Under the pieces are notes generated by a model. That model worked only from the letters and a program-made list of their open reading frames with translations. It searched no databases and had not been told where the DNA came from. 64,000 nucleotides of DNA, taken from positions 54,901-118,900 of the IMG/VR virus record IMGVR_UViG_3300032038_000021; one strand, given 5' to 3'. How positions within the stretch are numbered: position 1 is the first letter of the stretch; every line of letters begins with the position of its first letter. The stretch comes from a virus (taxonomy: Duplodnaviria; Caudoviricetes). This document shows, piece after piece, positions 1 to 64,000 of the stretch. The translations under genes and the position numbers were made by a program.

Positions 1-2
1 CT

Positions 3-641
3 CCCGATGAAGAGCAAAAGATATTCATAGATAGTATATACGATCCAGATACTATAGTGACTTTATGTGATTCTAGAGCTGGTTGCGGTAAAACTTTAAT
101 TAGTTTAGCTACAGCTAATATTATGGTTAAACGTTATGGATTATATGAAGGAATAGTATACTTAATGTCTCCTTGTGCCGATAAATTAGGTTATCTTCCG
201 GGTAATTTAGAAGAGAAAACAGCACCTTATATGAGACCTCTTATAGATGCTATGCTTACTATAGGATTGAACCCGGATACTTGTTTAAAATTAGATTCTA
301 ATATACAAGCATTAAAGAACGGTACTACTTATATAGAATTTTATACAGATACATATATGAGAGGATGTAATCTAGAAAATAAAGTAGTAATTATAGATGA
401 AGCTCAGAACTTTCCGTTTAACGAATTAAAAAAGGTGTTAACAAGAGTGAAAGATAGCTGTAAAGTTATCATAATTGGGCATCAGGGACAATGTGATTTA
501 CGAAATAAGAAAGATTCAGGATTTTCCGTATATTTAGACGCGTTTAAAGAAATAATAGACGATAAGCGTGTTAAAATATGCTATCTTAAAACTAACCATA
601 GAGGATGGTTCAGTAACTTCTGTGATAATGTAAATAGATAA
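3..641 (+). CDS. phoH: PhoH-family ATPase, 5' partial (frame is open from the window start)
   Basis: Walker A-like RAGCGKT, LGYLPG.LEEK..PY, YMRG.NL, IIDEAQN and G..Q.DL motifs typical of PhoH; the frame extends upstream of 57 (PDEEQKIFIDSI). Confidence 0.92.
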   Translation, partial: PDEEQKIFIDSIYDPDTIVTLCDSRAGCGKTLISLATANIMVKRYGLYEGIVYLMSPCADKLGYLPGNLEEKTAPYMRPLIDAMLTIGLNPDTCLKLDSNIQALKNGTTYIEFYTDTYMRGCNLENKVVIIDEAQNFPFNELKKVLTRVKDSCKVIIIGHQGQCDLRNKKDSGFSVYLDAFKEIIDDKRVKICYLKTNHRGWFSNFCDNVNR

Positions 642-646
642 ATAAC

Positions 647-673
647 GGAGATAGGGATATATTCCCTATCTCC
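647..673. terminator. Intrinsic terminator hairpin between phoH and the convergent cassette array
   Basis: GGAGATAGGGA-tatat-TCCCTATCTCC, 11-bp stem flanked by A and T tracts. Confidence 0.85.
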
Positions 674-682
674 ATATTTTTA

Positions 683-1048
683 TCAATATAAAGGTGCAAT
701 AAATATAGAATACAAATGTTCTGGGCCTGTGTGAACATTACCACAATATGTATGTATTTCTAAACTACTATTTATATATAATGTAAGATCTTGTTGATTA
801 TCGTTTCTGTTTATCATACAAATTGGATAATCAAAGGTTGTACGATATTGAGGTCTTATTACACTACTTGAATTTATACCACAAACAGTATTGTTTTGAT
901 ATGTAGCTCCAGATTTCATTTTTATAATAGAAAAGAAAATACCAAGCTTCACTAATGGGTTATAAGTGCAAAACATTTCTGTTGTATTGTCTACCAAATT
1001 GGTATTTACGGAAATAGTAATTGCTGTATGCTTCCACGACTTATCATC
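683..1048 (-). CDS. Silent tail-tip cassette C17 (start-less; DDKSWKHTAI...IFIAPLY*)
   Basis: Open frame from GATGAT at 1048, preceded by TAACCGATT; no RBS; beta-rich RBP-head-like sequence. Confidence 0.75.
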   Translation of the reverse strand, partial: DDKSWKHTAITISVNTNLVDNTTEMFCTYNPLVKLGIFFSIIKMKSGATYQNNTVCGINSSSVIRPQYRTTFDYPICMINRNDNQQDLTLYINSSLEIHTYCGNVHTGPEHLYSIFIAPLY

Positions 1049-1063
1049 AATCGGTTAAAAATT

Positions 1064-1336
1064 TTATTTAATCTGAATCCATTTACTAGTCCAATTACCA
1101 TTACCATATTTAAATCTAAAAAACAAACTAGCAGATTCATATTCTCTAATAGCTATTTGTATTGAATACGTTGATTTCAAAACAATTAATACTCCACCAG
1201 TAAAAACTGTTGGAAAATTATTTCCGGCAGTACCTACACAATACACACCAGAATCATTAATAGAATTAGCATCTATGTTATTTTTTATATCTTGTATAAA
1301 AGGTATTCTAGTTTGTCCAAACTCATCCACATCATC
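1064..1336 (-). CDS. Silent tail-tip cassette C16, pyocin-knob-like (DDVDEFGQ...WTSKWIQIK*)
   Basis: Starts at GATGAT; DAN...SGVY...NFP...LIV...QIA...FR...W..W pattern of tail fibre knob domains. Confidence 0.78.
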   Translation of the reverse strand, partial: DDVDEFGQTRIPFIQDIKNNIDANSINDSGVYCVGTAGNNFPTVFTGGVLIVLKSTYSIQIAIREYESASLFFRFKYGNGNWTSKWIQIK

Positions 1337-1363
1337 ATGCGTTATATTAATAATTATATATCA

Positions 1364-1684
1364 TTAGCTTGCCGGTGGTACAAGAGTAAAAATACAAAAA
1401 TTATACTGTTTTCCTACTGTTATTGTAGAATCATGTTTAAAAGTGCTTAACCTATAATCACTAGCCCAAGCTTTTATTAGATTACCATTTGTACTATCCC
1501 TTATTAATATTCCTTGTACCGGAAATTTAAAGTTGTTGGGTAAGTTAAATGTAATTTCGTCTGTATCTGTAGAACTTGCAATAAAAACTCCATATACAAA
1601 TCCAATATATTTAGTATAAACAATTTTAACAACGGTATTAGATCTATTTGTACTAACTGAAGCTGAATGAAAGCTATTATCATC
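1364..1684 (-). CDS. Silent tail-tip cassette C15 (DDNSFHSASV...FTLVPPAS*), absent from the ORF track
   Basis: Manual translation gives 106 sense codons from GATGAT at 1684 to TAA at 1364; FNLPNNFKFP resembles RBP head domains. Confidence 0.75.
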   Translation of the reverse strand, partial: DDNSFHSASVSTNRSNTVVKIVYTKYIGFVYGVFIASSTDTDEITFNLPNNFKFPVQGILIRDSTNGNLIKAWASDYRLSTFKHDSTITVGKQYNFCIFTLVPPAS

Positions 1685-1710
1685 AATCGTTATAAAAATA
1701 TAAATTTATT

Positions 1711-2019
1711 TTACGATGCTTTATACCAAAGACTAAGTACATTAATACTAGGAATAACTAATTGATTTGAAAAATTATAAAGAAATACACTACCAATGTA
1801 AATATCATTGGTTCTTATTGACACACCTGCACAATGAAATATTATGCCGTTATCTATATAATCACTTGGAATAACTGAAGCATGTATTGGTTTATAATTG
1901 GTTTCGGTTATTGCAGTACAAAATACATTAGCTTTAGAATTTGCCGGTACACCACTAAAGGTATTAGGTATTATTTGAGTTTTCTTTGTTTTATAAATTC
2001 TTATAAAATTTTCATCATC
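1711..2019 (-). CDS. Silent tail-tip cassette C14 (DDENFIRIYK...LWYKAS*)
   Basis: GATGATGAA junction; NYKPIHASV resembles GYKPIAIAG in the tip currently on the master gene. An ATG lies two codons upstream but has no RBS. Confidence 0.75.
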   Translation of the reverse strand, partial: DDENFIRIYKTKKTQIIPNTFSGVPANSKANVFCTAITETNYKPIHASVIPSDYIDNGIIFHCAGVSIRTNDIYIGSVFLYNFSNQLVIPSINVLSLWYKAS

Positions 2020-2036
2020 GTTCATTTTGCAAGAAA

Positions 2037-2336
2037 TTACAATTTTTTCCAACTGGACCAAGACGCAAGATCTGAAGTTCCTCTAATAGCAATTCCACCT
2101 CCTTTATACTCTAATGCTAGTTGCGTACAATGTGATCTAATAACTCTAATTACAATTAAATATATGGTTGGATAAGGTATGTTTAAAATAGTACCACCAC
2201 CAGCTGTATTAAGCCAATATATACCAGTTTCAGTTGCTTGATTTATATTTGTTATAGTAGTATAATCTCTTTTATATATTATATTATGATAATTTGCTGC
2301 TTCTTTAACTCTATTTCTAAACGAGCTATCATCATC
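2037..2336 (-). CDS. Silent tail-tip cassette C13, pyocin-knob-like (DDDSSFRNRV...WSSWKKL*), absent from the ORF track
   Basis: Manual translation gives 99 sense codons; NINQATETGIYW...NIP...LIV...QLA...IR...WSSWKKL knob pattern; no in-frame ATG. Confidence 0.78.
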   Translation of the reverse strand, partial: DDDSSFRNRVKEAANYHNIIYKRDYTTITNINQATETGIYWLNTAGGGTILNIPYPTIYLIVIRVIRSHCTQLALEYKGGGIAIRGTSDLASWSSWKKL

Positions 2337-2425
2337 TTATATTATATTATTTTTAATTTATTATAGCATACACAGTATAATAAATTTTGTAGTTGTATTA
2401 TCTTTTATCATACTGGAGGTTTATT

Positions 2426-2914
2426 ATGCTTGACGTTAAATTAACAGTTTCTGCACCGTGGTTTATTCATTATCGTAAGCTTCAGGCTATGTTCCTTGAA
2501 GATCCTCAGGTAACAGTAAAGTTTGATCAGGATAATTATGAAGTTAAGTTGTATGTAGATGATGCTGATAAGGCAGAAGCTCTTGGAAAGATTCTTAGGA
2601 ATAGTATTGATTATGGTACTATTACCCTTAAGGTTACTGTAATTCCTCCGAATTATACCGATACTAATATTAGAGATCTTTATGAAAAGGCTTTGGAAGG
2701 AAATGGAGCGGTTTCTGATTACCTTACCAATCAGGTTATTGGTAAGAATTATGTAATCTTTAAGAATGAAGTAGTTCAGTACTTTAGCGATGATCTCAGT
2801 AAGGCTAATAGTGTAACTTCTACTTTGTATGAAAATATTGCTGAAGATATATTTATTGATAGAGCTGAAATGGGTTATTCTACTGAGCTTGGAGAGAATG
2901 TGATTAGAGATTAA
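2426..2914 (+). CDS. Hypothetical phage protein (162 aa) embedded in the cassette array
   Basis: GGAGG RBS before ATG at 2426, ACA-N6-TAAA motif at 2371-2384 and a downstream terminator. Confidence 0.8.
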   Translation: MLDVKLTVSAPWFIHYRKLQAMFLEDPQVTVKFDQDNYEVKLYVDDADKAEALGKILRNSIDYGTITLKVTVIPPNYTDTNIRDLYEKALEGNGAVSDYLTNQVIGKNYVIFKNEVVQYFSDDLSKANSVTSTLYENIAEDIFIDRAEMGYSTELGENVIRD

Positions 2915-2921
2915 TAATATA

Positions 2922-2950
2922 AAATCCCAGTGAATTATTCACTGGGATTT
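2922..2950. terminator. Bidirectional intrinsic terminator
   Basis: AATCCCAGTGAA-tta-TTCACTGGGATT hairpin between convergent frames. Confidence 0.85.
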
Positions 2951-2971
2951 ATTTTTATAATTTATAATATA

Positions 2972-3256
2972 TTATGTAAAATTTATAACAGTCCAGTTGG
3001 TCCAACCACTAGATGAATGTCTCCTTCTATACATTTTTGCATTACGCATAGAGAATGCTATTTGTAGTACATCTTCACCCATTCTTATACTTAATACAGC
3101 AATAAATGATTCGGGAGCATTATTAATATTAGCACCAAAATAGTATAATCCAGAGTTAGCTGTGAGATTATTTAAATCTGTAAATCCTGCATTGCCTACA
3201 TTAGGCAATATTCCAACTGCATTTGTAAGTATTTCTGTCTTAGAATCCAGATCATC
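2972..3256 (-). CDS. Silent tail-tip cassette C12, pyocin-knob-like (DDLDSKTEIL...WTNWTVINFT*)
   Basis: GATGAT junction preceded by AACTCGATT; DLNNL..SGLY...NAP...LQIAF...MY.R...W..W pattern. Confidence 0.8.
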   Translation of the reverse strand, partial: DDLDSKTEILTNAVGILPNVGNAGFTDLNNLTANSGLYYFGANINNAPESFIAVLSIRMGEDVLQIAFSMRNAKMYRRRHSSSGWTNWTVINFT

Positions 3257-3268
3257 AATCGAGTTTTA

Positions 3269-3469
3269 TTATTTAGTCCAAATTGTATCCCACTCTGTTC
3301 CATTAAACCATCTGTACATTATATTTTTATTATTAAATACAAGCGAATATACATGACTAGTCGAATTCGAATTCAAATGCAAATTTATCCAATGTGTATC
3401 TCCTGTATTATTAGTACCAAATGCTATTTTATTAGTACGATTAAACTCGAATTTCGAGTTTAATTCATC
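3269..3469 (-). CDS. Silent tail-tip cassette C11 (DELNSKFEFN...EWDTIWTK*), absent from the ORF track
   Basis: Manual translation gives 66 sense codons from GATGAA at 3469. Confidence 0.7.
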   Translation of the reverse strand, partial: DELNSKFEFNRTNKIAFGTNNTGDTHWINLHLNSNSTSHVYSLVFNNKNIMYRWFNGTEWDTIWTK

Positions 3470-3978
3470 ATAAGGCTACAAGTATAATATTCAAAATACG
3501 CGTACATTATTTAAAGTGGTTGTTAATGCTTTTTCGGCTGAAACAAAAAGATGGATTGATACTCACCATATTTTGTCACTGTCATTTCAGTGTCGACTTT
3601 TATATCTATATAACCTGTTTTTCTTGAGTTTTAATTTATAAGATAACAAAAAGACCCATAATACATTTTATTTGGCTGATATTGTTCTCTTGCAAAAAAA
3701 CCCGAATCGTCATAAAAACCCATTACAGAATAACTATCAGCAGATGGAGTAAGATAAACTCTACCTGCTAGTCCTGGAATATATCCTGTTGGAAATTGAA
3801 AAATGCTAATATTGGGACTGGTGCTATAACTAGCTATGTTAGAACCAGTATGTAATGCAAAATGACAAATTCCAATTCTTTTGTATTTTAGACAAACTAA
3901 ATTTAAAGAAGCATTGGTATTAGTATAATTTCCATTTAAAGCTGTTGTTCCTGGTTTGTTTATACTATCATAATCATC
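3470..3978 (-). repeat. Copy 2 of the duplicated cassette unit (C10 plus trailing spacer)
   Basis: Highly similar to 5561-6080; homology starts at one junction motif and ends at the next. Confidence 0.9.
3631..3978 (-). CDS. Silent tail-tip cassette C10 (DDYDSINKPG...GSFCYLIN*), paralogue of C7, absent from the ORF track
   Basis: 115 sense codons from GATGAT at 3978; IFQFPTGYIP RBP-head-like motif. Confidence 0.8.
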   Translation of the reverse strand, partial: DDYDSINKPGTTALNGNYTNTNASLNLVCLKYKRIGICHFALHTGSNIASYSTSPNISIFQFPTGYIPGLAGRVYLTPSADSYSVMGFYDDSGFFAREQYQPNKMYYGSFCYLIN

Positions 3979-4014
3979 ATAATCTTCTGAAAATTAATTT
4001 ATTAAATATAAATA

Positions 4015-4029
4015 TAATAATATACTATA
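4015..4029 (+). promoter_or_regulatory. Putative early phage promoter motif TAATAATATACTATA
   Basis: Identical 15-mer also at 11985-11999(+), 52003-52017(-) and 61454-61468(-), each just upstream of a gene start. Confidence 0.65.
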
Positions 4030-4049
4030 TTTATAAGGAGGTAAAATAT

Positions 4050-4376
4050 ATGAATTTATCTATTGTACGTACTGTAGATGAGATGTATAACTATATAGAC
4101 ATTATCTTTAATACTGCTTTATCTAATAAAGCTGATAGAATCGTGTTTCTTAATACTTATAATAATCAGTCCAGTTTAAAAGCTAATAGATTTGTTGCAA
4201 ATTATTTGAAACAAGATACTTACGGTAATGAAACTGTAATATCTATGTATGATAATATGTTGGAGATTGATAATATTAATATACTATATAAAGCTATAAA
4301 TAAATTTAAAGAAAAATATAATAATATTCCAATAGAAGTTTGGACTGATTATAGTACCGGTAAAGTGTATTGGTAA
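4050..4376 (+). CDS. Hypothetical protein (108 aa)
   Basis: AAGGAGG RBS before ATG at 4050; the upstream extension in the ORF track overlaps cassette C10 and is unlikely. Confidence 0.75.
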   Translation: MNLSIVRTVDEMYNYIDIIFNTALSNKADRIVFLNTYNNQSSLKANRFVANYLKQDTYGNETVISMYDNMLEIDNINILYKAINKFKEKYNNIPIEVWTDYSTGKVYW

Positions 4377-4400
4377 GTTTTATAAATAGGAGAATATAAT

Positions 4401-4718
4401 ATGAGTAATAAATTAGGGGATAAAATATTAAAATTATGTAAACAAAAAGGACTAAAGCAAAGAGATTTAGCAGATAAAATAGGAGTTACTGAAGTCAGTG
4501 TGAGTAGATATATTCGTGGTACTAGAATTCCTAATGCTAATATACTAAAGAAGATGGCTGAAGTATTAGAAGTTAGTGTTGGAGAAATCTTAGGAGAGAA
4601 AGATAAAACAGAAGAAGAGAGTGAGAAATTTGATAGTGCTTATAATACTATAAAAGAAATAAAAGATAAACTTACTGTAGAAGAGAAAATGAAAATAGTA
4701 AGATTATTATTTATATAA
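4401..4718 (+). CDS. XRE/Cro-C1 family helix-turn-helix transcriptional regulator
   Basis: LGDKI..L...KGLKQRDLADKIGVTEVSVSRYIRGTRIP...LKKMAEVLEVSV HTH_3 pattern. Confidence 0.92.
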   Translation: MSNKLGDKILKLCKQKGLKQRDLADKIGVTEVSVSRYIRGTRIPNANILKKMAEVLEVSVGEILGEKDKTEEESEKFDSAYNTIKEIKDKLTVEEKMKIVRLLFI

Positions 4719-4752
4719 TGATCTTAAGTTGATTTATTGTGAATAATATAAA

Positions 4753-4779
4753 CCCGTAGAGTATTATTACTCTACGGGT
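4753..4779. terminator. Intrinsic terminator
   Basis: ACCCGTAGAGTA-tta-TTACTCTACGGGT hairpin after the XRE gene. Confidence 0.85.
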
Positions 4780-4849
4780 AAATAAATCATAATTATCTAT
4801 AATATTATTTATTTTTTAGTTCGGTTCATGATTTTTATCTGTAGAAGGA

Positions 4850-5004
4850 TTAGAGGATGATTTTAGCAAGAAGTACCACACCATGAATGGGACTCGAAAA
4901 GTCAAAAGTGCTGATATATCCTAATTCGGTGACACAATAGGCTTGGGATTCGTTATATCTAGCACTTGTCCAATACGAAAATCCATTATTTCTTAGATAA
5001 ATAT
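4850..5004 (-). pseudogene. Truncated tip-cassette remnant (…YWTSARYNESQAYCVTELGY…HGVVLLAKIIL*), C-type-lectin-like C-terminus
   Basis: Short open frame directly behind C9 with no junction motif; YWTS...A..V...G......GV resembles the end of CLec-fold domains. Confidence 0.45.
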
Positions 5005-5298
5005 TTATTGTGTTTGTCCAAATGCAATAATTTGACAATATACTGTTATTACTGTGCTATAAGAATTATGTACCTTTATCTTACAATAAGTTGATATACT
5101 CTGTAAAATAATAGTATCTATAAATTGTGGATTAATATTTGCTATAGTTGATAATGCTATATAAGGTGTCGATTTAAATTTAGCAGTAGAATAGTTTATA
5201 ATTATTTCATTATAACCATTTGCATTAACTGATTCACTTGCACCACCACTATATATTTTTGGGTTTGAATATTGTTCATTGATAACAGCATCATCATC
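5005..5298 (-). CDS. Silent tail-tip cassette C9, H-type-lectin/gp53-like (DDDAVINEQY...IIAFGQTQ*)
   Basis: GATGATGAT junction preceded by AAAAC; KIYSG...I.Y..AKFKSTPYI...IIAFG pattern. Confidence 0.75.
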   Translation of the reverse strand, partial: DDDAVINEQYSNPKIYSGGASESVNANGYNEIIINYSTAKFKSTPYIALSTIANINPQFIDTIILQSISTYCKIKVHNSYSTVITVYCQIIAFGQTQ

Positions 5299-5308
5299 GT
5301 TTTTAATT

Positions 5309-5560
5309 TTATTTATTATAGTATATAAAAGATACTTTAACACGCGTATCTGTCATTTTTTGATTATTATCTAACCTATATACATATATTTCATAATAAC
5401 CAGTATTATTATTTGTTGAGATAATACAATTTAAACCACCCCAATTATACGAATAAGCAGTTAATATATAAGAATTATACATATTAAGATTACTAATACT
5501 TATAACTCCAGTATTTGTATTCGTAACAGTAGAAGCTTTTAAAAAACCAACCAGATCATC
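5309..5560 (-). CDS. Silent tail-tip cassette C8 (DDLVGFLKAS...VSFIYYNK*), absent from the ORF track
   Basis: 83 sense codons from GATGAT at 5560. Confidence 0.72.
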   Translation of the reverse strand, partial: DDLVGFLKASTVTNTNTGVISISNLNMYNSYILTAYSYNWGGLNCIISTNNNTGYYEIYVYRLDNNQKMTDTRVKVSFIYYNK

Positions 5561-6080
5561 ATAAGGCTATGAGTATAATATTCAAATACCCGTACAGCAT
5601 TAAAGTAGTTGTTAATGCTTTTCCGACTGAAACAAAAAGATGGATTGATATCAACTCATATTTTGTCACTGTCATTTCAGTGTCGACTTTTATATCTATA
5701 TAACCTGTTTTTCTTGAGTTTTAATTTCTTTATACCTCAACAAGATAACAAAAAGACCCATAATAATCATTATTTGGTTTATATTGTTCTCTTGCATAAA
5801 AATTCGCATTATCAAACCAACCCATTACAGAATAACTATCAGTAGATGGAGCAAGATAAACTCTACCTGCTAATGTTGGAATATATCCTGTTGGAAAACT
5901 AAAAATGCTAATATTGGGACTGGTGCTATAACTAGCTATGTTAGAACCAGTATGTAACTTAAAATGACAGATTCCAATTCTTTTGTATTTCACACAAACT
6001 AAATTTAAAGAAGCATTGGTATTAGTATATTTTCCATTTAAAGCTGTTGTTCCTGGTTTGTCTATACTATTATAATCATC
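5561..6080 (-). repeat. Copy 1 of the duplicated cassette unit (C7 plus trailing spacer)
   Basis: Highly similar to 3470-3978, including the ~165 bp spacer ending GCCTTAT|GATGA. Confidence 0.9.
5730..6080 (-). CDS. Silent tail-tip cassette C7 (DDYNSIDKPG...GSFCYLVEV*)
   Basis: The ORF 5730..5993 frame extends without stops to GATGATGAT at 6083-6075. Confidence 0.8.
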   Translation of the reverse strand, partial: DDYNSIDKPGTTALNGKYTNTNASLNLVCVKYKRIGICHFKLHTGSNIASYSTSPNISIFSFPTGYIPTLAGRVYLAPSTDSYSVMGWFDNANFYAREQYKPNNDYYGSFCYLVEV

Positions 6081-6142
6081 ATCTGTCTTTTTAGGCTAAT
6101 ACATATCCTTATACATATAGATAATCCTCTGTATAAAAATAT

Positions 6143-6167
6143 TCCAGTAGGATTCTTCCTACTGGGA
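6143..6167. terminator. Hairpin of the terminator family, upstream of the nrd operon
   Basis: TCCAGTAGGA-ttct-TCCTACTGGGA. Confidence 0.65.
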
Positions 6168-6270
6168 TTTAATAAATTTAAGACTATTATATTACTTTAT
6201 TTTGTATAGATTTTATCTTCATGATACTATATGATCGATTTGGTCGATTATAATAATGTTTGATTTCCAA

Positions 6271-6284
6271 AACACTTGTATAAT
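6271..6284 (+). promoter_or_regulatory. Putative phage RNAP promoter AACA-N6-TAAT
   Basis: AACACTTGTATAAT upstream of the nrdH-like gene; matches the AR9-type late consensus AACA-N6-TA and also contains a TATAAT box. Confidence 0.55.
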
Positions 6285-6342
6285 CTTCCTATATTAGTTA
6301 TATTTATATGGGATTTTATTAATTATTTTCTAGGAGGTATCC

Positions 6343-6561
6343 ATGAATAACGTTATTCTCTATTCAAGCAATTGTCCCCGTTGTGTTATACTAGAAACTA
6401 AATTGAAACAGAAGAATATTAATTTTTCTATTAAGAATTCTGAAGATGATTTAAATAAATTATTTGAAGAAGGCTTTAGAGAAATGCCTGTATTAGAAGT
6501 AGATAATACTAAATATACTTTTGGTGAAGCTGTAAAATTGGTAAATAATTATTCGGAGTAA
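6343..6561 (+). CDS. Glutaredoxin/NrdH-like redoxin
   Basis: LYSSNCPRC (CxxC), GFREMPVLEV; RBS AGGAGG; directly upstream of nrdD. Confidence 0.88.
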   Translation: MNNVILYSSNCPRCVILETKLKQKNINFSIKNSEDDLNKLFEEGFREMPVLEVDNTKYTFGEAVKLVNNYSE

Positions 6562-6592
6562 AATTTATACAGAATAGGAGTTTGTAATAGTA

Positions 6593-8623
6593 ATGGGAAT
6601 TTTAAATATTCAAGTACATCAGGAAGATGATTTTATATATCAATTTAATAATCTTAAACAGAAGTATGGATCAGATTTCCAGTATCTTAACGGATTCCAC
6701 CAATCACAATTAGACTTCTCTCAATTTATTGCTGGCTTCGTGGACAAATCTACCGTAGCCGATACTACTATAGACGGAAATGCAAATGCTAAACATAAAG
6801 ATATTTGTTCTCTTAGAGGAGAGAAAGGAAAATCTGAAGATAAGCTATTTGCTTTTAATAAAATCTATTATGAATTAAAAAAGAAGTACGGAAAACGCAC
6901 AGCGGATCAATGGTTGGAAGACGAATGGACCGGACAATTCTATATGCACGACGCACCTAGTTCTAGTTATGCAAGTTATTGCTTTGCATACGATTTATCA
7001 CGTCTTGCAAGAGAAGGTTTATTCTTCTTAGACGACTATCATAATGAACCTCCAAGGCATCTCACTACATTTATAGATGATACGATAGAATTTATATCGT
7101 TTTTCTCTAACAGAACATCTGGTGCTTGCGGACTTCCTAATATATTAGTTTGGGCAATGTACTTCTGGAAGAAAGATATAGAGGATGACTATTGTTTGAG
7201 GAATCCTGATTACTATCTTAGACAAGCTTATCAGAAGTTTATATTTAGAATTAATCAGCCGTTCTTGAGAGTAGACCAATCTGCATTTGTAAATGTATCT
7301 ATATTCGATAGATATTATTATGAATCTCTGTTTGGTGGATTAGAGTTCCCTGATGGTAGTTTTGCAATAGATTATGTGGACGAATTCATTAGACAACAGA
7401 AGATATTTATGGAAGTTGTTTCTGAGATTCGTAGTGTAAATATGTTTACATTCCCTGTATTAACTTATTCTTTACTTAAGAGAGACGATTTAACTAAATT
7501 GGAAATGTTAGATATGGTAAAAACAAAGGATTATCATATCTTTAAAGATAATGAATTTGCTAGATGGTGCTCTGATCATAATTGTCAGTGGTATGATAGT
7601 AATTTCTTTATGTCTACAGATGTAACCACACTGAGCAATTGTTGTAGATTATTATCTGATACTACTAAGCTTAGTGGATTTATTAATTCTATTGGAGGTA
7701 CAGCTCTTTCTATCGGATCTGTAAAAGTATCTACAATCAATCTTATGAGAATTGCTTTAGAGTCTGATAAGGATGAAGAGAAGTATTTGAAGATTCTTAG
7801 AGATAAGACTATATTGGATTGTAAAGTTCTTGACAGACAACGTTGGATTATAAAGAGAAATATACAGAAAGGATTACTCCCCAATTTCTGTGAAGGTGGT
7901 GTAGAGTTAGATAAATGTTATAGTTCGATAGGTATATTAGGAATTTTTGAAGCTGTAGAATACTTTGGTTATACTACAATGGATGAATTTGGCAATATAT
8001 CATATACAGAAGAAGGTATAAGTTTTGCTAAGAGAATATTCGATGTATTAAATGAAGTTAAAGATACTTTCTATGATATATATGGAGATGAAACGTGGTA
8101 TAAAGGTAGAGATAATATCTTAGAGAGATACAGTTTCAATATAGAATCTGTGCCTGCTGAGAGAGCTGCTGTAATTCTTTGCCAGAAAGATAATCTTCTT
8201 TTTGAAAGAGATACGGATAAATTCATTTACTCGAATCAGTGGGTTCCGCTCACGGCACGGGCTACTATAGATGAAAAGCTTAAGCTTAGTTCTATACTAG
8301 ACAAGGAATGTTCAGGTGGGTCCATTCTGCACTGTAACCTTGAATCTCCGTTCCCTAACACAGATGTGGGTTGGGATATGCTTAACAAGATTGCTATATC
8401 GGATGTAATATATTTTGCTTTTAATGCTATTATAAATGAATGCAAAGATCACCATGCATTTATAGGAACCGATTATTGTCCTATATGTGGAAAACCAGTA
8501 ATGGATACATGGTCTCGCGTTGTGGGGTTCTATGAGCCTCGTAGAGCATATAGTGCTGATAGAAAGAGAGAACGTGATGCCAGAAAATGGTATCATTATG
8601 CTAATGAGAGATTAGAATTATGA
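6593..8623 (+). CDS. nrdD: Anaerobic (class III) ribonucleoside-triphosphate reductase, no ATP cone
   Basis: YMHD, YCFAY, FTFPVLT, SNCCRL finger loop, ESVPAE, SGGSI.H, C-terminal C..H...CP.CG and SRVVGF glycyl-radical loop. Confidence 0.96.
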   Translation: MGILNIQVHQEDDFIYQFNNLKQKYGSDFQYLNGFHQSQLDFSQFIAGFVDKSTVADTTIDGNANAKHKDICSLRGEKGKSEDKLFAFNKIYYELKKKYGKRTADQWLEDEWTGQFYMHDAPSSSYASYCFAYDLSRLAREGLFFLDDYHNEPPRHLTTFIDDTIEFISFFSNRTSGACGLPNILVWAMYFWKKDIEDDYCLRNPDYYLRQAYQKFIFRINQPFLRVDQSAFVNVSIFDRYYYESLFGGLEFPDGSFAIDYVDEFIRQQKIFMEVVSEIRSVNMFTFPVLTYSLLKRDDLTKLEMLDMVKTKDYHIFKDNEFARWCSDHNCQWYDSNFFMSTDVTTLSNCCRLLSDTTKLSGFINSIGGTALSIGSVKVSTINLMRIALESDKDEEKYLKILRDKTILDCKVLDRQRWIIKRNIQKGLLPNFCEGGVELDKCYSSIGILGIFEAVEYFGYTTMDEFGNISYTEEGISFAKRIFDVLNEVKDTFYDIYGDETWYKGRDNILERYSFNIESVPAERAAVILCQKDNLLFERDTDKFIYSNQWVPLTARATIDEKLKLSSILDKECSGGSILHCNLESPFPNTDVGWDMLNKIAISDVIYFAFNAIINECKDHHAFIGTDYCPICGKPVMDTWSRVVGFYEPRRAYSADRKRERDARKWYHYANERLEL

Positions 8624-9096
8624 TTATTAAAGGTATTATAGATGAAGATTTTGTAAACTATAAGAAGTGTAGTACTACTATTATGATGCCTAATTGTTCT
8701 TTTAAGTGTGAAAAAGAATGTGGTAAATTGGTATGTCAGAATTCTAAGTTAGCAAAGTCTTCTAATATAGATATTTCTAATGATAGATTAATAAATAGAT
8801 ATAAGAATAATATTTATAGTGATAGTATAGTATTTCAAGGATTAGAACCTTTTGATAGTTGGGAAGATTTAATCTTATTAATTTCCGATTTTAGAAAAGC
8901 TGGTATAGAAGATGATATAGTAATCTATACTGGTTATAAAGAAGATGAGATAGAAGATAAAGTAGAACTGTTAAAAGTGTTTAATAATATTATAATTAAA
9001 TACGGTAGATATATTCCTGATAGTGAGAAAGTATATGACGAATTATTAGGAGTAGAATTAGCCAGTAAGAATCAATATGCTAAGAGAATAAGTTAA
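8620..9096 (+). CDS. nrdG: Anaerobic RNR activating protein (radical SAM)
   Basis: CSFKCEKEC...CQN cysteine cluster, GLEPF, IYTGY, KYGRYI, LASKNQ; 4-bp overlap with nrdD. Confidence 0.92.
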   Translation: MIIKGIIDEDFVNYKKCSTTIMMPNCSFKCEKECGKLVCQNSKLAKSSNIDISNDRLINRYKNNIYSDSIVFQGLEPFDSWEDLILLISDFRKAGIEDDIVIYTGYKEDEIEDKVELLKVFNNIIIKYGRYIPDSEKVYDELLGVELASKNQYAKRIS

Positions 9097-9102
9097 AATA
9101 AT

Positions 9103-9133
9103 ATCCCCGTAGGAGTAAATTCCTACGGGGATA
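9103..9133. terminator. Bidirectional intrinsic terminator
   Basis: ATCCCCGTAGGA-gtaaat-TCCTACGGGGAT followed by a T tract. Confidence 0.88.
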
Positions 9134-9141
9134 TTTTTATA

Positions 9142-9477
9142 TTATCTAAAAACATGACCTATAACTGCATAAGAATTGACACTTGATGTTGAACCACGGT
9201 ATCTTTTACAATAACATCTATAAGTACCACTATTTAAAATTCCTGTCACAGCTTCTATTGATAGAGTACTATTAGATTCACCATATAATTTGGATCTGAC
9301 ACTACCATCTAGATTGTCACAAATAGCTAATACTTCCGGACGACCCGAATTCCAATTAGTACTATATCGTATAAGTGCAACATTCGATAATTCAAATTCT
9401 ATTCCAATATATTCCATATTTTCACTTTGTGATATATATGTAGTAGTAGCCAAAGTTAAAAATATAATCCTATCATT
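9142..9477 (-). CDS. Silent tail-tip cassette C6 with variant junction AATGAT (NDRIIFLTLA...VIGHVFR*)
   Basis: Preceded by AAACCGATT as in C17 and C2; frame continuous with ORF 9142..9453. Confidence 0.72.
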   Translation of the reverse strand, partial: NDRIIFLTLATTTYISQSENMEYIGIEFELSNVALIRYSTNWNSGRPEVLAICDNLDGSVRSKLYGESNSTLSIEAVTGILNSGTYRCYCKRYRGSTSSVNSYAVIGHVFR

Positions 9478-9490
9478 AATCGGTTTAAAA

Positions 9491-9787
9491 TTATATTTCT
9501 CTTACAGCCTGCCAAGTGCCTGCAGCTTTTATTTGAAAAAGTATTTTATTATTACTATATCCAAAAACTAAACCAGAAGCATAATTACTATCTATAAATT
9601 TTTGTGCTAAACAAATATACCATCCAGATCTAAATATTTCACCTATATGTAATTTACCATCGTTATCTAAACTATCTATAACTGTAGGTATATGATCTTT
9701 AATTTGACCAGAGGTATAATTTAAAGAAAATGAATTACCAATATAATTAGTTATTTTATTTAATTTATTAATAGGACCATTTTCATC
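9491..9787 (-). CDS. Silent tail-tip cassette C5 (DENGPINKLN...GTWQAVREI*), absent from the ORF track
   Basis: 98 sense codons from GATGAA at 9787 with no in-frame ATG; YASGLVFGY...K..GTW tip-like end. Confidence 0.75.
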   Translation of the reverse strand, partial: DENGPINKLNKITNYIGNSFSLNYTSGQIKDHIPTVIDSLDNDGKLHIGEIFRSGWYICLAQKFIDSNYASGLVFGYSNNKILFQIKAAGTWQAVREI

Positions 9788-9814
9788 ATGCTTGTTTGTA
9801 AATATAATTTTATA

Positions 9815-10186
9815 TTATAATCTTTTTAATGTAATTGTATATATGTAAGCATATACATTTATATTTGTACCAGAATTTTGAGATGCATAACATTCTATGA
9901 TTTCACCAACATCATAACGTTCTACTGTTATAAGTTGTTGATACATTACTTTTCCTTTTATTGAATTTATAATATTTGTTTGATCCCTTGCACCTCCTAC
10001 TGATCTTACAGCAATAAGTCTAGTTCCAGTATCATTCGCCGCCACCCAGTTTGCACCTCTTATTACTAAATATTGTGCATGTGTGTTCACCGTGACAGTT
10101 GCAACAAGTATTCTTGAATCATTTCCGGATATAGATGTTGCATTTGGAAGTGTACCATCAAAAGTTCCACGATATGAATTTTCATC
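9815..10186 (-). CDS. Silent tail-tip cassette C4, C1q/TNF-like beta sandwich (DENSYRGTFD...TITLKRL*)
   Basis: GATGAA junction only 3 nt after the C3 stop; VGEIIECYASQNSG resembles C1q-like fibre tips. Confidence 0.75.
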   Translation of the reverse strand, partial: DENSYRGTFDGTLPNATSISGNDSRILVATVTVNTHAQYLVIRGANWVAANDTGTRLIAVRSVGGARDQTNIINSIKGKVMYQQLITVERYDVGEIIECYASQNSGTNINVYAYIYTITLKRL

Positions 10187-10189
10187 ATA

Positions 10190-10480
10190 TCAAACAGTTA
10201 TAAAAGCTATTTTATACCATGTATTCCAAGTTTTATTACTATCATCTCCGTCGCGTTTATATAAATTAGAACTTATCATTGTGATAATCATCTGTACAAT
10301 TTGGTTTGAAAGATATGATCTTAATATTAATAAAAAACAATAAGTACAATCTGTAGGTGTGTTTTGTATATGATCACAGATATAATAAATACCTGTAGAT
10401 ATATAATTGTTAGCATTTTCACTAGCTACAGGTATTCTATTGATAAGACCAGGTGTATTTTTCAATTGTGCAGCTTCATC
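10190..10480 (-). CDS. Silent tail-tip cassette C3, pyocin-knob-like (DEAAQLKNTP...WNTWYKIAFITV*)
   Basis: GATGAA junction; NANNY..TGIYY...NTP...LLIL...IVQM...LYKR...WNTW pattern. Confidence 0.8.
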   Translation of the reverse strand, partial: DEAAQLKNTPGLINRIPVASENANNYISTGIYYICDHIQNTPTDCTYCFLLILRSYLSNQIVQMIITMISSNLYKRDGDDSNKTWNTWYKIAFITV

Positions 10481-10527
10481 ATAAAATATTATAGTAATTA
10501 TATTAAATTGATTTATAATTAGGTATA

Positions 10528-10815
10528 TTACAGTATATGAGCAGTAAATGTTCCAGTTTGTTCATATGCGTACGAACTATTTAACTTTAGTATATCACCT
10601 TTTCGTAATCCCACTATGTCATTTATCGTAGAATCTGCATTCGAAGTATATCCAGTACAGTTAAAATCTTTTCCATTGATTAAGTAATTTATATAAGGCC
10701 TGACCCCATTTGTAGTACGATTTGACATCCTTACAAAACAATCATATGGTGCTGTATAAGGCGAAGTTTTTAACTGTGTTGAAATATCTATATAACCATG
10801 CAATATATCTTCATC
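10528..10815 (-). CDS. Silent tail-tip cassette C2 (DEDILHGYID...FTAHIL*)
   Basis: TAACCGATC|GATGAA junction; YTAPYDCFV...GLRKGDIL fibre-tip-like pattern. Confidence 0.75.
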   Translation of the reverse strand, partial: DEDILHGYIDISTQLKTSPYTAPYDCFVRMSNRTTNGVRPYINYLINGKDFNCTGYTSNADSTINDIVGLRKGDILKLNSSYAYEQTGTFTAHIL

Positions 10816-10824
10816 GATCGGTTA

Positions 10825-11064
10825 TTATTTATAATAGATAAACGTATAATTATGGCTAGTCGTTATAGGATATAAAACATATATGGATATAATAGATTGC
10901 TGCACACTCCATATACAACAATCTCGATGTTCAGTTACGTAAAATAAATTAAATAAAGAACCTACAATATTCTCATCTCTTATTTGGTATTTATCACCAA
11001 CATTTAATGCTTTATCAAATGTACCATATTTATAATATGCTGTTACTTTATTAAACTTTTCATC
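10825..11064 (-). CDS. Silent tail-tip cassette C1 (DEKFNKVTAY...TFIYYK*), absent from the ORF track
   Basis: 79 sense codons from GATGAA at 11064, 20 nt after the master gene stop. Confidence 0.72.
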   Translation of the reverse strand, partial: DEKFNKVTAYYKYGTFDKALNVGDKYQIRDENIVGSLFNLFYVTEHRDCCIWSVQQSIISIYVLYPITTSHNYTFIYYK

Positions 11065-11084
11065 AAAACACTTTTATCAATATA

Positions 11085-11726
11085 TCAATTACTCCGCCTA
11101 TGTAAAACAGTAACTCTAACAATATTATTTGTAATTTTAGTACCATTACTAGTTTTCCATCCAAGATCAATAAAATAAGAATTACTACTATCAATGCTTA
11201 TAAATAAATTAAATAAAAATATTTTACTATCTGTTTTTGCGTGCCATCCTGCAATGGCAATAGGTTTATAACCACTAATCAAATCCATAGTTACAATCTC
11301 TTCATGTTCTATAAAAGTACCTACAGATTTAATATCTATGGTATTATAAATTAAATAGTTGGATTTCAAATCATCATTTAGTGTAGCAATTGCCTCAGCG
11401 TTCAGAGAGCAAGCACGACGAAGAGATCCGATAATAGATCCGAGCGTCTTACCGGTCGTAACGTTAGCAAGAGCTGCAGTAGCCGTACTAGAAGTATCAT
11501 CGTTAATACCACCGGTGATCTCAGTAGTAGCAATATCTCCGCCCATTGCATAAGGAAGAGAACCATAAGCAGTAACACCATCGCCCATCTTCATCTTACA
11601 AGTACCGGTTCCAACACCAGTATCGGGCAATTCTATAAACATTTCGCCTGCTGCAAGCACTGTAGAGGACTTAGTTCCGTTCATTGTAGAAGCTTTACCA
11701 CGTCTGGGCTTAAAAATCTTAGACAT
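11085..11726 (-). CDS. Master tail-tip/receptor-binding protein: constant Mtd-N/hyaluronidase-like N-terminus, NDD junction and variable C-terminal tip
   Basis: AGGAGG RBS; KPRRG...VLAAGE...DTG...KMKMGDGVTAY.SLPY is the Mtd N-terminal pattern; short helical linker ends in AAT GAT GAT (11378-11370); composition becomes more AT-rich after the junction. Confidence 0.85.
   Translation of the reverse strand: MSKIFKPRRGKASTMNGTKSSTVLAAGEMFIELPDTGVGTGTCKMKMGDGVTAYGSLPYAMGGDIATTEITGGINDDTSSTATAALANVTTGKTLGSIIGSLRRACSLNAEAIATLNDDLKSNYLIYNTIDIKSVGTFIEHEEIVTMDLISGYKPIAIAGWHAKTDSKIFLFNLFISIDSSNSYFIDLGWKTSNGTKITNNIVRVTVLHRRSN
11370..11378 (-). other. Putative cassette-exchange (expression) site AATGATGAT in the master gene
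   Basis: The same GATGAW, in the same reading frame, opens 16 of the 17 downstream cassettes (the 17th is AATGAT). Confidence 0.75.
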
Positions 11727-11849
11727 ATTTAAATTCCTCCTTTTAGGAAAATTAAACTCCTCATCTCATACTTATTAGTAGCTCTCTGGATAGTATTATA
11801 GTAATCATAAAGATAAGGAGCGATACTAAGGTATCACTACTAATAAGCA

Positions 11850-11863
11850 ATTATGTAAATGTT
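11850..11863 (-). promoter_or_regulatory. Putative late promoter AACA-N6-TAAT for the master tip gene
   Basis: AACATTTACATAAT on the minus strand, similar to TACATTTAGATAAT upstream of 13135. Confidence 0.55.
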
Positions 11864-11879
11864 CCTCCGGTAAATAGCG

Positions 11880-11975
11880 AAAAACCCATCATTTGAAACT
11901 ATAGTAACTACTTTTGGCAGTTACTGAGCGTTTTCATATATTAAAAAATATATCATATTTAAATGATGGGTTTTT
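11880..11975. repeat. 15-bp perfect inverted repeat (AAAAACCCATCATTT / AAATGATGGGTTTTT) around a 66-bp spacer with an inner hairpin
   Basis: Arms at 11880-11894 and 11961-11975; inner AGTAACT...AGTTACT stem. Confidence 0.8.
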
Positions 11976-12043
11976 ATAAATTTTTAATAATATACTATAA
12001 AAGTGTAAATGTGGTTACTAAACAAAATAAAGGAGTGAATATT

Positions 12044-12223
12044 ATGAAACTTGAAGACATCATAAGAACCTATGGAAAAAGTACCGATTATTATGATATG
12101 TATACTGGATATACATATCACTTGCCTCAGATGGGAGAACCGGATGAGGAAGGTAATCAGAAAGTTCCGGTGTCAGAAGATGGAACCATTATCGGAACTG
12201 TCACTGTGAATATGACAACCTAA
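12044..12223 (+). CDS. Small hypothetical protein (59 aa)
   Basis: AAGGAG RBS, ATG at 12044, early-type motif at 11985-11999 and terminator at 12231. Confidence 0.7.
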   Translation: MKLEDIIRTYGKSTDYYDMYTGYTYHLPQMGEPDEEGNQKVPVSEDGTIIGTVTVNMTT

Positions 12224-12230
12224 ATAAAAT

Positions 12231-12257
12231 ACCCAGAGTCTATTATAGACTCTGGGT
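12231..12257. terminator. Bidirectional intrinsic terminator
   Basis: ACCCAGAGTCTA-tta-TAGACTCTGGGT. Confidence 0.85.
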
Positions 12258-12265
12258 TGATAGTT

Positions 12266-13135
12266 TTATTTTTTATTCTTATTATCAGTAGATTCTTCTA
12301 CAACTTCTTCATCTTCAGATCCAAATTCGCCATCGTCTTCTGGATCTTCTTCCTCTGCTTCTTCTACAGTATCATCTTCAGTAATTTCTTCAACAGGTTC
12401 TATCTTAACCTCTTTTTCTACATTTTCTTTTTTATCAAGAGAAGATATCGGTTTAAGAATATCTTGTAATCCTGCTGTAGATACTACAGTCTCAGCATCA
12501 CCACTATCTATTTCGGTATTATTATCATCGTCCTCTGTAGTAGGTTCTGTTGGTTCTGTGCTTGGTTCAACAGGTTCTACCGGTTCAGCAGTATCATCGT
12601 CTGTGGAGGGAGTAGTATCACCATATTGATCGAACGGGTCTGTTTCATAATTAGTATTATCAATTACATAATCTTCCATATTTGATAATGACATTGGAAC
12701 ATCGCCATCTTCTGTACCAAAATCGTAAGTAGTATCATCTTCCATAATAGTACCGGCAGTTATATAAGGGAGACTATTCCATCTACTACTACCATTTCCA
12801 ATCTTAATAGCATTCTTTGTAATATCGTAAGCTATTTCTCTTTCTGCAAGTATAGGATTAGTGTTAGCCCAAGCACTAGCGGTAGCAGATCTAACCTGAA
12901 TAAGAGCAGTAGCGTTTATACCACCACCATCTATAGCAGATGCTGCAGTTCCGTCGAATGCATATACTAAATTATTCCAAGGGCTTACTCCATCTCCAAC
13001 CTTAAACTTACATAATCCTGTTCCTATTCCACTATCAGGAAATTGTATTGCTAGTTCTCCCTCTGCAAGGACTGGGTTATATGAAGCCCATTCGTATTCA
13101 GTTCCCCGTCTAGGTCTTATTTTAGCATAAGCCAT
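12266..13135 (-). CDS. Tail-fibre adaptor with two tandem Mtd-N/hyaluronidase-like domains and an acidic tail
   Basis: IRPRRGT..EW...NPVLAEGE...KFKVGDGVSPWNNL and IQVRSAT..W...NPILAERE...KIGNG..RWNSLPY; IDGG between them; YDFGTED and EFGSED in the tail. Confidence 0.8.
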   Translation of the reverse strand: MAYAKIRPRRGTEYEWASYNPVLAEGELAIQFPDSGIGTGLCKFKVGDGVSPWNNLVYAFDGTAASAIDGGGINATALIQVRSATASAWANTNPILAEREIAYDITKNAIKIGNGSSRWNSLPYITAGTIMEDDTTYDFGTEDGDVPMSLSNMEDYVIDNTNYETDPFDQYGDTTPSTDDDTAEPVEPVEPSTEPTEPTTEDDDNNTEIDSGDAETVVSTAGLQDILKPISSLDKKENVEKEVKIEPVEEITEDDTVEEAEEEDPEDDGEFGSEDEEVVEESTDNKNKK

Positions 13136-13230
13136 AACAACTTATCTCCTTTCGGAACTATTTTCTATACTATAATTATCTAAATGTAATTAACAGGTCA
13201 AATTTATTGCAATTCAACCTGTTAATTATA

Positions 13231-15381
13231 TTAAGTAGTACTACCATCGTATAATAAATGGTATTCAGAATCATACCATTTAAATATCTTATAGATTCTA
13301 TTTACTTTAGTAATATTTATAACGAAATATACAGGTCTTTCTTCTCCAGTTTCTGGTAGATCGTTTTCTGATAAATAATAGTTATATCCCACAACATCAG
13401 GATTACCAAGAGATTCAAGATCATAAGCAAATATACGATTCAATAACCATCTCTCTTTTGCATTATATCCGAATATGTCGTTCTTTCCACCATAGTCAGC
13501 ATATTCATTTCTATAGAATAATAGATAGCTTCTATACCAAGAAATGACAGAAGCTTTAAACAATTTATCCCATGATTTAGACTTATTGGATACAACTACA
13601 TTACGAGCAGAATATGTATCAGAGGGATCAAAATAACTCCATCTAGATTCATTTATCAGATTATATATTTCTGCTTTATCATCTTGGAGAGCTTGTCTCA
13701 TTTGAGTTGTGACTCTATACTCTAGATCTTCTATATAAGCTCTCATATTATCATATTCTTCAATAGCTGTATCTATTGTATCATTATATTCTACAAGAGC
13801 TTCAGCAATTTTAGTATTGATAAGATCTGGAGTAACTTCACCGGTACATTCATTTACAGCTTCTACAAGCTGATCCATATATCTATCTATAATAATCTTA
13901 TATCTATTAAACGATTGTACCATTAACTCATATTTCTCTTGAGATGCTAAATCAGAAACATCTACATATAATCCACCGGTATCAGCAACCTGAATACCAT
14001 TATGATCTTTATCGGATATATTTACATAAGTTCTGAAAGTGTAATTATCCATAAAGGTTTGGGTAGTCTCTGTAGCATAACCGACATATTTATTTACATT
14101 ATTTAATCTATCGTCATATTGATAGTTTTGACCAGCTATATAAAATTGCTCAATATTTGGATTATATCTAATTACTGTATGCTCATCTATTCTTAGATCA
14201 GATCCTAAAGATAAACTTAATATATAACTACCATTATGGAACGGTAATTGTATTGTTCTGGATTGAAAATCTATATATCTAGATTCTGCATTCATGAAAT
14301 ATATAGTTCCTACCTGTTTAATCAGATCGATCTGATCCTGATCAGGAGTTCCTGTAGTATCTCTTTCTACTTCACCAATAAACGTTCTCTTTCCACTATA
14401 ATAGGTATACATCTTTCCTTCTGTAGTAATATACAGCATATTCTCTACAGGATTATTTGGAATCTGATCTACAATACAGAATGGATCTGTATAAAGACTT
14501 TGATATAAATATAGCTGCATTCTATCATAACAGAAATAAATATAAGACTTACGCCTTTCATTATATGACGGTAAGAATTGGTATTTGATAACTTTAAGAA
14601 CTCTAGTAGTAGGAACTCCATAAGAATCGTAACCAGTATCCTCAGAAACCATCTTAGGAGGATATTGAACCCATTTCCGCCAAATATAGGTTACTTTACC
14701 TCCCTCTTTCTCAGGTTCTACTCTAGTTCTTACAAATATTCTATAACCGTTAAGAGTTACTCTACTATTATCAGTAATATTAAATTCTTCTATATAAGAA
14801 TCTCCAGTAAGATTCCAACGAGAAGTATCATCTACAGTAACAGAAATATTACCTATTTCTATTCTATTATTCTTATTAAAATTACCAGTAAATTCAGAAC
14901 CTTCAGTAAGTTTAATTACTAAAGTAGATTCATAATCTAAATCATCTTCTTCATTTACTTCCCAAGCTAGAGACAACCCAGTAAGAGTCATATCTACAAA
15001 AGAATTCTTTATTCTAAATAATTTCTTTCCCGATAATAATACATTACCAAGATTTAATTTAAGAGCAGTATTTTCTATAAATATAGCATAACCATAAGAA
15101 GCAGATATTCTTTGATAATTATTAAGAGATACATTAGATCTAACTCTCATAGTATCTAAATCTATATCAAAGTTTATCTCATCTTCTCCGGTATCTTCTT
15201 CACCGGATGTATCTTCATTAAAATCGCTCTCTGAGGAAGAATCGTCTCCATCCCCTAAGATTACACTATAATCTCCAAATTTTACATCAGAGCGTTTTAC
15301 CACCTCTGTATCAGTATCTAAACTGATATCCTGAGAAGCGGTATTATCGATATTTTCATCTAATTTTATATTTTTAGACAT
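13231..15381 (-). CDS. Putative virion structural/tail protein (716 aa)
   Basis: Long ORF in the tail module; N-terminal part shares the beta-helix cap (W.LTGDSYI) with its neighbour; C-terminal helical region. Confidence 0.6.
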   Translation of the reverse strand: MSKNIKLDENIDNTASQDISLDTDTEVVKRSDVKFGDYSVILGDGDDSSSESDFNEDTSGEEDTGEDEINFDIDLDTMRVRSNVSLNNYQRISASYGYAIFIENTALKLNLGNVLLSGKKLFRIKNSFVDMTLTGLSLAWEVNEEDDLDYESTLVIKLTEGSEFTGNFNKNNRIEIGNISVTVDDTSRWNLTGDSYIEEFNITDNSRVTLNGYRIFVRTRVEPEKEGGKVTYIWRKWVQYPPKMVSEDTGYDSYGVPTTRVLKVIKYQFLPSYNERRKSYIYFCYDRMQLYLYQSLYTDPFCIVDQIPNNPVENMLYITTEGKMYTYYSGKRTFIGEVERDTTGTPDQDQIDLIKQVGTIYFMNAESRYIDFQSRTIQLPFHNGSYILSLSLGSDLRIDEHTVIRYNPNIEQFYIAGQNYQYDDRLNNVNKYVGYATETTQTFMDNYTFRTYVNISDKDHNGIQVADTGGLYVDVSDLASQEKYELMVQSFNRYKIIIDRYMDQLVEAVNECTGEVTPDLINTKIAEALVEYNDTIDTAIEEYDNMRAYIEDLEYRVTTQMRQALQDDKAEIYNLINESRWSYFDPSDTYSARNVVVSNKSKSWDKLFKASVISWYRSYLLFYRNEYADYGGKNDIFGYNAKERWLLNRIFAYDLESLGNPDVVGYNYYLSENDLPETGEERPVYFVINITKVNRIYKIFKWYDSEYHLLYDGSTT

Positions 15382-15397
15382 TTATAATACCTCCTTC

Positions 15398-18300
15398 TCA
15401 AGACTCTTCAGTAATTCCGCTATAAGAAGCAATACTAATAACGTAATCACTGTTACCTTCAATTATGAGAGTATTATTAGTATTAACGATAGTTACTATT
15501 TTATCATTATTATCTCTAATAAGACTATTACTATTATTCGTAATATTCCTTAATCTACAATTCCCGGTAACTATAAACTTAGAATTATTGTCAATATTCA
15601 AATCACAATAACCTTCTGATCCAACAGCACCACCATTAAATGATTCGTCGTTTATAATAGCTCCGGTTAACTCAGAGACATTAGTAAGATTTATAGTAAG
15701 AGTAGATAATGAATCCCAATAGACATTTCCAGTAACTAATTGGCTACTCATATTGACAATACATTTACCACCATTAGATCCTGGAGTTCCTCTATTTTTC
15801 TTACCACTATTACCAGTAACCCTTATAAAGAAATCACTACTATTATCTCTTATAATATTCGTATAACTTAAATTGATCTCAGCTTCAGTATTGGTAATAT
15901 AGAAAATACCACCGTGCTTAGATCTAATATTACCACCATTAGAGGTAAATTTACATATACCAGAATCAGTGATAAAATCATTAATCTGATACATACCAAT
16001 ACCATAACTACAATCATTATCGGAATCATCCGCATGATTAAACGTAGATATTGTATTATTATATTCAACCTCACCAGCTCCAATAATATCTATTAATTCC
16101 GAAGCTACAGTAGTAAGATTTGCATTATCTACAGTAATAACACCACCATTATTTACAATAGCAGGAGAATCAAATCCACCAGTATAATACGTACCGTGGT
16201 CTACTTTAATAGATCCTCCTCCCTTAGATACTCTAATCGCAGGAGATTCTACCGATGTATTTGTACCTGCAGTTACATTTGTACTATTAGCTTCGATAAT
16301 ACCACCGTCTGCTACTTGTAATCCAGCAGATTCACTCTCTAACGTAGAGATATTTACACTATCTGCTTTAATATGAGAAGCAGCACTATAAGCGAATAAA
16401 GCATTACCTCCCAAAGCAAGAGTATTAATAGTAGTATTACTTATCTCCAATCCACCATTAGAAATCAATACAGCAGATCCAACACCATATCTTTCTGAAT
16501 TCTTTCCTCCAGTAGATTTATCATTTGATCTAATAATAGTAGCATTATCTATATATCCTAAAGCTCCTAAAGAAACCCATATAACAATTTCATCTACAGC
16601 AACATCAGGATTATCTACACCAGCAATACTATTAGTATAAACTCCACCATCTAAATCATAATCAACGGTATAATGATAAGCTCCTCTTAATACATATATA
16701 TCCGGATCTATTGGTACTGGTGGTGGAGTAGGAGTATCTCCTTCATCGTCATGAGGAGGATTATCATCTTCGTCATAACCATCTGGATATACAGGATCTG
16801 TAGATCGCTCGTTGTGTATATACAAACCTCCGGTAGCAATCTCAGAACTATTATCACTAATATTACCGCCTGATAATATAATATTACATTCACCAGATAT
16901 ATCTATAGGAGCTATAGATCTATCATGAGTAATAGTAACAGATTTAAGAGTAATATCAGAATCTTTTACTATAATTCCATTAGATCCTACACCAGCTACA
17001 GATATAGTAGAATTCTCTAAATCTAAGAATCCATCCCCTTCAACTCTAGCACCAAAAGATTTAGGTCCTGTTGTAGAAAGATTCAGATTATCTCCTTTAA
17101 TAACTCCCTTATCCATAGCTATAGCAGCACTAGAATTAATAGACTCTGTTAATACTTCTACATTAGTAGCATTAACAATACTACCTTCTCCAATAGAAAT
17201 TATACCATTAGCATAAGTAGCTTTACTATTAATATCAGAATTCTTTAAAGTAAGATTTCCACCATTTGTAACTAATACTGTAGTATTAGAAATATCATCG
17301 GTAAACTTAGAGTCACCAGATTTCTTTATATGAATATCTTCTAACTCTACCGCAGTTCCGTCAACTAATAGACTATGTTTATTAGACGTAGAAGTTACAA
17401 CAGTATCTCCACTTTCTACAACACCGGCAGATTCATCTCTAGCCATTTCATCTATCAGTTGTAGTATCGGATCTATATCTATAATCTTACCAGTAAATAC
17501 TAATCGATCTCTAGATACGTCATTATACGTAATTCTATCATCTGTATCATAAAGAGTAAATGTAGTATTTTCACCAACAGTAGTCTTTTCTATAATAACA
17601 ACATCTTCTTCAGATATTGTATTATCTTCACTGGTATAATGAACTACTGATCCTACAATAAAATCACTAGCAACTCTATTAACGTAAAGAGTTCTTTCTC
17701 CGATATTGATATTAGAATACTTATCTATATCCAAATTAGTAATGAAAGAATCTTGAGTTAAGACCCAATCCCCATCTCTCATTACAATATTTATTTTTTC
17801 TGCTGTATCAATGGTATTAATAAATCCAACAAGATTACCATTTTCCATAAGGTTGATATATAATGTAGAGGTATTATCTACATATATACCACCAGAGAGA
17901 TATCCAGCAGATACGTTCAGATATACAATAGAGTTATTTACAACTCTAAAAATACTTCCACCATATAAATTACAATTAGTGAGATTGATAGTAACCTCAG
18001 CACTATTTATATAGATATTAGCACTATCTTCAGCACCATAAGAATTCATATATGTATTGGAAATATCCAGAGTTATGTTGTTATGATCGTTATTATAATC
18101 GACAACATTAATACCATATTTATTAGCATAAATACTAGATCCACTGATAGAAATAGCTCCGGGTTGAACTCCGTTTACATTAATACCATTATCCAGATCA
18201 GATCTAATAATAGAATCAGAAATTCTTATAGTACCAGTATTTTCTCTATCAATATTAATTGCAGCAGATCCTTCACCCTTAGCAGTATAAGAACCCCCAT

Positions 18301-19882
18301 TTAATACTACATTGCCAGATAAAGGTACCATATTTACCACATGGGATCTTTCTCCCTCCGTACTCAATGTAGCATTATATAAGTATAAACTTCCACCATG
18401 AGACGAAGAAACTGCAGACGAATTATCTCCGGTGGTCTCTATAATAGAATCATTTACAGAAACACTAGAACTATTATAAGAGGTAACACCAGGAGATCCG
18501 ATACCTTCTGTAGTAATATAAGTCTTATTAGCAACAGTAACATTACTTTCATTTACGAATACAGCAGCATTATTACCATATTCATTCGCATCATATTCAT
18601 TACTATTACCAGACTTAATAACTCTTGATGTAGATAATATACCTGAGGTGGAGATATATTCACAAGCGTGCTCATTATCATTTTCATTGGTGAAAGTATC
18701 AATATATTCTACTTCACCTTCATCTTCTTCTCCACCCTCTTCTCCTTCTGGAATATATTTATAACCACTTACCCAAAGAGTATATCCGTTAAGGTTTATC
18801 GTTGAGGTTTTATCTAACGTGAGTTTAGAGATATAAGCATCACCAGTAAGAGACCAGAAACTATTAATAAGAGTTACATTAACAGTTCCAGATTGTCCAG
18901 ATTGATTTATTCTACCAGTATAACTACTATTCGATTTAAGTTCTAAATTCAATTCAGAATTCTCGTCTACTTCTATTATACCTGATAGAGTCTGATTAAT
19001 AGCAGTAAATTTAGTTTTACATTTACTACTAGTAGTATTAATAACAGATAATAGTTTATTATAACCATTATTTAGCTTTACTCCAGTAAGATTAATCTCA
19101 CCGTCAGCATTTTGTACTTTAAATACTGTAGTATATTCCGGTCTGTCTATATTGATAGCACCACCATTAGCAGTAAACGTACCACTAATCTTACCAGATT
19201 CAGATCCAATATATACTCCAATAAAATCTTCACTATGATCTATAATATCATCTTCATCCTCAGGATAATATCCAGAAGCATTAATATTGATTGTAGATTC
19301 TTGGCTATTGATAATAGCTTCATCGCCAATAATATGAAATCCGTCTGACATATTAGACGACATATTATCTACGTTAAAGAAGTTAAGATCAGATCTTACT
19401 ATAGCGATAGGAGATTTTTCACTCCTGGTTATAATATTACCACCTCTTACAGTAGTAGTATAACCGTATATATCCAAAGCTGCAGAATTCTCATAATTAC
19501 TTATAATATCACAATTATAAGCTTCTACAGATCCGCCATAAGTGGCAATTACAGGAGAATTCTCATTATTCGTATAGATAGCACTTCTATAAACAATAAG
19601 TTTTGTTTCTACATCTCTACCAAATATAGCAGGAGAATATTTTCCATTACTATCTATATAGCAATCATATAATGTAAGATTTGCTCTATTCTTAGCAAGA
19701 ATAGCAGCATTAACGCCCGTAGAGGGCGCTAATGCAGAATTTGTATCACCAGATTTTCTTACTCTTACTTTATTATAAGAAGTATAAACACCATCTGCTG
19801 TAATAGCATTAGTGTCATGATCTCTAGAAGTATATACAGCATCATAACTAGAGTCTGGATTAATAGTGATCAAATCAGGCAT
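15398..19882 (-). CDS. Right-handed beta-helix repeat protein, putative tail spike or adhesin (1494 aa)
   Basis: Four modules starting KSG..S.....G.NAA.L/V with I.T.G..S.A repeats and W.LTGDAYI caps. Confidence 0.7.
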   Translation of the reverse strand: MPDLITINPDSSYDAVYTSRDHDTNAITADGVYTSYNKVRVRKSGDTNSALAPSTGVNAAILAKNRANLTLYDCYIDSNGKYSPAIFGRDVETKLIVYRSAIYTNNENSPVIATYGGSVEAYNCDIISNYENSAALDIYGYTTTVRGGNIITRSEKSPIAIVRSDLNFFNVDNMSSNMSDGFHIIGDEAIINSQESTININASGYYPEDEDDIIDHSEDFIGVYIGSESGKISGTFTANGGAINIDRPEYTTVFKVQNADGEINLTGVKLNNGYNKLLSVINTTSSKCKTKFTAINQTLSGIIEVDENSELNLELKSNSSYTGRINQSGQSGTVNVTLINSFWSLTGDAYISKLTLDKTSTINLNGYTLWVSGYKYIPEGEEGGEEDEGEVEYIDTFTNENDNEHACEYISTSGILSTSRVIKSGNSNEYDANEYGNNAAVFVNESNVTVANKTYITTEGIGSPGVTSYNSSSVSVNDSIIETTGDNSSAVSSSHGGSLYLYNATLSTEGERSHVVNMVPLSGNVVLNGGSYTAKGEGSAAINIDRENTGTIRISDSIIRSDLDNGINVNGVQPGAISISGSSIYANKYGINVVDYNNDHNNITLDISNTYMNSYGAEDSANIYINSAEVTINLTNCNLYGGSIFRVVNNSIVYLNVSAGYLSGGIYVDNTSTLYINLMENGNLVGFINTIDTAEKINIVMRDGDWVLTQDSFITNLDIDKYSNINIGERTLYVNRVASDFIVGSVVHYTSEDNTISEEDVVIIEKTTVGENTTFTLYDTDDRITYNDVSRDRLVFTGKIIDIDPILQLIDEMARDESAGVVESGDTVVTSTSNKHSLLVDGTAVELEDIHIKKSGDSKFTDDISNTTVLVTNGGNLTLKNSDINSKATYANGIISIGEGSIVNATNVEVLTESINSSAAIAMDKGVIKGDNLNLSTTGPKSFGARVEGDGFLDLENSTISVAGVGSNGIIVKDSDITLKSVTITHDRSIAPIDISGECNIILSGGNISDNSSEIATGGLYIHNERSTDPVYPDGYDEDDNPPHDDEGDTPTPPPVPIDPDIYVLRGAYHYTVDYDLDGGVYTNSIAGVDNPDVAVDEIVIWVSLGALGYIDNATIIRSNDKSTGGKNSERYGVGSAVLISNGGLEISNTTINTLALGGNALFAYSAASHIKADSVNISTLESESAGLQVADGGIIEANSTNVTAGTNTSVESPAIRVSKGGGSIKVDHGTYYTGGFDSPAIVNNGGVITVDNANLTTVASELIDIIGAGEVEYNNTISTFNHADDSDNDCSYGIGMYQINDFITDSGICKFTSNGGNIRSKHGGIFYITNTEAEINLSYTNIIRDNSSDFFIRVTGNSGKKNRGTPGSNGGKCIVNMSSQLVTGNVYWDSLSTLTINLTNVSELTGAIINDESFNGGAVGSEGYCDLNIDNNSKFIVTGNCRLRNITNNSNSLIRDNNDKIVTIVNTNNTLIIEGNSDYVISIASYSGITEES

Positions 19883-19930
19883 GTATATACCTCCTTTCTA
19901 TTAGAAGAGTCATGATTCTTCCTCCTCTTC

Positions 19931-22900
19931 TTAATCTTCTGTAGTATCAGGTTCAACAGGAGTGGTAATTTTAATTCTTTCTGCATATATATCTGTAGAA
20001 TTATACTCTACATCAGGATCAGATTCTGCAGCTTTGGTAAATGTGCTATTATTTACAACATTTACTCTATCTATCTGACTATATGTTTTTCTGGAATATT
20101 CTCCTAATCGATAATTGTACGTAGATCCATTATAAGCATATTGAGTATCCCCGTCAGTATGATCAAGAATCTCATCGTCATCTTCACTACCATAATCGGC
20201 AATATCATCCAAATCGTCAGACTCTTCTCCATACTCGCCAACAGAAAGTATTTGTTTAACTCCTCCTTGCCTAGTAATCATAAAGTCTTTACTCATATTT
20301 ACAACAGATTCAGGATCTTCATCTTCCACATCTTCACTACCATAATTAGACAAATTAATAGTATAGATAGATCCGTCATTTCTAGTTACTATAATATCAT
20401 CTTCAATATCATCCCCAGCTAAACTGATATCTTTGATAAGATTATTATATCCTATAGTATTAAAACTAGCCCAAGTTCCATCTCCTCTAAGGAAGCTAAA
20501 CGTTCCAGCATTTGCTCTAGGAGTTATACCAGCTGATGCCGTAGATAAATTGGGTAATTGTCCCCAAGTTCCATTAGATCTAAGATAATAATTCGTACTA
20601 GCATTATTTGGAGATGGGACCAAACCATTATTACTAGTAGAAAATGTACTACTGATATTTGCGGTAAATGTAGTACCGTCACCACGAGTAATAATGAGCT
20701 GATTTGGATCAGCATCGCTCTTTACTATATTCTTTACATATCCATCTATCTGATTATCAGAAGTATCATATTTAGCTTTATTTACAGTACCATTAGTAAT
20801 AGCATCACTAATAGCCTTCCTTGTCATTGTACCATCTGTACTGGTACCAGTAGAAGAATAAATCTTTACTAATCCTTCACTACTACTGGTAGCACTACCA
20901 TAAGTAGTATTATTATCCTGGGTAGTAATAGTAAATGTAGATCCATCTCCTTTGGTAAATGTAACTGTTTTACCTGATACAGAAGCGTTCTTGATATAAG
21001 TGGTATTAATAGTATTACCACCACTATCCTTTGTAGCAGCTGCAGCAGTACCGCTAGTACTAAGCTTGCCATCTAACTGACTCTTAATGGCACTCTGTGT
21101 CATTGTACCATCGGTATTTGTACCAGTAGTAGTATATAATTTAGTTAATCCAGCAGCTGCCGTTGTACCAGTGCCGTAAGTAGTATTATTATCCTGAGTG
21201 GTGATACTAAACGTAGACCCATCACCCTTAGTAAAAGTAACAACCTTACCAGATACTTCAGCATTCTTAATATAAGTGGTATTAATGGTATTACCACCAC
21301 TATCTTTAGTAGCTGCAGTTGCGGTAGCAGTACTATTAAGTTTACCATCTAATGCAGATTTAATAGCATTCTGCGTCATAGAACCATCTGTATTTGTACC
21401 AGTACCAGTATAAAGCTTAGTTAATCCAGCACTAGTAGAAGTACCTATACTATAAGTACTATTATCATTCGTATCTTGAGTAATAATAGTAAATGTAGAG
21501 CCATCTCCTCTGGTAAATGTAACCACCCTACCATTTACACTAGCATTCTTTATATATGTAGAATCAATAACCTGATCTCTATTATCTTTATTTGCAGCAA
21601 CTGCTGTAGCAGTACTATTAAGCTTACCATTAATAAGAGTAGACAATTCACTTTGTCTAATAGTACCATTCGTATTTGTACCTGTTGTAGAATATAATCT
21701 GGTTAATCCAGAGTATGTAGAACTACCTACACTATATGTACTATTATCATTCGTATCTTGAGTAATAATATTAAACGTACTACCGTCACCTTTAGTGAAA
21801 GTAACTGTAGTTCCATCTATTTGAGCATTCTTAAGATATGTACTATCAATTACTTGATCTTTATTATCTTTTACAGCAGCTACTGCTGTAGCAGAAGATC
21901 CAAGTTTATTATCAGTAAGATCAGTAAGAATAGTAGATAATTCTTTCTGTCTAATAGTACCATCTGTATTAGTTCCGGTAGTAGTATATAATTTGGTTAA
22001 TCCTGTATTAGCAGTATTACCGGTAGCATAAGTAGTATTATTATCTTGGGTAGTAATAGTAAATGTAGATCCATCTCCTTTTGTAAAGGTAATTACTTTA
22101 CCATTAATACCAACACCACTGATATAAGTATTAGCAATATTATGATTATTACCGTCATTATTAGCAGCATAAGCAGTACCAACTGTACTAAGCTTACCGT
22201 TTAATAAATCTGTAAGATTCTTTTGATCTATACTACCATCTAAGTTATTCCCAGTACCACCATAGATCTTAGTTAATCCTAATGTGGTAGAAGTACCTTG
22301 AGCATACGTAGTATTATTCAGATCAAATTTGAAAGTAGATCCATTTCCTTTCTCCATTGTTATTCTATTAATATCACTGGAGAAGGTGGCTCCAACTAAA
22401 CCATTATTCTTTATACTTAATAATTCTTCTGATACTTTCTTCTGGGTGATTGATCCGTTTGTATTACTTCCAGTAGTACTATATAATTTTACTAATCCTT
22501 CTTTATTACTGTCTACAACAGCTTGAGCATATGTAGTATTATTATCCTGAGTAGTAACTTTGAAAGTAGAACCATTACCTCTAGTAAAGGTAACTGTAGT
22601 ACCAGATATTTGAGCATTCTTGATATAAGTATCAGATATATTTTGTCCTTCAGCGTCTGCTTTTGCTCTAACAGCTGTAGCTGTTGTGGCTAATTTGGTT
22701 TCTAATAAATCTGTTGTAGCTTTCTGATTAATAGCACCAACAGTACTACCTCCAGTACTAGGATAAAGCATTACAAAACCAGCAGAAGCAGAAGTAGCTA
22801 TTGTAGATTCATCTACCTTGGTATCCTGAGTAACAATACTAAACGTACTATTATCACCTCTAGTAAATGTAACTACTTGACCATTTACATTTACATTCTT

Positions 22901-24076
22901 AATGTACGTGGTATCTATCTGCTGGTCAGCACCATCATGAATAGCAGCTATAGCAGTATCTCCAACATTCATTTTACTATTAAACGCTGAATACAATGCT
23001 GCTTGTGTCATGGTACCGTCCATATTCACACCAAGAGAAGAATATAATTTTACTAATCCTAAATTACTAGCAGTAGCCTCAGAATATGTGGTATTGTTAT
23101 CTACAGTCTCTATATTAGTAGTATTCCCATTACCCCAAGTAATGGTAAAGACATGACCGTCTAGAGAATTCTGAGTGATAGACTTAATATAAGTATTAGC
23201 AATATTTTGACCTTTACCGTCAAATTCTGCACCATAAGCAGTAGCACCAGTAGACATTTTTCCATCCAAAGCTTGTTTAATAGCTTTTTGTGTCATGGTA
23301 CCATCTTCATTATTACCAGCTTCTTTATATAATCTGGTTAAACCTGCATAAGTAGAATTACCACCAGAATAAGTTGTATTATCATTAGTATCCTGAGTAC
23401 TAATGGAAAATGTAGATCCATCTCCTCTGGTAAAAGTTACAATTCTACCATTTGCTAATACGCTCTTTATATAGGTTTGATCTATCACATTACCTTTATC
23501 GTCAGCAACAGCTTGAGGAGCTTTACCATCCTTAGTAGATACTTTACCGGCTAATAATTCTGTTATTGCTTTCTGGGTAATTGTACCATCTGTATGATTA
23601 CCAGATACAGAATACAATTTAGATAATCCAGAATATGTAGAATTACCAGTAGAATATGTAGTATCTAAGTCTTGTGTATTTACAGAAAAGGTAGAACCAT
23701 TCGCTTTATAAAATATAATAGAATGGTTACCAGAAGATACAGCATTTGTAACAAACCCGACATTGCCAGGAGTTGCAGTTCCATCTGTTACATAAGTCCA
23801 GTTTAAATTTACTGGATCGTAGTGATATAACTGATTGGTACTGATCGCATAATATATTACGGGTTCAGGATTCTCAAGAGCAAAAATTTCAGTCTCAGTA
23901 TCATATATGACAATACCAGACAGAGGAATTCTTCTATCGTCTATATCTGCGTAAAATTCATCCGTATCCATACAGATATTTAGAGATCCGTTTTTAAAAG
24001 CTGATTTATTAAAATTGGCTTTCGAACCTCGTCGGAAAGAAAAATCCACATTATTAAGAAGAGTATTATCAGCCAT
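19931..24076 (-). CDS. Long tail fibre with ~11 Thr/Gly-rich ~95-aa repeats
   Basis: Repeated TTY..G.....GL.KLY..TG.NTDGT.TQ...YIK...G..VTFT.GDGSTF module; degenerate FRRG N-terminus; acidic YGSE motifs at the C-terminus. Confidence 0.8.
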   Translation of the reverse strand: MADNTLLNNVDFSFRRGSKANFNKSAFKNGSLNICMDTDEFYADIDDRRIPLSGIVIYDTETEIFALENPEPVIYYAISTNQLYHYDPVNLNWTYVTDGTATPGNVGFVTNAVSSGNHSIIFYKANGSTFSVNTQDLDTTYSTGNSTYSGLSKLYSVSGNHTDGTITQKAITELLAGKVSTKDGKAPQAVADDKGNVIDQTYIKSVLANGRIVTFTRGDGSTFSISTQDTNDNTTYSGGNSTYAGLTRLYKEAGNNEDGTMTQKAIKQALDGKMSTGATAYGAEFDGKGQNIANTYIKSITQNSLDGHVFTITWGNGNTTNIETVDNNTTYSEATASNLGLVKLYSSLGVNMDGTMTQAALYSAFNSKMNVGDTAIAAIHDGADQQIDTTYIKNVNVNGQVVTFTRGDNSTFSIVTQDTKVDESTIATSASAGFVMLYPSTGGSTVGAINQKATTDLLETKLATTATAVRAKADAEGQNISDTYIKNAQISGTTVTFTRGNGSTFKVTTQDNNTTYAQAVVDSNKEGLVKLYSTTGSNTNGSITQKKVSEELLSIKNNGLVGATFSSDINRITMEKGNGSTFKFDLNNTTYAQGTSTTLGLTKIYGGTGNNLDGSIDQKNLTDLLNGKLSTVGTAYAANNDGNNHNIANTYISGVGINGKVITFTKGDGSTFTITTQDNNTTYATGNTANTGLTKLYTTTGTNTDGTIRQKELSTILTDLTDNKLGSSATAVAAVKDNKDQVIDSTYLKNAQIDGTTVTFTKGDGSTFNIITQDTNDNSTYSVGSSTYSGLTRLYSTTGTNTNGTIRQSELSTLINGKLNSTATAVAANKDNRDQVIDSTYIKNASVNGRVVTFTRGDGSTFTIITQDTNDNSTYSIGTSTSAGLTKLYTGTGTNTDGSMTQNAIKSALDGKLNSTATATAATKDSGGNTINTTYIKNAEVSGKVVTFTKGDGSTFSITTQDNNTTYGTGTTAAAGLTKLYTTTGTNTDGTMTQSAIKSQLDGKLSTSGTAAAATKDSGGNTINTTYIKNASVSGKTVTFTKGDGSTFTITTQDNNTTYGSATSSSEGLVKIYSSTGTSTDGTMTRKAISDAITNGTVNKAKYDTSDNQIDGYVKNIVKSDADPNQLIITRGDGTTFTANISSTFSTSNNGLVPSPNNASTNYYLRSNGTWGQLPNLSTASAGITPRANAGTFSFLRGDGTWASFNTIGYNNLIKDISLAGDDIEDDIIVTRNDGSIYTINLSNYGSEDVEDEDPESVVNMSKDFMITRQGGVKQILSVGEYGEESDDLDDIADYGSEDDDEILDHTDGDTQYAYNGSTYNYRLGEYSRKTYSQIDRVNVVNNSTFTKAAESDPDVEYNSTDIYAERIKITTPVEPDTTED

Positions 24077-24161
24077 GATTATTATCTTCCTTTCATATTT
24101 ATAGTTACACGAAACAAATAACGATATTTAATAATATGTGCAAAGCTAACAAATATAGCAA

Positions 24162-24196
24162 ATTCTCAGTAGAATTGTTTATCCTACTGAGAATTC
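24162..24196. terminator. Intrinsic terminator
   Basis: AATTCTCAGTAG...CTACTGAGAATT hairpin after the GT2 gene. Confidence 0.7.
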
Positions 24197-24199
24197 GTA

Positions 24200-25285
24200 T
24201 TATAACTCACTATAATTGTCTAAATAATCTAAAAATTCCATTAATCCCATAGAAGGAATAGTTGGTCCTGTTGCTATAAAAGCTGATTTACTAACCTGAT
24301 AATATTCCCTAGCATTATTAGCAGCCAGTATATCATAAATGTCTTGATTAGTAAATCCAAATCTTTGTTTAATATTTATCAGTAAATCTTTAGCATATTC
24401 TAGATTTTTTCTAATATAATTCTTAGGATCTTTAAACATAAACGACTGTATATAGAAATAACAATAACAAAGAATATCTACTGTAGACTCTATACAATAT
24501 TCTTTACTAATATTATTCCTATCATAGAAATCAAAATATACATCCGCAGTAGAATGTATATAATCTTTAAATAGATGCTCTAAGAAGGTTCTATTACCAG
24601 CTTCTGTAGTATATTTATGACGGGTAATAGATGTAGGAACAGCATACCAAACGTAAGTATAAATATCTACCCCCATTGGATCTCTTCCTAAACAATTCAT
24701 AATAGAATTAGCTTGAGAGCATATATAAATATCTTCATGAGATCTTATATCTTTCTCATAATGCATATCAAACTGATCCCACATATTTATTTTATTATAG
24801 AATTTACCGTGAGTCCATCCAGTACATCCTTCAAATTTATTTATAATATTTCTTGTAGATTTCTCCATCTCTACAAAATTAGTAATAACGTAAAACTGTT
24901 CGTTATTATCTACAATAGCTTTCTTTACATCATTAAAAGTATCATAAACAAATTGATCGTCATGATCAGCAAACGTCATCCATACACCTTCAGCATATTC
25001 TGATCCTCTTTGTCTTGTATTTCCGGGACCAAAATTATAATCTGTTTGTACTCTCTTTATACAGATCTTATCTAAATATGGTTCCAATACATCGTCATAC
25101 GGTTCTGTAGAATGATCGTCTGATAATATCACTTCAATATCATCTCTCATATTTTGTCCAACAATAGAATCCAATAAAGTTGGTAGAAATTTTCCACTAT
25201 TATAACACGGTACTATTATACTGAAGAAAGGTTTATGTGGTAGTGTTATAGAAGGAGTACCATCGAATTTGTTTTCAGTATTCAT
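24200..25285 (-). CDS. Glycosyltransferase family 2 (GT-A fold)
   Basis: FSIIVPCYN, EVILSDDHST, GPGNTRQ.G, FADHDD (DxD) and HED motifs. Confidence 0.9.
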   Translation of the reverse strand: MNTENKFDGTPSITLPHKPFFSIIVPCYNSGKFLPTLLDSIVGQNMRDDIEVILSDDHSTEPYDDVLEPYLDKICIKRVQTDYNFGPGNTRQRGSEYAEGVWMTFADHDDQFVYDTFNDVKKAIVDNNEQFYVITNFVEMEKSTRNIINKFEGCTGWTHGKFYNKINMWDQFDMHYEKDIRSHEDIYICSQANSIMNCLGRDPMGVDIYTYVWYAVPTSITRHKYTTEAGNRTFLEHLFKDYIHSTADVYFDFYDRNNISKEYCIESTVDILCYCYFYIQSFMFKDPKNYIRKNLEYAKDLLINIKQRFGFTNQDIYDILAANNAREYYQVSKSAFIATGPTIPSMGLMEFLDYLDNYSEL

Positions 25286-25338
25286 AAAAACCTCCTGATA
25301 TATAATATAATTATCCTATTGTGTAAAAGCTATAAAAA

Positions 25339-25365
25339 TACCAGAGGTATTTTATACCTCTGGTA
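25339..25365. terminator. Intrinsic terminator
   Basis: TACCAGAGGTA-tttta-TACCTCTGGTA. Confidence 0.8.
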
Positions 25366-25387
25366 TAATAGTAAAAATTACATTATA

Positions 25388-28300
25388 TCAACCTTCATCT
25401 CCGAAATCTATTAATACATTTGTACCAAGAGAATTTGAACTGGTACTATTATTAAGAACTTTAGCAGATGCAGCTGTACCACTTGTGCTAAGCTTACTGT
25501 CTAACTGACTCTTAATGGCTTTCTGTGTCATAGTACCATCTGTAGCAGTTCCAGTAGTAGTATAAAGCTTAGTTAAACCAGCAGTTGCTGTTGTACCAGT
25601 ACCATACGTAGTATTGGTATCCTGAGTAGTGATACTGAACGTAGATCCGTCACCCTTTGTAAAAGTGATAACCTTACCAGATACAGAAGCATTCTTGATA
25701 TAAGTTGTATTAATAGTATTACCACCACTATCCTTAGTTGCAGCCGCTGCTGTTGCGGTGCTGTTTAATTTACCATTAATAAGAGTAGATAATTCTTTCT
25801 GTCTAATAGTACCATCTGTAGCAGTTCCGGTAGTAGCATACAATTTAGTCAATCCAGTTGCTGCTGTTGTACCAGTAGCATAAGTGGTATTATTATCAGT
25901 ATCCTGAGTGGTAATAGTAAATGTACTTCCGTCACCCTTAGTGAAAGTAACCACTTTTCCAGATACACTAGCATTCTTAATATAAGTGGTATTAATGGTA
26001 TTTCCACCACTATCTTTTGTAGCTGCAGCAGCCGTACCACCAGTGCCAAGCTTACCATCTAATGCAGATTTGATAGCACTCTGCGTCATTGTACCGTCTG
26101 TATTAGATCCAGTACCAGTATATAATTTAGTTAATCCAGCACTAGTAGAAGTACCTGTAGAATATGTGGTATTGGTATCAGTATCTTGGGTGGTGATACT
26201 AAACGTGGAACCGTCACCCTTGGTGAAAGTAACCACCTTACCAGATACAGTCGCGTTCTTGATATATGTAGTAGTAATCTGCTGATTAGCACTATCCTTG
26301 GTAGCTTTGGTAGCAGCTGCTGCAGTAGCACTACTATTAAGCTTACCGTCTAATGCAGATTTAATAGCACTCTGTGTCATGGTACCATCTGTATTTGTAC
26401 CAGTAGCAGTATAAAGCTTGGTCAATCCAGCAGTTGCTGTTGTACCTGTAGAATATGTGGTATTAGTATTAGTATCTTGAGTTGTGATACTAAACGTAGA
26501 TCCATCTCCCTTGGTAAACGTGACAACCTTACCAGATACAGTCGCATTCTTAATATAGGTTGTAGTGATCTGCTGATCAGCACTATCCTTGGTAGCTGAA
26601 GCAACAGCACCATTAGTAATAGCACTCGTAATAGCACTCTGCGTCATTGTACCGTCTGTAGCAGTTCCAGTAGCATCATATAATTTAGTCAATCCAGCTG
26701 CTGCTGTTGTACCAGTACCATACGTGGTATTGCTATCTTGAGTAGTAATACTAAATGTAGAACCGTTACCCTTAGTAAACGTAACAGTTCTACCAGATGC
26801 AGAAGCAGTCTTAATATAAGTGGTATTGATAGTATTGCCACCACTATCCTTTGTGGCTGCAGTCGCAGTAGCACTACTATTTAATTTACCGTCTAATGCA
26901 GATTTGATAGCATTCTGTGTCATCGTACCATCTGTAGCAGTTCCAGTAGTGGTATATAATTTGGTCAAACCAGTAGCTGCAGTTGTACCTGTACCATAAG
27001 TGGTATTATTATCTTGAGTAGTGATACTGAACGTAGATCCATCAGCCTTGGTAAATGTAACAGTTCTACCAGATACAGAAGCATTTGTAATATTAGCATT
27101 TAAGATATCTGACAATTCCTTCTGTCTAATGGTACCATCGGTATTAGAACCGGTAGCAGCATATAATTTGGTTAATCCAGTTGCTGCCGTTGTACCAGTA
27201 CCATACGTAGTATTGGTATCCTGAGTAGTGATACTGAACGTAGATCCATCACCCTTAGTAAAGGTAACAGTTTTTCCACTAGCACTAGCATTCTTAATAT
27301 AAGTAGTATTAATCTGCTGATTAGCACTATCATTAGTAGCCTTAGTAGCAGCTGCAGCAGTACCGCCAGTACCAAGCTTACCGTCTAATGCAGATTTAAT
27401 AGCTTTTTGTGTCATGGTACCATCTGTATTTGTACCGGTGCCAGTATATAATTTAGTTAATCCAGCACTAGTAGAAGTACCTGTAGCATATGTGGTATTA
27501 TTATCTGTATCTTGAGTGGTGATAGTAAACGTAGAACCGTCACCTTTCGTAAAGGTAACTACCTTACCAGATACAGAAGCATTTACAATATTGGCATTTA
27601 ATATGTCGGTTAATTCCTTCTGTCTAATAGTACCGTCAGTATTAGCTCCAGTAGCAGCATACAGTTTGGTCAAACCTGTAGCTGCTGTTGTACCTGTAGC
27701 ATAAGTAGTATTATGGTCTGTATCCTGAGTAGTGATACTAAATGTAGATCCGTCACCTTTAGTAAACGTAACCACTTTACCAGCTACTGTAGCATTCTTG
27801 ATATACGTGGTATTGATTGTATTACCACCACTATCCTTTGTGGCTGCTGCTGCGGTACCACCAGTGCCAAGCTTACCATCTAATGCAGATTTGATAGCAT
27901 TTTGTGTCATTGTACCATCGGTATTAGTTCCGGTAGTAGTATATAATTTAGTCAATCCAGCAGCTGCCGTTGTACCAGTGCCGTAAGTAGTATTATTATC
28001 CTGAGTGGTGATACTAAACGTAGACCCATCAGCCTTAGTAAATGTAACAGTTCTACCAGATGCAGAAGCATTTGTAATATTAGCGTTTAAGATATCCGTC
28101 AGTTCCTTCTGTCTAATAGTACCGTCAGTATTAGCTCCAGTAGCAGCATACAGTTTGGTCAAACCTGTAGCTGCTGTTGTACCTGTAGCATAAGTAGTAT
28201 TATGGTCTGTATCCTGAGTAGTGATACTAAATGTAGATCCGTCACCCTTGGTGAAAGTAACCACCTTACCAGCTACTGTAGCATTCTTGATATACGTGGT

Positions 28301-31300
28301 GTTAATCTGCTGATTAGCACTATCATTAGTTGCTTTGGTAGCTGCAGCAGCAGTAGCACTACTATTAAGCTTACCGTCTAATGCAGATTTAATAGCACTC
28401 TGTGTCATGGTACCATCTGTAGCAGTTCCAGTGGAAGTATATAACTTGGTTAAACCAGCAGATGTTGATGTACCTGTAGCATATGTAGTATTATTATCGG
28501 TATCTTGAGTGGTAATGGTAAATGTAGACCCATCGCCCTTAGTAAAGGTAACCACCTTGCCAGATACAGACGCAGCTTTAATATAAGTAGTATTAATTAC
28601 ATTACCACCACCATCTTTTGTAGCTGCAGTTGCAGTAGCATCAGCATTCAATTTGCCGTCTAATGCAGACTTAATAGCAGATTGTGTCATCGTACCATCT
28701 GTATTGGCTCCAGTACCAGCATAAAGCTTAGTCAGTCCAGAAGATGTAGAAGTACCAGTTCCATAAGTGGTATTGCTATCCTGAGTAGTAATGCTAAACG
28801 TGGCTCCGTCACCCTTAGTAAAGGTAACAGTTCTTCCACTAGCACTAGCATTCTTGATATAAGTGGTATTAATCTGCTGATTAGCACTATCGTTGGTAGC
28901 CTTAGTTGCAGCTGCTGCAGTAGCACCACTATCAAGCTTACCGTCTAATGCAGATTTGATAGCAGCTTGTGTCATAGTACCGTCTGTAGCTGTTCCGGTA
29001 TTAGTATATAACTTGGTTAATCCAGCAGTTCCTGATGTACCAGTAGCATACGTGGTATTATTATCAGTATCTTGAGTTGTAATACTGAAAGTGGCTCCGT
29101 CACCTTTCGTAAACGTAACCACCTTACCAGATACGGTAGCATTCTTAATATAAGTGGTATTAATGGTATTTCCACCACTATCTTTAGCAGCTGCAGTAGC
29201 CGTTCCGCCAGTATTAAGCTTGCCGTCTAATGCAGACTTAATGGCGTTCTGCGTCATCGTACCGTCTGTAGCAGTTCCGGTACTAGTATAAAGCTTAGTC
29301 AATCCAGCAGAGGTAGAAGAACCAGTACCATAAGTGGTATTATTATCTTGAGTAGTGATACTAAACGTAGATCCGTCATTCTTAGTAAATGTAACAGTTC
29401 TACCAGATACAGAAGCGTTTACAATACCAGCATTCAAGATGTCGGTCAATTCCTTCTGTCTAATAGTACCGTCTGTATTAGCTCCAGTACCATCATACAG
29501 TTTAGTCAATCCTGTAGCTGCTGTTGTACCCGTACCATATGTGGTATTACTATCTTGAGTAGTAATACTAAACGTAGCTCCGTCACCCTTAGTAAAGGTA
29601 ACAGTTCTTCCATTAACACTAGCATTCTTAATATAAGTGCTATTGATAGTATTACCACCACTATCCTTAGTTGCAGAAGCGACAGCACCATTAGCGATAG
29701 CATTTGTAATAGCACTCTGTGTCATGGTACCATCGGTATTAGAACCAGTACCAGTATAAAGCTTAGTTAATCCAGAACTAGTAGAAGTACCAGTAGCATA
29801 TGTAGTGTTATTATCGGTATCCTGAGTCTCTATAGAGAAAGTAGACCCATCACCCTTAGTAAACGTTACTACTTTACCAGAAACTTCAGCATTCTTGATA
29901 TATGTAGTAGTAATCTGCTGATTAGCACTATCCTTGGTAGCTTTGGTAGCAGCTGCTGCAGTAGCACTACTATTAAGCTTACCGTCTAATGCAGATTTAA
30001 TAGCACTCTGTGTCATTGTGCCATCTGTGTTAGAACCAGTACCAGTATAAAGCTTAGTCAAACCAGCACTAGTAGAAGTACCTGTAGCGTAAGTAGTATT
30101 ATTATCTGTATCCTGAGTGGTGATAGTAAATGTACTTCCGTCACCCTTGGTAAACGTAACTACTTTACCAGAAACTTCAGCACTCTTTATATATGTAGAA
30201 TCAATAACCTGATCTTTATTATCTTTATTAGCAGCTGCTGCTGTAGCTGTACTATCAAGCTTACTATTAATAAGAGTAGATAATTCTTTCTGTCTAATAG
30301 TACCATCTGTATTAGTTCCAGTAGCAGCATACAGTTTTGTTAATCCGGTAGCTGCTGTTGTACCTGTAGCATACGTAGTATTGCTGTCTTGAGTACTAAT
30401 AGTAAACGTGCTATTATCACCCTTAGTAAATGTAACTGTTTTACCTGATACAGAAGCGTTCTTGATATAAGTGGTATTAATGGTATTACCACCACTATCC
30501 TTTGTAGCAGCTGCAGCAGTACCACTGGTGCTAAGCTTACCGTCTAATTGACTCTTAATGGCAGCTTGTGTCATTGTGCCATCTGTATTAGAACCAGTAC
30601 CGGTGTATAACTTGGTTAATCCAGCAACCGCTGTTGTACCAACTGCATAAGTAGTATTATTGTCTGTATCCTGAGTAGTGATACTAAATGTAGAGCCGTC
30701 ACCCTTGGTGAAAGTAACCACCTTACCAGCAACTGTAGCATTCTTGATATAAGTAGTATTAATCTGCTGATTAGCACTATCATTAGTAGCCTTAGTAGCA
30801 GCCACAGCAGTAGCATCAGCATTCAATTTACTATTAATAAGAGTAGATAATTCGCTTTGTCTAATAGTACCATCGGTATTTGTACCAGTTGTACTATAAA
30901 GCTTAGCCAATCCAGTTGCTGCTGTTGTACCAGTGCCATACGTGGTATTATTATCTTGAGTGGTGATACTGAACGTAGAACCGTCACCCTTGGTAAACGT
31001 AACTACTTTACCAGAAACTTCAGCATTCTTGATGTAAGTGGTATTAATGGTATTACCACCACTATCCTTTGTAGCAGAAGCAACAGCACCATTACTAATA
31101 GCACTTGTAATAGCACTTTGTGTCATGGTACCATCGGTATTAGAACCAGTACCAGTATAAAGCTTAGTCAAACCTGCAACTGCAGTTGTACCCGTAGCAT
31201 ATGTGGTATTACTATCCTGAGTACTAATAGAGAACGTACTACCATCTTTCTTAGTAAACGTAACAGTTCTACCAGATACAGAAGCGTTTACAATACCAGC

Positions 31301-32959
31301 ATTTAAGAGATCTGTCAATTCCTTCTGTCTAATAGTACCGTCTGTATTAGATCCAGTACTGGTGTATAACTTAGTTAATCCAGAACTAGTAGAAGTACCA
31401 GTAGCATAAGTAGTATTATTGTCAGTATCCTGAGTGGTAATACTGAAAGTACTACCATTTTTCTTAGTAAATGTAACTACTCGACCGCTTACTGTAGCAT
31501 TGACAATATTATTATCGGTAGCATTAGTTATAGCTGTATCTGTTTGAGTGCTAGTATAATATCCAGACAGATCTACGTCAGTAAATCCAATCTCTTCATA
31601 CATAGAATCACTCTCAATCCAGAGATATTCTACATACCTATTACTTCCACTAGATTCTTCAGGTACAAAATATATTGTATGAGAAGCACCGGTAGTTGGA
31701 AGATCACTAGCGCTAGTACAGACAACAACTTCAAAGCTATTAATATTACCAATCTTAGTATTAAGATCGTTATAAGCAGAACTTATAGCATCACTAATAG
31801 CCTTTCTTGTCATAGTACCATCGGTATTAGATCCAGTACTAGTATATAATTTGGTCAAACCAGCAACTGCTGTTGTACCGGTACCATAAGTAGTATTATT
31901 ATCCTGAGTAGTGATATTGAAAGTACTTCCGTCACCCTTAGTAAAGGTAACTACTTTTCCAGATACAGAAGCACTCTTAATATAGGTACTATCAATAACC
32001 TGATCTTTATTATCCTTATTAGCCGCTACTGCTGTAGCAGTACTATTAAGCTTAGTATCAAAAATATTCTTAAGAGCATTCTGGTTAATTGTACCGTCTG
32101 TATTAGATCCAACACTGTTATACAACTTGGTTAATCCAGCAGTAGTAGAAGTACCAGTAGCATATGTAGTGTTGTCATTGGTATCTTTAGTAGTTATTGT
32201 AAACGTAGATCCGTCACCTCTAGTAAAGGTAACCAAAGTTCCGTTTACACTTGCATTCTTTATATATGTAGAATCAATAACCTGATCTTTATTATCCTTA
32301 TTAGCCGCTACTGCAGTAGCGGTACTATTAAGCTTACCGTCTAACTGACTCTTAATAGCACCCTGTGTCATCGTACCATCGGTGTTAGAACCGGTAGTAG
32401 TGTATAATTTAGTCAATCCAGCAACTGCTGTTGTACCAGTACCGTAAGTAGTATTATTATCCTGGGTTTCTATAGAGAAAGTAGATCCGTCACCCTTAGT
32501 AAATGTAACCTTTTTTCCAGATACACTAGCATCCTTGATATAAGTGGTATTAATCTGCTGATTATCGCTGTCACTGATAGCAGAATCTACAGGAGTATTC
32601 TTATCAACCTTATTATCAAGAGCACTAGAAATAGCTTTCTGCGTCATGGTACCATCTGTATTTGTACCACTGGCACCATACAATTTAACTAATCCGAGAT
32701 TAGAATTTGTTGCCTGACTATAAGTTGTATCATGAACAGTAAGAGTCTTCTTATTACCACCACCATCGGTATAAGTAATAATATTATTATTTATAGAAAG
32801 ATTACTAATATACTCAGTAATATCCTTTCCGTTCTTATCCTTATAGGCAATAGTAGCCTTTTCACTATTTCCATCGAGATAGCCAACGAAAGTAGAACCG
32901 TAAGTCTTTCCTATAAATCTAGAAGAACCACTTACTATCAAATCTTTAAATTGTGCCAT
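25388..32959 (-). CDS. Very long tail fibre (~2520 aa) with ~27 tandem Thr/Gly-rich repeats, ending LIDFGDEG
   Basis: Probable start MAQFKDL at 32959 after AAGGAG; 27 GL.KLY modules counted by eye; no recognisable head domain at the C-terminus. Confidence 0.85.
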   Translation of the reverse strand: MAQFKDLIVSGSSRFIGKTYGSTFVGYLDGNSEKATIAYKDKNGKDITEYISNLSINNNIITYTDGGGNKKTLTVHDTTYSQATNSNLGLVKLYGASGTNTDGTMTQKAISSALDNKVDKNTPVDSAISDSDNQQINTTYIKDASVSGKKVTFTKGDGSTFSIETQDNNTTYGTGTTAVAGLTKLYTTTGSNTDGTMTQGAIKSQLDGKLNSTATAVAANKDNKDQVIDSTYIKNASVNGTLVTFTRGDGSTFTITTKDTNDNTTYATGTSTTAGLTKLYNSVGSNTDGTINQNALKNIFDTKLNSTATAVAANKDNKDQVIDSTYIKSASVSGKVVTFTKGDGSTFNITTQDNNTTYGTGTTAVAGLTKLYTSTGSNTDGTMTRKAISDAISSAYNDLNTKIGNINSFEVVVCTSASDLPTTGASHTIYFVPEESSGSNRYVEYLWIESDSMYEEIGFTDVDLSGYYTSTQTDTAITNATDNNIVNATVSGRVVTFTKKNGSTFSITTQDTDNNTTYATGTSTSSGLTKLYTSTGSNTDGTIRQKELTDLLNAGIVNASVSGRTVTFTKKDGSTFSISTQDSNTTYATGTTAVAGLTKLYTGTGSNTDGTMTQSAITSAISNGAVASATKDSGGNTINTTYIKNAEVSGKVVTFTKGDGSTFSITTQDNNTTYGTGTTAATGLAKLYSTTGTNTDGTIRQSELSTLINSKLNADATAVAATKATNDSANQQINTTYIKNATVAGKVVTFTKGDGSTFSITTQDTDNNTTYAVGTTAVAGLTKLYTGTGSNTDGTMTQAAIKSQLDGKLSTSGTAAAATKDSGGNTINTTYIKNASVSGKTVTFTKGDNSTFTISTQDSNTTYATGTTAATGLTKLYAATGTNTDGTIRQKELSTLINSKLDSTATAAAANKDNKDQVIDSTYIKSAEVSGKVVTFTKGDGSTFTITTQDTDNNTTYATGTSTSAGLTKLYTGTGSNTDGTMTQSAIKSALDGKLNSSATAAAATKATKDSANQQITTTYIKNAEVSGKVVTFTKGDGSTFSIETQDTDNNTTYATGTSTSSGLTKLYTGTGSNTDGTMTQSAITNAIANGAVASATKDSGGNTINSTYIKNASVNGRTVTFTKGDGATFSITTQDSNTTYGTGTTAATGLTKLYDGTGANTDGTIRQKELTDILNAGIVNASVSGRTVTFTKNDGSTFSITTQDNNTTYGTGSSTSAGLTKLYTSTGTATDGTMTQNAIKSALDGKLNTGGTATAAAKDSGGNTINTTYIKNATVSGKVVTFTKGDGATFSITTQDTDNNTTYATGTSGTAGLTKLYTNTGTATDGTMTQAAIKSALDGKLDSGATAAAATKATNDSANQQINTTYIKNASASGRTVTFTKGDGATFSITTQDSNTTYGTGTSTSSGLTKLYAGTGANTDGTMTQSAIKSALDGKLNADATATAATKDGGGNVINTTYIKAASVSGKVVTFTKGDGSTFTITTQDTDNNTTYATGTSTSAGLTKLYTSTGTATDGTMTQSAIKSALDGKLNSSATAAAATKATNDSANQQINTTYIKNATVAGKVVTFTKGDGSTFSITTQDTDHNTTYATGTTAATGLTKLYAATGANTDGTIRQKELTDILNANITNASASGRTVTFTKADGSTFSITTQDNNTTYGTGTTAAAGLTKLYTTTGTNTDGTMTQNAIKSALDGKLGTGGTAAAATKDSGGNTINTTYIKNATVAGKVVTFTKGDGSTFSITTQDTDHNTTYATGTTAATGLTKLYAATGANTDGTIRQKELTDILNANIVNASVSGKVVTFTKGDGSTFTITTQDTDNNTTYATGTSTSAGLTKLYTGTGTNTDGTMTQKAIKSALDGKLGTGGTAAAATKATNDSANQQINTTYIKNASASGKTVTFTKGDGSTFSITTQDTNTTYGTGTTAATGLTKLYAATGSNTDGTIRQKELSDILNANITNASVSGRTVTFTKADGSTFSITTQDNNTTYGTGTTAATGLTKLYTTTGTATDGTMTQNAIKSALDGKLNSSATATAATKDSGGNTINTTYIKTASASGRTVTFTKGNGSTFSITTQDSNTTYGTGTTAAAGLTKLYDATGTATDGTMTQSAITSAITNGAVASATKDSADQQITTTYIKNATVSGKVVTFTKGDGSTFSITTQDTNTNTTYSTGTTATAGLTKLYTATGTNTDGTMTQSAIKSALDGKLNSSATAAAATKATKDSANQQITTTYIKNATVSGKVVTFTKGDGSTFSITTQDTDTNTTYSTGTSTSAGLTKLYTGTGSNTDGTMTQSAIKSALDGKLGTGGTAAAATKDSGGNTINTTYIKNASVSGKVVTFTKGDGSTFTITTQDTDNNTTYATGTTAATGLTKLYATTGTATDGTIRQKELSTLINGKLNSTATAAAATKDSGGNTINTTYIKNASVSGKVITFTKGDGSTFSITTQDTNTTYGTGTTATAGLTKLYTTTGTATDGTMTQKAIKSQLDSKLSTSGTAASAKVLNNSTSSNSLGTNVLIDFGDEG

Positions 32960-33001
32960 AATGAAAAGCCTATCTCCTTTCCATCTGTTGTTTATACAAA
33001 A

Positions 33002-33028
33002 GGGTAGATGTATAAAATACATCTACCC
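33002..33028. terminator. Intrinsic terminator/attenuator hairpin
   Basis: GGGTAGATGTA-taaaa-TACATCTACCC. Confidence 0.75.
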
Positions 33029-33053
33029 AATATATTAAACTACAGATTTATTT

Positions 33054-33419
33054 TCACGAGATCATTTCCCAATTTGCTGCAGATTCCAAATCAGAAACCC
33101 TACCAGCAAGAATGACACCCTGATTGGCAGATAAAGCAGCAGTAGCATCAGCAGTAAGCAGATCGTCTGCTACAGCAACATGAGTATCCTGGGTCTCGAA
33201 TGAAAATGTAGAACCGTCACCCTTAGTAAAGGTAACAACCTTACCAGATACACTAGCATTCTTAATATATGTAGAAGTAATAGCCTGTCCGAGTGCATCC
33301 TGTGTAGCCTTGGTAGCAGTATCAGCATTACCGATAATATTACCAACAAAATTCTTAGCATAAACGTTATCAAGTACTCTGGTAGTTCCAAATACCAGTA
33401 ATTCCTTAAACTGAGCCAT
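33054..33419 (-). CDS. Short tail-fibre-related protein (paralogous MAQFK N-terminus, one partial repeat)
   Basis: AAGGAG RBS before ATG at 33419; shares YIKNASVSGKVVTFTKGDGSTF with the long fibres; ALSANQG motif. Confidence 0.75.
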   Translation of the reverse strand: MAQFKELLVFGTTRVLDNVYAKNFVGNIIGNADTATKATQDALGQAITSTYIKNASVSGKVVTFTKGDGSTFSFETQDTHVAVADDLLTADATAALSANQGVILAGRVSDLESAANWEMIS

Positions 33420-33460
33420 GAATTCTGGTCTCCTTTCATTAATTTTTAATTCTATAAAAA

Positions 33461-35293
33461 TTATACTTCGTACATGTCTACAGCACAAATCTTGTCACTG
33501 GAGACACTAAATCTAGATACGTCGTTTGTAGAAACCGATTCATTATTTATAGGTGTACTGAATACTGTAAATTCAGAACCCTTAATTACGCCGTTCTTTG
33601 ATATAGACAGCTTTTCACCATTTCCAACAATCTCATTACTATAAAGCTTACCAGTATCATCTACAGCAAATCTATTATGAACCAGAGAATCAATCTGATC
33701 AGCAGTCATTGATATAGCGTAGATTCTGAAATCAGACAGTAAGCCATTATAGTTATAATTGTTAGAATTATCCCAACCGTTGATATAGAGCTTAGATCTA
33801 CCAAGAGCAAAATACTTACTCGTAGATCCAATCAGAACACCGTCAATATATAAAGTATTTACACTACCATCTCCGGTAATAGCAAAGTGATGCCATTCAC
33901 CAGTATAACTAGATACGGAAACACCTTCACCAAACGGAACCTGAGATCCAGCATCTGTATCATAGATACCGAATACTCCACCAATAGTAGAGAAATTGAA
34001 TCTAGGATTCGTATTAAATCCGAAAAGTATACCGTTCGTAAACGATGTAGTCTTAGCCCATACAGATATTGTATAATTGGTGAGATTATCAATATCTAAT
34101 ATAGGAGATTCAATATAAGAGTTATTAGAGAAATCATAAGATCCAGTATATATTCTAGAATCTTCCGTCCAAATCGGAGCAGGAGAACTCATTGTTCCGT
34201 CCAATCTATTACCAGAAACATCCTGTTCGCTCTTACCGATCTCATAATACTCATATTCAGGAGATCCTACCGGAGGAATCCAAGCAGTTGCTGTAGTTCC
34301 CTTTTCTAACTTAACAGCATAGAAATCAGCTTCTACATTAGTAACACCATCACTATAAATAATACCACCAAGATAATAAGTCCCAGCAGTATCAATCGTA
34401 ACAGTACCAAATCCACCAGTCATATTAACAAATATCCTGGAAGCTACAGTATCATTACTATCTAAAGTATATAACTCTAATGCTACAGGATATGCACTAG
34501 GATCACTATTAACAACACTAGCACCAGAACTACTATTACTAGCAACCCAAGTACCAGAAGTCTCAGCAGATAATGTATAAGTATCTGCTTCTAATACAGC
34601 ATACATAGAATTATTCTCTACACGATTGACCTTATCTACTCCACTCACATGAAGTACAGCAGCAGATCCAACCATGAGATTAACGTTTCCTAAACCATTA
34701 TGGTTAAAGGTATAATTCAACGCTAATCCAAGAGACATATTCTGCAACTCTCTTGTCGATATAATATAATTATATAACTTTACGTCCTGGATATATCCAT
34801 CCCATCCGTTAGTTCCATTCGATCTTTGTCCAATATAAATATCTGATGCAGCAAAAGTAGAAAGTTGAGCGACTTCAGTAACGAGTTCTCCATTAACGTA
34901 AGCCTTTACAAAACGTCCATCGGCGGTGATAGCTACGTGGCTCCATTCACCGTCATTAATAGCAAAAATGGTGGTATTATCAGCAACAATACTACCACCA
35001 TTCATCTTATACGTTCTTGTATCGGAACCCAGATCAATCCTATCTCCATTTGTACCAAGCTCAATAAGAGTTGTAGACATTGCCGGAGAGTCGGGCTTAA
35101 CCCACATGGTTAATGTAAACACAGACGGAAACGAAGCGATATGAACATCTACCGCTCCGTCTCCAGATTTAAAGCACTTACTTCCGAATAATCCAGAAGC
35201 GTACATAATCGATCCAATCGACTGTACTTGTGCGTCGCTCAAGCCGTAGTTATCAGTATTGCCGCTCAGAGGTAACCAAACCTTTAGAGCCAT
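33461..35293 (-). CDS. Tail protein with two LamG/concanavalin-A-like domains
   Basis: WLPL.GN, FTLTMWVKP, WSHVAIT.DG..VKAYVNG, GYIQDVKLYN; second copy WHHFAIT.DG...LYIDG...GLLSDFRIY. Confidence 0.85.
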   Translation of the reverse strand: MALKVWLPLSGNTDNYGLSDAQVQSIGSIMYASGLFGSKCFKSGDGAVDVHIASFPSVFTLTMWVKPDSPAMSTTLIELGTNGDRIDLGSDTRTYKMNGGSIVADNTTIFAINDGEWSHVAITADGRFVKAYVNGELVTEVAQLSTFAASDIYIGQRSNGTNGWDGYIQDVKLYNYIISTRELQNMSLGLALNYTFNHNGLGNVNLMVGSAAVLHVSGVDKVNRVENNSMYAVLEADTYTLSAETSGTWVASNSSSGASVVNSDPSAYPVALELYTLDSNDTVASRIFVNMTGGFGTVTIDTAGTYYLGGIIYSDGVTNVEADFYAVKLEKGTTATAWIPPVGSPEYEYYEIGKSEQDVSGNRLDGTMSSPAPIWTEDSRIYTGSYDFSNNSYIESPILDIDNLTNYTISVWAKTTSFTNGILFGFNTNPRFNFSTIGGVFGIYDTDAGSQVPFGEGVSVSSYTGEWHHFAITGDGSVNTLYIDGVLIGSTSKYFALGRSKLYINGWDNSNNYNYNGLLSDFRIYAISMTADQIDSLVHNRFAVDDTGKLYSNEIVGNGEKLSISKNGVIKGSEFTVFSTPINNESVSTNDVSRFSVSSDKICAVDMYEV

Positions 35294-35319
35294 ATTTAAG
35301 CAACCTCCTATTTCTATGA

Positions 35320-38300
35320 TTAGAAATTAACGACAAGAGATTCTGAATTTGTATCAAACGTAAGAGTAGCAGCACCGAGCTTAATAGAATTAATAGCTAA
35401 TTGTCCAGTAGACGGATTCACCTTAACTCCAGAAGCATACTCTACAGCATCCTTATCATGACTTGCAAGAAGCAATTCACGCTCTTCATTAGCCGAAGTA
35501 GCCGTTACTACTACATTATCAGCAGCACCATTCTCGGTCTGAGAACCAGCATACTTAAAATCATGAGAAGCAAGCTCAGTTTCAAGATTACCAGCTCTAG
35601 TCTCAAGAGCATCGATATCTCCTTCAGCAGTAGTAACACGAACTGCAAGAGAACCAGCTACACTACCATCGAGAGCATCTTCGATCGTACCAAGCCTACT
35701 AGCAATAGTACCATCGGTAGCGACATTATAAGTACCAATCTGACCCTCAATCGTATCGATATCGGATTCAGCAGTATCAAGCCTACCGTCAAGAGCTACA
35801 TCAGCAGCTTCAAGATTAGTAGCTCTAGTCTCAAGAGCATCGATATCTCCCTCAGCAGTAGTAACCCTGCCAGCAAGAGTCGTAGCAGCAGATTCTACAT
35901 TGGTGAATCTTGTAGCTACATCCGGATCATTCGCACCAGTCGGATAGTTACCCATCTGATCCTGGAGAGTATCGATCTCTCCCTCAGCAGTATCAAGACG
36001 ATCTGCAAGAGAAGTACCGTCACCACTACCAATAGCATCTTCAATATCAGAAAGTCTATCAGCGATAGAATCAGTATTAGCCGGATAAGTACCTACTGCA
36101 GTTTCAAGAGTCGTAACTCTTCCACTCAGAGCAGTATCAGCAGCCTTGTAAGCAGTATCCATAGCAGATACAGTACCGCTTAAAGTATCAATATTACCCT
36201 GGAGAGTAGTATCAGCACCTTCAAGAGTAGTCTTGATTGCATCTACCTGAGCCTTGGTGTAATAGTTATTGAAGTCAGCTTCGGTAACACCGACCTTCTC
36301 ATAAGCACCGGTCTTAACACCGTCTACTTCCTTCTCAACCCACATATACTCATCGTACTTATTAGCATTACCGGTAATAACATCCGGCTCTTCCGGTACG
36401 AAGTACAGAGTATAGAGAGCACCAGTTGCAGGCAGAGATTCACCAACTTCAAGTACAACAATCTCAAACTTGTTGATATTACCAACAGTCGTGGTAAGAG
36501 CAGCAAGATCACTAGCTACATTACCAATAGCTGTATCTGTAGCAGTCTTATAATTTTCAACCTTAGTATCAAGAGTAGAAACCTTACCCTCAATATCAGT
36601 CTCATTAGTAGATACAGTACCACTAAGTGTAGACAGATCGGTCTGAAGAGTAGCAACCTTAGCAGCAAGAGAATTTGCTACAGATGCATCAAGATCATCT
36701 TCTACAGTATCAAGTCTACCCTCAACAGCATCGATATCCGATTCAGCAGTAGTAACTCTACCAGCAAGAGTCGTAGCAGCAGATTCTACATTAGTGAACC
36801 TAGTAGCTACATCAGGATTAGTTCCACCAGTCGGGTAATTACCCATCTGAGTCTGGAGAGTATCAACTTCACCTTCAACAGCACCTACACGAGTAGCAAG
36901 ATCAGTACCATTACCAGTACCAATAGCATCCTCAATATCAGACAGTCTGGTAGTAATAGTATCTCCACCAGTCGGATAGTTACCAACAGCACCCTGAAGA
37001 GTTGCAATATTACCCTCATTAGCAGTAACCCTACCAGCAAGAGAAGTATCAGCACTCTCAAGAGAATCTAATCTCTGAGCGATGGTCTGAGTTCCAGCAG
37101 CAGTCGGATAAGCACCAACAGCAGTCTCAAGAGTAGTAGCTCTATTTGCCAGTGCAGCTTCTGCAGTATCAGAAGCGGTCTTATTAGCAGCTACAGTAGC
37201 GATAAGACCAATCTCATCCTCACCATCACCATTAAGAGCCTCTTCAAGAGCTCCAACTCTCGTAGTAAGAGAATCACCTTCTCCACCACTACCAATAGCA
37301 GCTTCTACAGCATCAAGACGACCAGCAAGAGCAGCCTCAGCATTATCAGAAGCGGTCTTATTAGCAGTTACAGTACCAGCAAGAGTAGTAATATTAGTAC
37401 TATTAGTATCAATATTACCTTGAAGTGTTGCAGAAATAGCATTTACTTCAGCCTTGGTGTAATAATTGAGGAAATCTACTGTAGAGTCAATACGCTCAAA
37501 GTGAGCAGGAATTACAGTAGCTTCTTCGCCTTCCTCAGCTGCAGGAATAGTATGCTGTGCAACGTGGATATATTCAGCATACTTCTTCGTATCTCCATCA
37601 AGACCAGATTCCGGTACGAAGTAAAGAGTATACTCATCGATGTTATCCTGCGGAAGAGCATCAACAATAGCCTTCTTGAAACGGTTGATAGTAGCAACAT
37701 CTGCTTCAAGAGTATCAAGATCAGTCTGAGTCTGATCGGTGATAGCCTTATTAGCAGTAACCGTACCGCTTAAGGTATCGATATTACCCTGAAGTGTAGT
37801 ATCAGCAGCCTTGTAAGCAGTATCCATAGCAGATACGGTACCTTCAAGAGTATCGATATTACCCTGAAGTGTAGTATCAGCTGCCTTATAAGCTGTATCA
37901 ATTGCACTAACAGTACCACTCAGAGTATCAATATTACCCTGAAGAGTAGTGTCAGCAGCCTTATAAGCAGTATCTAATGCACTGATAGAACTATTAATAG
38001 TGGTTTCCTTGGCATCAATCTCAGCCTTGGTATAATAGTTGCCAAAGTTAGCTTCGGTAGTACCGATATTTTCGTAATGACCACCATTATCCTCAGCTTC
38101 ATTTACAAACCAAATGTACTCATCGTACTTATTGTTATTGCCAGTAATAGTATCATTCGGAACAAAGTAAAGAATATTACTCTTACCCGGAACCGGCATA
38201 TCAGCAACAGCAGCAACAGTCCTTACTTCAAAACTATTGATACCATCGATGGTAGTCTTAATAGAAGTAATTTCTTCATTAATTGCAGCGTGCTCTGTTG

Positions 38301-38673
38301 CAGCAGCAGCCTTTGTCATATAGGTATCGACAATGCTATTTCCAGCACCATCGTTTGTAGCACTGGTAGCAGTTTCAGCATGAGCTACACTATCACCACC
38401 AACTACAGACCACTTATTTTCGGAAACACTGTACCAATACAGTGTATTAGTATCACTAGAAATATAAATCTTAGGAAGAATACTAGCAGCCGGTAAAGCA
38501 GCAATCTGCGATGCTGTCAATCCAGTAACAATTGATCCAAGATGGAGTCTAGAGTCGTTAATATCTACGTATAATTCGTTAGTATCAGTAACTCTGAGCG
38601 TACCGTTAGCTACAGACTTAGCAAGAGTCTTTGCCTTAGTACCGTAACTTGCTTTAATAAACAGATTACTCAT
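35320..38673 (-). CDS. Coiled-coil tail fibre/shaft protein (1117 aa)
   Basis: Heptad-like repeats (LQGNIDTL, RVTTAEGDIDALE) interrupted by three IN.F....LP......LYFVP...Y.EY domains, one of which also occurs in the 2520-aa fibre. Confidence 0.75.
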   Translation of the reverse strand: MSNLFIKASYGTKAKTLAKSVANGTLRVTDTNELYVDINDSRLHLGSIVTGLTASQIAALPAASILPKIYISSDTNTLYWYSVSENKWSVVGGDSVAHAETATSATNDGAGNSIVDTYMTKAAAATEHAAINEEITSIKTTIDGINSFEVRTVAAVADMPVPGKSNILYFVPNDTITGNNNKYDEYIWFVNEAEDNGGHYENIGTTEANFGNYYTKAEIDAKETTINSSISALDTAYKAADTTLQGNIDTLSGTVSAIDTAYKAADTTLQGNIDTLEGTVSAMDTAYKAADTTLQGNIDTLSGTVTANKAITDQTQTDLDTLEADVATINRFKKAIVDALPQDNIDEYTLYFVPESGLDGDTKKYAEYIHVAQHTIPAAEEGEEATVIPAHFERIDSTVDFLNYYTKAEVNAISATLQGNIDTNSTNITTLAGTVTANKTASDNAEAALAGRLDAVEAAIGSGGEGDSLTTRVGALEEALNGDGEDEIGLIATVAANKTASDTAEAALANRATTLETAVGAYPTAAGTQTIAQRLDSLESADTSLAGRVTANEGNIATLQGAVGNYPTGGDTITTRLSDIEDAIGTGNGTDLATRVGAVEGEVDTLQTQMGNYPTGGTNPDVATRFTNVESAATTLAGRVTTAESDIDAVEGRLDTVEDDLDASVANSLAAKVATLQTDLSTLSGTVSTNETDIEGKVSTLDTKVENYKTATDTAIGNVASDLAALTTTVGNINKFEIVVLEVGESLPATGALYTLYFVPEEPDVITGNANKYDEYMWVEKEVDGVKTGAYEKVGVTEADFNNYYTKAQVDAIKTTLEGADTTLQGNIDTLSGTVSAMDTAYKAADTALSGRVTTLETAVGTYPANTDSIADRLSDIEDAIGSGDGTSLADRLDTAEGEIDTLQDQMGNYPTGANDPDVATRFTNVESAATTLAGRVTTAEGDIDALETRATNLEAADVALDGRLDTAESDIDTIEGQIGTYNVATDGTIASRLGTIEDALDGSVAGSLAVRVTTAEGDIDALETRAGNLETELASHDFKYAGSQTENGAADNVVVTATSANEERELLLASHDKDAVEYASGVKVNPSTGQLAINSIKLGAATLTFDTNSESLVVNF

Positions 38674-38775
38674 CTCTTTTTATCGTTCCTTTCTATTTAT
38701 TTTTATTTAATTTTAAGAACTTAATATACCAAATATTATATAAATTTAATTAATTGTATAAAATTATCGACTAAA

Positions 38776-39390
38776 TTAATCGGAATCCTCTGTAATAGTC
38801 AGAGGTCTACGGTTAGTTCTCTTAGAAACTTCATTATCTATAAGGCTTACAATAGCATCTATAAATTCGTCTGTCGTAGCCATTTGGTCTGAACCAATTA
38901 GGCACTTAATCTTATCTGCTATATCCTTATCTCTTCCAACAGGATCATCGTTAAGAGATCCGTCAGCATTAATTCCAACAGTCCTCCATGTTCTTCCGTC
39001 ATTAGAGGATACTTGGAGAAAATTATCCTTAATTCTCATATCTGTTACCCTCATAGCGTTATTAGGTGTATTAATAGGATGCACTCCTCGTCTCTGGCGG
39101 AGAACATTAAGATCAAGTATATTATTAATTGGAACTTTAGCAGAACTCATATTTTCCGGATCATCGCTAGAAACTACTATATACCAGTCTTTTCTAGACA
39201 GCTGTCCATTATACGGATTAGCATGAATAGTATTTACCATACCGGTTACGACTCGTCTACTACCATTACGGTTATAAGCCATGGAGATATAATCTCCTTC
39301 ACAGACAACAACCGTTCTGGTAGAATCATCGTCATAAACAATCGTAAGTACTAAATTCTGCTCAACTTCTGAACCAATCTTTAGTACCAT
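38776..39390 (-). CDS. Hypothetical virion-associated protein
   Basis: 204-aa ORF with AAGGAG RBS inside the structural module. Confidence 0.65.
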   Translation of the reverse strand: MVLKIGSEVEQNLVLTIVYDDDSTRTVVVCEGDYISMAYNRNGSRRVVTGMVNTIHANPYNGQLSRKDWYIVVSSDDPENMSSAKVPINNILDLNVLRQRRGVHPINTPNNAMRVTDMRIKDNFLQVSSNDGRTWRTVGINADGSLNDDPVGRDKDIADKIKCLIGSDQMATTDEFIDAIVSLIDNEVSKRTNRRPLTITEDSD

Positions 39391-39450
39391 ATTGGAGACT
39401 CCTTTCTTTAGATTTTAACGCATTATTATAAAGTTAACTCAATTAGAAGT

Positions 39451-39486
39451 TCAAAGACTAAGGAAAATGAATTCCTTAGTCTTTGA
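39451..39486. terminator. Intrinsic terminator
   Basis: TCAAAGACTAAGGAA-aatgaa-TTCCTTAGTCTTTGA. Confidence 0.85.
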
Positions 39487-39488
39487 AA

Positions 39489-41222
39489 TTAGATATTAAT
39501 ACGTTTACTTAATGTAATATTTTCATTATTCTTATAGACCTTTACAGGACCATAAGAACTATCATCTATTTCGTCCCCGTGCTTTCTTTCAACCCTATTA
39601 TTTTCTACTATTTTAATCTGTTCTTCTATAGATAACTCAGGACTAGATCCTAGAGCTATTGGTTCTGTGGATAATTTAGATCCTTTTAATTTTCCTTCTT
39701 TATATTCTTGTATTGAGTTAGAACCTAAACCCGTACCAGAACCATTATTAGTAGAAGTAACAGGAATCATTGTGCTAGGGTCTATTGGATTATATGGATT
39801 TGCTGCTACAGACTGTTCTTGTGGAGTTATTGATTGACTAGCATACGATACTGTATTGTAGTTACTAGATATATTAACTCCAGACATAGCGTTAGTAAAA
39901 TTAGATTCACTTGTTTTACCATTACCATGTTCTACTTCACCGAATTCATTCGTATAACCTATATCTTTTATCTTACCCAATTTCTGAAATATGAATTCAG
40001 TTCTTGCTGAAAATTCTGTAGCGTTATTATATATGACTTCTTTCTTTGTTTGTAATACGTAGAATCCGTCATATTTCTTATACTCACCATAATTCTTAAT
40101 TCTATACCTCTTATTGGGACTGAATATAGATGCGTCTATATTTGCTTTACTAATAGAGAAAGTTACACTATTCGATTCGCTATTATTCTTAACCAGCGTA
40201 GCATTAACTCCTCTATTAAATACGTACTTAGGATCATTATAAGTATAATTATTAATATCAATATTAGCAGCATCTAAAGTACCTCTATCAGTTACTGTGA
40301 TAACGGTATTTGCTACTTTATCTTGACCCCTATTAGGAGTAATAGCGACATCTGAAGGATTTACATAAATAATATAAGAATTATTCTTTATTGTAATTCC
40401 TTCTTTATAAGCGTTAGTATTTACATAATCATATACCTCAAAGATTACATCATGATATGTGTTATCTTTTACTTTTACTCCATTTTTAGTCCTATCCAAT
40501 AGATAAGATCTACCAAAGTCTATAAAGAACGTAAAGTCTGTATCATAAAAAGGAGCTTTATCAAATAAGAATTTTAATATCTGTTTCCTACTATTCATAG
40601 GAGGTATAATTAATTTATTCTTCTTAAACTCCGTATTATGAACCGGTCCTTTTATGACGGTCTTTAATTTATATTTCTCAATACCTTCATATACTTTAGC
40701 GATAAGAGTATTCATATCTATATTAGAGAATATTCCAGATACAACAATACTATTATTAACATCCCTTTCTGCTCTAATAGCGTTTAATAATGAAGATGAT
40801 AATAATGCTACGTTAATAACTCTCTGAGAAGCATCACCAACTAAATCTGCTTTCTCTAATTCCTTCTCATAATTAGGATTCTCTCTAGATATAATGAAAT
40901 CAAATTCATCTTTAATAGAAGTTTCAAATAATGCTGCTTGAGATAGCTTATTAATTCTTTCTATTTTCAATACAAATTTAGATTTCGTTTTCTCTCCTTC
41001 TAAACGCATATTCTGAGAGTCGTATATTTCTTGATATAATTCTGCACTTACCACCATAGATATGTATATTATAGGCATCATCTTCCTGAAATACATACTC
41101 TCTATTACAATATACTTAATAAAGTCCTGTCGTATATTATAATATTTCTTACCTTGTATAAACTTTAAACTAATTTTAAATTTATACGCAGTAATATTTT
41201 CTACTTTCGATTCTACAGCCAA
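39489..41222 (-). CDS. Hypothetical protein, possibly baseplate-hub-like structural protein
   Basis: 577-aa ORF; position in the structural region; function not recognisable. Confidence 0.55.
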   Translation of the reverse strand: MAVESKVENITAYKFKISLKFIQGKKYYNIRQDFIKYIVIESMYFRKMMPIIYISMVVSAELYQEIYDSQNMRLEGEKTKSKFVLKIERINKLSQAALFETSIKDEFDFIISRENPNYEKELEKADLVGDASQRVINVALLSSSLLNAIRAERDVNNSIVVSGIFSNIDMNTLIAKVYEGIEKYKLKTVIKGPVHNTEFKKNKLIIPPMNSRKQILKFLFDKAPFYDTDFTFFIDFGRSYLLDRTKNGVKVKDNTYHDVIFEVYDYVNTNAYKEGITIKNNSYIIYVNPSDVAITPNRGQDKVANTVITVTDRGTLDAANIDINNYTYNDPKYVFNRGVNATLVKNNSESNSVTFSISKANIDASIFSPNKRYRIKNYGEYKKYDGFYVLQTKKEVIYNNATEFSARTEFIFQKLGKIKDIGYTNEFGEVEHGNGKTSESNFTNAMSGVNISSNYNTVSYASQSITPQEQSVAANPYNPIDPSTMIPVTSTNNGSGTGLGSNSIQEYKEGKLKGSKLSTEPIALGSSPELSIEEQIKIVENNRVERKHGDEIDDSSYGPVKVYKNNENITLSKRINI

Positions 41223-41232
41223 TTATATCACC

Positions 41233-41898
41233 TCACTCTACAGATGATACATCCTCTCCATATAACATAGTAAACATATCTTTTATCAATTCTTTCGTTT
41301 CAGGATTTAAACAAGCACGCTCTTTTATAGAAGCTTCACTTCTATACCAATCAGCATGATTAGTGGAATTATGAAAAGTATCCATTGCAAACCAATCACA
41401 AAACATATGCATTACACATACTAACGGCATCGGAACTCCAATTTCTGACGGTTCGTTTACTGTCTGTAAATCATAATTTCCATCTTCAGTTTTAACCAGT
41501 CTAATATACTTCCAATATTCTGGATGGTGATCATTATTCCTATAATGGTGTTCCCAAGCAGCTTCATATAATTGTTCTGCTTTGGTTTGAGAATCTTCGT
41601 CTTCTTCCTTCTCTAACTTAGTAGGATAGAAATGTCTCCTATACGGTTCGAATTCCTCTTCAGTATATTTAGATTCATCGTGCTTGTTTATAATCATACT
41701 TAATATAGTAACAGAATCGTTCCAATCTTTCTGAGAGATTCCTTTAGGAAAAGAATTATACTTTTTACTACCAAAGAGAATATCAAATCCTTTACGTACA
41801 TTATTTACATGATTGGTAATATATCTAAGATATTCAGCTTTTCTTAATAAGTATTCTTGATCCTGTAATTTTCCAGTATTATCATATACAAATCCCAT
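41233..41898 (-). CDS. HD-like / DUF5662-type protein
   Basis: H..NV, HDESKY..EEF..Y, AWEHHY..N.HHPEYW and MP....MFCDW motifs. Confidence 0.7.
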   Translation of the reverse strand: MGFVYDNTGKLQDQEYLLRKAEYLRYITNHVNNVRKGFDILFGSKKYNSFPKGISQKDWNDSVTILSMIINKHDESKYTEEEFEPYRRHFYPTKLEKEEDEDSQTKAEQLYEAAWEHHYRNNDHHPEYWKYIRLVKTEDGNYDLQTVNEPSEIGVPMPLVCVMHMFCDWFAMDTFHNSTNHADWYRSEASIKERACLNPETKELIKDMFTMLYGEDVSSVE

Positions 41899-41919
41899 TA
41901 GTATCCTCCTAGAAAATAA

Positions 41920-43251
41920 TTACTCATCGTCCCAAGGATAAAAAGCTTTCCCTACATCCATAGTATTATACTGAATAGTGGCGTTATGGAAGCCTTTCAT
42001 ACACCTAAGCTTCATAGTATCAGGAATTTGAGCTAGAGCAATACCAATATATTTCTCATTTAATCGATAGAACAATTCTCCAGCACACTTATTACAGATA
42101 CCGGTCTTAGATTGACACATAGAAGCAAATCTTAGTTTTACTTTCTTACCAATATATTTACTTCTAGTAGAAGTATCTATTAATTCTAAATCACCATTAG
42201 GTTTCATTACGTAGCAATACATATAGTCAGCAATATTCTTCTCAGTAAGATTTACAGTAATTCCTAAATTGGTACCACAATCACTACCGGGAGGATCTAA
42301 CTTAATTGTCTGGTATGCTGATATAAATAGCTTTTCGTAATATCCACCAACTTCAGTCTTCTTACCTCTAGCATAAGCCCCATGAACACCAGATCCAGCC
42401 ACTATAGGATATTCATTAGCAGGAATACCGTCCATATAATTACCAGTAACTATATGATACTTTTGTTTCGCTGTAGGATCAGGATCTTGTACAGCACCCT
42501 TCATAACAAACATATTCTTGAAGTTGTTATCAAAGTCTCCAGAAGCATCAGATAAAATAGTATCAAGAGAAGGATCATCGCCTAAGTATTCTTTAGCAAA
42601 ATTTAATAACTCTTGCTCTATCTGTTCTGCTATAACAGCATCTCCAGCCTCTATTCTATCTTTATATTTCTTTACCAATTCTTCTTTTTTCTTATTAATG
42701 GCTTTCGTACAAGTAATCATTTTTTCAGTATGATTAGGAGATAAGATAGTTTCAAATGGCATAAACCATTGCATTGTATTTTCCCATTGCTTAAGATCTT
42801 CTACAGTTATCTTATCTTCTATAAGAGCATAAGATAATACTTGTTCTATATTACCATATTTCTTTTTACTGAGAGTATCTTGGAAATATCCGTCAAATAA
42901 TCTACTAAAATTAAAATCCCTAAGAAATATATTCAATATAAATATACCGATAGTAGTAGTAAAAGTATTCTTATTAGATTTAGATTTGGTTTTCTCTTTA
43001 TCGGTAAAATAACTAAACTTTCCTTCTGGAACTTCAAACAAATCATATGGATTTGCTAATGATTTAGGATTACCATTATCATCGTCAAAAGTTCCAAAAG
43101 TATTAAAAATAAATCGAAAAGTAATTTTATCTTTTGATATATTTAATAATATATCTGCTAAATTATCTTTCGTAGGATTACCGTTCTCTATTGTATCTAA
43201 ATCTATATCTAATCCTTTAGATCTCCATAAAATTGATTTTCTTTCAGCCAT
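41920..43251 (-). CDS. DNA-directed RNA polymerase beta' subunit, C-terminal split piece (jumbo phage type)
   Basis: ARGKKTEVGGY.EK (bridge helix, cf. KTA.SGYLTR), DCGT, R...C....ICNKC.G zinc site, IGI...Q...MKGFH (trigger loop, cf. TMRTFH). Confidence 0.85.
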   Translation of the reverse strand: MAERKSILWRSKGLDIDLDTIENGNPTKDNLADILLNISKDKITFRFIFNTFGTFDDDNGNPKSLANPYDLFEVPEGKFSYFTDKEKTKSKSNKNTFTTTIGIFILNIFLRDFNFSRLFDGYFQDTLSKKKYGNIEQVLSYALIEDKITVEDLKQWENTMQWFMPFETILSPNHTEKMITCTKAINKKKEELVKKYKDRIEAGDAVIAEQIEQELLNFAKEYLGDDPSLDTILSDASGDFDNNFKNMFVMKGAVQDPDPTAKQKYHIVTGNYMDGIPANEYPIVAGSGVHGAYARGKKTEVGGYYEKLFISAYQTIKLDPPGSDCGTNLGITVNLTEKNIADYMYCYVMKPNGDLELIDTSTRSKYIGKKVKLRFASMCQSKTGICNKCAGELFYRLNEKYIGIALAQIPDTMKLRCMKGFHNATIQYNTMDVGKAFYPWDDE

Positions 43252-43306
43252 CGTATACTCCTTTTATATAATTCCTGCTGAGAACACCACAGCAGGAATT
43301 ATGATA

Positions 43307-44203
43307 TTAATAATATACCTGATATGTAAAGTCTATTGCCTTATTCAAATCAGCTAATGACTGTGCTCCAAAATAGAACAAACTAAATGGTACTACATCC
43401 TGATAGTATTTATAATATACCTTATCGGCATCATCTGCATCAGGATTCTCACATACCGTGTCGTCGTACCAGGCGGTTAATAATGATATTGCCGATATAT
43501 CTGCTGATCCCCATCCCAATACATCATCGAAATAATCTCTAAAATCTTGTCTACTAATAGCCAGCTTCATTTCTACATACACTTCTACCTGTTGAGAAGA
43601 ATCCAGCTTATATACATTCTTAGTAACTTCAGTACCGTCTAAATAACGTACATTCAGCATAGGTTCCGTTTCAAACTTCTTAAAGAAATAAGCTATCTTC
43701 CCATTAGGTTCTCCAGTAGTAGGATCAAGGAAAGTCTTTCTACCAAAATAAGTTTCTCTTTCATCTGCATCTAAATCGTCTGTAGAATCTACATATCTAA
43801 ATGGTACAATATCCACATACTGATTTAAAGTACCATCAACAAGATCTGGAGATATTCTATGATTATTAGCAACCACATTCACTTCATTAGCAGAAGATCC
43901 AGCACCAGATCTACCAGCACACCATAAACAAGTTATCGGATCATTATACGGTTGAATTGCTGGGAATGGTTCTAATGAATGGTCTAATTCTAATTCTGTA
44001 TTATACGTTGGAAAGATAACAGTTTGTTGTAATCCAAACTGCTTACAAATAGAAATCTGACTACCTGGAGCTAATACCTTATTACTTCCTTCATATAATA
44101 TTTCTCCAGTATTATGATCTCTCATTATAATCCTTGTTCTTCTAGGTCCTCCTCTAAGTACATCATTAATTTGGACCCTATCTTTTACTGCAAATCCAGA
44201 CAT
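43307..44203 (-). CDS. Putative virion structural protein
   Basis: 298-aa ORF with GAGGAG RBS, between the RNAP subunit and the giant structural gene. Confidence 0.55.
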   Translation of the reverse strand: MSGFAVKDRVQINDVLRGGPRRTRIIMRDHNTGEILYEGSNKVLAPGSQISICKQFGLQQTVIFPTYNTELELDHSLEPFPAIQPYNDPITCLWCAGRSGAGSSANEVNVVANNHRISPDLVDGTLNQYVDIVPFRYVDSTDDLDADERETYFGRKTFLDPTTGEPNGKIAYFFKKFETEPMLNVRYLDGTEVTKNVYKLDSSQQVEVYVEMKLAISRQDFRDYFDDVLGWGSADISAISLLTAWYDDTVCENPDADDADKVYYKYYQDVVPFSLFYFGAQSLADLNKAIDFTYQVYY

Positions 44204-44289
44204 TATTTTAATTCCTCCTCGTTATCAAAATAATACTATATAAAATAAGATACTCCCTCTATATAATATAGAAGGAGTATCGGTATAAA

Positions 44290-47200
44290 TTAACTTGCTA
44301 ATATATCTTCATCTCCAAAGTCATAATTACCTAATGGTATATTCTCTTCAGAATTACCAGCTTCGTCATCGTTACCGAATAAATATAAGAATCTAACAAT
44401 ATCATCGCCACTGATATCCATATCCTCACAATCAATATCACCAAATTCTACTTCGGTACCGGTTCGTATCTTATTACCTCCAAAGTCAGTCCAAGAGAAT
44501 GGATCAACTTCGTTATACCAGAAGAATAGATCCTTACTGTAAATTCTTTCTAGATAATCTACAAGATTATTTCTGTAAGTCTCTTCTCCTTCACCAAATT
44601 TGCTTAATATATAACCCATACTAAATAACTTCTTAGCAATAACACCACGTACATAAGTAGTAGCAGTTTCCTCATTCTGAACAATACTCATAATATAATT
44701 CAGATCTTTCAATTCATCTTCTCTTTCTTTACCGTACGTGTCTAAAGTATTCGCAGCATTTGCTAACTTACTCGCTGAAGCATATTTAGTATAATCGAAA
44801 TATAATCCTATATCAGAACTCTTATAATCAGGATCAACCATATCTTCCTTATTATCGGTTCCAGATATCAGTTCTCCGTAATCATAAATAAGTTCTCCTT
44901 CTATTGCATCTTCGACACTTCTATCTATTTCTTCTTCACCAAATTCATATACTCTATAATTGACAGACGTTCTATTATCTATATAAGATATAGCATAATC
45001 TTCGTCGTTTTCATTATAATATTCGTCCAGACCTATAAAGGTGTTCTCTACAGAATTAGGACTTTCATCTTCATTACCATAAGCAGTAATATCTCCTATA
45101 ATGAAACTATCTCCAGGATTATCAAGATCACCATAATCATCTAATTGATCTGGTTTATCTTCATCTCCAAAATCTACATTTCTCATAGGCCAAACCGGAG
45201 GTTCAATACCCTGAGTATATACAATTTCTAATCCATTATTAGGAATAGAAGCTATTCTTACGTCTACAGACACCTCATTGAAACTAGATATTCTAGTAAT
45301 AGCTGTAGGAGTATATATTGTATGAATATTAGGAATTCCACCATTAATATCATATGATTTAAATTCTTGATTCTTAGGTCTAGGATCTACCATATTATAA
45401 TTATACGGTTTTCTACTGATACCAAGCTCTTGATTAATATTACCATTGATCATATAATCATAACCAATATACTTCTCAGCAAAACTACCACCGTCAATAT
45501 CACAATATCCAGTAGAATTATCATTAATAATTCTAGTATCTCCCCAACCATTATCTCTATAATCTCTAACTCCACCACCATCTAAGTCGTGAAGATCAAA
45601 CCATTTATCTAATCTACCACCATTAATCTGATAGTAGCAATATTCATCTATCTGAGAATGAATATCTGTAGAACCATCTTCGTTGATTATTTCATAGAAT
45701 CTTCCACCATCTAACTCGATCTGATCTTCGCCAGCATACATAGACTCTTCTTTACCAAGTCTACAACCGTCGTAATCTTTCTCGAAGAAGATATCATTAT
45801 CTACATAATGAGCAGCAAGATCTATTACTTCAGCATCGAAGTTCGTATTTCTATTATTTCTATCAGCACCATCTCGTGGGAAATACATCACGTTTACTTT
45901 AACAGTATCCGACATGTATCCATTAGCAGCACCGTAATATTTATATTTGGCTTCTCCAATCTGATCTCCATAAATAGCAGTATTATTCATCTTATCATCG
46001 ACAGAATAATTAATCTTTCTACCTACGAATTGCACTTTCCAAGATTTGAAGAAGTCTATCATTTCTTGAATATAATTAAGCATAGCATCAAACGAGCATG
46101 TATAAATAAACGATAATGCATACTTAATCGTATCCCTATTCATATAATAGCTAAGAGTATCTACAAGATCATTCATAATATTTCTTACATTATAAATTCT
46201 TGTAGTTGTCTCAACTTCGTCCTGAAGTTCTCTATATTTCTTATACAGAGTATAATCATGTTTTTCAAGAACCTGATCGTAGGTCTTAGCAATATCACCA
46301 TTATTTATAATATAGAATTCCATATCATAAGGTCTAGTAAATAAAGTATAAAATACGTATTCTATTACTCTCTTTTCATCCCTACTCTCAGCATTCTCAT
46401 ATAGAGCTTTAATATTATTATAACACTTAGTATTATTCTCATATACTTGATATAATTCTGCTAAGCTATTAAACTTTCTCTGAACGATATACGTATCACA
46501 ACCAAGATCTTTAAGAGTATAAGCTCTCTTAAATCCAAATTTAGAATGATTGAAATTAATATCGTCTTCTAGCTGCTCTAATTCTACAGCCATATTAAAT
46601 CCGTATATTCTTCCCATACAATCTTTATATAATAGAGTATGATCAGATCTAATATAATCATAATAATAAGATTGAGTTACTAAATTATACGGCATTCTAC
46701 CACCATCAGCATTCAAATAATACGTTTTAATGAAATCTCTATTCGTATTATTCCAATACCAATCAAGAATACTTACATTCGTATAGGTAAATCTCTTACC
46801 AATAACTAAATCAAATTCCAAATGATCTCCAGAAGGAGGATCTATATAAGTAGTTCCAACAAGCTTCTTATAATTATTACTATTTACTCTTACAGTAATT
46901 TTACCATCGTAATAAGTATTAGCTCTTTCTACCACATTATCTACATTACTCCAAGTAATCTCATACCATTTATTCTCTACATTATGTAAATATTGAGAAT
47001 GAATAAATTTCTCTTTATTATCATTATCTATAAAGAACTCTAAATCGGTATAAGTATAACTTAAAGCTTTTTCTCTGGTAATTACTTCTCTATCTCCGGT
47101 AAGAGGATTTACGTATTGTTGACCGATAATCATTTCATAATTATCGATATTAATTACAAGATCCATCTCTCCAGCATTACTACCATTATAATCCTCTTCA

Positions 47201-50200
47201 TAGAACTGGTGATCGTCTATATTCCACCACCAATCAAGATAAGATATTAATTTGCCAATAAACGATGATGCGTTTTCATTAGTGATCTTATATAGATCTC
47301 CGTTCCTCTGATTAATATAATATTGACCAATAATAGAGGTATAATTATCTTTCGTAACTCTAAGTAGATGATAATACTTTTCGTCTGTATAGAAATTAAA
47401 CGTACCTTCATCGTACTCAATTTTATCCGGAGTTATAGTATCATCCGATTCTTCGGTAATTTCTCCACAATCCCAAATATCGTCTAAATCATATTCGGAC
47501 AATACGTATACGTAATCATCCTCATTAGCACCTAGAATATATTCAGCATTATTAGATCTACTACCGTAGACTACATTATCATTACTATTAAACCCTCTAT
47601 AGATATAAGTCTCATTACTATCAGGCATATAACCAAAGTCATACACCTTCCACATAATGTAATCATCTGAAGTCTCAGTACTCTCCAAGAAATCATAACT
47701 TATTTCTTCGATATAATCATTACCATAATCTGGAACCATTCCCATATCATAATCTTTACCATCTGATATGGTATTGGGATCAGAATCTTCTATAGATACA
47801 TAATCTCCCATCTCATATACTACAGTATACTCAGAATAGAATAGATTATCTTTATCCTCATATCCAAAATCCATATTATGGAAATGAGGTTCTGGCTCAT
47901 TCATTTCAGCCAGTAATAATTCTTCTGTATCAATAGAAGTCTTGGTAATTTCACCATAATCATAATCGTATAAATATTCTTCTTGGTCTAAATCATAGTG
48001 ATATCCGAAGTCGTATACAATATGCATTACGTCTTCATCTTCTCTATCATAACCATTTACTTTCTCTACAGTAGATACTAATATAGATCCTGGTACTGGT
48101 TCTGATTCACTATTATCTTCATCTCCACCATTAATACCATTATAATATAGATCTACTTGTTCTTCGCTCATACGATCATAATCCCAATAGAAAGTCTCGA
48201 AGTCTATTTCAAGAGCATTACTCATATCCATAATCTCTTCGGAATCTTCCTCGTTACCACAATCGTAATCTTCACCAATAAACTTTATATAAGTACCATC
48301 ATCTTCACATCCATAATCAGCCATTGCCAATATATCTTCTGGATGAGCATCATCTTCACAAGGACCTACAAAGGTGGCATTAGTGTCATCTTCTTCATCG
48401 TCCTCATCGTCAAATATAGCATCATCCGGTCCAATATATTCTATCTCAGGACTTTCATCCCCACATTCATCTTCACCATTTTCTAACCAATAGTAAGGAA
48501 TCTCTACGGGCTTAGGCTTATCTCCAATCGGATGAAGTTCGTCGTAGAAAGCAAAATCATAACTACCATCGATAAAAGCTTGACCTTCTCTCATATCGAT
48601 GAATTGTATATAATCTTCGTCTCCCATTTCAGATATTTCATCTGAGACTCTGGCTCTTATATCTTCTTCATCTATTCCTTCTATTGTAGCATTTTCTCTA
48701 GCTACAGGATCATTATTAATATCATCGGTAGGGAATATATAAGAGGCATAATCAGGAGCAGTATTAGCAAGATACTCTTCGAGATCTTCATAACCAAATT
48801 CCATATTCTGGTAATGGTTATAATCATACCATTCATCTTTCTGATCATCTTCAGATTCACAATCTACGATGTCATCTATAGTATGATATATATTATTCTG
48901 CTCTTCTAATTCCTTATAATACTCTTGTATCTGGATATCATAATTCTCTAATAATTCATAACCATCTTCATATCCAAATTCATACAATCCACTAAGATCT
49001 TTAATGTTATTATCCGCTGGATATAGAGAATCGTGATCAAATTCAAAGATTTGAGCACCGGTGGTATCCATTATTCCCCTTATAGACTCTTCTTCTCCAA
49101 AATCATATTCCCTATCCATATGACCAGGAATTATATAATATTCTTCGTCACCATAGTCGTATACAGTACCGTCAAATTCACTCTCAAAAGTAGGATACTC
49201 TTCCTCTTCTCCACAATCTATATATTCTCTCAGATTGATTTCATCCTCTGGATTAAATGATCCAAAATCAAGATTCGGTAATTCCCATTCAACAGGACCA
49301 CCATCTTCATCTTTACCATCTCCAGTCCATACATAACCACCATCTATATCAATAAACGGTTCAAAGTCTGGTATAGGATTATTATCTCTCTTTATAACTG
49401 CTTCAGAAGGATTGTTTACATCTATATCTTCTCCGGTATATAGACCATTACAACAGTATAAGAATAATATAATATTGCGAATATTAAAGAAAGTATTCTG
49501 CTGTATAGAAGGAATTCCAATATTAATAGCACTTACATCTATCTTGGTATTTAATAACATACCAAGATAATAATTTTGCTCATAACTAAACTGACTTAGA
49601 GAAACATTATACTCTAAGCCCATAAATTTAGTTCCTTCTATTGTAAAGTCATGATCTCTATACGTACCATTATCATAATAACTGGTAGCAAGATGCTGAT
49701 TCTTTACATAGGCGTGGTTATCTTCACCATCCCAATATTTATCATCTAAAGTAATCTCGTCATAATCTACACGATAATTAAAATCTTTAATATAATTATC
49801 ATATTGATCGTCTATTGGAACTTTAATGAATTCCAAATCATAAATATTACCAGCTTGATCCTTGATTACTCTAGTAGATTGCTCATATTGCATTCTGGCT
49901 TCAGTGGTTTTATAATCTTCTACTATATGCTCTTCTTCCCATCCAAAATCATAAGTATATAATTCGAATTCAGAAAGATCGTCATATTCAGCAGTAGCAG
50001 ATTCCATACCGTAATCAAATACTTCATACGGATCTCCCAAAGGATCATTACCGATCATATCATTTCCATAACCATCTCCGGTAGAGTTTAATATATCTGT
50101 ATGATCCTCATCGCCATAATGATATAATTCATTATCTTCCCACCAACCGTCTAATACGTAATTACCAAACGCATCCTTAGGAAGAGTAGTCCAAGCAGCA

Positions 50201-51540
50201 ATATTAGGAGTCTCTTCAGATCCATAATCATACATATAAAGAACTTCGTCGTTTACAATATAATTAGGATCATCGAAATCTTGGAAATCAAATTCATATT
50301 CATCTACTTCAGAAGATTCTTCACCAGAATCATCGTCCGAATCTTCATCGTCTAACACTTCACCATAATCGTATTCTGATGCCATTTCCCATTCTTCTGG
50401 GGGTGGTGGAAATCCAGTAATAGTATGAGATTTAAGATCAGTGGTACGATATTTTTTCAATAAATAATATTGATAAACTTGAGTGTCTTCAGAGGCAAAA
50501 ATTTCAAGAATATCAAAGATATTCTTATCGGTGGATTTATATCTAATTAATCGATTAAGATTTTTTACTATTCTAATCTGATATCTCATTGGAATATCTT
50601 CAAAGAATTTTACTCCTTGAGATTCCAAGAAATATTGTACAGATCTAAGATCAATTATATCTCTTCTTATATACCATTCTGGAGTATCTACGATCATATC
50701 ATTAAAGGTTTGACAAACGATCATAAACATTACCATTTCTTGGAAATGGTCAGAACGTACACTGTAAGCTAATTGATCTATCTTTCTTTCATAAACGTTT
50801 CTATTTGCTGCGTATAATTCTTTAAATCTAGTAGATACGTATATATCTACTGGAGGCATATATAATATATCCCAATTATTAGCAATTCTAGCAGTATAAA
50901 TATCTATCTTTCTTCCACCTAAGAATCTAAGATATTTATATCCTTCTCTACTATCTTTATCTTCGTTATTATTGATATACTTATCATAAAGTATATCCAT
51001 AATACCAATTGTTTCCAAAGTAGTAATTTCTGTAACAGAATATTCATGTATTGGTTTTGAGAAATCAAAATCAGTTCTAGCATTATCTATATCCAGATAC
51101 TGACCATAAGTCTCATAATCAATATAAATATCAAATTCATCTGTATCTATCGGGGGTAATCCGTTTAATCTTCTATAATATAAATTCTCCTCTTCGTAAT
51201 CTTCTAAGAATCTTTTATTACAAAATGCTAATATTTGTTCTGATTCTTCTTTTGTAACTTTGGTCGGATCTTCTACTATATTGGAAGCAGCATATCCAGA
51301 ATATCCATACTCTCTAAGATATGCATATAATAAAGTAGGAGGGAAAAATCCCAATCTCATAGATCCATTTTTTACAGCTAAAAAATAATCAGACCATTCT
51401 AATGAAGAAGGAGTTTCATAACTAGTAGCAACCTCTTCATTCTTTAAAACCATATCATCCAATATGATTTTAGAATATTTTACAATCGCATCCATTAGGG
51501 GATGACTTGTATTTGCGGAATTATTTATATAAAATGCCAA
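44290..51540 (-). CDS. Giant acidic virion structural protein, putative baseplate/fibre-attachment scaffold (2416 aa)
   Basis: TTG start after AAGGAGG; globular N-terminus (EEENLYYR.LNGLP; LIRYKST) followed by ~30 (Y)D/E-F/Y/C-G-x-E and ~9 (I/L)DGG-type motifs. Confidence 0.65.
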   Translation of the reverse strand: MAFYINNSANTSHPLMDAIVKYSKIILDDMVLKNEEVATSYETPSSLEWSDYFLAVKNGSMRLGFFPPTLLYAYLREYGYSGYAASNIVEDPTKVTKEESEQILAFCNKRFLEDYEEENLYYRRLNGLPPIDTDEFDIYIDYETYGQYLDIDNARTDFDFSKPIHEYSVTEITTLETIGIMDILYDKYINNNEDKDSREGYKYLRFLGGRKIDIYTARIANNWDILYMPPVDIYVSTRFKELYAANRNVYERKIDQLAYSVRSDHFQEMVMFMIVCQTFNDMIVDTPEWYIRRDIIDLRSVQYFLESQGVKFFEDIPMRYQIRIVKNLNRLIRYKSTDKNIFDILEIFASEDTQVYQYYLLKKYRTTDLKSHTITGFPPPPEEWEMASEYDYGEVLDDEDSDDDSGEESSEVDEYEFDFQDFDDPNYIVNDEVLYMYDYGSEETPNIAAWTTLPKDAFGNYVLDGWWEDNELYHYGDEDHTDILNSTGDGYGNDMIGNDPLGDPYEVFDYGMESATAEYDDLSEFELYTYDFGWEEEHIVEDYKTTEARMQYEQSTRVIKDQAGNIYDLEFIKVPIDDQYDNYIKDFNYRVDYDEITLDDKYWDGEDNHAYVKNQHLATSYYDNGTYRDHDFTIEGTKFMGLEYNVSLSQFSYEQNYYLGMLLNTKIDVSAINIGIPSIQQNTFFNIRNIILFLYCCNGLYTGEDIDVNNPSEAVIKRDNNPIPDFEPFIDIDGGYVWTGDGKDEDGGPVEWELPNLDFGSFNPEDEINLREYIDCGEEEEYPTFESEFDGTVYDYGDEEYYIIPGHMDREYDFGEEESIRGIMDTTGAQIFEFDHDSLYPADNNIKDLSGLYEFGYEDGYELLENYDIQIQEYYKELEEQNNIYHTIDDIVDCESEDDQKDEWYDYNHYQNMEFGYEDLEEYLANTAPDYASYIFPTDDINNDPVARENATIEGIDEEDIRARVSDEISEMGDEDYIQFIDMREGQAFIDGSYDFAFYDELHPIGDKPKPVEIPYYWLENGEDECGDESPEIEYIGPDDAIFDDEDDEEDDTNATFVGPCEDDAHPEDILAMADYGCEDDGTYIKFIGEDYDCGNEEDSEEIMDMSNALEIDFETFYWDYDRMSEEQVDLYYNGINGGDEDNSESEPVPGSILVSTVEKVNGYDREDEDVMHIVYDFGYHYDLDQEEYLYDYDYGEITKTSIDTEELLLAEMNEPEPHFHNMDFGYEDKDNLFYSEYTVVYEMGDYVSIEDSDPNTISDGKDYDMGMVPDYGNDYIEEISYDFLESTETSDDYIMWKVYDFGYMPDSNETYIYRGFNSNDNVVYGSRSNNAEYILGANEDDYVYVLSEYDLDDIWDCGEITEESDDTITPDKIEYDEGTFNFYTDEKYYHLLRVTKDNYTSIIGQYYINQRNGDLYKITNENASSFIGKLISYLDWWWNIDDHQFYEEDYNGSNAGEMDLVINIDNYEMIIGQQYVNPLTGDREVITREKALSYTYTDLEFFIDNDNKEKFIHSQYLHNVENKWYEITWSNVDNVVERANTYYDGKITVRVNSNNYKKLVGTTYIDPPSGDHLEFDLVIGKRFTYTNVSILDWYWNNTNRDFIKTYYLNADGGRMPYNLVTQSYYYDYIRSDHTLLYKDCMGRIYGFNMAVELEQLEDDINFNHSKFGFKRAYTLKDLGCDTYIVQRKFNSLAELYQVYENNTKCYNNIKALYENAESRDEKRVIEYVFYTLFTRPYDMEFYIINNGDIAKTYDQVLEKHDYTLYKKYRELQDEVETTTRIYNVRNIMNDLVDTLSYYMNRDTIKYALSFIYTCSFDAMLNYIQEMIDFFKSWKVQFVGRKINYSVDDKMNNTAIYGDQIGEAKYKYYGAANGYMSDTVKVNVMYFPRDGADRNNRNTNFDAEVIDLAAHYVDNDIFFEKDYDGCRLGKEESMYAGEDQIELDGGRFYEIINEDGSTDIHSQIDEYCYYQINGGRLDKWFDLHDLDGGGVRDYRDNGWGDTRIINDNSTGYCDIDGGSFAEKYIGYDYMINGNINQELGISRKPYNYNMVDPRPKNQEFKSYDINGGIPNIHTIYTPTAITRISSFNEVSVDVRIASIPNNGLEIVYTQGIEPPVWPMRNVDFGDEDKPDQLDDYGDLDNPGDSFIIGDITAYGNEDESPNSVENTFIGLDEYYNENDEDYAISYIDNRTSVNYRVYEFGEEEIDRSVEDAIEGELIYDYGELISGTDNKEDMVDPDYKSSDIGLYFDYTKYASASKLANAANTLDTYGKEREDELKDLNYIMSIVQNEETATTYVRGVIAKKLFSMGYILSKFGEGEETYRNNLVDYLERIYSKDLFFWYNEVDPFSWTDFGGNKIRTGTEVEFGDIDCEDMDISGDDIVRFLYLFGNDDEAGNSEENIPLGNYDFGDEDILAS

Positions 51541-51572
51541 GGAAGACGTACCTCCTTTCTTGAAGATTTGAG

Positions 51573-51586
51573 ATTAATAATATGTG
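51573..51586 (-). promoter_or_regulatory. Putative late promoter CACA-N6-TAAT
   Basis: CACATATTATTAAT; CACATATTATTAA also lies upstream of the fibre gene (24127-24140). Confidence 0.55.
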
Positions 51587-51655
51587 AAAAAGGTAGCCTA
51601 TTACACGAAAAAAGAAAAAATAAAGGAGGAGATAAATCTCCCCCTCTATATTTTA

Positions 51656-51958
51656 TTACTTCCTTTCGTTAAAGAACCCACACGTTTTTCTGATATTAGA
51701 TGCAATATCTTTCAAGCTATAAGTATGGGAATATATCGTTTGATCGTTCCCGAACTTATACTTGAAAACGTATTTGTCTACAGTTTCAGATTGCTCTATA
51801 AACCCAATTATTATGTTGGGATTATTAGACATATGAGCCCATAGGAATTCTACAAACTCATAGTCGTCCGAGCATTCATTGATCATGCTTCTTAAAGAGT
51901 TATAATCCATTATCATTTTAGAATTATAACTATTATTACTACTTATAAATATCTTCAT
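51656..51958 (-). CDS. Hypothetical protein (100 aa)
   Basis: GGGGT RBS and early-type motif at 52003-52017. Confidence 0.7.
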   Translation of the reverse strand: MKIFISSNNSYNSKMIMDYNSLRSMINECSDDYEFVEFLWAHMSNNPNIIIGFIEQSETVDKYVFKYKFGNDQTIYSHTYSLKDIASNIRKTCGFFNERK

Positions 51959-52071
51959 TTTTACCCCTTTCTATAATAGAAGATTAATTATTTATACACT
52001 ATTATAGTATATTATTATTTATACATAAATTTACCCCGTTCACATTAAATTAATAGAGAGGTACTAATATT

Positions 52072-52881
52072 ATGGGAGAAAAAATTAAAGTGTTTGAATC
52101 TATAAACGAATCTGAATCTAAAACCAACCAAAATGTAAATGATTACGATGTATACTCGCTGGGTGATAAGAACCCGGCAATTCATTCTCCCTCTGCACCC
52201 TATGATATTTACTTCTATCAAACGAAAGCTACTTTAAGTGATCCTGAAGTCTATAGGAATTTTATAAAGAATGCTGAAACTAGATTTAGAAGAAGTCCCG
52301 ATTATAAAGTATATAAAGCATATCTAATGGGTTTAGGGTTCGATCATTGTCAAATTATGGGAGATATTGAATCTGAAGACGGAGTTGATATCGAATTGCA
52401 CCATAATATATTGACGCTATTCGATGATTGTATTCTTATCTGCGAGCATGTATTAAATACTGTAGGGTATATTTCTTCTTTTGACCTTATACAACTTTTA
52501 ATAAATGAGCATAGAGCTAATAGAATTCCTTGTTGCTTTTTATCGGTAACAGCTCACCAGATGTTTACAAACGATCCTGAAGCTTATATACCTCCAGATA
52601 TGACATTTGGAAAATGGTGGGAATTATTATCAAGATATCGTTACGGGATTACATATGATATAGCAAATAAAGTTAATAAATATATCAATAAATACCAAAA
52701 TCAATTACCAACTACGATACAAATAATACCGCAAGAACAGATATTGAATTTTGCATATTATAATGAATTTGGAGCTAATGTTTCTCCAATGGATTTAATA
52801 CCCTATAAAGACGCTAACGAGATTGAAACTAACACGGGTGGGGATTTCTATATAGAAGATAAAAGTAATAGTGTATACTAG
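52072..52881 (+). CDS. Hypothetical protein with C...IELHH...H motif (possible HNH-like fold)
   Basis: 269-aa ORF, GAGG RBS, CACA-N6-TAAT at 52041-52054. Confidence 0.65.
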   Translation: MGEKIKVFESINESESKTNQNVNDYDVYSLGDKNPAIHSPSAPYDIYFYQTKATLSDPEVYRNFIKNAETRFRRSPDYKVYKAYLMGLGFDHCQIMGDIESEDGVDIELHHNILTLFDDCILICEHVLNTVGYISSFDLIQLLINEHRANRIPCCFLSVTAHQMFTNDPEAYIPPDMTFGKWWELLSRYRYGITYDIANKVNKYINKYQNQLPTTIQIIPQEQILNFAYYNEFGANVSPMDLIPYKDANEIETNTGGDFYIEDKSNSVY

Positions 52882-52899
52882 AATATACTATTAAGATAT

Positions 52900-53304
52900 A
52901 TGGAGGATAAAGAATTGCATTTATTATCTTTATTAGCAGTAAAAGAAGCAAATGCTTCTAAGCCTGCCGGAGAATATGAGTCTATATGGTTAATAATTAT
53001 TGCAATATTATTAATTGTAGTTTTATTTAGTTATTCTTCCAGACTCAATAATCTTGATAAGATGATACAAATGCTTAATGAAAAGATTAATAATCTGGAA
53101 GATTCTATACATAAATTAAAAAATAAACCTAGAGATCATATACCTATATTTAATAATAAGAATATTATGGTATCTGGACCTTTTAATGAAGACAATATTG
53201 AAGATCCAGAAGAATTGATAAACACTACTCCAAAAATATCTAAATTGTTTGATCCCCGTGTCAAGCATAAAGATAATAAAAAAGAGGACGATAAAAAAGA
53301 ATAA
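52900..53304 (+). CDS. Hypothetical membrane protein with coiled coil
   Basis: Hydrophobic IWLIIIAILLIVVLF segment followed by heptads. Confidence 0.65.
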   Translation: MEDKELHLLSLLAVKEANASKPAGEYESIWLIIIAILLIVVLFSYSSRLNNLDKMIQMLNEKINNLEDSIHKLKNKPRDHIPIFNNKNIMVSGPFNEDNIEDPEELINTTPKISKLFDPRVKHKDNKKEDDKKE

Positions 53305-53316
53305 GGAGAACCCACC

Positions 53317-53724
53317 ATGTCTACTACAATCCAAACAATATTGATTATCTGTATTGCGATAGTAGTTATAGTTAATATATTAAATATAAAAAAGAATAAT
53401 CAATTACAACAGAAAATAAATATTTGTACCGAATTACATAAGCAACTATTAGCAATAATAGTAGAACAAGAATATGTGGTTAGTAATGAATTGGATAAAT
53501 TGATAGACGATCTATGGAATAATAAAGTTGATAAATTAATACAGCAAGCGAAAGAAATGGGGAAAGAGGAAGAGATTATTCTCTGTCCTTATCATGATCA
53601 GGTTATTACTGCTTATAGAGAATGGCAAAATGAAACAGTTTCCAAGATCAAATATATAAAACGTAAACAGTCTAATATGACTAAGAGAATGGAAACAATT
53701 CTAAATATAGATAAATATGAATGA
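53317..53724 (+). CDS. Hypothetical protein with N-terminal TM anchor
   Basis: AAGGAG RBS; ILIICIAIVVIV segment. Confidence 0.7.
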   Translation: MSTTIQTILIICIAIVVIVNILNIKKNNQLQQKINICTELHKQLLAIIVEQEYVVSNELDKLIDDLWNNKVDKLIQQAKEMGKEEEIILCPYHDQVITAYREWQNETVSKIKYIKRKQSNMTKRMETILNIDKYE

Positions 53725-53735
53725 GGGATAAATAA

Positions 53736-54206
53736 ATGAAAAATAGTGATATGATTCTAATGCTTATTATCATAATAGTAGTGTCTTGGTTGGTGCTTTG
53801 TTCTGTTATTAGTTTTCTTATTACTACTAGAATTAGTAATAAAAATAAACAAGTAAATGATAATAATGGAGCTGTTGATTTAGGTAGGATAAAAATTCTT
53901 CTTGAAGATAATGCTGTAGATAGAATAGATGAAGTATTAGATAAGTATATTATAAATGCTGCTAATATATACCAAGTTCTTGAAATAGCAAAAACTCAGA
54001 AAGAATTCCTAAATAGTGAGGATATAGAAAGAATGATATCTTATATATCCACTATGGTATTGAAAAATATGACTCCAGAAACCATATCACTATTAAGTAT
54101 CACTCATGTAATAAATAATAATAAAGATCTAATAGATTTGATACAACTACGTACAAAATTATATGTACTAAACTTCTCTATTGAATTTAATGTAATTAAA
54201 GAATAA
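53736..54206 (+). CDS. Hypothetical protein with N-terminal TM anchor
   Basis: Hydrophobic residues ~7-31; terminator follows. Confidence 0.7.
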   Translation: MKNSDMILMLIIIIVVSWLVLCSVISFLITTRISNKNKQVNDNNGAVDLGRIKILLEDNAVDRIDEVLDKYIINAANIYQVLEIAKTQKEFLNSEDIERMISYISTMVLKNMTPETISLLSITHVINNNKDLIDLIQLRTKLYVLNFSIEFNVIKE

Positions 54207-54211
54207 AAAAT

Positions 54212-54243
54212 AAAGTCCTAGGGATATAAAACCCTAGGACTTT
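54212..54243. terminator. Bidirectional intrinsic terminator
   Basis: AAAGTCCTAGGG-atataaaa-CCCTAGGACTTT between convergent genes. Confidence 0.88.
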
Positions 54244-55060
54244 ATGGTGCTGCTATTAGATAAGAATATATTGTTCTTAGAATATTCAAATTACAATCAA
54301 TATTGATTCTATCTATATATTGTTGATCTATATATTCTAATACAAAATTCTCATAAGTACTTCTAATTATATAACCCGATAGTGCGTTAAATTCTCTATA
54401 ATATTCTATTGGTAGTTTTCTATTAATATATTCATTATAGAATTTATTGAAATGTATTAATGCTGTATTCTTACCGCCATTAAGATATGAATTAATTATA
54501 TCTACAATAAATGATATAAAATAATTATGTAAATATAATTTACTATTATTTATTCCTATAATATCTACATCATAACCACTATTATCTCCAGGTCCAAAAA
54601 AGAATAATACATTACTAGTCTTAAGATTCATATAGAATGTATAATATCCTTTTTGTCTAAAAGTAACCTTATGATTACCGTTAATATATACATCTTTATA
54701 TCCTAAATCTGATATATTAATATAGCTAGAAAAACATACAGCATCATTAGCAATTCTTATTACTTTATTCGGATCTATATTACCCTCTTCCATTAATTTA
54801 TATTTTGCTTCTTCTATACCTTTATAAATATCAGTTTGAATAGAAGGATCTTTCTTAATCCAATTTCCTATAACGATTTCTCTTTCCATCTTAGGAGATA
54901 CAGATAATCTTCTATATTCTTCATCCGATATTCTATTAAAAGCTCTGAGAGTATTAATATTAGCTTGACTAATATCATACTCCCAGATATTAGAATCGAA
55001 TATAAATGGAATAGAAGTTAGATAATTATGTTTAGAAGCTAATTCAGACAACGTAATCAT
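54242..55060 (-). CDS. Hypothetical protein, possible family-B DNA polymerase palm-like piece
   Basis: IWEYDISQAN (motif A-like) and IRIANDAV (motif C-like); weak similarity only. Confidence 0.45.
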   Translation of the reverse strand: MITLSELASKHNYLTSIPFIFDSNIWEYDISQANINTLRAFNRISDEEYRRLSVSPKMEREIVIGNWIKKDPSIQTDIYKGIEEAKYKLMEEGNIDPNKVIRIANDAVCFSSYINISDLGYKDVYINGNHKVTFRQKGYYTFYMNLKTSNVLFFFGPGDNSGYDVDIIGINNSKLYLHNYFISFIVDIINSYLNGGKNTALIHFNKFYNEYINRKLPIEYYREFNALSGYIIRSTYENFVLEYIDQQYIDRINIDCNLNILRTIYSYLIAAP

Positions 55061-55544
55061 CCGATCTTACCAATCCGTTCTTTACTTTATAATCCTGATA
55101 GATATAATTATATCTCTCTATATCATTATCAAGATTATATATACCATAACCTTCTGCAAATCCAATATCTTCCGCAGATAACAGATCGTCTACATCGTTA
55201 ATATAACTACCAATAATACCATAACGTTGTTGTATTAATTTTAGTAGAGATTCTGTTATTATTTGACTCCAATCATCTTCAGATACCACTATAAATATGT
55301 CGATACCATTATACAGATCTATAATCATAGTCATGAATGTAGAGAAATTAATATCATTATCTATTATCCAATGCATATAATTGATATCAAATTCATACTC
55401 ATTGATAGATCCAAGACTATTTGGAGGAACTATTGGAATTCTATACGGTGCGTATCTTTCTGCTAAAGAAGTAAGATTATATATTTTAGTATTAGGTCTA
55501 TCAAATACATAATCTGCAGCTATAGCATTTCCGTACATTAACAT
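55044..55544 (-). CDS. Hypothetical protein
   Basis: 166-aa ORF with GAGG RBS; weakly similar in layout to 55669..56328 (PP...E..FD..Y...F...I..LY.G..I). Confidence 0.65.
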   Translation of the reverse strand: MLMYGNAIAADYVFDRPNTKIYNLTSLAERYAPYRIPIVPPNSLGSINEYEFDINYMHWIIDNDINFSTFMTMIIDLYNGIDIFIVVSEDDWSQIITESLLKLIQQRYGIIGSYINDVDDLLSAEDIGFAEGYGIYNLDNDIERYNYIYQDYKVKNGLVRSDDYVV

Positions 55545-55668
55545 TTTGTTTTCCTCGATAATATACAGATTATAATACTTATAATAAATATAGTTATTAC
55601 AATCCGTACTTTCTTTATTTTCTTCAAGTCTCTATTGATTAAATTCAATATAATATTATTATACTCAC

Positions 55669-56328
55669 TCACATTTTTACGAATGCCTCTCTTACTGTTG
55701 GTTTCTCATGAAGTATCTTTCTAAGTCTATAGATCGTATTTATCTTATTTTCAGATCCTTTATCTATTGGTCTAATATCTCCTATCAGCTTACTCATAAA
55801 CGAATCCAATATCTTTGCATCATTGGGATATTTTGATAAATATTCATAAGCAGATATAGCATCTACAGAATATAGCATATTTAACCACATTGGTATATTA
55901 GCATAATTGTAACTACATTCTCTGATACCAATAATTCCTATCCCTAACCCAAACTTATTCCAAAACAAATTCAACAGCTTAGGAATAGTTATTGATTCTG
56001 TAGGATTTAAATCTGGATAATAGAATAGAATATTATTTCCCCTATAGAGCATATTTATAATACCGGTAACAAATAACTGCATGTCTGGAATATTATAATA
56101 TTCATTGAGTATGGTATCATAACTATACTCGTCACCATCTTGCTCAGCTATTATAGCTTCAGGGGGCGGTAATAACATCGTCCCCTGAATAACTATATTA
56201 CCCTCTAGTTTATTATCTTCATCGAGATTTATTATGACAGTAGAGTCAGCTAAGCTATTAAGCAATTCTCTTATAAGAATGATATTATCTGTAATATCAA
56301 TTCTACCGGTCAATACTCGATTATCCAT
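55669..56328 (-). CDS. Hypothetical protein
   Basis: 219-aa ORF tightly coupled to the upstream gene. Confidence 0.7.
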   Translation of the reverse strand: MDNRVLTGRIDITDNIILIRELLNSLADSTVIINLDEDNKLEGNIVIQGTMLLPPPEAIIAEQDGDEYSYDTILNEYYNIPDMQLFVTGIINMLYRGNNILFYYPDLNPTESITIPKLLNLFWNKFGLGIGIIGIRECSYNYANIPMWLNMLYSVDAISAYEYLSKYPNDAKILDSFMSKLIGDIRPIDKGSENKINTIYRLRKILHEKPTVREAFVKM

Positions 56329-56330
56329 AT

Positions 56331-58307
56331 TTACTCTTTAGAATTATCCTCCGATCTATTAATCTCCAACTCCGTAAGATTTACACCAGCGAATATATTA
56401 TTATAAAAATCAGACAAGAATCCACCTTCATTATCCCTGAACAAGATAATTTCAGTATCCTTACTTATATCGCTATTTTCTTCGAAGTTTACTTTCTTAC
56501 CTGTTACGTCCATAATATCTTTCAACTTCGCATGAACTGCATTCATAAAGTAGATATTATTACTTTCTTCCTCAGAATCTTCGTTTTCCTCTACAGTATA
56601 CTCACTGGAAGTTTCTACCTGTTCCGGATCACTACCCTGATACTGCTCCAGAACTTCTTTGATTGACAGATTTTCATCCGTCAAATCATTTACATTATTC
56701 TGAGCATCTGTTAATGCAGTTCTGAGAGCTTCATTCTGAGAATTATAACCAATAATCTCCTCTTTCATATTATCAATCTGAGCCTGGAGTTCTGCTATTT
56801 TATCAGAAGCTTCTGCTTCAGCCTCTGCTAACTTATTATTAGCATCTTCCAACTCTTTGATCCTATCATCTTTAACAGTACTATTATTCAACTCTTCTTC
56901 AAGATCTTTGATCTGTGCCTGAAGATTTTCATTTTTCTTGATAGTATCATTCAGCATATTGATCTTATATTCTCTGTCAGTATTAGCAGCCAATAATTTC
57001 GTTTCCAGCATATTAATATCTGATTTAGCTACTTCAAGCTCATGAGCATTATTAGAGAGATTCTCAAAGTCATTAATAAATAACTTCTTTGTATCATTTG
57101 GAATTCTGCTGGGATCTACAACAATCTCATGAATACTATTATTGATCTTTACAGTAAATACCAGATTGTTTCTATTATTTACCTTAGAAAACCTTGCAAA
57201 AGGAATCTTCTGTCCGTTTTCTGTATTTGTAGCTACCGGAACCGGATTATAGTGCTGCTGCTGATATTTTCTCTTATTATTAGATCCGAAATTATATTCG
57301 GTCTTATCTACATTAGGTTCTTTAGTATTGACATCATAGCTGAAGTTTTTCTTGCCAATCACTCTTACCTTAATAGTATTATTATCAGAAACAGTCTGAG
57401 GTTTCTCCTCCTCAATATGCTTAATTACCGGAGATTCTTCCTTGATAATATCCGGTTTCGTAGCATTACCAATTTCAAACTTCTTACCATTCTTTGTGAA
57501 ACTTACTCTGATTTTTGCATCCATTTTTCCGATTCCTTTCATTATTACCTTATTAGTTTTTAAATAACTTCCCAGTTCTTGTGCTCTATAAATAGCACCA
57601 CATTTATTACATCTTAGTGTATTGAAACCTTCGTCATAATCTATCAACCCACCACAGAATCCTCCAGGACTATTTATATCAGGTTTCTTACACACTAAAC
57701 TATTAGGATCATTTATCTCATATAAATACGGGAAATCTAGAAGCACTACTCCAAAATTATTCCTAATTCCAATATTCATAAAGAACTTGGTCCCAATATC
57801 TGCTAAAACATATTTAGAGGTAATCATATCCAGCATTTCAAATACATCTGAAGCTACTGTAATATATTCCTCTCTACTAGTAATAGGCTTAACCCTCTCA
57901 AATACTCCCATAGTACCAGAAGGATCAACTTCAAATACTTTAGTACAAAATGGTTTAAGTTTATGCTGATTAACAAACTCTCTGGGATTATCCATAATAG
58001 CTGTTTTATCAGCAGCAACTTTAACCACTATACTAGGATCTTCGAAATAGGTATAAGCTACTCTATTAGTACCTGCACTGAGTTTTCTAAATCCTCTATT
58101 ATGCATTACCTCATCTATTAATTTATATCTCTTTCTGGGATTACCAGCCAATCTAATAGATGTAGCTATTCTATATACTTCATCTATATCAGATTGAGAA
58201 ACCATACTATATAGAGGTCTTGCCATTAGATGATCGTAATTAAACTCATCTTGAGATACTACTCTAGATTGAATAGTATCTATTATCTTCTGATCAGGAA
58301 GCTCCAT
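56331..58307 (-). CDS. Protein-kinase-like domain, Zn ribbon and long coiled coil
   Basis: LSAGTNRVAY (Gly loop), VVKVA, NPREF, ERV, LADIG...NIG, VLLDF; C...CGG...C..CG; heptad-rich C-terminus. Confidence 0.6.
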   Translation of the reverse strand: MELPDQKIIDTIQSRVVSQDEFNYDHLMARPLYSMVSQSDIDEVYRIATSIRLAGNPRKRYKLIDEVMHNRGFRKLSAGTNRVAYTYFEDPSIVVKVAADKTAIMDNPREFVNQHKLKPFCTKVFEVDPSGTMGVFERVKPITSREEYITVASDVFEMLDMITSKYVLADIGTKFFMNIGIRNNFGVVLLDFPYLYEINDPNSLVCKKPDINSPGGFCGGLIDYDEGFNTLRCNKCGAIYRAQELGSYLKTNKVIMKGIGKMDAKIRVSFTKNGKKFEIGNATKPDIIKEESPVIKHIEEEKPQTVSDNNTIKVRVIGKKNFSYDVNTKEPNVDKTEYNFGSNNKRKYQQQHYNPVPVATNTENGQKIPFARFSKVNNRNNLVFTVKINNSIHEIVVDPSRIPNDTKKLFINDFENLSNNAHELEVAKSDINMLETKLLAANTDREYKINMLNDTIKKNENLQAQIKDLEEELNNSTVKDDRIKELEDANNKLAEAEAEASDKIAELQAQIDNMKEEIIGYNSQNEALRTALTDAQNNVNDLTDENLSIKEVLEQYQGSDPEQVETSSEYTVEENEDSEEESNNIYFMNAVHAKLKDIMDVTGKKVNFEENSDISKDTEIILFRDNEGGFLSDFYNNIFAGVNLTELEINRSEDNSKE

Positions 58308-59626
58308 TATGTCACTCCCTTCATAGCATTCTGTTGAGCATGATTTTGATTATTAAATATAGAGTTTACAAAAGCTCCTCTTCTTAACTCAAATTCATTC
58401 TCTAACTCATCTGTCATTACTACAGGAGTTCCTGCTTGATTCGGAGGACCTATAGGAACATATCCACCTTCCAGTTTTTCTCTGAAAGATGCCATTTCTG
58501 CAGCTACTTGATTACCAAATAATAATCTTGCAGCTTCATCTCTATTTGTAGGAAGAGTATTAATATTACCCCCTTTCAAATCCTGTACAACCTGTTCTTG
58601 ATTCTTCTGTATATTATTCTCTTTAGCATATCTTCTCAAGAACATATGGAATGTATCTGGGGTATAAAATCTAGAAGCATCTTTCATATTATGAATATGA
58701 TTTTCCATTTTATCTTCCAAGATCAAATATCCACAATTATGCAACCATTCATTCAGATTATCAGTCTCAGGCATTAAGCTCCTATACATTCTAGATACAT
58801 TATCAAACTGCTGTTGATAATAAGCACTATTATCTACTGGAACTAATCTATCTAATTTATCCTGAATCTGATATTCCTGAACTTTTGTACCAGGAATTGT
58901 ATAGCTATAACCGTCATAGATACGATCAATTTCTTCTTCAGAAATATCATCCCCTACAATCTTATGCACTAATCTTGATATATTCTTATTAAAATCACTC
59001 CTTCTTTGAATTGCTTGATTTGTCAACTCTTGTACTTGAGCAATATATCTGTTATATACACCTTGATCCATCGTATTCATATAAGGCATTCCATAATAGT
59101 TATATCCATTATAATAACCATTATTGATATAATATCCTTGAATACGTTTCTCGCGTTCTGCTATTACTTTCTCTTGCTCAAGCATCATATCCATCTGTAA
59201 TTGATCACATTGTGCTTCTATCCCCTGTGGTAATAATCCTTTACCATAAGGACTATAACCATCTACAAACACTACTTGATCTTTTACTGGTTGAGGTGCT
59301 TGTTGGAAAAACATTGGCTGCTGAAAATATGGATTATAAACACCAACCGGTTGACTCATTCCCCCTTGAGGTAAGAAATATGGATTTCCTACAAATCCTG
59401 TAAATCCATTATTATAATACTGAGGTTGTACCTGTTGTTGAAAATATGGATTTACCGGTGTATTCATAGGAGCTCCTGTAAATACTGGAGTAGGTTGCTG
59501 TTGTGGAATATATTGTTGTTGTGGGTTATAATTATAAGCATCAGCAACATTGAAAGCAAAATCTCCACTATTATCATTCGGATCTTCCTTCAAAGGTTCT
59601 TTTGTGACGTAATCGTACGTTATCAC
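58307..59626 (-). CDS. Hypothetical protein with Q/P/N/Y-rich low-complexity N-terminus
   Basis: Probable GTG start at 59626 after GAGGAG; repeated NPYF(Q)QQ motifs. Confidence 0.7.
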   Translation of the reverse strand: MITYDYVTKEPLKEDPNDNSGDFAFNVADAYNYNPQQQYIPQQQPTPVFTGAPMNTPVNPYFQQQVQPQYYNNGFTGFVGNPYFLPQGGMSQPVGVYNPYFQQPMFFQQAPQPVKDQVVFVDGYSPYGKGLLPQGIEAQCDQLQMDMMLEQEKVIAEREKRIQGYYINNGYYNGYNYYGMPYMNTMDQGVYNRYIAQVQELTNQAIQRRSDFNKNISRLVHKIVGDDISEEEIDRIYDGYSYTIPGTKVQEYQIQDKLDRLVPVDNSAYYQQQFDNVSRMYRSLMPETDNLNEWLHNCGYLILEDKMENHIHNMKDASRFYTPDTFHMFLRRYAKENNIQKNQEQVVQDLKGGNINTLPTNRDEAARLLFGNQVAAEMASFREKLEGGYVPIGPPNQAGTPVVMTDELENEFELRRGAFVNSIFNNQNHAQQNAMKGVT

Positions 59627-59666
59627 AAAGTTATACTCCTCTCTTTCTAGAAACAAATTTAGTATA

Positions 59667-59708
59667 AATCATATACTATAAACATTTCCATATTTATAGT
59701 ATATGATT
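59667..59708. promoter_or_regulatory. 16-bp inverted repeat made of the early-promoter-like motif (AATCATATACTATAAA)
   Basis: Arms at 59667-59682 and 59693-59708 with a 10-nt loop. Confidence 0.6.
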
Positions 59709-59718
59709 AAATAATATT

Positions 59719-60702
59719 TTAATTATTCATATATTCATTAAACATGATATTGTTCATTAAGCTTTTGGAATTTGTATGTGGATTAGTATCTATAGCAGGC
59801 TGCTGATTGGATGATTTATCTTCAAGCATCTGCTTAGGTGTTCTAGAAATGATACTCATATATAAATTCGTAAAAACATAATACGAATGGTTTACAAGTA
59901 ATTCAACAATCTCAGTAATTTTCATTAAGTCGCTATAAGCAGCTTCATTCAGTATAGAAGATACATACGGCAAATCATTATCATTACTTACCAAAGATCT
60001 ATCAATACCAAGAGAATCAATAGAATCGTTTGCAAATTTTGTAATATCTATAGCAGGTAAAATATCATAAATATACTTACTATAAATATTAGCAATATCC
60101 GCAGATAAGAATGAAATAATTCTTGAAGACTTAACAACCACTTCATTTACACCAACACAATATTTATCGAATTCATTATTTTTATACTTACTATTATAAT
60201 CATAATATTTGGCAGAATCTTTTGGAAGATTATCCTTATCGAATAAATTCTCTACGAGTAGATGCTGACTAGCGAGCATAAACGAATTATAATTAATCAA
60301 TTCGCTATCAGAATCAATAATATACGGCAATACCATAGCTCTGGTATTGGCGTTGAATATAGTAAGAATAGCTGTAGCTATTTCAAACTTAAATCTACTA
60401 TTAATAATATAATCAATATTACTAAGAGTAGTTTTAGCATATTCAACACTTAATTCTGCAGGTGTATTGAATATTTGTTTGCTGATAACATCATTACACC
60501 ATGTCGTATATGATAAAGCTGCAGTATATGCATCGGGTGTAGAAACAACCTTATTCTTACCTTCAGTATTATCTACGCCACTATACGGCATATAACTTAA
60601 TCTACCATTACTATCATAATCAATATCATTAATAATAGCACCACATTTATCCAACTTTACAAAAGGATTCCTCTTATCACTATTCTGATTATCTTCGTTC
60701 AT
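59719..60702 (-). CDS. Hypothetical protein
   Basis: 327-aa ORF with AGGAGG RBS. Confidence 0.7.
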   Translation of the reverse strand: MNEDNQNSDKRNPFVKLDKCGAIINDIDYDSNGRLSYMPYSGVDNTEGKNKVVSTPDAYTAALSYTTWCNDVISKQIFNTPAELSVEYAKTTLSNIDYIINSRFKFEIATAILTIFNANTRAMVLPYIIDSDSELINYNSFMLASQHLLVENLFDKDNLPKDSAKYYDYNSKYKNNEFDKYCVGVNEVVVKSSRIISFLSADIANIYSKYIYDILPAIDITKFANDSIDSLGIDRSLVSNDNDLPYVSSILNEAAYSDLMKITEIVELLVNHSYYVFTNLYMSIISRTPKQMLEDKSSNQQPAIDTNPHTNSKSLMNNIMFNEYMNN

Positions 60703-60715
60703 TATTAATTCCTCC

Positions 60716-61426
60716 TTAAATATAATACCTGGACCCTTGCAGCATATTATACTGCTTTAACTTGTTCTTATGATCAAACGGGGTGAATTCAAATACATCT
60801 TCTTTATTGAAATCATCCCAATTTGCCACCATCTGTAATTGCTTTCTGGAAGTATCATCTACTAAATTATTCATTCTAGATATATACTTAATGAATTTAA
60901 TCTCTACTCTATCTCTTACACCATTAGCGTCAATAAATACATGTATAGCATTGTTGATACTACCATAATTATTTAATTTTACATGACCCTTTTGGTGAAA
61001 GAAATTAATATATAATCCAGAATTTACAATAAGATTAACTATCTCTAAGAATATAGATTGATTCTTTACAGGAGTATTAGTTTTACCAATTAAATCATTT
61101 TCATTATATTTCCATCCGTAGATATAATCTCTAATACCATATATAGATATTTGAGAATCAGAGAATAGATTAAATATAGGCTGATATGGAAATAGATTTC
61201 TCCATTTAATAGCAAGATTTACACCAGATCGTATTGCCCTAATCTCGGCATTATTACTAGTACAATTAGGCATAATTCTATATTCACTATCTATAATCTT
61301 ACCGTTACAACAAACTATTGCTCCATAACATCCAGACATGATTCCATTATAATGTTTAATCATACTGGCGTCTGTAAATATATTTACAACATTATGATTT
61401 ACAAAATTTTCATAAGTAAAGTACAT
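60716..61426 (-). CDS. rnhA: Ribonuclease H (RNase HI-like)
   Basis: IFTDAS, TSNNAEI.AI, FSDSQ, W......VKNQ, HQKGH and NNLVD catalytic motifs; probable ATG at 61426 after AGGAGG. Confidence 0.85.
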   Translation of the reverse strand: MYFTYENFVNHNVVNIFTDASMIKHYNGIMSGCYGAIVCCNGKIIDSEYRIMPNCTSNNAEIRAIRSGVNLAIKWRNLFPYQPIFNLFSDSQISIYGIRDYIYGWKYNENDLIGKTNTPVKNQSIFLEIVNLIVNSGLYINFFHQKGHVKLNNYGSINNAIHVFIDANGVRDRVEIKFIKYISRMNNLVDDTSRKQLQMVANWDDFNKEDVFEFTPFDHKNKLKQYNMLQGSRYYI

Positions 61427-61478
61427 TAAAACATCAATTCCTCCTTTCATTAATATAGTATATTATTAAAAAGGATTT

Positions 61479-61507
61479 TGCTCTAAGGGAATATCCCTTA
61501 GAGCAAT
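61479..61507. terminator. Intrinsic terminator
   Basis: TTGCTCTAAGGG-aatat-CCCTTAGAGCAA. Confidence 0.85.
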
Positions 61508-61521
61508 TATATTATATAATA

Positions 61522-62667
61522 TTACTTATCATATTTAATAAGATCAATAATCTCATTAATATTCTTTAAAAACTCTACAGAGAATTCTTCAAAATCTGCA
61601 CCTTTATAGATATCTAATGTAATGATATTATAGATCGTATAGAACATAAAGCTATGCTCAGGAACAATATTAGGATTATAATTACTACAATACTTACAGA
61701 AAGCAATTAAGAATCTAAGATTATTTGTAGGATCTTCTTCATTATGATTATACCTATTCAAAACATCCAAAGCTATATCAAGAGAATACATATTATATGG
61801 AGATTCTCTATACTTGGCTTCAAAATCACTAAATACTCTAGCTCTAGGTTTTTCCATTTCAATCTTTCTAATCTTCTTCATCTTAGGAACAGCTTCTTTT
61901 ATCCTAGAGAGAGTATAGCTATCATGTATAGCATCCATAGTGTCTGTAATAATCTGTCTCTTATCTACATTATCTTCAGGAATCTTAGAAAGAATCTCTT
62001 TCAGATAATTATCTCTTTCTCTATTATAATCTTTATATAGACTAGATATATTAGTACCCATCTCTTTAAAGATATTTTCTATTTCCGCATTGAAATTCTT
62101 AGTAACACTATTCATTTCAATATATGTAGAGAATTCACCAAGAAGAGATTTAGCAACAGAGTTCTTCATATACCGAACTTGATTGCTTTTCATGGTAGGA
62201 ACAACTCCATTAGATACAAGGAATTGATCTATCATACTCTTAACTTCATCGGGAAATTCATTATAGATATTAGTATTCTTTACAAAATTCTTATTTTCTC
62301 TAATCTTATTAATTAACTTTACAATCTCAAGAGCAGATTCTTCAGATAATTCAAACTTTGGAGAAGAAATAGTAGAATCGTTTACACATTTCTTCACATC
62401 TTCTGCAGTAACTTCATAGTCCCCATTGAAAAGAAGTTCTTCATTAGTAATATCAGATAAAGCATCTCCGATCTTATCTAATCCCTCCTCCATAGATATA
62501 GCTTTATTACTATCTGCTGTAGTATCTTCTCCATTTATATCTTTCTTTACAGGAGTTGTATTAATATCATGGTTATCAAAATCCTCTTCAGGAATACGAG
62601 CAACTTCGTCGTAAATATCATTATCATTATTAATATCAGGTACAGTAATCTTATTCTCGGAATCCAT
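61522..62667 (-). CDS. Hypothetical protein
   Basis: 381-aa ORF with AAGGAG RBS. Confidence 0.7.
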   Translation of the reverse strand: MDSENKITVPDINNDNDIYDEVARIPEEDFDNHDINTTPVKKDINGEDTTADSNKAISMEEGLDKIGDALSDITNEELLFNGDYEVTAEDVKKCVNDSTISSPKFELSEESALEIVKLINKIRENKNFVKNTNIYNEFPDEVKSMIDQFLVSNGVVPTMKSNQVRYMKNSVAKSLLGEFSTYIEMNSVTKNFNAEIENIFKEMGTNISSLYKDYNRERDNYLKEILSKIPEDNVDKRQIITDTMDAIHDSYTLSRIKEAVPKMKKIRKIEMEKPRARVFSDFEAKYRESPYNMYSLDIALDVLNRYNHNEEDPTNNLRFLIAFCKYCSNYNPNIVPEHSFMFYTIYNIITLDIYKGADFEEFSVEFLKNINEIIDLIKYDK

Positions 62668-62693
62668 ATAAAATTCTCCTTTTAATAGTATTT

Positions 62694-63482
62694 TTATTTA
62701 ATATAAGGGTTAGTAGTTGGATCTAGTAATTCTTTATTCTCTATAGTTGCTTCTACGTACTTTAATCTAATTTTTGTAATCATATCAGCACTAGTAGTTT
62801 GATCTACTAAGAATTTAGCAAAGTAGTTCTTATAAATATCTCCTTTATCTGATACATAAGTAGATATAAAATCTGCAGTTTTCTTATCAGAGAGATATGC
62901 TACTAGATCTTCAAAAGGTATATCTAATCCAGCCAATATATCTACAATATAACCCATATTTTCATATACCAATTCAAGATCTTGGTTATTATTATAAATC
63001 TTCTTTACATATGAATTTTTAGATGTTTTATTACTACCACCCAAATTATCAATTCTAATTTTATTAATAATACTATTAATATTATTTAATATATATTGAG
63101 TAAAGAAATTTGTCATTCTTTCTGTAAACTCAGATACAAACAATTGATATAGAATATAGCATACTGAATATAATAATTCATCTGGTATTTCTGTAGTAAT
63201 ATATAACTGATAGTAATCAAGTATAGTACCAATAATACTATTCATAGCACCTACACGTTGCTCTTCTATTTCATTATCATATCCGGTACTATGAGTCTTG
63301 ACATTATTTAACTGCTGGTCTATGATCTCTGGATAATTTGGAGCTCTCAATCCGAATGGTCTAAATCTATAATCGAGAGATTCTCTAATAATATCCTGGA
63401 TCATACCATCTGAGAAATTACTTAGGATAGTAGCTATACCATAATCAGTATAAACACCAACCGAAGCTTCATTATTCTCCAT
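62694..63482 (-). CDS. Hypothetical protein
   Basis: 262-aa ORF with GGAGG RBS; TACA-N6-TAAA at 63576-63589. Confidence 0.7.
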   Translation of the reverse strand: MENNEASVGVYTDYGIATILSNFSDGMIQDIIRESLDYRFRPFGLRAPNYPEIIDQQLNNVKTHSTGYDNEIEEQRVGAMNSIIGTILDYYQLYITTEIPDELLYSVCYILYQLFVSEFTERMTNFFTQYILNNINSIINKIRIDNLGGSNKTSKNSYVKKIYNNNQDLELVYENMGYIVDILAGLDIPFEDLVAYLSDKKTADFISTYVSDKGDIYKNYFAKFLVDQTTSADMITKIRLKYVEATIENKELLDPTTNPYIK

Positions 63483-63644
63483 CGTGATTTATCCTCCATT
63501 AAAATACATACCTTCAGTTATAATAGTTAACAATTAAATTTAGGAGACAAATACATTTTAGAGAACATACATATATTTAATCTATTGTATTACTAGATGT
63601 AATAATTTACAATACCAATTACTATATATTAAAAAGAAAAATAA

Positions 63645-63719
63645 TGGGGACTAGCACAGCTGGCTTTATGCAGCGGTATCATAAACCGAAGAGGCTGGGT
63701 TCGACTCCCAGGTCCTCGA
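63645..63719 (+). tRNA. tRNA with CAT anticodon (Met or Ile2), atypical
   Basis: Acceptor TGGGGAC/GTCCTCG, anticodon arm CGGT-atCATaa-ACCG, T arm CTGGG-TTCGACT-CCCAG. Confidence 0.8.
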
Positions 63720-63756
63720 CTCCAGTTCATATTCATGTTATATTCTTCTTCTTACT

Positions 63757-63783
63757 CCCAGTAGGTTTTTAAGCCTACTGGGA
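63757..63783. terminator. Bidirectional intrinsic terminator
   Basis: TCCCAGTAGG-tttttaag-CCTACTGGGA. Confidence 0.8.
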
Positions 63784-63790
63784 ATTTTAT

Positions 63791-64000
63791 TTATAGATTA
63801 TTTACATCATAAGGAATTCCAAGTTTATCTTTTATAGTACGATCTAGTTCTATCATAAGCTTATTCAAAGCTCCATTCGTAAGAATAGAAGTAACCATTC
63901 GCTTATTAATAGATGATACAGACAACATAGCAGATACTTCTTCATCTGGTCTAAAATCAGTATAAGGTTCTTTACCTTTTTCGATAACTGCACGTAAAGT
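63791..64000 (-). CDS. C-terminal end of a split RNA polymerase beta subunit piece (5' partial)
   Basis: Manual translation TLRAVIEKGKEPYTDFRPDEEVSAMLSVSSINKRMVTSIL resembles beta KG.I..I....DMPY....PVDI.LNP.GVPSRM; stops soon after. Confidence 0.65.
   Translation of the reverse strand, partial: TLRAVIEKGKEPYTDFRPDEEVSAMLSVSSINKRMVTSILTNGALNKLMIELDRTIKDKLGIPYDVNNL

Follow-up and report, generated by a model that had tools for sequence, protein, structure and literature searches.

Several described systems resemble the locus analysed here in some respects. In integrons, promoterless cassettes of one orientation move as single units bounded by recombination sites, with an expression site heading the array. 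Invertible tail-fibre switches and shufflons (Mu Gin, P1 Cin, p15B Min, R64 Rci and prophage Rin) join a constant fibre or adhesin N-terminus to one of 2-7 alternative C-termini and thereby change receptor specificity, an adjacent invertase acting on inverted 19-34 bp sites. One expression locus accompanied by many 5'-truncated silent cassettes, which are not expressible in place, is found in Neisseria pilE/pilS, Borrelia vlsE/vls and Mycoplasma surface-protein loci, where gene conversion is driven by homology and the donor is kept. The DGR of Bordetella phage BPP-1 (Mtd) targets a fibre tip with an Mtd_N-like N-terminus. In T-even phages, adhesins are swapped at conserved His-box/glycine-rich motifs of gp37/gp38, short coding motifs thus serving as crossovers for receptor-binding modules; there, exchange takes place between co-infecting genomes with complete genes, and we know of no within-genome store of start-less cassettes in these phages. 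V(D)J and class-switch recombination join a constant segment to one of many same-strand downstream segments, with loss of the intervening DNA.

The present locus, a library of ~30 start-less fibre-tip cassettes and one complete tail-fibre gene (the master gene), belongs to a Caudoviricetes virus (IMG/VR record IMGVR_UViG_3300032038_000021; 118.9 kb); the window, i.e. the whole stretch of DNA from which the analysis started, comprises 64,000 nt (positions 54,901-118,900 of the record). As with integron cassettes, the recombination cores lie on one strand, and single-cassette copies as well as an indel are bounded core to core. Unlike in integrons, an IntI-type tyrosine recombinase was not found in the DNA searched, the cassettes lack a start codon of their own and are expressed as in-frame C-terminal fusions, and the element is spread over several clusters of a lytic-type phage genome. 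Because only 7-8 nt are conserved, the sites form no attC-like imperfect palindrome; since neither an integrase nor an attC-like structure was found, the term "integron-like", used in the preliminary description, holds as an analogy only. In contrast to the invertase switches, the ~30 sites are direct repeats without an adjacent recombinase, and the events seen are deletions, insertions and copies, not inversions. Compared with the gene-conversion systems, the shared sequence is limited to 7-8 nt, a natural variant has lost the intervening DNA, and the locus is viral; two pairs of paralogous cassettes may have arisen by copying with the donor kept. As opposed to the BPP-1 DGR, the DNA searched shows no RT, TR/VR pair or adenine bias, and whole domains are exchanged instead of being point-mutated. 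The parallel with V(D)J and class-switch recombination (compare contig L024 below) is one of logic only, the machinery and organisms being unrelated. No earlier description of such a system was found in the literature.

Architecture of the fibre-tip library

The master gene (11085-11726, minus strand; positions refer to the window) is preceded by an AGGAGG ribosome-binding site. Its constant part (11376-11726) encodes residues 1-117, an Mtd_N-like beta region followed by a helix (residues 95-121), and adjoins the junction core T-GATGAT (11370-11376; the T of Asn117, then Asp118-Asp119) and the currently expressed tip0 (11085-11375; residues 118-213 and the stop). In the structure model, the junction coincides with the end of the predicted helix, and tip0 is a beta-sandwich of low confidence. 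The master protein has no Pfam match and its PHROG tail matches are weak (E = 8e-4); a neighbouring 289-aa protein, to which it is 45% identical over 71 aa, matches Mtd_N at 3.5e-17, and PF18454 (Mtd_N) is present in the homologues P0079 and P0093. The N-terminus, 117 conserved residues ending in a helix at L-N-D-[D/E], has a single homologue in the 118.9-kb record and is kept in 94 database homologues. Past this motif, the tips of 30 aligned homologues are unrelated; clustering of 117 tips and cassettes gave 88 sequence families. The motif at the junction and its AATGATGAN codons are conserved even in relatives devoid of the library.

The preliminary description, made from the window, had listed 17 stop-free minus-strand frames of 66-123 codons downstream of a master gene with AAT GAT GAT at 11378-11370. 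The master gene, its junction and all 17 starts were borne out, as were the in-frame openings (GAT-GAT or GAT-GAA in 16 frames, AAT-GAT at 9477). The locus proved to be larger than claimed by 13 cassettes, nine lying to the left of the window in the same record and four on a longer contig of this phage in ENA. The phage is large; related contigs measure 243-296 kb. The cassettes occupy at least five clusters over ~80 kb, up to ~80 kb from the master gene, and every core lies on the master's strand (26 of 26 record cores on the minus strand); on the plus strand of the record, GATGAW matches are chance occurrences inside ordinary genes. All ~30 cassettes in the window, the record and the longer contig are still open frames, and no decayed copies were seen in the window or the record.

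The window cassettes, all on the minus strand, are named after their starts. Behind the master gene lie the silent cassettes 11064 (10825-11064; 79 codons, first in-frame start at codon 53), 10815 (10528-10815; 95 codons), 10480 (10190-10480; 96 codons), 10186 (9815-10186; 123 codons), 9787 (9491-9787; 98 codons) and 9477 (9142-9477; 111 codons), the last with the variant core AATGAT; a possible homologue of 9477 in contig L014, judged by eye from its first residues, opens with GATGAT. A bidirectional terminator-like hairpin (9100-9135) closes the block from the master gene to 9477 and also the nrdDG genes. Farther downstream follow the silent cassettes 6080 (5730-6083; 116 codons, with three consecutive GAT), 5560 (5309-5560; 83 codons), 5298 (5005-5298; 97 codons), 3978 (3631-3978; 115 codons), 3469 (3269-3469; 66 codons), 3256 (2972-3256; 94 codons) and 2336 (2037-2336; 99 codons, no canonical start until almost the last codon), then cassette 2019 (1711-2019; 102 codons) and the silent cassettes 1684 (1364-1684; 106 codons), 1336 (1064-1336; 90 codons) and 1048 (683-1048; 121 codons). 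The window's last block ends at another bidirectional hairpin (645-675), and every cassette block ends in such a terminator-like structure. The trailers after the cassettes are mostly 4-48 nt long; a 170-nt trailer showed no significant fold (z = -1.7).

Information content at the sites is restricted to T-GATGA-W. Of the 39 minus-strand frames with 60-199 codons in the 16-kb library region, 19 have GATGAW in frame among codons 1-12, a clear excess over the shuffled controls (mean of 0.07 such frames over 200 shuffles) and over the rest of the genome (5/362; binomial P about 2e-25). On the minus strand of window positions 1-11100, 21 of 23 GATGAW matches mark one of the 16 GATGAW-type cassette starts. 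Taking the core as the last GATGAW of each GAT run, a T precedes it in 25 of 26 record cassettes, in line with the preliminary description.

Translation signals are missing from the cassettes. The ATG within GATGA lies in frame +1, which closes after 2-59 codons. Frames without any in-frame start had been reported, and two were found in the window (1684 and 9787, without ATG, GTG or TTG; three in the whole record); in seven more window frames the first start comes only after more than 25 codons. A few cassettes do have a start in frame close to the core, namely 2019 (ATG two codons upstream, as ATG AAC GAT GAT, unique among the window cassettes), 1336, 10815 and 10480. An SD-like site (GGAG, GAGG or AGGA) within 17 nt before the core is present in 0/26 cassettes as against 54/80 ordinary ATG ORFs, as the reported lack of ribosome-binding sites had implied; at the first in-frame start it occurs in 2/23, and cassette 2019 is without one. 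Twelve of the 17 starts lie 0-9 codons from an upstream in-frame stop, 18-27 open codons precede the core in 10480, 5298 and 2019, and under alternative genetic codes the cassette frames are still not merged.

Of the folds that had been assigned by eye, one was checked, that of cassette 10186 (modelled at pLDDT 87.5). It is confidently predicted to be a C1q/TNF-like jelly roll resembling phage fibre binding domains: the best structural match is the C-terminus of a cyanophage A4 tail protein (Z 9.8, rmsd 2.7, 110 aligned), followed by the short tail-fibre binding domain of cyanophage A-1(L) (Z 8.8) and by C1q, TNF and PRD1 P5 (Z 8-8.5).

Exchange at the cores among natural strains

Near-identical natural strains differ by DNA-level exchange exactly at the cores. 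Metagenome contig L024, 99.2-100% identical to this genome, joins ...CTAAATGATGA directly to cassette 10186, with the crossover within ATGATGA; the 1.18 kb between the master core and the 10186 core (cassettes 11064, 10815 and 10480) is missing and the shared sequence amounts to 7 nt. Cassette 6080 is likewise absent from L024, the gap running core to core, and a 92.7%-identical 5560 allele is joined at its core to the sequence found upstream of 6080 here. Contig L017 shows 99.9% identity as far as the core, past which it carries a third tip, and in L002-L005 similarity ends at the core or no more than 4 nt from it; such breaks were seen in six other related contigs besides L024. Furthermore, P0004, from another sample, has a constant part 98% identical to the present one (in the search's best local alignment) and expresses a tip sharing 96.5% identity with silent cassette 3978. 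Since this cassette lies 7.4 kb downstream of the master gene, behind nine cassettes and nrdDG, the two are most economically linked by one core-to-core event. The fused forms come from metagenome assembly contigs, taken as DNA assemblies. Alternative junctions in relatives, named beforehand as a test, were thus found in L024, P0004 and other contigs; the claim that exchange at the core fuses cassettes to the constant N-terminus is supported.

Rearrangements of silent DNA respect the same sites. In the paralogue pairs 6080/3978 and 9787/g51276 (13 kb apart, g51276 lying ~3.6 kb before the window's first base), similarity is confined to the stretch from core to next core; cassette 9787 also has a homologue in L003. 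Cores mark both ends of two cassette duplications and of one cassette indel, and 6/6 clean boundaries in silent DNA fall on a core; one difference between L014 and L015 (99.5-99.9% identical) starts 23-106 nt upstream of a core. The library is present in L001 (77% N-terminal identity) and L014/L015 (69%) and absent from other relatives, with 0-2 chance matches per strand per locus (loci up to ~21 kb). In several strains the arrangement recurs across samples, so switching is too infrequent to scramble assemblies. The silent paralogues have dN/dS values of 1.0-2.8 and hence no codon-level purifying signal.

Explanations of the exchange

Beyond the architecture, the missing translation signals, the DNA-level exchange at the cores among near-identical natural strains and the knob fold of one tip, which are established, the locus is probably a fibre-tip store, in which the tip is changed when the master core recombines at DNA level with the core of a cassette. 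A single expression site (promoter, AGGAGG ribosome-binding site and a 117-residue N-terminal anchor with its helix ending at L-N-D-[D/E]) would be served by ~30 receptor-binding tip cassettes lying on the master's strand without start codon or ribosome-binding site. Since every cassette opens with the 7-base core T-GATGA-W in one common frame, a crossover between it and the master's core would give an intact fibre with a different C1q/TNF-like knob, while recombination between silent cores would remove, add or copy whole cassettes. Silent cassettes would accordingly be reactivated and not only retired, and the exchange would change receptor and host specificity, presumably under catalysis by a dedicated activity; 7-8 conserved nt is very little for a classical site-specific recombinase and counts against this reading, as do the negative recombinase search in ~147 kb, the dN/dS values of the silent paralogues, the L014/L015 difference that starts outside a core and the arrangements that recur across samples. 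Near-identical phages with tips swapped at a shared 7-base junction point to an undescribed route to new receptor specificity.

The locus might, on the other hand, be an archive without programmed reuse, in which tips from co-infecting relatives are joined at the L-N-D-[D/E] codons by general recombination via microhomology, each arrival pushing the older tip downstream as a temporary start-less leftover, with neither a dedicated enzyme nor regular reactivation. Such an origin agrees with the conservation of the junction and its AATGATGAN codons in library-free relatives, with the shortness of the shared sites, with dN/dS of 1 or more, and with the failure to find a site-specific recombinase in ~147 kb, where RusA and a Rad50-like gene do occur; L024 and the window might also differ by the insertion of four cassettes at the front. 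Nevertheless, we regard it as rather unlikely. Push-down cannot produce a spread over at least five clusters and ~80 kb, the ~30 cassettes are all open without decayed copies, and single cassettes have been copied core to core onto distant sites. Moreover, all six clean boundaries in silent DNA fall on cores, out of immediate reach of selection for a functional fibre, and cassette 3978, despite its position behind nine cassettes and nrdDG, nearly matches a tip expressed with a closely matching N-terminus.

Alternatively, transcribed cassette blocks could be linked to the constant 5' part at the RNA or translation level, whether by trans-splicing, by a polymerase switching templates at the core or by ribosome transfer, with the fused DNA being secondary. 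The cassette blocks are operon-like, each closing with a terminator-like hairpin and with no terminator called between the master gene and the next six cassettes, and the short core common to all body sequences recalls leader-body junctions. Fused forms in assemblies taken as DNA, together with distances of up to ~80 kb from the master gene, make this improbable; a search of window positions 1-13500 gave no Rfam intron or ribozyme, and the core-flanking bases match the consensus ends of neither group I introns (U preceding the 5' site, final G) nor group II introns (GUGYG...AY). That the cassettes are ordinary small genes translated independently from unconventional starts is hardly credible: the in-frame starts near the core in 2019, 1336, 10815 and 10480 would suit such genes, but SD-like sites are all but lacking at cores and first starts alike, some frames have no canonical start and many others have one only deep inside, the ATG of the core is out of frame, and homologous tips are C-terminal parts of complete fibres.

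Search for recombinases and reverse transcriptases

The preliminary description had proposed a search of the rest of the genome for a recombinase or RT, and none was found in ~147 kb, roughly half of the genome. Searches of the 118.9-kb record detected neither a recombinase of the tyrosine or serine type nor a Y1 transposase or an RT, and these are also missing from the precomputed Pfam hits for a further ~28 kb of this phage. The PF00589 profile, for which controls were detected, and PF00078 (RT) gave nothing in the record, and a Pfam scan of 50 proteins from its left half revealed no recombinase. A 12-bit PF00239 match was rejected, being sub-threshold, interrupted by a stop codon and inside a structural gene. 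For the DNA searched, the claim that inverted sites, a TR/VR pair and an RT are missing was upheld: all cores lie on one strand, and the paralogue pairs show no adenine asymmetry (substitutions 17, 20, 16 and 15, 12, 9). All that turned up were RusA, a Rad50-like ATPase and a weak HNH match. In the relative L016, an RVT_1 domain adjoins the homologous fibre gene.

The fibre gene and its genomic setting

The source record (IMG/VR, 118.9 kb, of which bases 54901-118900 form the window) is 48% complete according to CheckV, and the related contigs span 243-296 kb, so it belongs to a large phage; G+C content is about 30%. Large structural genes (716, 1494, 1381 and 2544 aa) and a 289-aa protein with two Mtd_N-like units lie upstream of the locus on the minus strand, and NrdD, NrdG, a thioredoxin-like gene, an HTH protein with its partner, and PhoH occupy the plus strand between the cassette blocks. 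Ordinary genes of this phage use an ATG start with a Shine-Dalgarno site, and the master fibre gene (11085-11726, minus strand) carries AGGAGG nine bases 5' of its ATG. The phage GenBank collection gave zero matches to DNA or protein queries, and IMG/VR none to a single protein or to the exact junction 23-mer; a profile search recovered distant relatives only, all of them without libraries.

The master protein comprises 213 aa and has 94 homologues. Thirty aligned homologues share about 117 N-terminal residues up to L-N-D-(D/E) and are unrelated thereafter; in the window, the DNA on the constant side of the master junction reads ...CTAAATGATGA (core T-GATGAT, 11370-11376, minus strand). Pooling of 117 expressed tips and silent cassettes yielded 88 sequence families. 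The master is modelled as beta strands followed by a helix at residues 95-121, which would place the junction at the end of that helix. Its N-terminus is 45% identical to that of the adjacent Mtd_N protein (over 71 aa), and a profile of this region yielded no solved structure of meaningful similarity.

The model of the master's own tip was poor, and the sole tip folded with confidence is that of cassette 10186 (the start-less tip frames are named by their start in the window). It is predicted to form an eight-stranded jelly roll (pLDDT 87.5) resembling cyanophage tail and short-tail-fibre binding domains, C1q, TNF-family proteins and PRD1 P5 (Z 8-9.8). Its close relatives are 76-107 aa long, having been shortened by gene callers; in its more distant relatives, which are complete proteins of 200-311 aa, it corresponds to the C-terminal domain. 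On the basis of the homologue pattern and this modelled fold, the locus is read as a fibre anchor with interchangeable, putatively trimeric knobs, for which a binding role is predicted.

Architecture of the silent cassettes

All 17 minus-strand frames listed in the preliminary description are present, and 21 of the 23 minus-strand GATGAW motifs in window 1-11100 sit at one of the 16 GATGAW-type cassette starts. The in-frame core claimed for frame starts is strongly enriched, occurring in 19/39 medium-sized stop-free frames of the library vs 5/362 elsewhere in the genome (P about 2e-25) and in almost none of the shuffled sequences; sequence conservation is limited to T-GATGA-W. The reported lack of ribosome-binding sites also holds, as a Shine-Dalgarno-like tetramer precedes the core in 0/26 cassettes vs 54/80 ordinary ORFs. 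A canonical start is missing from three frames of the record, and in many others the first start lies deep inside the frame. Translation from the ATG within GATGA is ruled out, since that frame is +1 to the cassette and closes after 2-59 codons, and under alternative genetic codes (table 4, TAG=Q, TAA=Q) the short frames still do not fuse into long genes.

The library exceeds the window, with six cassettes immediately to its left, three more about 47-50 kb to the left and another four on the phage's longer ENA contig. The latter (contig k141_726733, L028:11848, 15818, 16103 and 16404, plus strand) are start-less GATGAW cassettes past the left end of the IMG/VR record; one has a trailer like those of the related contigs L014/L015, and several tips open with D-E-A-E-Q, as in the homologue P0007 and cassette 10480. 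Thus, as the preliminary description held, the sites are direct repeats: all of the cassettes, about 30 in five or more clusters, lie on the master's strand. No decayed copies were seen, every frame being still open. Terminator-like hairpins end each cassette block, and none was called from the master through the next six cassettes, so a new fusion would use the master's promoter for transcription.

Cassettes 6080 and 3978 are each followed by a 170-nt non-coding trailer (window 5561-5729 and 3470-3630); the two trailers are about 94% identical by our own count, slightly above the cassettes themselves. The trailer has no match in Rfam, and its predicted folding is not significant (z = -1.7). 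A pair consisting of an HTH protein and a 108-121-aa partner is conserved on the opposite strand inside the libraries of two phages (window 4050-4718, plus strand; L001:12027-12869, minus strand). The two proteins may regulate the locus or simply be carried along in it, no family pointing to a function having been found for either. The opposite-strand library genes (this pair, a 162-aa protein and others in L001 and L014) gave no family suggestive of a recombinase.

Exchange at the core among related strains

Comparison of metagenome contigs shows that recombination has taken place repeatedly at the 7-8-nt core, between master and cassette as well as between silent cassettes. Alternative junctions, which bear on the exchange proposed earlier, were found in relatives, the clearest example being L024 (JGI Ga0326514), in which the constant part is joined to cassette 10186. 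This contig is 100% identical to the window up to the core and 99.2% identical past it, from cassette 10186 on through 9787, 9477 and nrdDG, and is without the 1.18 kb carrying the master's current tip and cassettes 11064, 10815 and 10480, the join lying inside the shared ATGATGA. Farther along, cassette 6080 and its trailer are missing, with the join again inside GATGATGA. As a 7-nt repeat is far below any assembly k-mer, the joins must rest on reads that cross them. The contig itself starts only 104 nt upstream of the core (L024:1-111), and many variant-tip contigs are just 0.9-3.7 kb long; as a hint only, such short contigs would be expected from assembly-graph branching at the junction if variants co-exist in one sample.

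Other strains carry further tips. In L017 (Ga0326513), identity to the window is 99.9% as far as the core, beyond which a third tip follows. Strains less than 1% apart in flanking DNA have at least three different expressed tips. In four contigs of a JGI sample series (L002-L005), upstream identity is 87-94%, and all resemblance ends at the core or within 4 nt of it. The homologue P0004, on a 3.7-kb contig (ENA ERZ27256908) from a sample numbered close to that with the phage's own 157-kb contig, combines a constant part closely like that of the window (98%, in the search's best local alignment) with a tip that shares 96.5% identity with silent cassette 3978. As this cassette lies 7.4 kb downstream of the master in the window, behind nine cassettes and nrdDG, a single core-to-core event would be the most economical link. 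Silent paralogues (6080 and 3978; 9787 and g51276, about 3.6 kb before the window) and a homologue in L003 are alike from core to core and not beyond, which indicates that single cassettes were copied to distant cores. The products observed are deletions or insertions, together with single cassettes copied to scattered sites.

L001, part of a 296-kb scaffold (N-terminal identity 77%), and L014/L015 (69%) share this architecture. No library was found in L007-L013 and L016-L023, where 0-2 chance matches occur per strand. Contigs L014 and L015 are 99.5-99.9% identical and split 23-106 nt upstream of a core (L014:14004-14027 vs L015:14092-14199), with the same 22-nt trailer end before GATGAT and different cassettes after it; some rearrangements are thus not cleanly core-bounded.

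Known systems and competing explanations

Host range in phages is set by receptor-binding tips, which are known to vary in three ways: invertible segments with few alternatives, diversity-generating retroelements (DGRs) and slow modular exchange between genomes. About 30 unrelated, ready-made silent tips in one genome, swapped at a 7-base in-frame core, would constitute a fourth and far broader strategy. The description "integron-like" is an analogy: the cassettes are mobile, promoterless and arrayed in one orientation, but neither IntI nor attC was found. Fibre inversion switches and shufflons share the constant N-terminus with alternative C-termini, and differ in their inverted sites and invertase, neither of which was found here. 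The absence of a reverse transcriptase and of a TR/VR pair, as first described, is borne out by the record, in which no reverse transcriptase and no adenine-biased substitution between paralogues were found; a DGR is therefore unsupported. Silent-cassette antigenic variation in bacteria shares the logic of the locus, whereas the clearest event here lacks extended homology and donor retention. A literature search for phage cassette libraries of such kind found only inversion shufflons and DGRs. The locus is classed with expression-site and silent-cassette switching of surface adhesins, and there is a real chance that its recombination chemistry is new.

A programmed switch is the favoured explanation, held with some confidence, because the cassettes are all open without decayed copies and are dispersed, because boundaries coincide with cores even in silent DNA, which is beyond the immediate reach of selection for a functional fibre, and because several expressed tips (at least three) occur among strains nearly identical in their flanks. 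The main rival, which retains a substantial minority probability, is an archive of retired tips left by general, microhomology-level recombination. It draws on the missing recombinase, the tiny site, a dN/dS of 1.0-2.8 between silent paralogues and the one strain difference not bounded by cores. Integrase, resolvase, Y1 transposase and reverse transcriptase were not found in the 118.9-kb record, nor among the Pfam matches of a further 28 kb or so, which together make up roughly half of the genome. The phage does have general recombination functions, with RusA and a Rad50-like ATPase, and a weak HNH match was seen. Joining of tips at the RNA level is improbable, and independent translation of the cassettes more improbable still, both fitting the data poorly. 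An Rfam search (E <= 1, window 1-13500) for a self-splicing intron or ribozyme of known type returned a chance icd-II match only.

Alongside the programmed switch, a bolder and rather unlikely reading, by analogy, makes the locus a viral counterpart of V(D)J-type joining. A new recombination activity would act on the cores, needing just the 7-base in-frame core or some guide, and in each infection would join the constant part to many cassettes on some replicating genome copies. The rearranged copies, non-viable deletion products among them, would be somatic templates from which a single burst would yield virions with mixed tips, and the packaged germline would keep the full library.

Such a store of tips would explain how a large phage keeps up with hosts that are diverse, or that change, within a gut or rumen community. 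The locus also points to a recombination activity using a very short site, and its fixed anchor and exchangeable knob with a defined junction offer a natural plug-in design for studies of receptor specificity.

Some further features were observed. Outside the record, RusA and the Rad50-like ATPase (weak AAA_23 match) adjoin a 347-aa uncharacterised protein (L029:5711-6166 and L030:13870-15734), and this part of the phage also encodes a GroEL-like chaperonin and a weak HNH_3 match. In a relative with an N-terminal identity of 62% (ENA scaffold of 269 kb), the homologous fibre gene is followed by a second gene of 251 aa and, at 1.4 kb downstream of the fibre gene, by an RVT_1 reverse transcriptase gene (L016:12214-13341); this lineage probably uses a DGR, and not a cassette library, to diversify the fibre. 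An 18-nt inverted repeat (window 11880-11897 and 11958-11975; 94% complementary, arms 60 nt apart) sits in the divergent promoter region that separates the master from a small conserved gene on the plus strand, and could be an operator or be related to the recombination site. One arm reads AAATGATGGG on the master's strand, and the octamer AAATGATG is common to the arm and the junction.

Follow-up and report, generated by a model that had tools for sequence, protein, structure and literature searches.

A library of start-less tail-fibre tips bounded by the hexamer TGATGA in a rumen jumbo phage, and its possible use through DNA joining

Introduction

Phages are known to re-aim their receptor-binding proteins through point mutations, through the mutagenesis of diversity-generating retroelements (DGR), with invertase-driven shufflons and by exchanging modules with one another. 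The locus described here lies in the virus record IMGVR_UViG_3300032038_000021, and the 64,000-nt stretch of it that was analyzed (positions 54,901 to 118,900) is called the window below. It combines one expressed fibre gene with a library of silent tips, called cassettes, that meet at a short core word, TGATGA. Several described systems resemble it in part.

Integrons (IntI, attI, attC) also consist of promoterless units bounded by a short core (GTTRRRY in integrons), carry a single expression site where the array begins, and gain or lose whole cassettes. The initial annotation had likened the units here to integron cassettes, and this stands as an analogy only. No IntI-like tyrosine recombinase was found in the about 48% of the genome covered, and there are no folded sites like attC (the 59-base element, an imperfect inverted repeat at the cassette 3' end), many trailers being just 3-27 nt long. 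Integron cassettes are complete genes with start codons and are driven by Pc, whereas the cassettes here are start-less translational fusions, in frame with a constant coding part, and their core is purged elsewhere in the genome.

In the shufflons (Min of p15B, Gin/Cin of Mu/P1, Rin, and Rci/PilV of R64), a constant N-terminal part is likewise joined to alternative start-less C-terminal segments, which diversifies host range. Rin is a receptor-binding-protein shufflon of Bifidobacterium prophages with 11-bp rix crossover sites (PMC6109161). However, shufflons invert between oppositely oriented sites, while all 29 cores here share one orientation, and their invertase is adjacent, while none was found at this locus. 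The library here is also about ten times larger, is spread over more than 60 kb, and its variants are deletions, insertions and replacements.

The vlsE/vls system of Borrelia and the pilE/pilS system of Neisseria share with this locus a single expression site, many start-less silent cassettes and a variable part with dN/dS of at least 1. Those systems convert genes segment by segment, relying on longer homology in the flanks (17-bp repeats or conserved blocks) and on host RecA/RuvAB, and they retain their donors. In contrast, the homology here is 6-8 bp, the flanks are unrelated, units move as wholes, and the variants include at least one of the deletion type.

In T4-type phages, PeSL-mediated modular shuffling has been described, with exchanges that also yield mini-circles (Arbiol et al., 2010; PMC2839356), and adhesins are exchanged through motifs in the gp37/gp38 genes of T-even phages (PMC3157838). 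As at this locus, repeated short motifs bound small modules that are inserted, deleted or replaced among close relatives of a large lytic phage. A PeSL, however, is a promoter plus a stem-loop of tens of bases and flanks complete genes, whereas the boundary here is a bare 6-8-bp coding word that gives in-frame fusions and is excluded elsewhere in the genome.

The DGR that act on Mtd-type fibres have a target protein of the same kind. A more distant homologue of the fibre (L028) adjoins a reverse transcriptase, and one silent cassette (C20) is related to the tip of L028. In this phage, unlike in DGR, diversity comes from stored whole tips and not from mutagenesis. A DGR reading was rejected, as no reverse transcriptase (RVT_1, PF00078) was found in 119 kb (about 48% of the genome) and the mismatches between cassette copies involve all four bases without adenine bias.

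The expressed fibre gene and its junction

The following features define the expression site.

11085..11726, minus strand: the only expressed fibre gene (213 aa), with an AAGGAGG ribosome-binding site and an ATG start
11379-11726, minus strand: constant N-terminal part of the fibre gene
11371..11376, minus strand: TGATGA core of the expression site, read aaT GAT GAt = N-D-D
11085-11375, minus strand: current tip (C0) of the fibre gene

The gene encodes the short tail fibre of a rumen jumbo phage, whose relatives have genomes of 270-296 kb; in PHROGs it gave a weak tail-protein match. Its 95 homologues have residues 1-117 in common, ending in L-N-D-D/E (encoded AAT GAT GAW) and followed by unrelated tips. 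At the DNA level, the BLASTN homology of six relatives (L004, L006, L010, L011, L012 and L014) ends at 11371 or 11367 in every case. In the AlphaFold model of the homologue P0004, a helix at residues 95-121 ends at the junction; the constant part alone is predicted with confidence, and the tip has a pLDDT of about 45. The constant N-terminal part is the anchor, and the same gene supplies the promoter and the start codon for the tips.

The library of silent tips

The library comprises at least 27 start-less tip ORFs on one strand, each opening at TGATGA in the frame of the constant part, and extends to the left of the window.

683..11064, minus strand: in-window part of the library, with 17 start-less tip ORFs (66-123 codons) whose openings lie at about 11064, 10815, 10480, 10186, 9787, 9477, 6083, 5560, 5298, 3978, 3469, 3256, 2336, 2019, 1684, 1336 and 1048
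10189..11370, minus strand: block C0-C3 (current tip and three silent cassettes), with cores on both sides, absent from sister contig L018
9815..10187, minus strand: silent cassette C4 (123 codons), the expressed tip in L018
4850..5056, minus strand: lectin-like tip of which a truncated 3' fragment is present; its homologue is the 3' end of C20 (left of the window), 78% over 78 nt

Plus-strand genes split the library into blocks (NrdD/NrdG/thioredoxin, an HTH regulator and a 173-aa ORF), and PhoH is also among the genes between blocks. The genes for DNA polymerase and the major head protein lie between the main array and a distal cassette cluster. Terminator hairpins were found at block ends only. 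A 66-aa gene for which no family was found recurs beside cassette clusters. Cassette arrays are present also in the relatives L006, L010, L014 and L029.

Each cassette frame begins at GAT GAW and is preceded by an in-frame stop at a distance of 0-39 codons; neither a start codon nor a Shine-Dalgarno sequence is present. TGATGA occurs 29 times in the 118.9-kb record, always on the same strand and always at a cassette junction. A start-less frame of at least 66 codons opens at 26 of the 29 copies, compared with 9% of random positions. Frames are intact in 26 of 27 cases, in DNA of 29% GC in which 9% of positions give 65 open codons; the one broken cassette has 16 codons and its core lies left of the window. 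The logo of 37 cassettes gave the consensus core WTGATGAW, with T at position -1, outside the shared codons, in 34. Trailers mostly measure 3-47 nt. The substitutions between the 4850-5056 fragment and C20 are not adenine-specific.

Pfam gave no match in ten tips, and a search of the tips against the Atlas matched solely unnamed viral and Bacillota clusters. No Rfam family, introns included, was found in window positions 1-12500.

Two related units bounded by the core

Two units in the library belong together, and their ends had been placed in the initial annotation on successive junction motifs.

3471..3979, minus strand: unit A (cassette C10); core 3974-3979, start-less tip ORF 3631-3978 (115 codons), trailer 3471-3630
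5562..6081, minus strand: unit B (cassette C7); core 6076-6081, start-less tip ORF 5730-6083 (117 codons), trailer 5562-5729
5556..5561, minus strand: core closing unit B and opening C8 (5309-5560)
3465..3470, minus strand: core closing unit A and opening C11 (3269-3469)

A repeat finder and a flanked alignment on the minus strand bear this placement out, with homology running from core to core over 509 nt (3471-3979) and 520 nt (5562-6081). The homology sets in at ATGATGATTAT (window 3980 / 6082), continues through an open frame of 115/117 codons and a trailer of 160-168 nt, and ends at TAGCCTTATGATGA (3465 / 5556). The 100 nt on each side are 54-55% identical, which is the AT-rich background. 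The cassettes that follow, C8 after B and C11 after A, show no mutual relationship, as had been reported. The copies had also been called near-identical; they are not, because their identity in the alignment is 89% (89.3% overall, 89.5% in the tip and 87.1% in the trailer, gap columns counted), with 37 mismatches and several indels. The A and B trailers folded no better than shuffles (z -0.36 and -1.81), and sharing of them with other cassettes did not exceed about 10 nt.

A second pair, C5 and C21, is likewise bounded core to core; 37% of their residues differ, yet both frames are open. Among cassette alleles dN/dS was 1.0-2.8 (about 1 for C7/C10), which fits diversifying selection and is compatible with relaxed constraint too.

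The context of unit A is preserved in sister contig L016 (99.1%). Both units occur in a second assembly, L015 (ENA contig, 156.8 kb; 99.995% identity over 20.3 kb), possibly from related samples, and B is exactly absent from sister contig L018; therefore the duplicate represents a real polymorphism, not an artefact or chance. An assembly artefact, raised in the initial annotation, was rejected, since a 7-nt overlap is unable to create de Bruijn joins and both arrangements recur across separate assemblies. A and B are probably two diverged alleles of one tip family, each a complete cassette of a DNA-level tip library.

Differences between sister strains

The evidence for rearrangement consists of fixed differences between assembled strains. 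Contig L018, whose flanks are 99.2% identical, lacks exactly the 520 nt of 5562-6081, with a 7-nt overlap (ATGATGA) at the joint, in agreement with the earlier proposal that the mobile unit runs from motif to motif. It also lacks 10189-11370 with the joint again on the core, so that the constant region is in frame with C4: the junction reads CTA AAT GAT GAA AAT TCA (L-N-D-E-N-S) and runs on into C4. Divergence to L018 jumps from 0.7% to 7% at the first joint. Both loss and gain are compatible with the L018 differences.

The protein P0004, from another sample, has a constant region 98% identical to that of the fibre, shares the D-D junction and carries a tip 96.5% identical to silent 3631-3978. 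The same unit is present here with different neighbours, a comparison that the initial annotation had suggested; P0004 is known at the protein level, where copy-in and deletion are both compatible. It was the only protein with a C10-like tip in the protein search. L014 matches at 99.89% identity over 1830 nt as far as 11371 and then continues into a foreign tip and another start-less cassette, and L010 showed the same pattern of a match up to the core followed by divergence.

Neither DNA nor protein matches were obtained in the INPHARED phage collection, and IMG/VR scans using the entire fibre or the C10 tip were likewise empty. With the constant part, the IMG/VR scan recovered only relatives 49% identical and without arrays. 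A metagenome scan yielded nothing further besides L014 and L018.

As read from these assemblies, what distinguishes sister strains is that whole core-to-core units are deleted, inserted or replaced, and some of these differences are in-frame fusions to tips that are silent here. Units are lost, gained or moved exactly at TGATGA, and the tip therefore appears to change by DNA rearrangement. The preference for a DNA-level change over splicing or ribosome hopping in the initial annotation is upheld by the two core-bounded stretches missing from L018 and by the P0004 fusion in another sample.

Avoidance of TGATGA

Outside the main array, TGATGA has 0 copies on the plus strand and 5 on the minus strand, against 14.6 and 31.9 expected, and all five belong to cassettes of the distal cluster. 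Across 63 long ORFs, there is 1 copy on the sense strand (35-74 expected) and none on the antisense strand (9-19 expected), although the antisense zero is not unique, one other hexamer of the same composition being also at zero copies. Codon choice followed the same pattern. For Asp-Asp/Glu after a T-ending codon, GAT-GA was used 0 times and GAC-GA 14 times, whereas after other codons GAT was used 84 times and GAC 24 times (Fisher 1e-8 for the contrast). The avoidance is common to close relatives and missing in distant ones. TGATGA is thus counter-selected elsewhere in the genome, and therefore a factor reading TGATGA is most likely the driver of the joining.

Proposed mechanism

In the explanation that we consider likely, crossover would take place within the 6-8-bp core WTGATGAW. 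Joining of the expression-site core to a downstream core would delete the intervening DNA and bring a new tip to expression. Copying or insertion of units at a core may occur as well; this step is invoked because it is needed for unit B, for new tips in near-identical strains and for the distal cluster, which is beyond the reach of deletion and presumably usable only by copying. The TGATGA-reading factor would most likely be a nuclease or an unusual recombinase, of phage or host origin, and the outcome would be a changed receptor specificity.

Candidate enzymes were searched for in the 118.9-kb record, about 48% of the genome. Phage_integrase (PF00589) had no match, with positive controls, and Resolvase (PF00239) merely a 12-bit sub-threshold match inside another frame; HUH transposase (Y1_Tnp), TnpB zinc ribbon, HNH and GIY-YIG were not found. 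Known site-specific recombinases use, to our knowledge, sites far longer than 6 bp, which counts against the mechanism proposed here.

The most far-reaching reading, held tentatively and at somewhat less than even chances, is that a clade of gut/rumen jumbo phages carries out programmed DNA joining at a bare hexamer. The enzyme, a nuclease or recombinase specific for TGATGA and from an unrecognised family, would link the constant fibre gene to any of about 30 start-less receptor-binding tips and move core-to-core units within and between genomes, and the target word would be purged elsewhere as self-protection. In its logic, such joining could be seen as the viral equivalent of deletional joining as in V(D)J, combined with integron-type cassette capture. 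No precedent for such tip switching was found in the literature.

Alternative explanations

The joints might have formed with no dedicated enzyme, by replication slippage or unequal crossing-over of co-infecting relatives at 6-8-bp microhomology, with selection keeping joints that are in frame at the D-D/E hinge. In T4 and T7, short direct repeats are known to give rise to deletions between them, no recombinase was found in the 119 kb covered, and exchange between genomes would fit the mosaic divergence at the L018 joint. We nevertheless regard this passive origin as unlikely. It leaves the genome-wide removal of one hexamer, synonymous codon choice included, without a reason. The core is also the place of joints that connect two silent positions, without any selection for frame (unit B and the C5/C21 trailers), and the T at position -1 recurs although it is outside the shared codons. 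Considerably less probable is that the cassettes are unused remnants of past tip replacements and the duplicate an old one, of which one copy was later lost in another strain. The broken cassette and the truncated fragment 4850-5056 do indicate some decay, and the C7/C10 dN/dS of about 1 would agree, but nearly all frames have remained intact where chance rarely leaves them open, and C5 and C21 are both open despite their divergence. Moreover, the expressed tip already differs among strains with 99.2-99.9% identical flanks, and the hexamer is still avoided elsewhere.

Joining at the RNA or translational level, by splicing, polymerase jumping or ribosome bypassing at UGAUGA, would make the DNA differences incidental. 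A short word at donor and acceptor, as well as its avoidance on the sense strand, would fit an RNA signal too. This possibility is hardly credible, however, when the joined forms are present as DNA in other strains and the distances to be bridged are 0.3-60 kb, across terminator hairpins and opposite-strand genes. In addition, window positions 1-12500 hold no intron or other Rfam family, the trailer is unstructured (z -0.4 and -1.8), and the hexamer is missing from antisense strands as well.

Implications

If programmed joining at TGATGA is correct, a library of dozens of ready-made tips, joined in frame at the DNA level at a 6-bp word, would be a further strategy for re-aiming a phage receptor-binding protein, and would imply a sequence-specific recombination activity not yet identified. 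The core-bounded cassettes offer a natural blueprint for tip swapping in laboratory phages of non-pathogenic hosts. Such a strategy would also help to explain breaks at the fibre tip in metagenomic contigs of these phages, the absence of one hexamer from their genomes, and how large lytic phages track surface variation in dense gut communities.

The fibre gene and its cassette library

The 118.9-kb IMG/VR record, whose bases 54,901-118,900 form the window, was 48% complete as estimated by CheckV. The sequencing runs holding most of the stretch were bovine gut (rumen) metagenomes. Contigs of the relatives measured 270-296 kb, therefore indicating a jumbo phage. A Shine-Dalgarno-using, low-GC host, perhaps a member of the Bacillota, is weakly suggested. 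The expressed fibre gene was identified as follows:

11085-11726, minus strand: fibre gene of 213 aa with a strong ribosome-binding site and an ATG start

The N-terminal 117 residues of its product are similar to the Mtd-N-type anchor encoded by the adjoining gene (12266-13135). In the AlphaFold model of a natural homologue, P0004, this constant part closes with a long helix (residues 95-121) and the final residues L-N-D-D; the fold of the tip was modeled with low confidence. Downstream of the fibre gene, the same strand carries many stop-to-stop frames of 66-152 codons, none of which displayed a start codon or a Shine-Dalgarno sequence. Each begins with GAT GAT or GAT GAA, mostly preceded by T. 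These silent tip cassettes are grouped in blocks with terminator hairpins at the block ends, and the blocks are parted by accessory genes on the opposite strand (encoding NrdD, NrdG, a thioredoxin-like protein, an HTH regulator and PhoH). Related GC-rich hairpins of the CCCAGTAGG / CCCGTAGG type were located at the block ends 2914-2958, 4745-4780, 6135-6170 and 9094-9141. The block-end hairpins look like bidirectional terminators insulating the silent tips from transcription. The library extends about 4.9 kb left of the window, and another cluster lies farther away:

5.0-7.7 kb of the whole record (L034:4975-7676), about 47-50 kb left of the window: four further tip cassettes without start codons, forming a distal cluster

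The distal cassettes open at the only TGATGA copies of the record outside the main array. The essential genes for DNA polymerase and the major head protein stand between the two.

The two duplicated units

Two cassettes of the library, C10 (unit A) and C7 (unit B), are homologous:

3471-3979, minus strand: unit A, 509 nt from TGATGA to TGATGA
5562-6081, minus strand: unit B, 520 nt from TGATGA to TGATGA

Both a repeat finder and an alignment with flanks confirmed minus-strand homology from ATGATGATTAT (window 3980 and 6082) to TAGCCTTATGATGA (3465 and 5556). It covers an open frame, 115/117 codons long, and a trailer of 160-168 nt before the next core. The alignment thus confirmed the initial annotation, in which the unit ended on successive motifs, and its flanks were indeed unrelated, since the 100 nt on each side were only 54-55% identical, which is the AT-rich background. 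"Near-identical", as the copies had been described, was too strong, because they share 89.3% identity: 37 positions are mismatched, a 12-nt indel lies where the tip frame ends, and the trailer holds three 1-nt indels. These last indels indicate that the trailer is non-coding. A second duplicate pair, C5 (9787) and C21 (left of the window), displayed 63% amino-acid identity and was also bounded core to core.

Natural variants in related phages

A protein search detected 95 fibre homologues with constant parts up to 100% identical, and an exhaustive search yielded 284 cluster representatives at E <= 1e-10. The constant part of the homologues always ended in L-N-D-D/E, directly followed by unrelated sequence, and was at least 97% identical across five different 50%-identity clusters. 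BLASTN homology stopped at 11371 or 11367 in every relative. The relative L014 matched at 99.89% identity along the 1830 nt that end at base 11371, beyond which it carries an unrelated tip and, 21 nt past the stop of this tip, another start-less frame opening at CGATGAT. The same pattern was found in L010. Arrays of like design and unrelated content followed the fibre gene in L006 (at least 12 cassettes) and L029 (8 cassettes).

Over window 6076-10188, the 4612-bp JGI contig L018 was 99.2% identical. It joins the 6076 side straight to <=5562 with a 7-nt overlap on ATGATGA, therefore exactly unit B is missing there. Divergence rises at this joint from 0.7% to 7%, so the core additionally separates segments of different lineages in a mosaic. 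At its other end, window 10188 is joined to 11371 on the core, without the current tip and three silent cassettes, and the constant part runs as CTA AAT GAT GAA AAT TCA (L-N-D-E-N-S) directly into cassette C4 (9815-10187). The gene geometry of a second ENA contig would fit the same fusion. In P0004 (232 aa, ENA), a constant part 98% identical to that of the fibre gene is fused at D-D to a tip sharing 96.5% identity with C10 and 85% with C7. The unit had been proposed to move at the DNA level from motif to motif, and these four natural variants (both joints of L018, P0004 and L014) settle the matter; the C10-like tip on the constant part of P0004 provides the same unit with different neighbours in a related phage.

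Unit B is polymorphic among strains with flanks less than 1% divergent, although A and B differ by 11%. Therefore, unit B is not a recent duplicate of unit A made within the genome. It is possible that it arrived from a lineage in which the tip family had diverged, or that it is an old paralogue precisely removed in the lineage of L018. Either history requires recombination events that cross over within both cores.

Contigs of close relatives (L010, L014, L016 and that encoding P0004) often end within 60-250 nt past the fibre tip or inside a trailer, which fits strain heterogeneity breaking the assemblies at the library.

Distribution of the TGATGA hexamer

A total of 29 TGATGA copies were detected in the 118.9 kb, all on the minus strand of the window and none on the plus strand. 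Start-less frames of at least 66 codons open in the GAT-GAx frame at 26 of them, compared with 9% of random array positions. One of the others is the junction within the expressed fibre gene, one opens a broken 16-codon cassette and one is an overlapping duplicate. At L003:2639 (window about -2761), only 16 codons stay open after the core, and a 102-codon frame follows in a different phase; this cassette is probably frameshifted and decaying.

For the DNA beyond the main array, a maximal-order Markov model predicted about 15 copies on the plus strand and 32 on the minus strand, while 0 and 5 were found, the latter five being those of the distal cassettes. The 63 long ORFs contained one copy on the sense strand (the junction) against 35-74 expected, and none on the antisense strand against 9-19 expected. 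Codon choice was analyzed in eleven structural genes for Asp followed by Asp or Glu.

Asp codons before Asp or Glu, by the last base of the preceding codon
Preceding codon ending in T: GAT 0, GAC 14
Preceding codon without final T: GAT 84, GAC 24

The choice depended on the preceding base (Fisher 1.1e-8), and selection against TGATGA is directly visible in it. The hexamer was also avoided in the 7-20-kb loci of close relatives (L004/L005, L006, L011, L023 and L029), some of which have no array in the 10 kb around the fibre gene. No avoidance was found in more distant relatives of similar G+C (L007-L009, L022, L025, L026 and L028).

Neighbouring elements

Three copies of a module of about 430 nt were found, all bordering cassette clusters:

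L003:4870-5067 (window about -530 to -333): first copy
L034:5756-5953: second copy
L034:7801-7998: third copy

The module combines two hairpins, the first of them a terminator, with a conserved promoter-like stretch and a 66-aa ORF that has a strong ribosome-binding site, and two of the three copies end directly on a TGATGA core. The ORF paralogues were 61-67% identical and belonged to no Pfam or PHROG family; they could encode an accessory factor of the cassette system.

A truncated 3' fragment (4850-5056) after cassette C9 shares homology with the terminal part of cassette C20 (152 codons; L003:2680-2900). Fibre tips of relatives shared 31-41% identity with the C20 tip, and one of them, that of L028, adjoins a reverse transcriptase. 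The fragment and C20 were ruled out as an active template/variable pair, as their differences were not adenine-specific. Two minus-strand ORFs of 1381 and 2544 aa (window 20800-32700) contain dozens of diverged tandem repeats of about 280 nt, which surfaced as multiple BLASTN matches from one L006 stretch and probably correspond to domain repeats in giant virion proteins.

Possible mechanism of cassette exchange

As judged from the aligned sequences, strains differ at the DNA level with breakpoints inside the core, all cores share one orientation and the hexamer is excluded from the rest of the genome. We infer that the hexamer itself most likely directs the reaction. Even at joints between two silent positions, which are under no selection for reading frame, the breakpoint falls on the core, and position -1 is T in 34 of 37 cassettes, conserved though outside the shared codons. 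Passive microhomology might also make such joints, but it gives no reason to purge this one word. Deletion between direct cores would account for L018. The distal cluster could not be served by deletion, as it lies beyond the genes for DNA polymerase and the major head protein, therefore a copy-in or excision-insertion route would also be required in addition to deletion. No genes for an integrase, resolvase, reverse transcriptase, HUH transposase, TnpB, HNH or GIY-YIG were found in the available half of the genome, and the responsible enzyme could be host-encoded.

The core-bounded cassettes with one expression site are like those of integrons, and the constant part with start-less alternative C-termini is like shufflons such as Min and Rin (PMC6109161). 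The vls/pilS silent-cassette systems and PeSL-bounded module shuffling in T4-type phages (PMC2839356) follow a similar logic. However, each of these misses at least one defining feature tested in this genome, and in L028, whose fibre is a more distant homologue, a DGR is used instead. Literature searches turned up no library of start-less tips keyed to such a short coding word.

Tips silent here are used in frame in other strains, as the variant sequences show. The dN/dS values were 1.0 for C7/C10, 2.8 for C5/C21 and 2.2 for two alleles of C8 (5309-5560), and none of these pairs contained stops or frameshifts. Unused DNA in a 29% GC genome would hardly have kept such intact alleles; the cassettes look like receptor-binding tips under diversifying selection.
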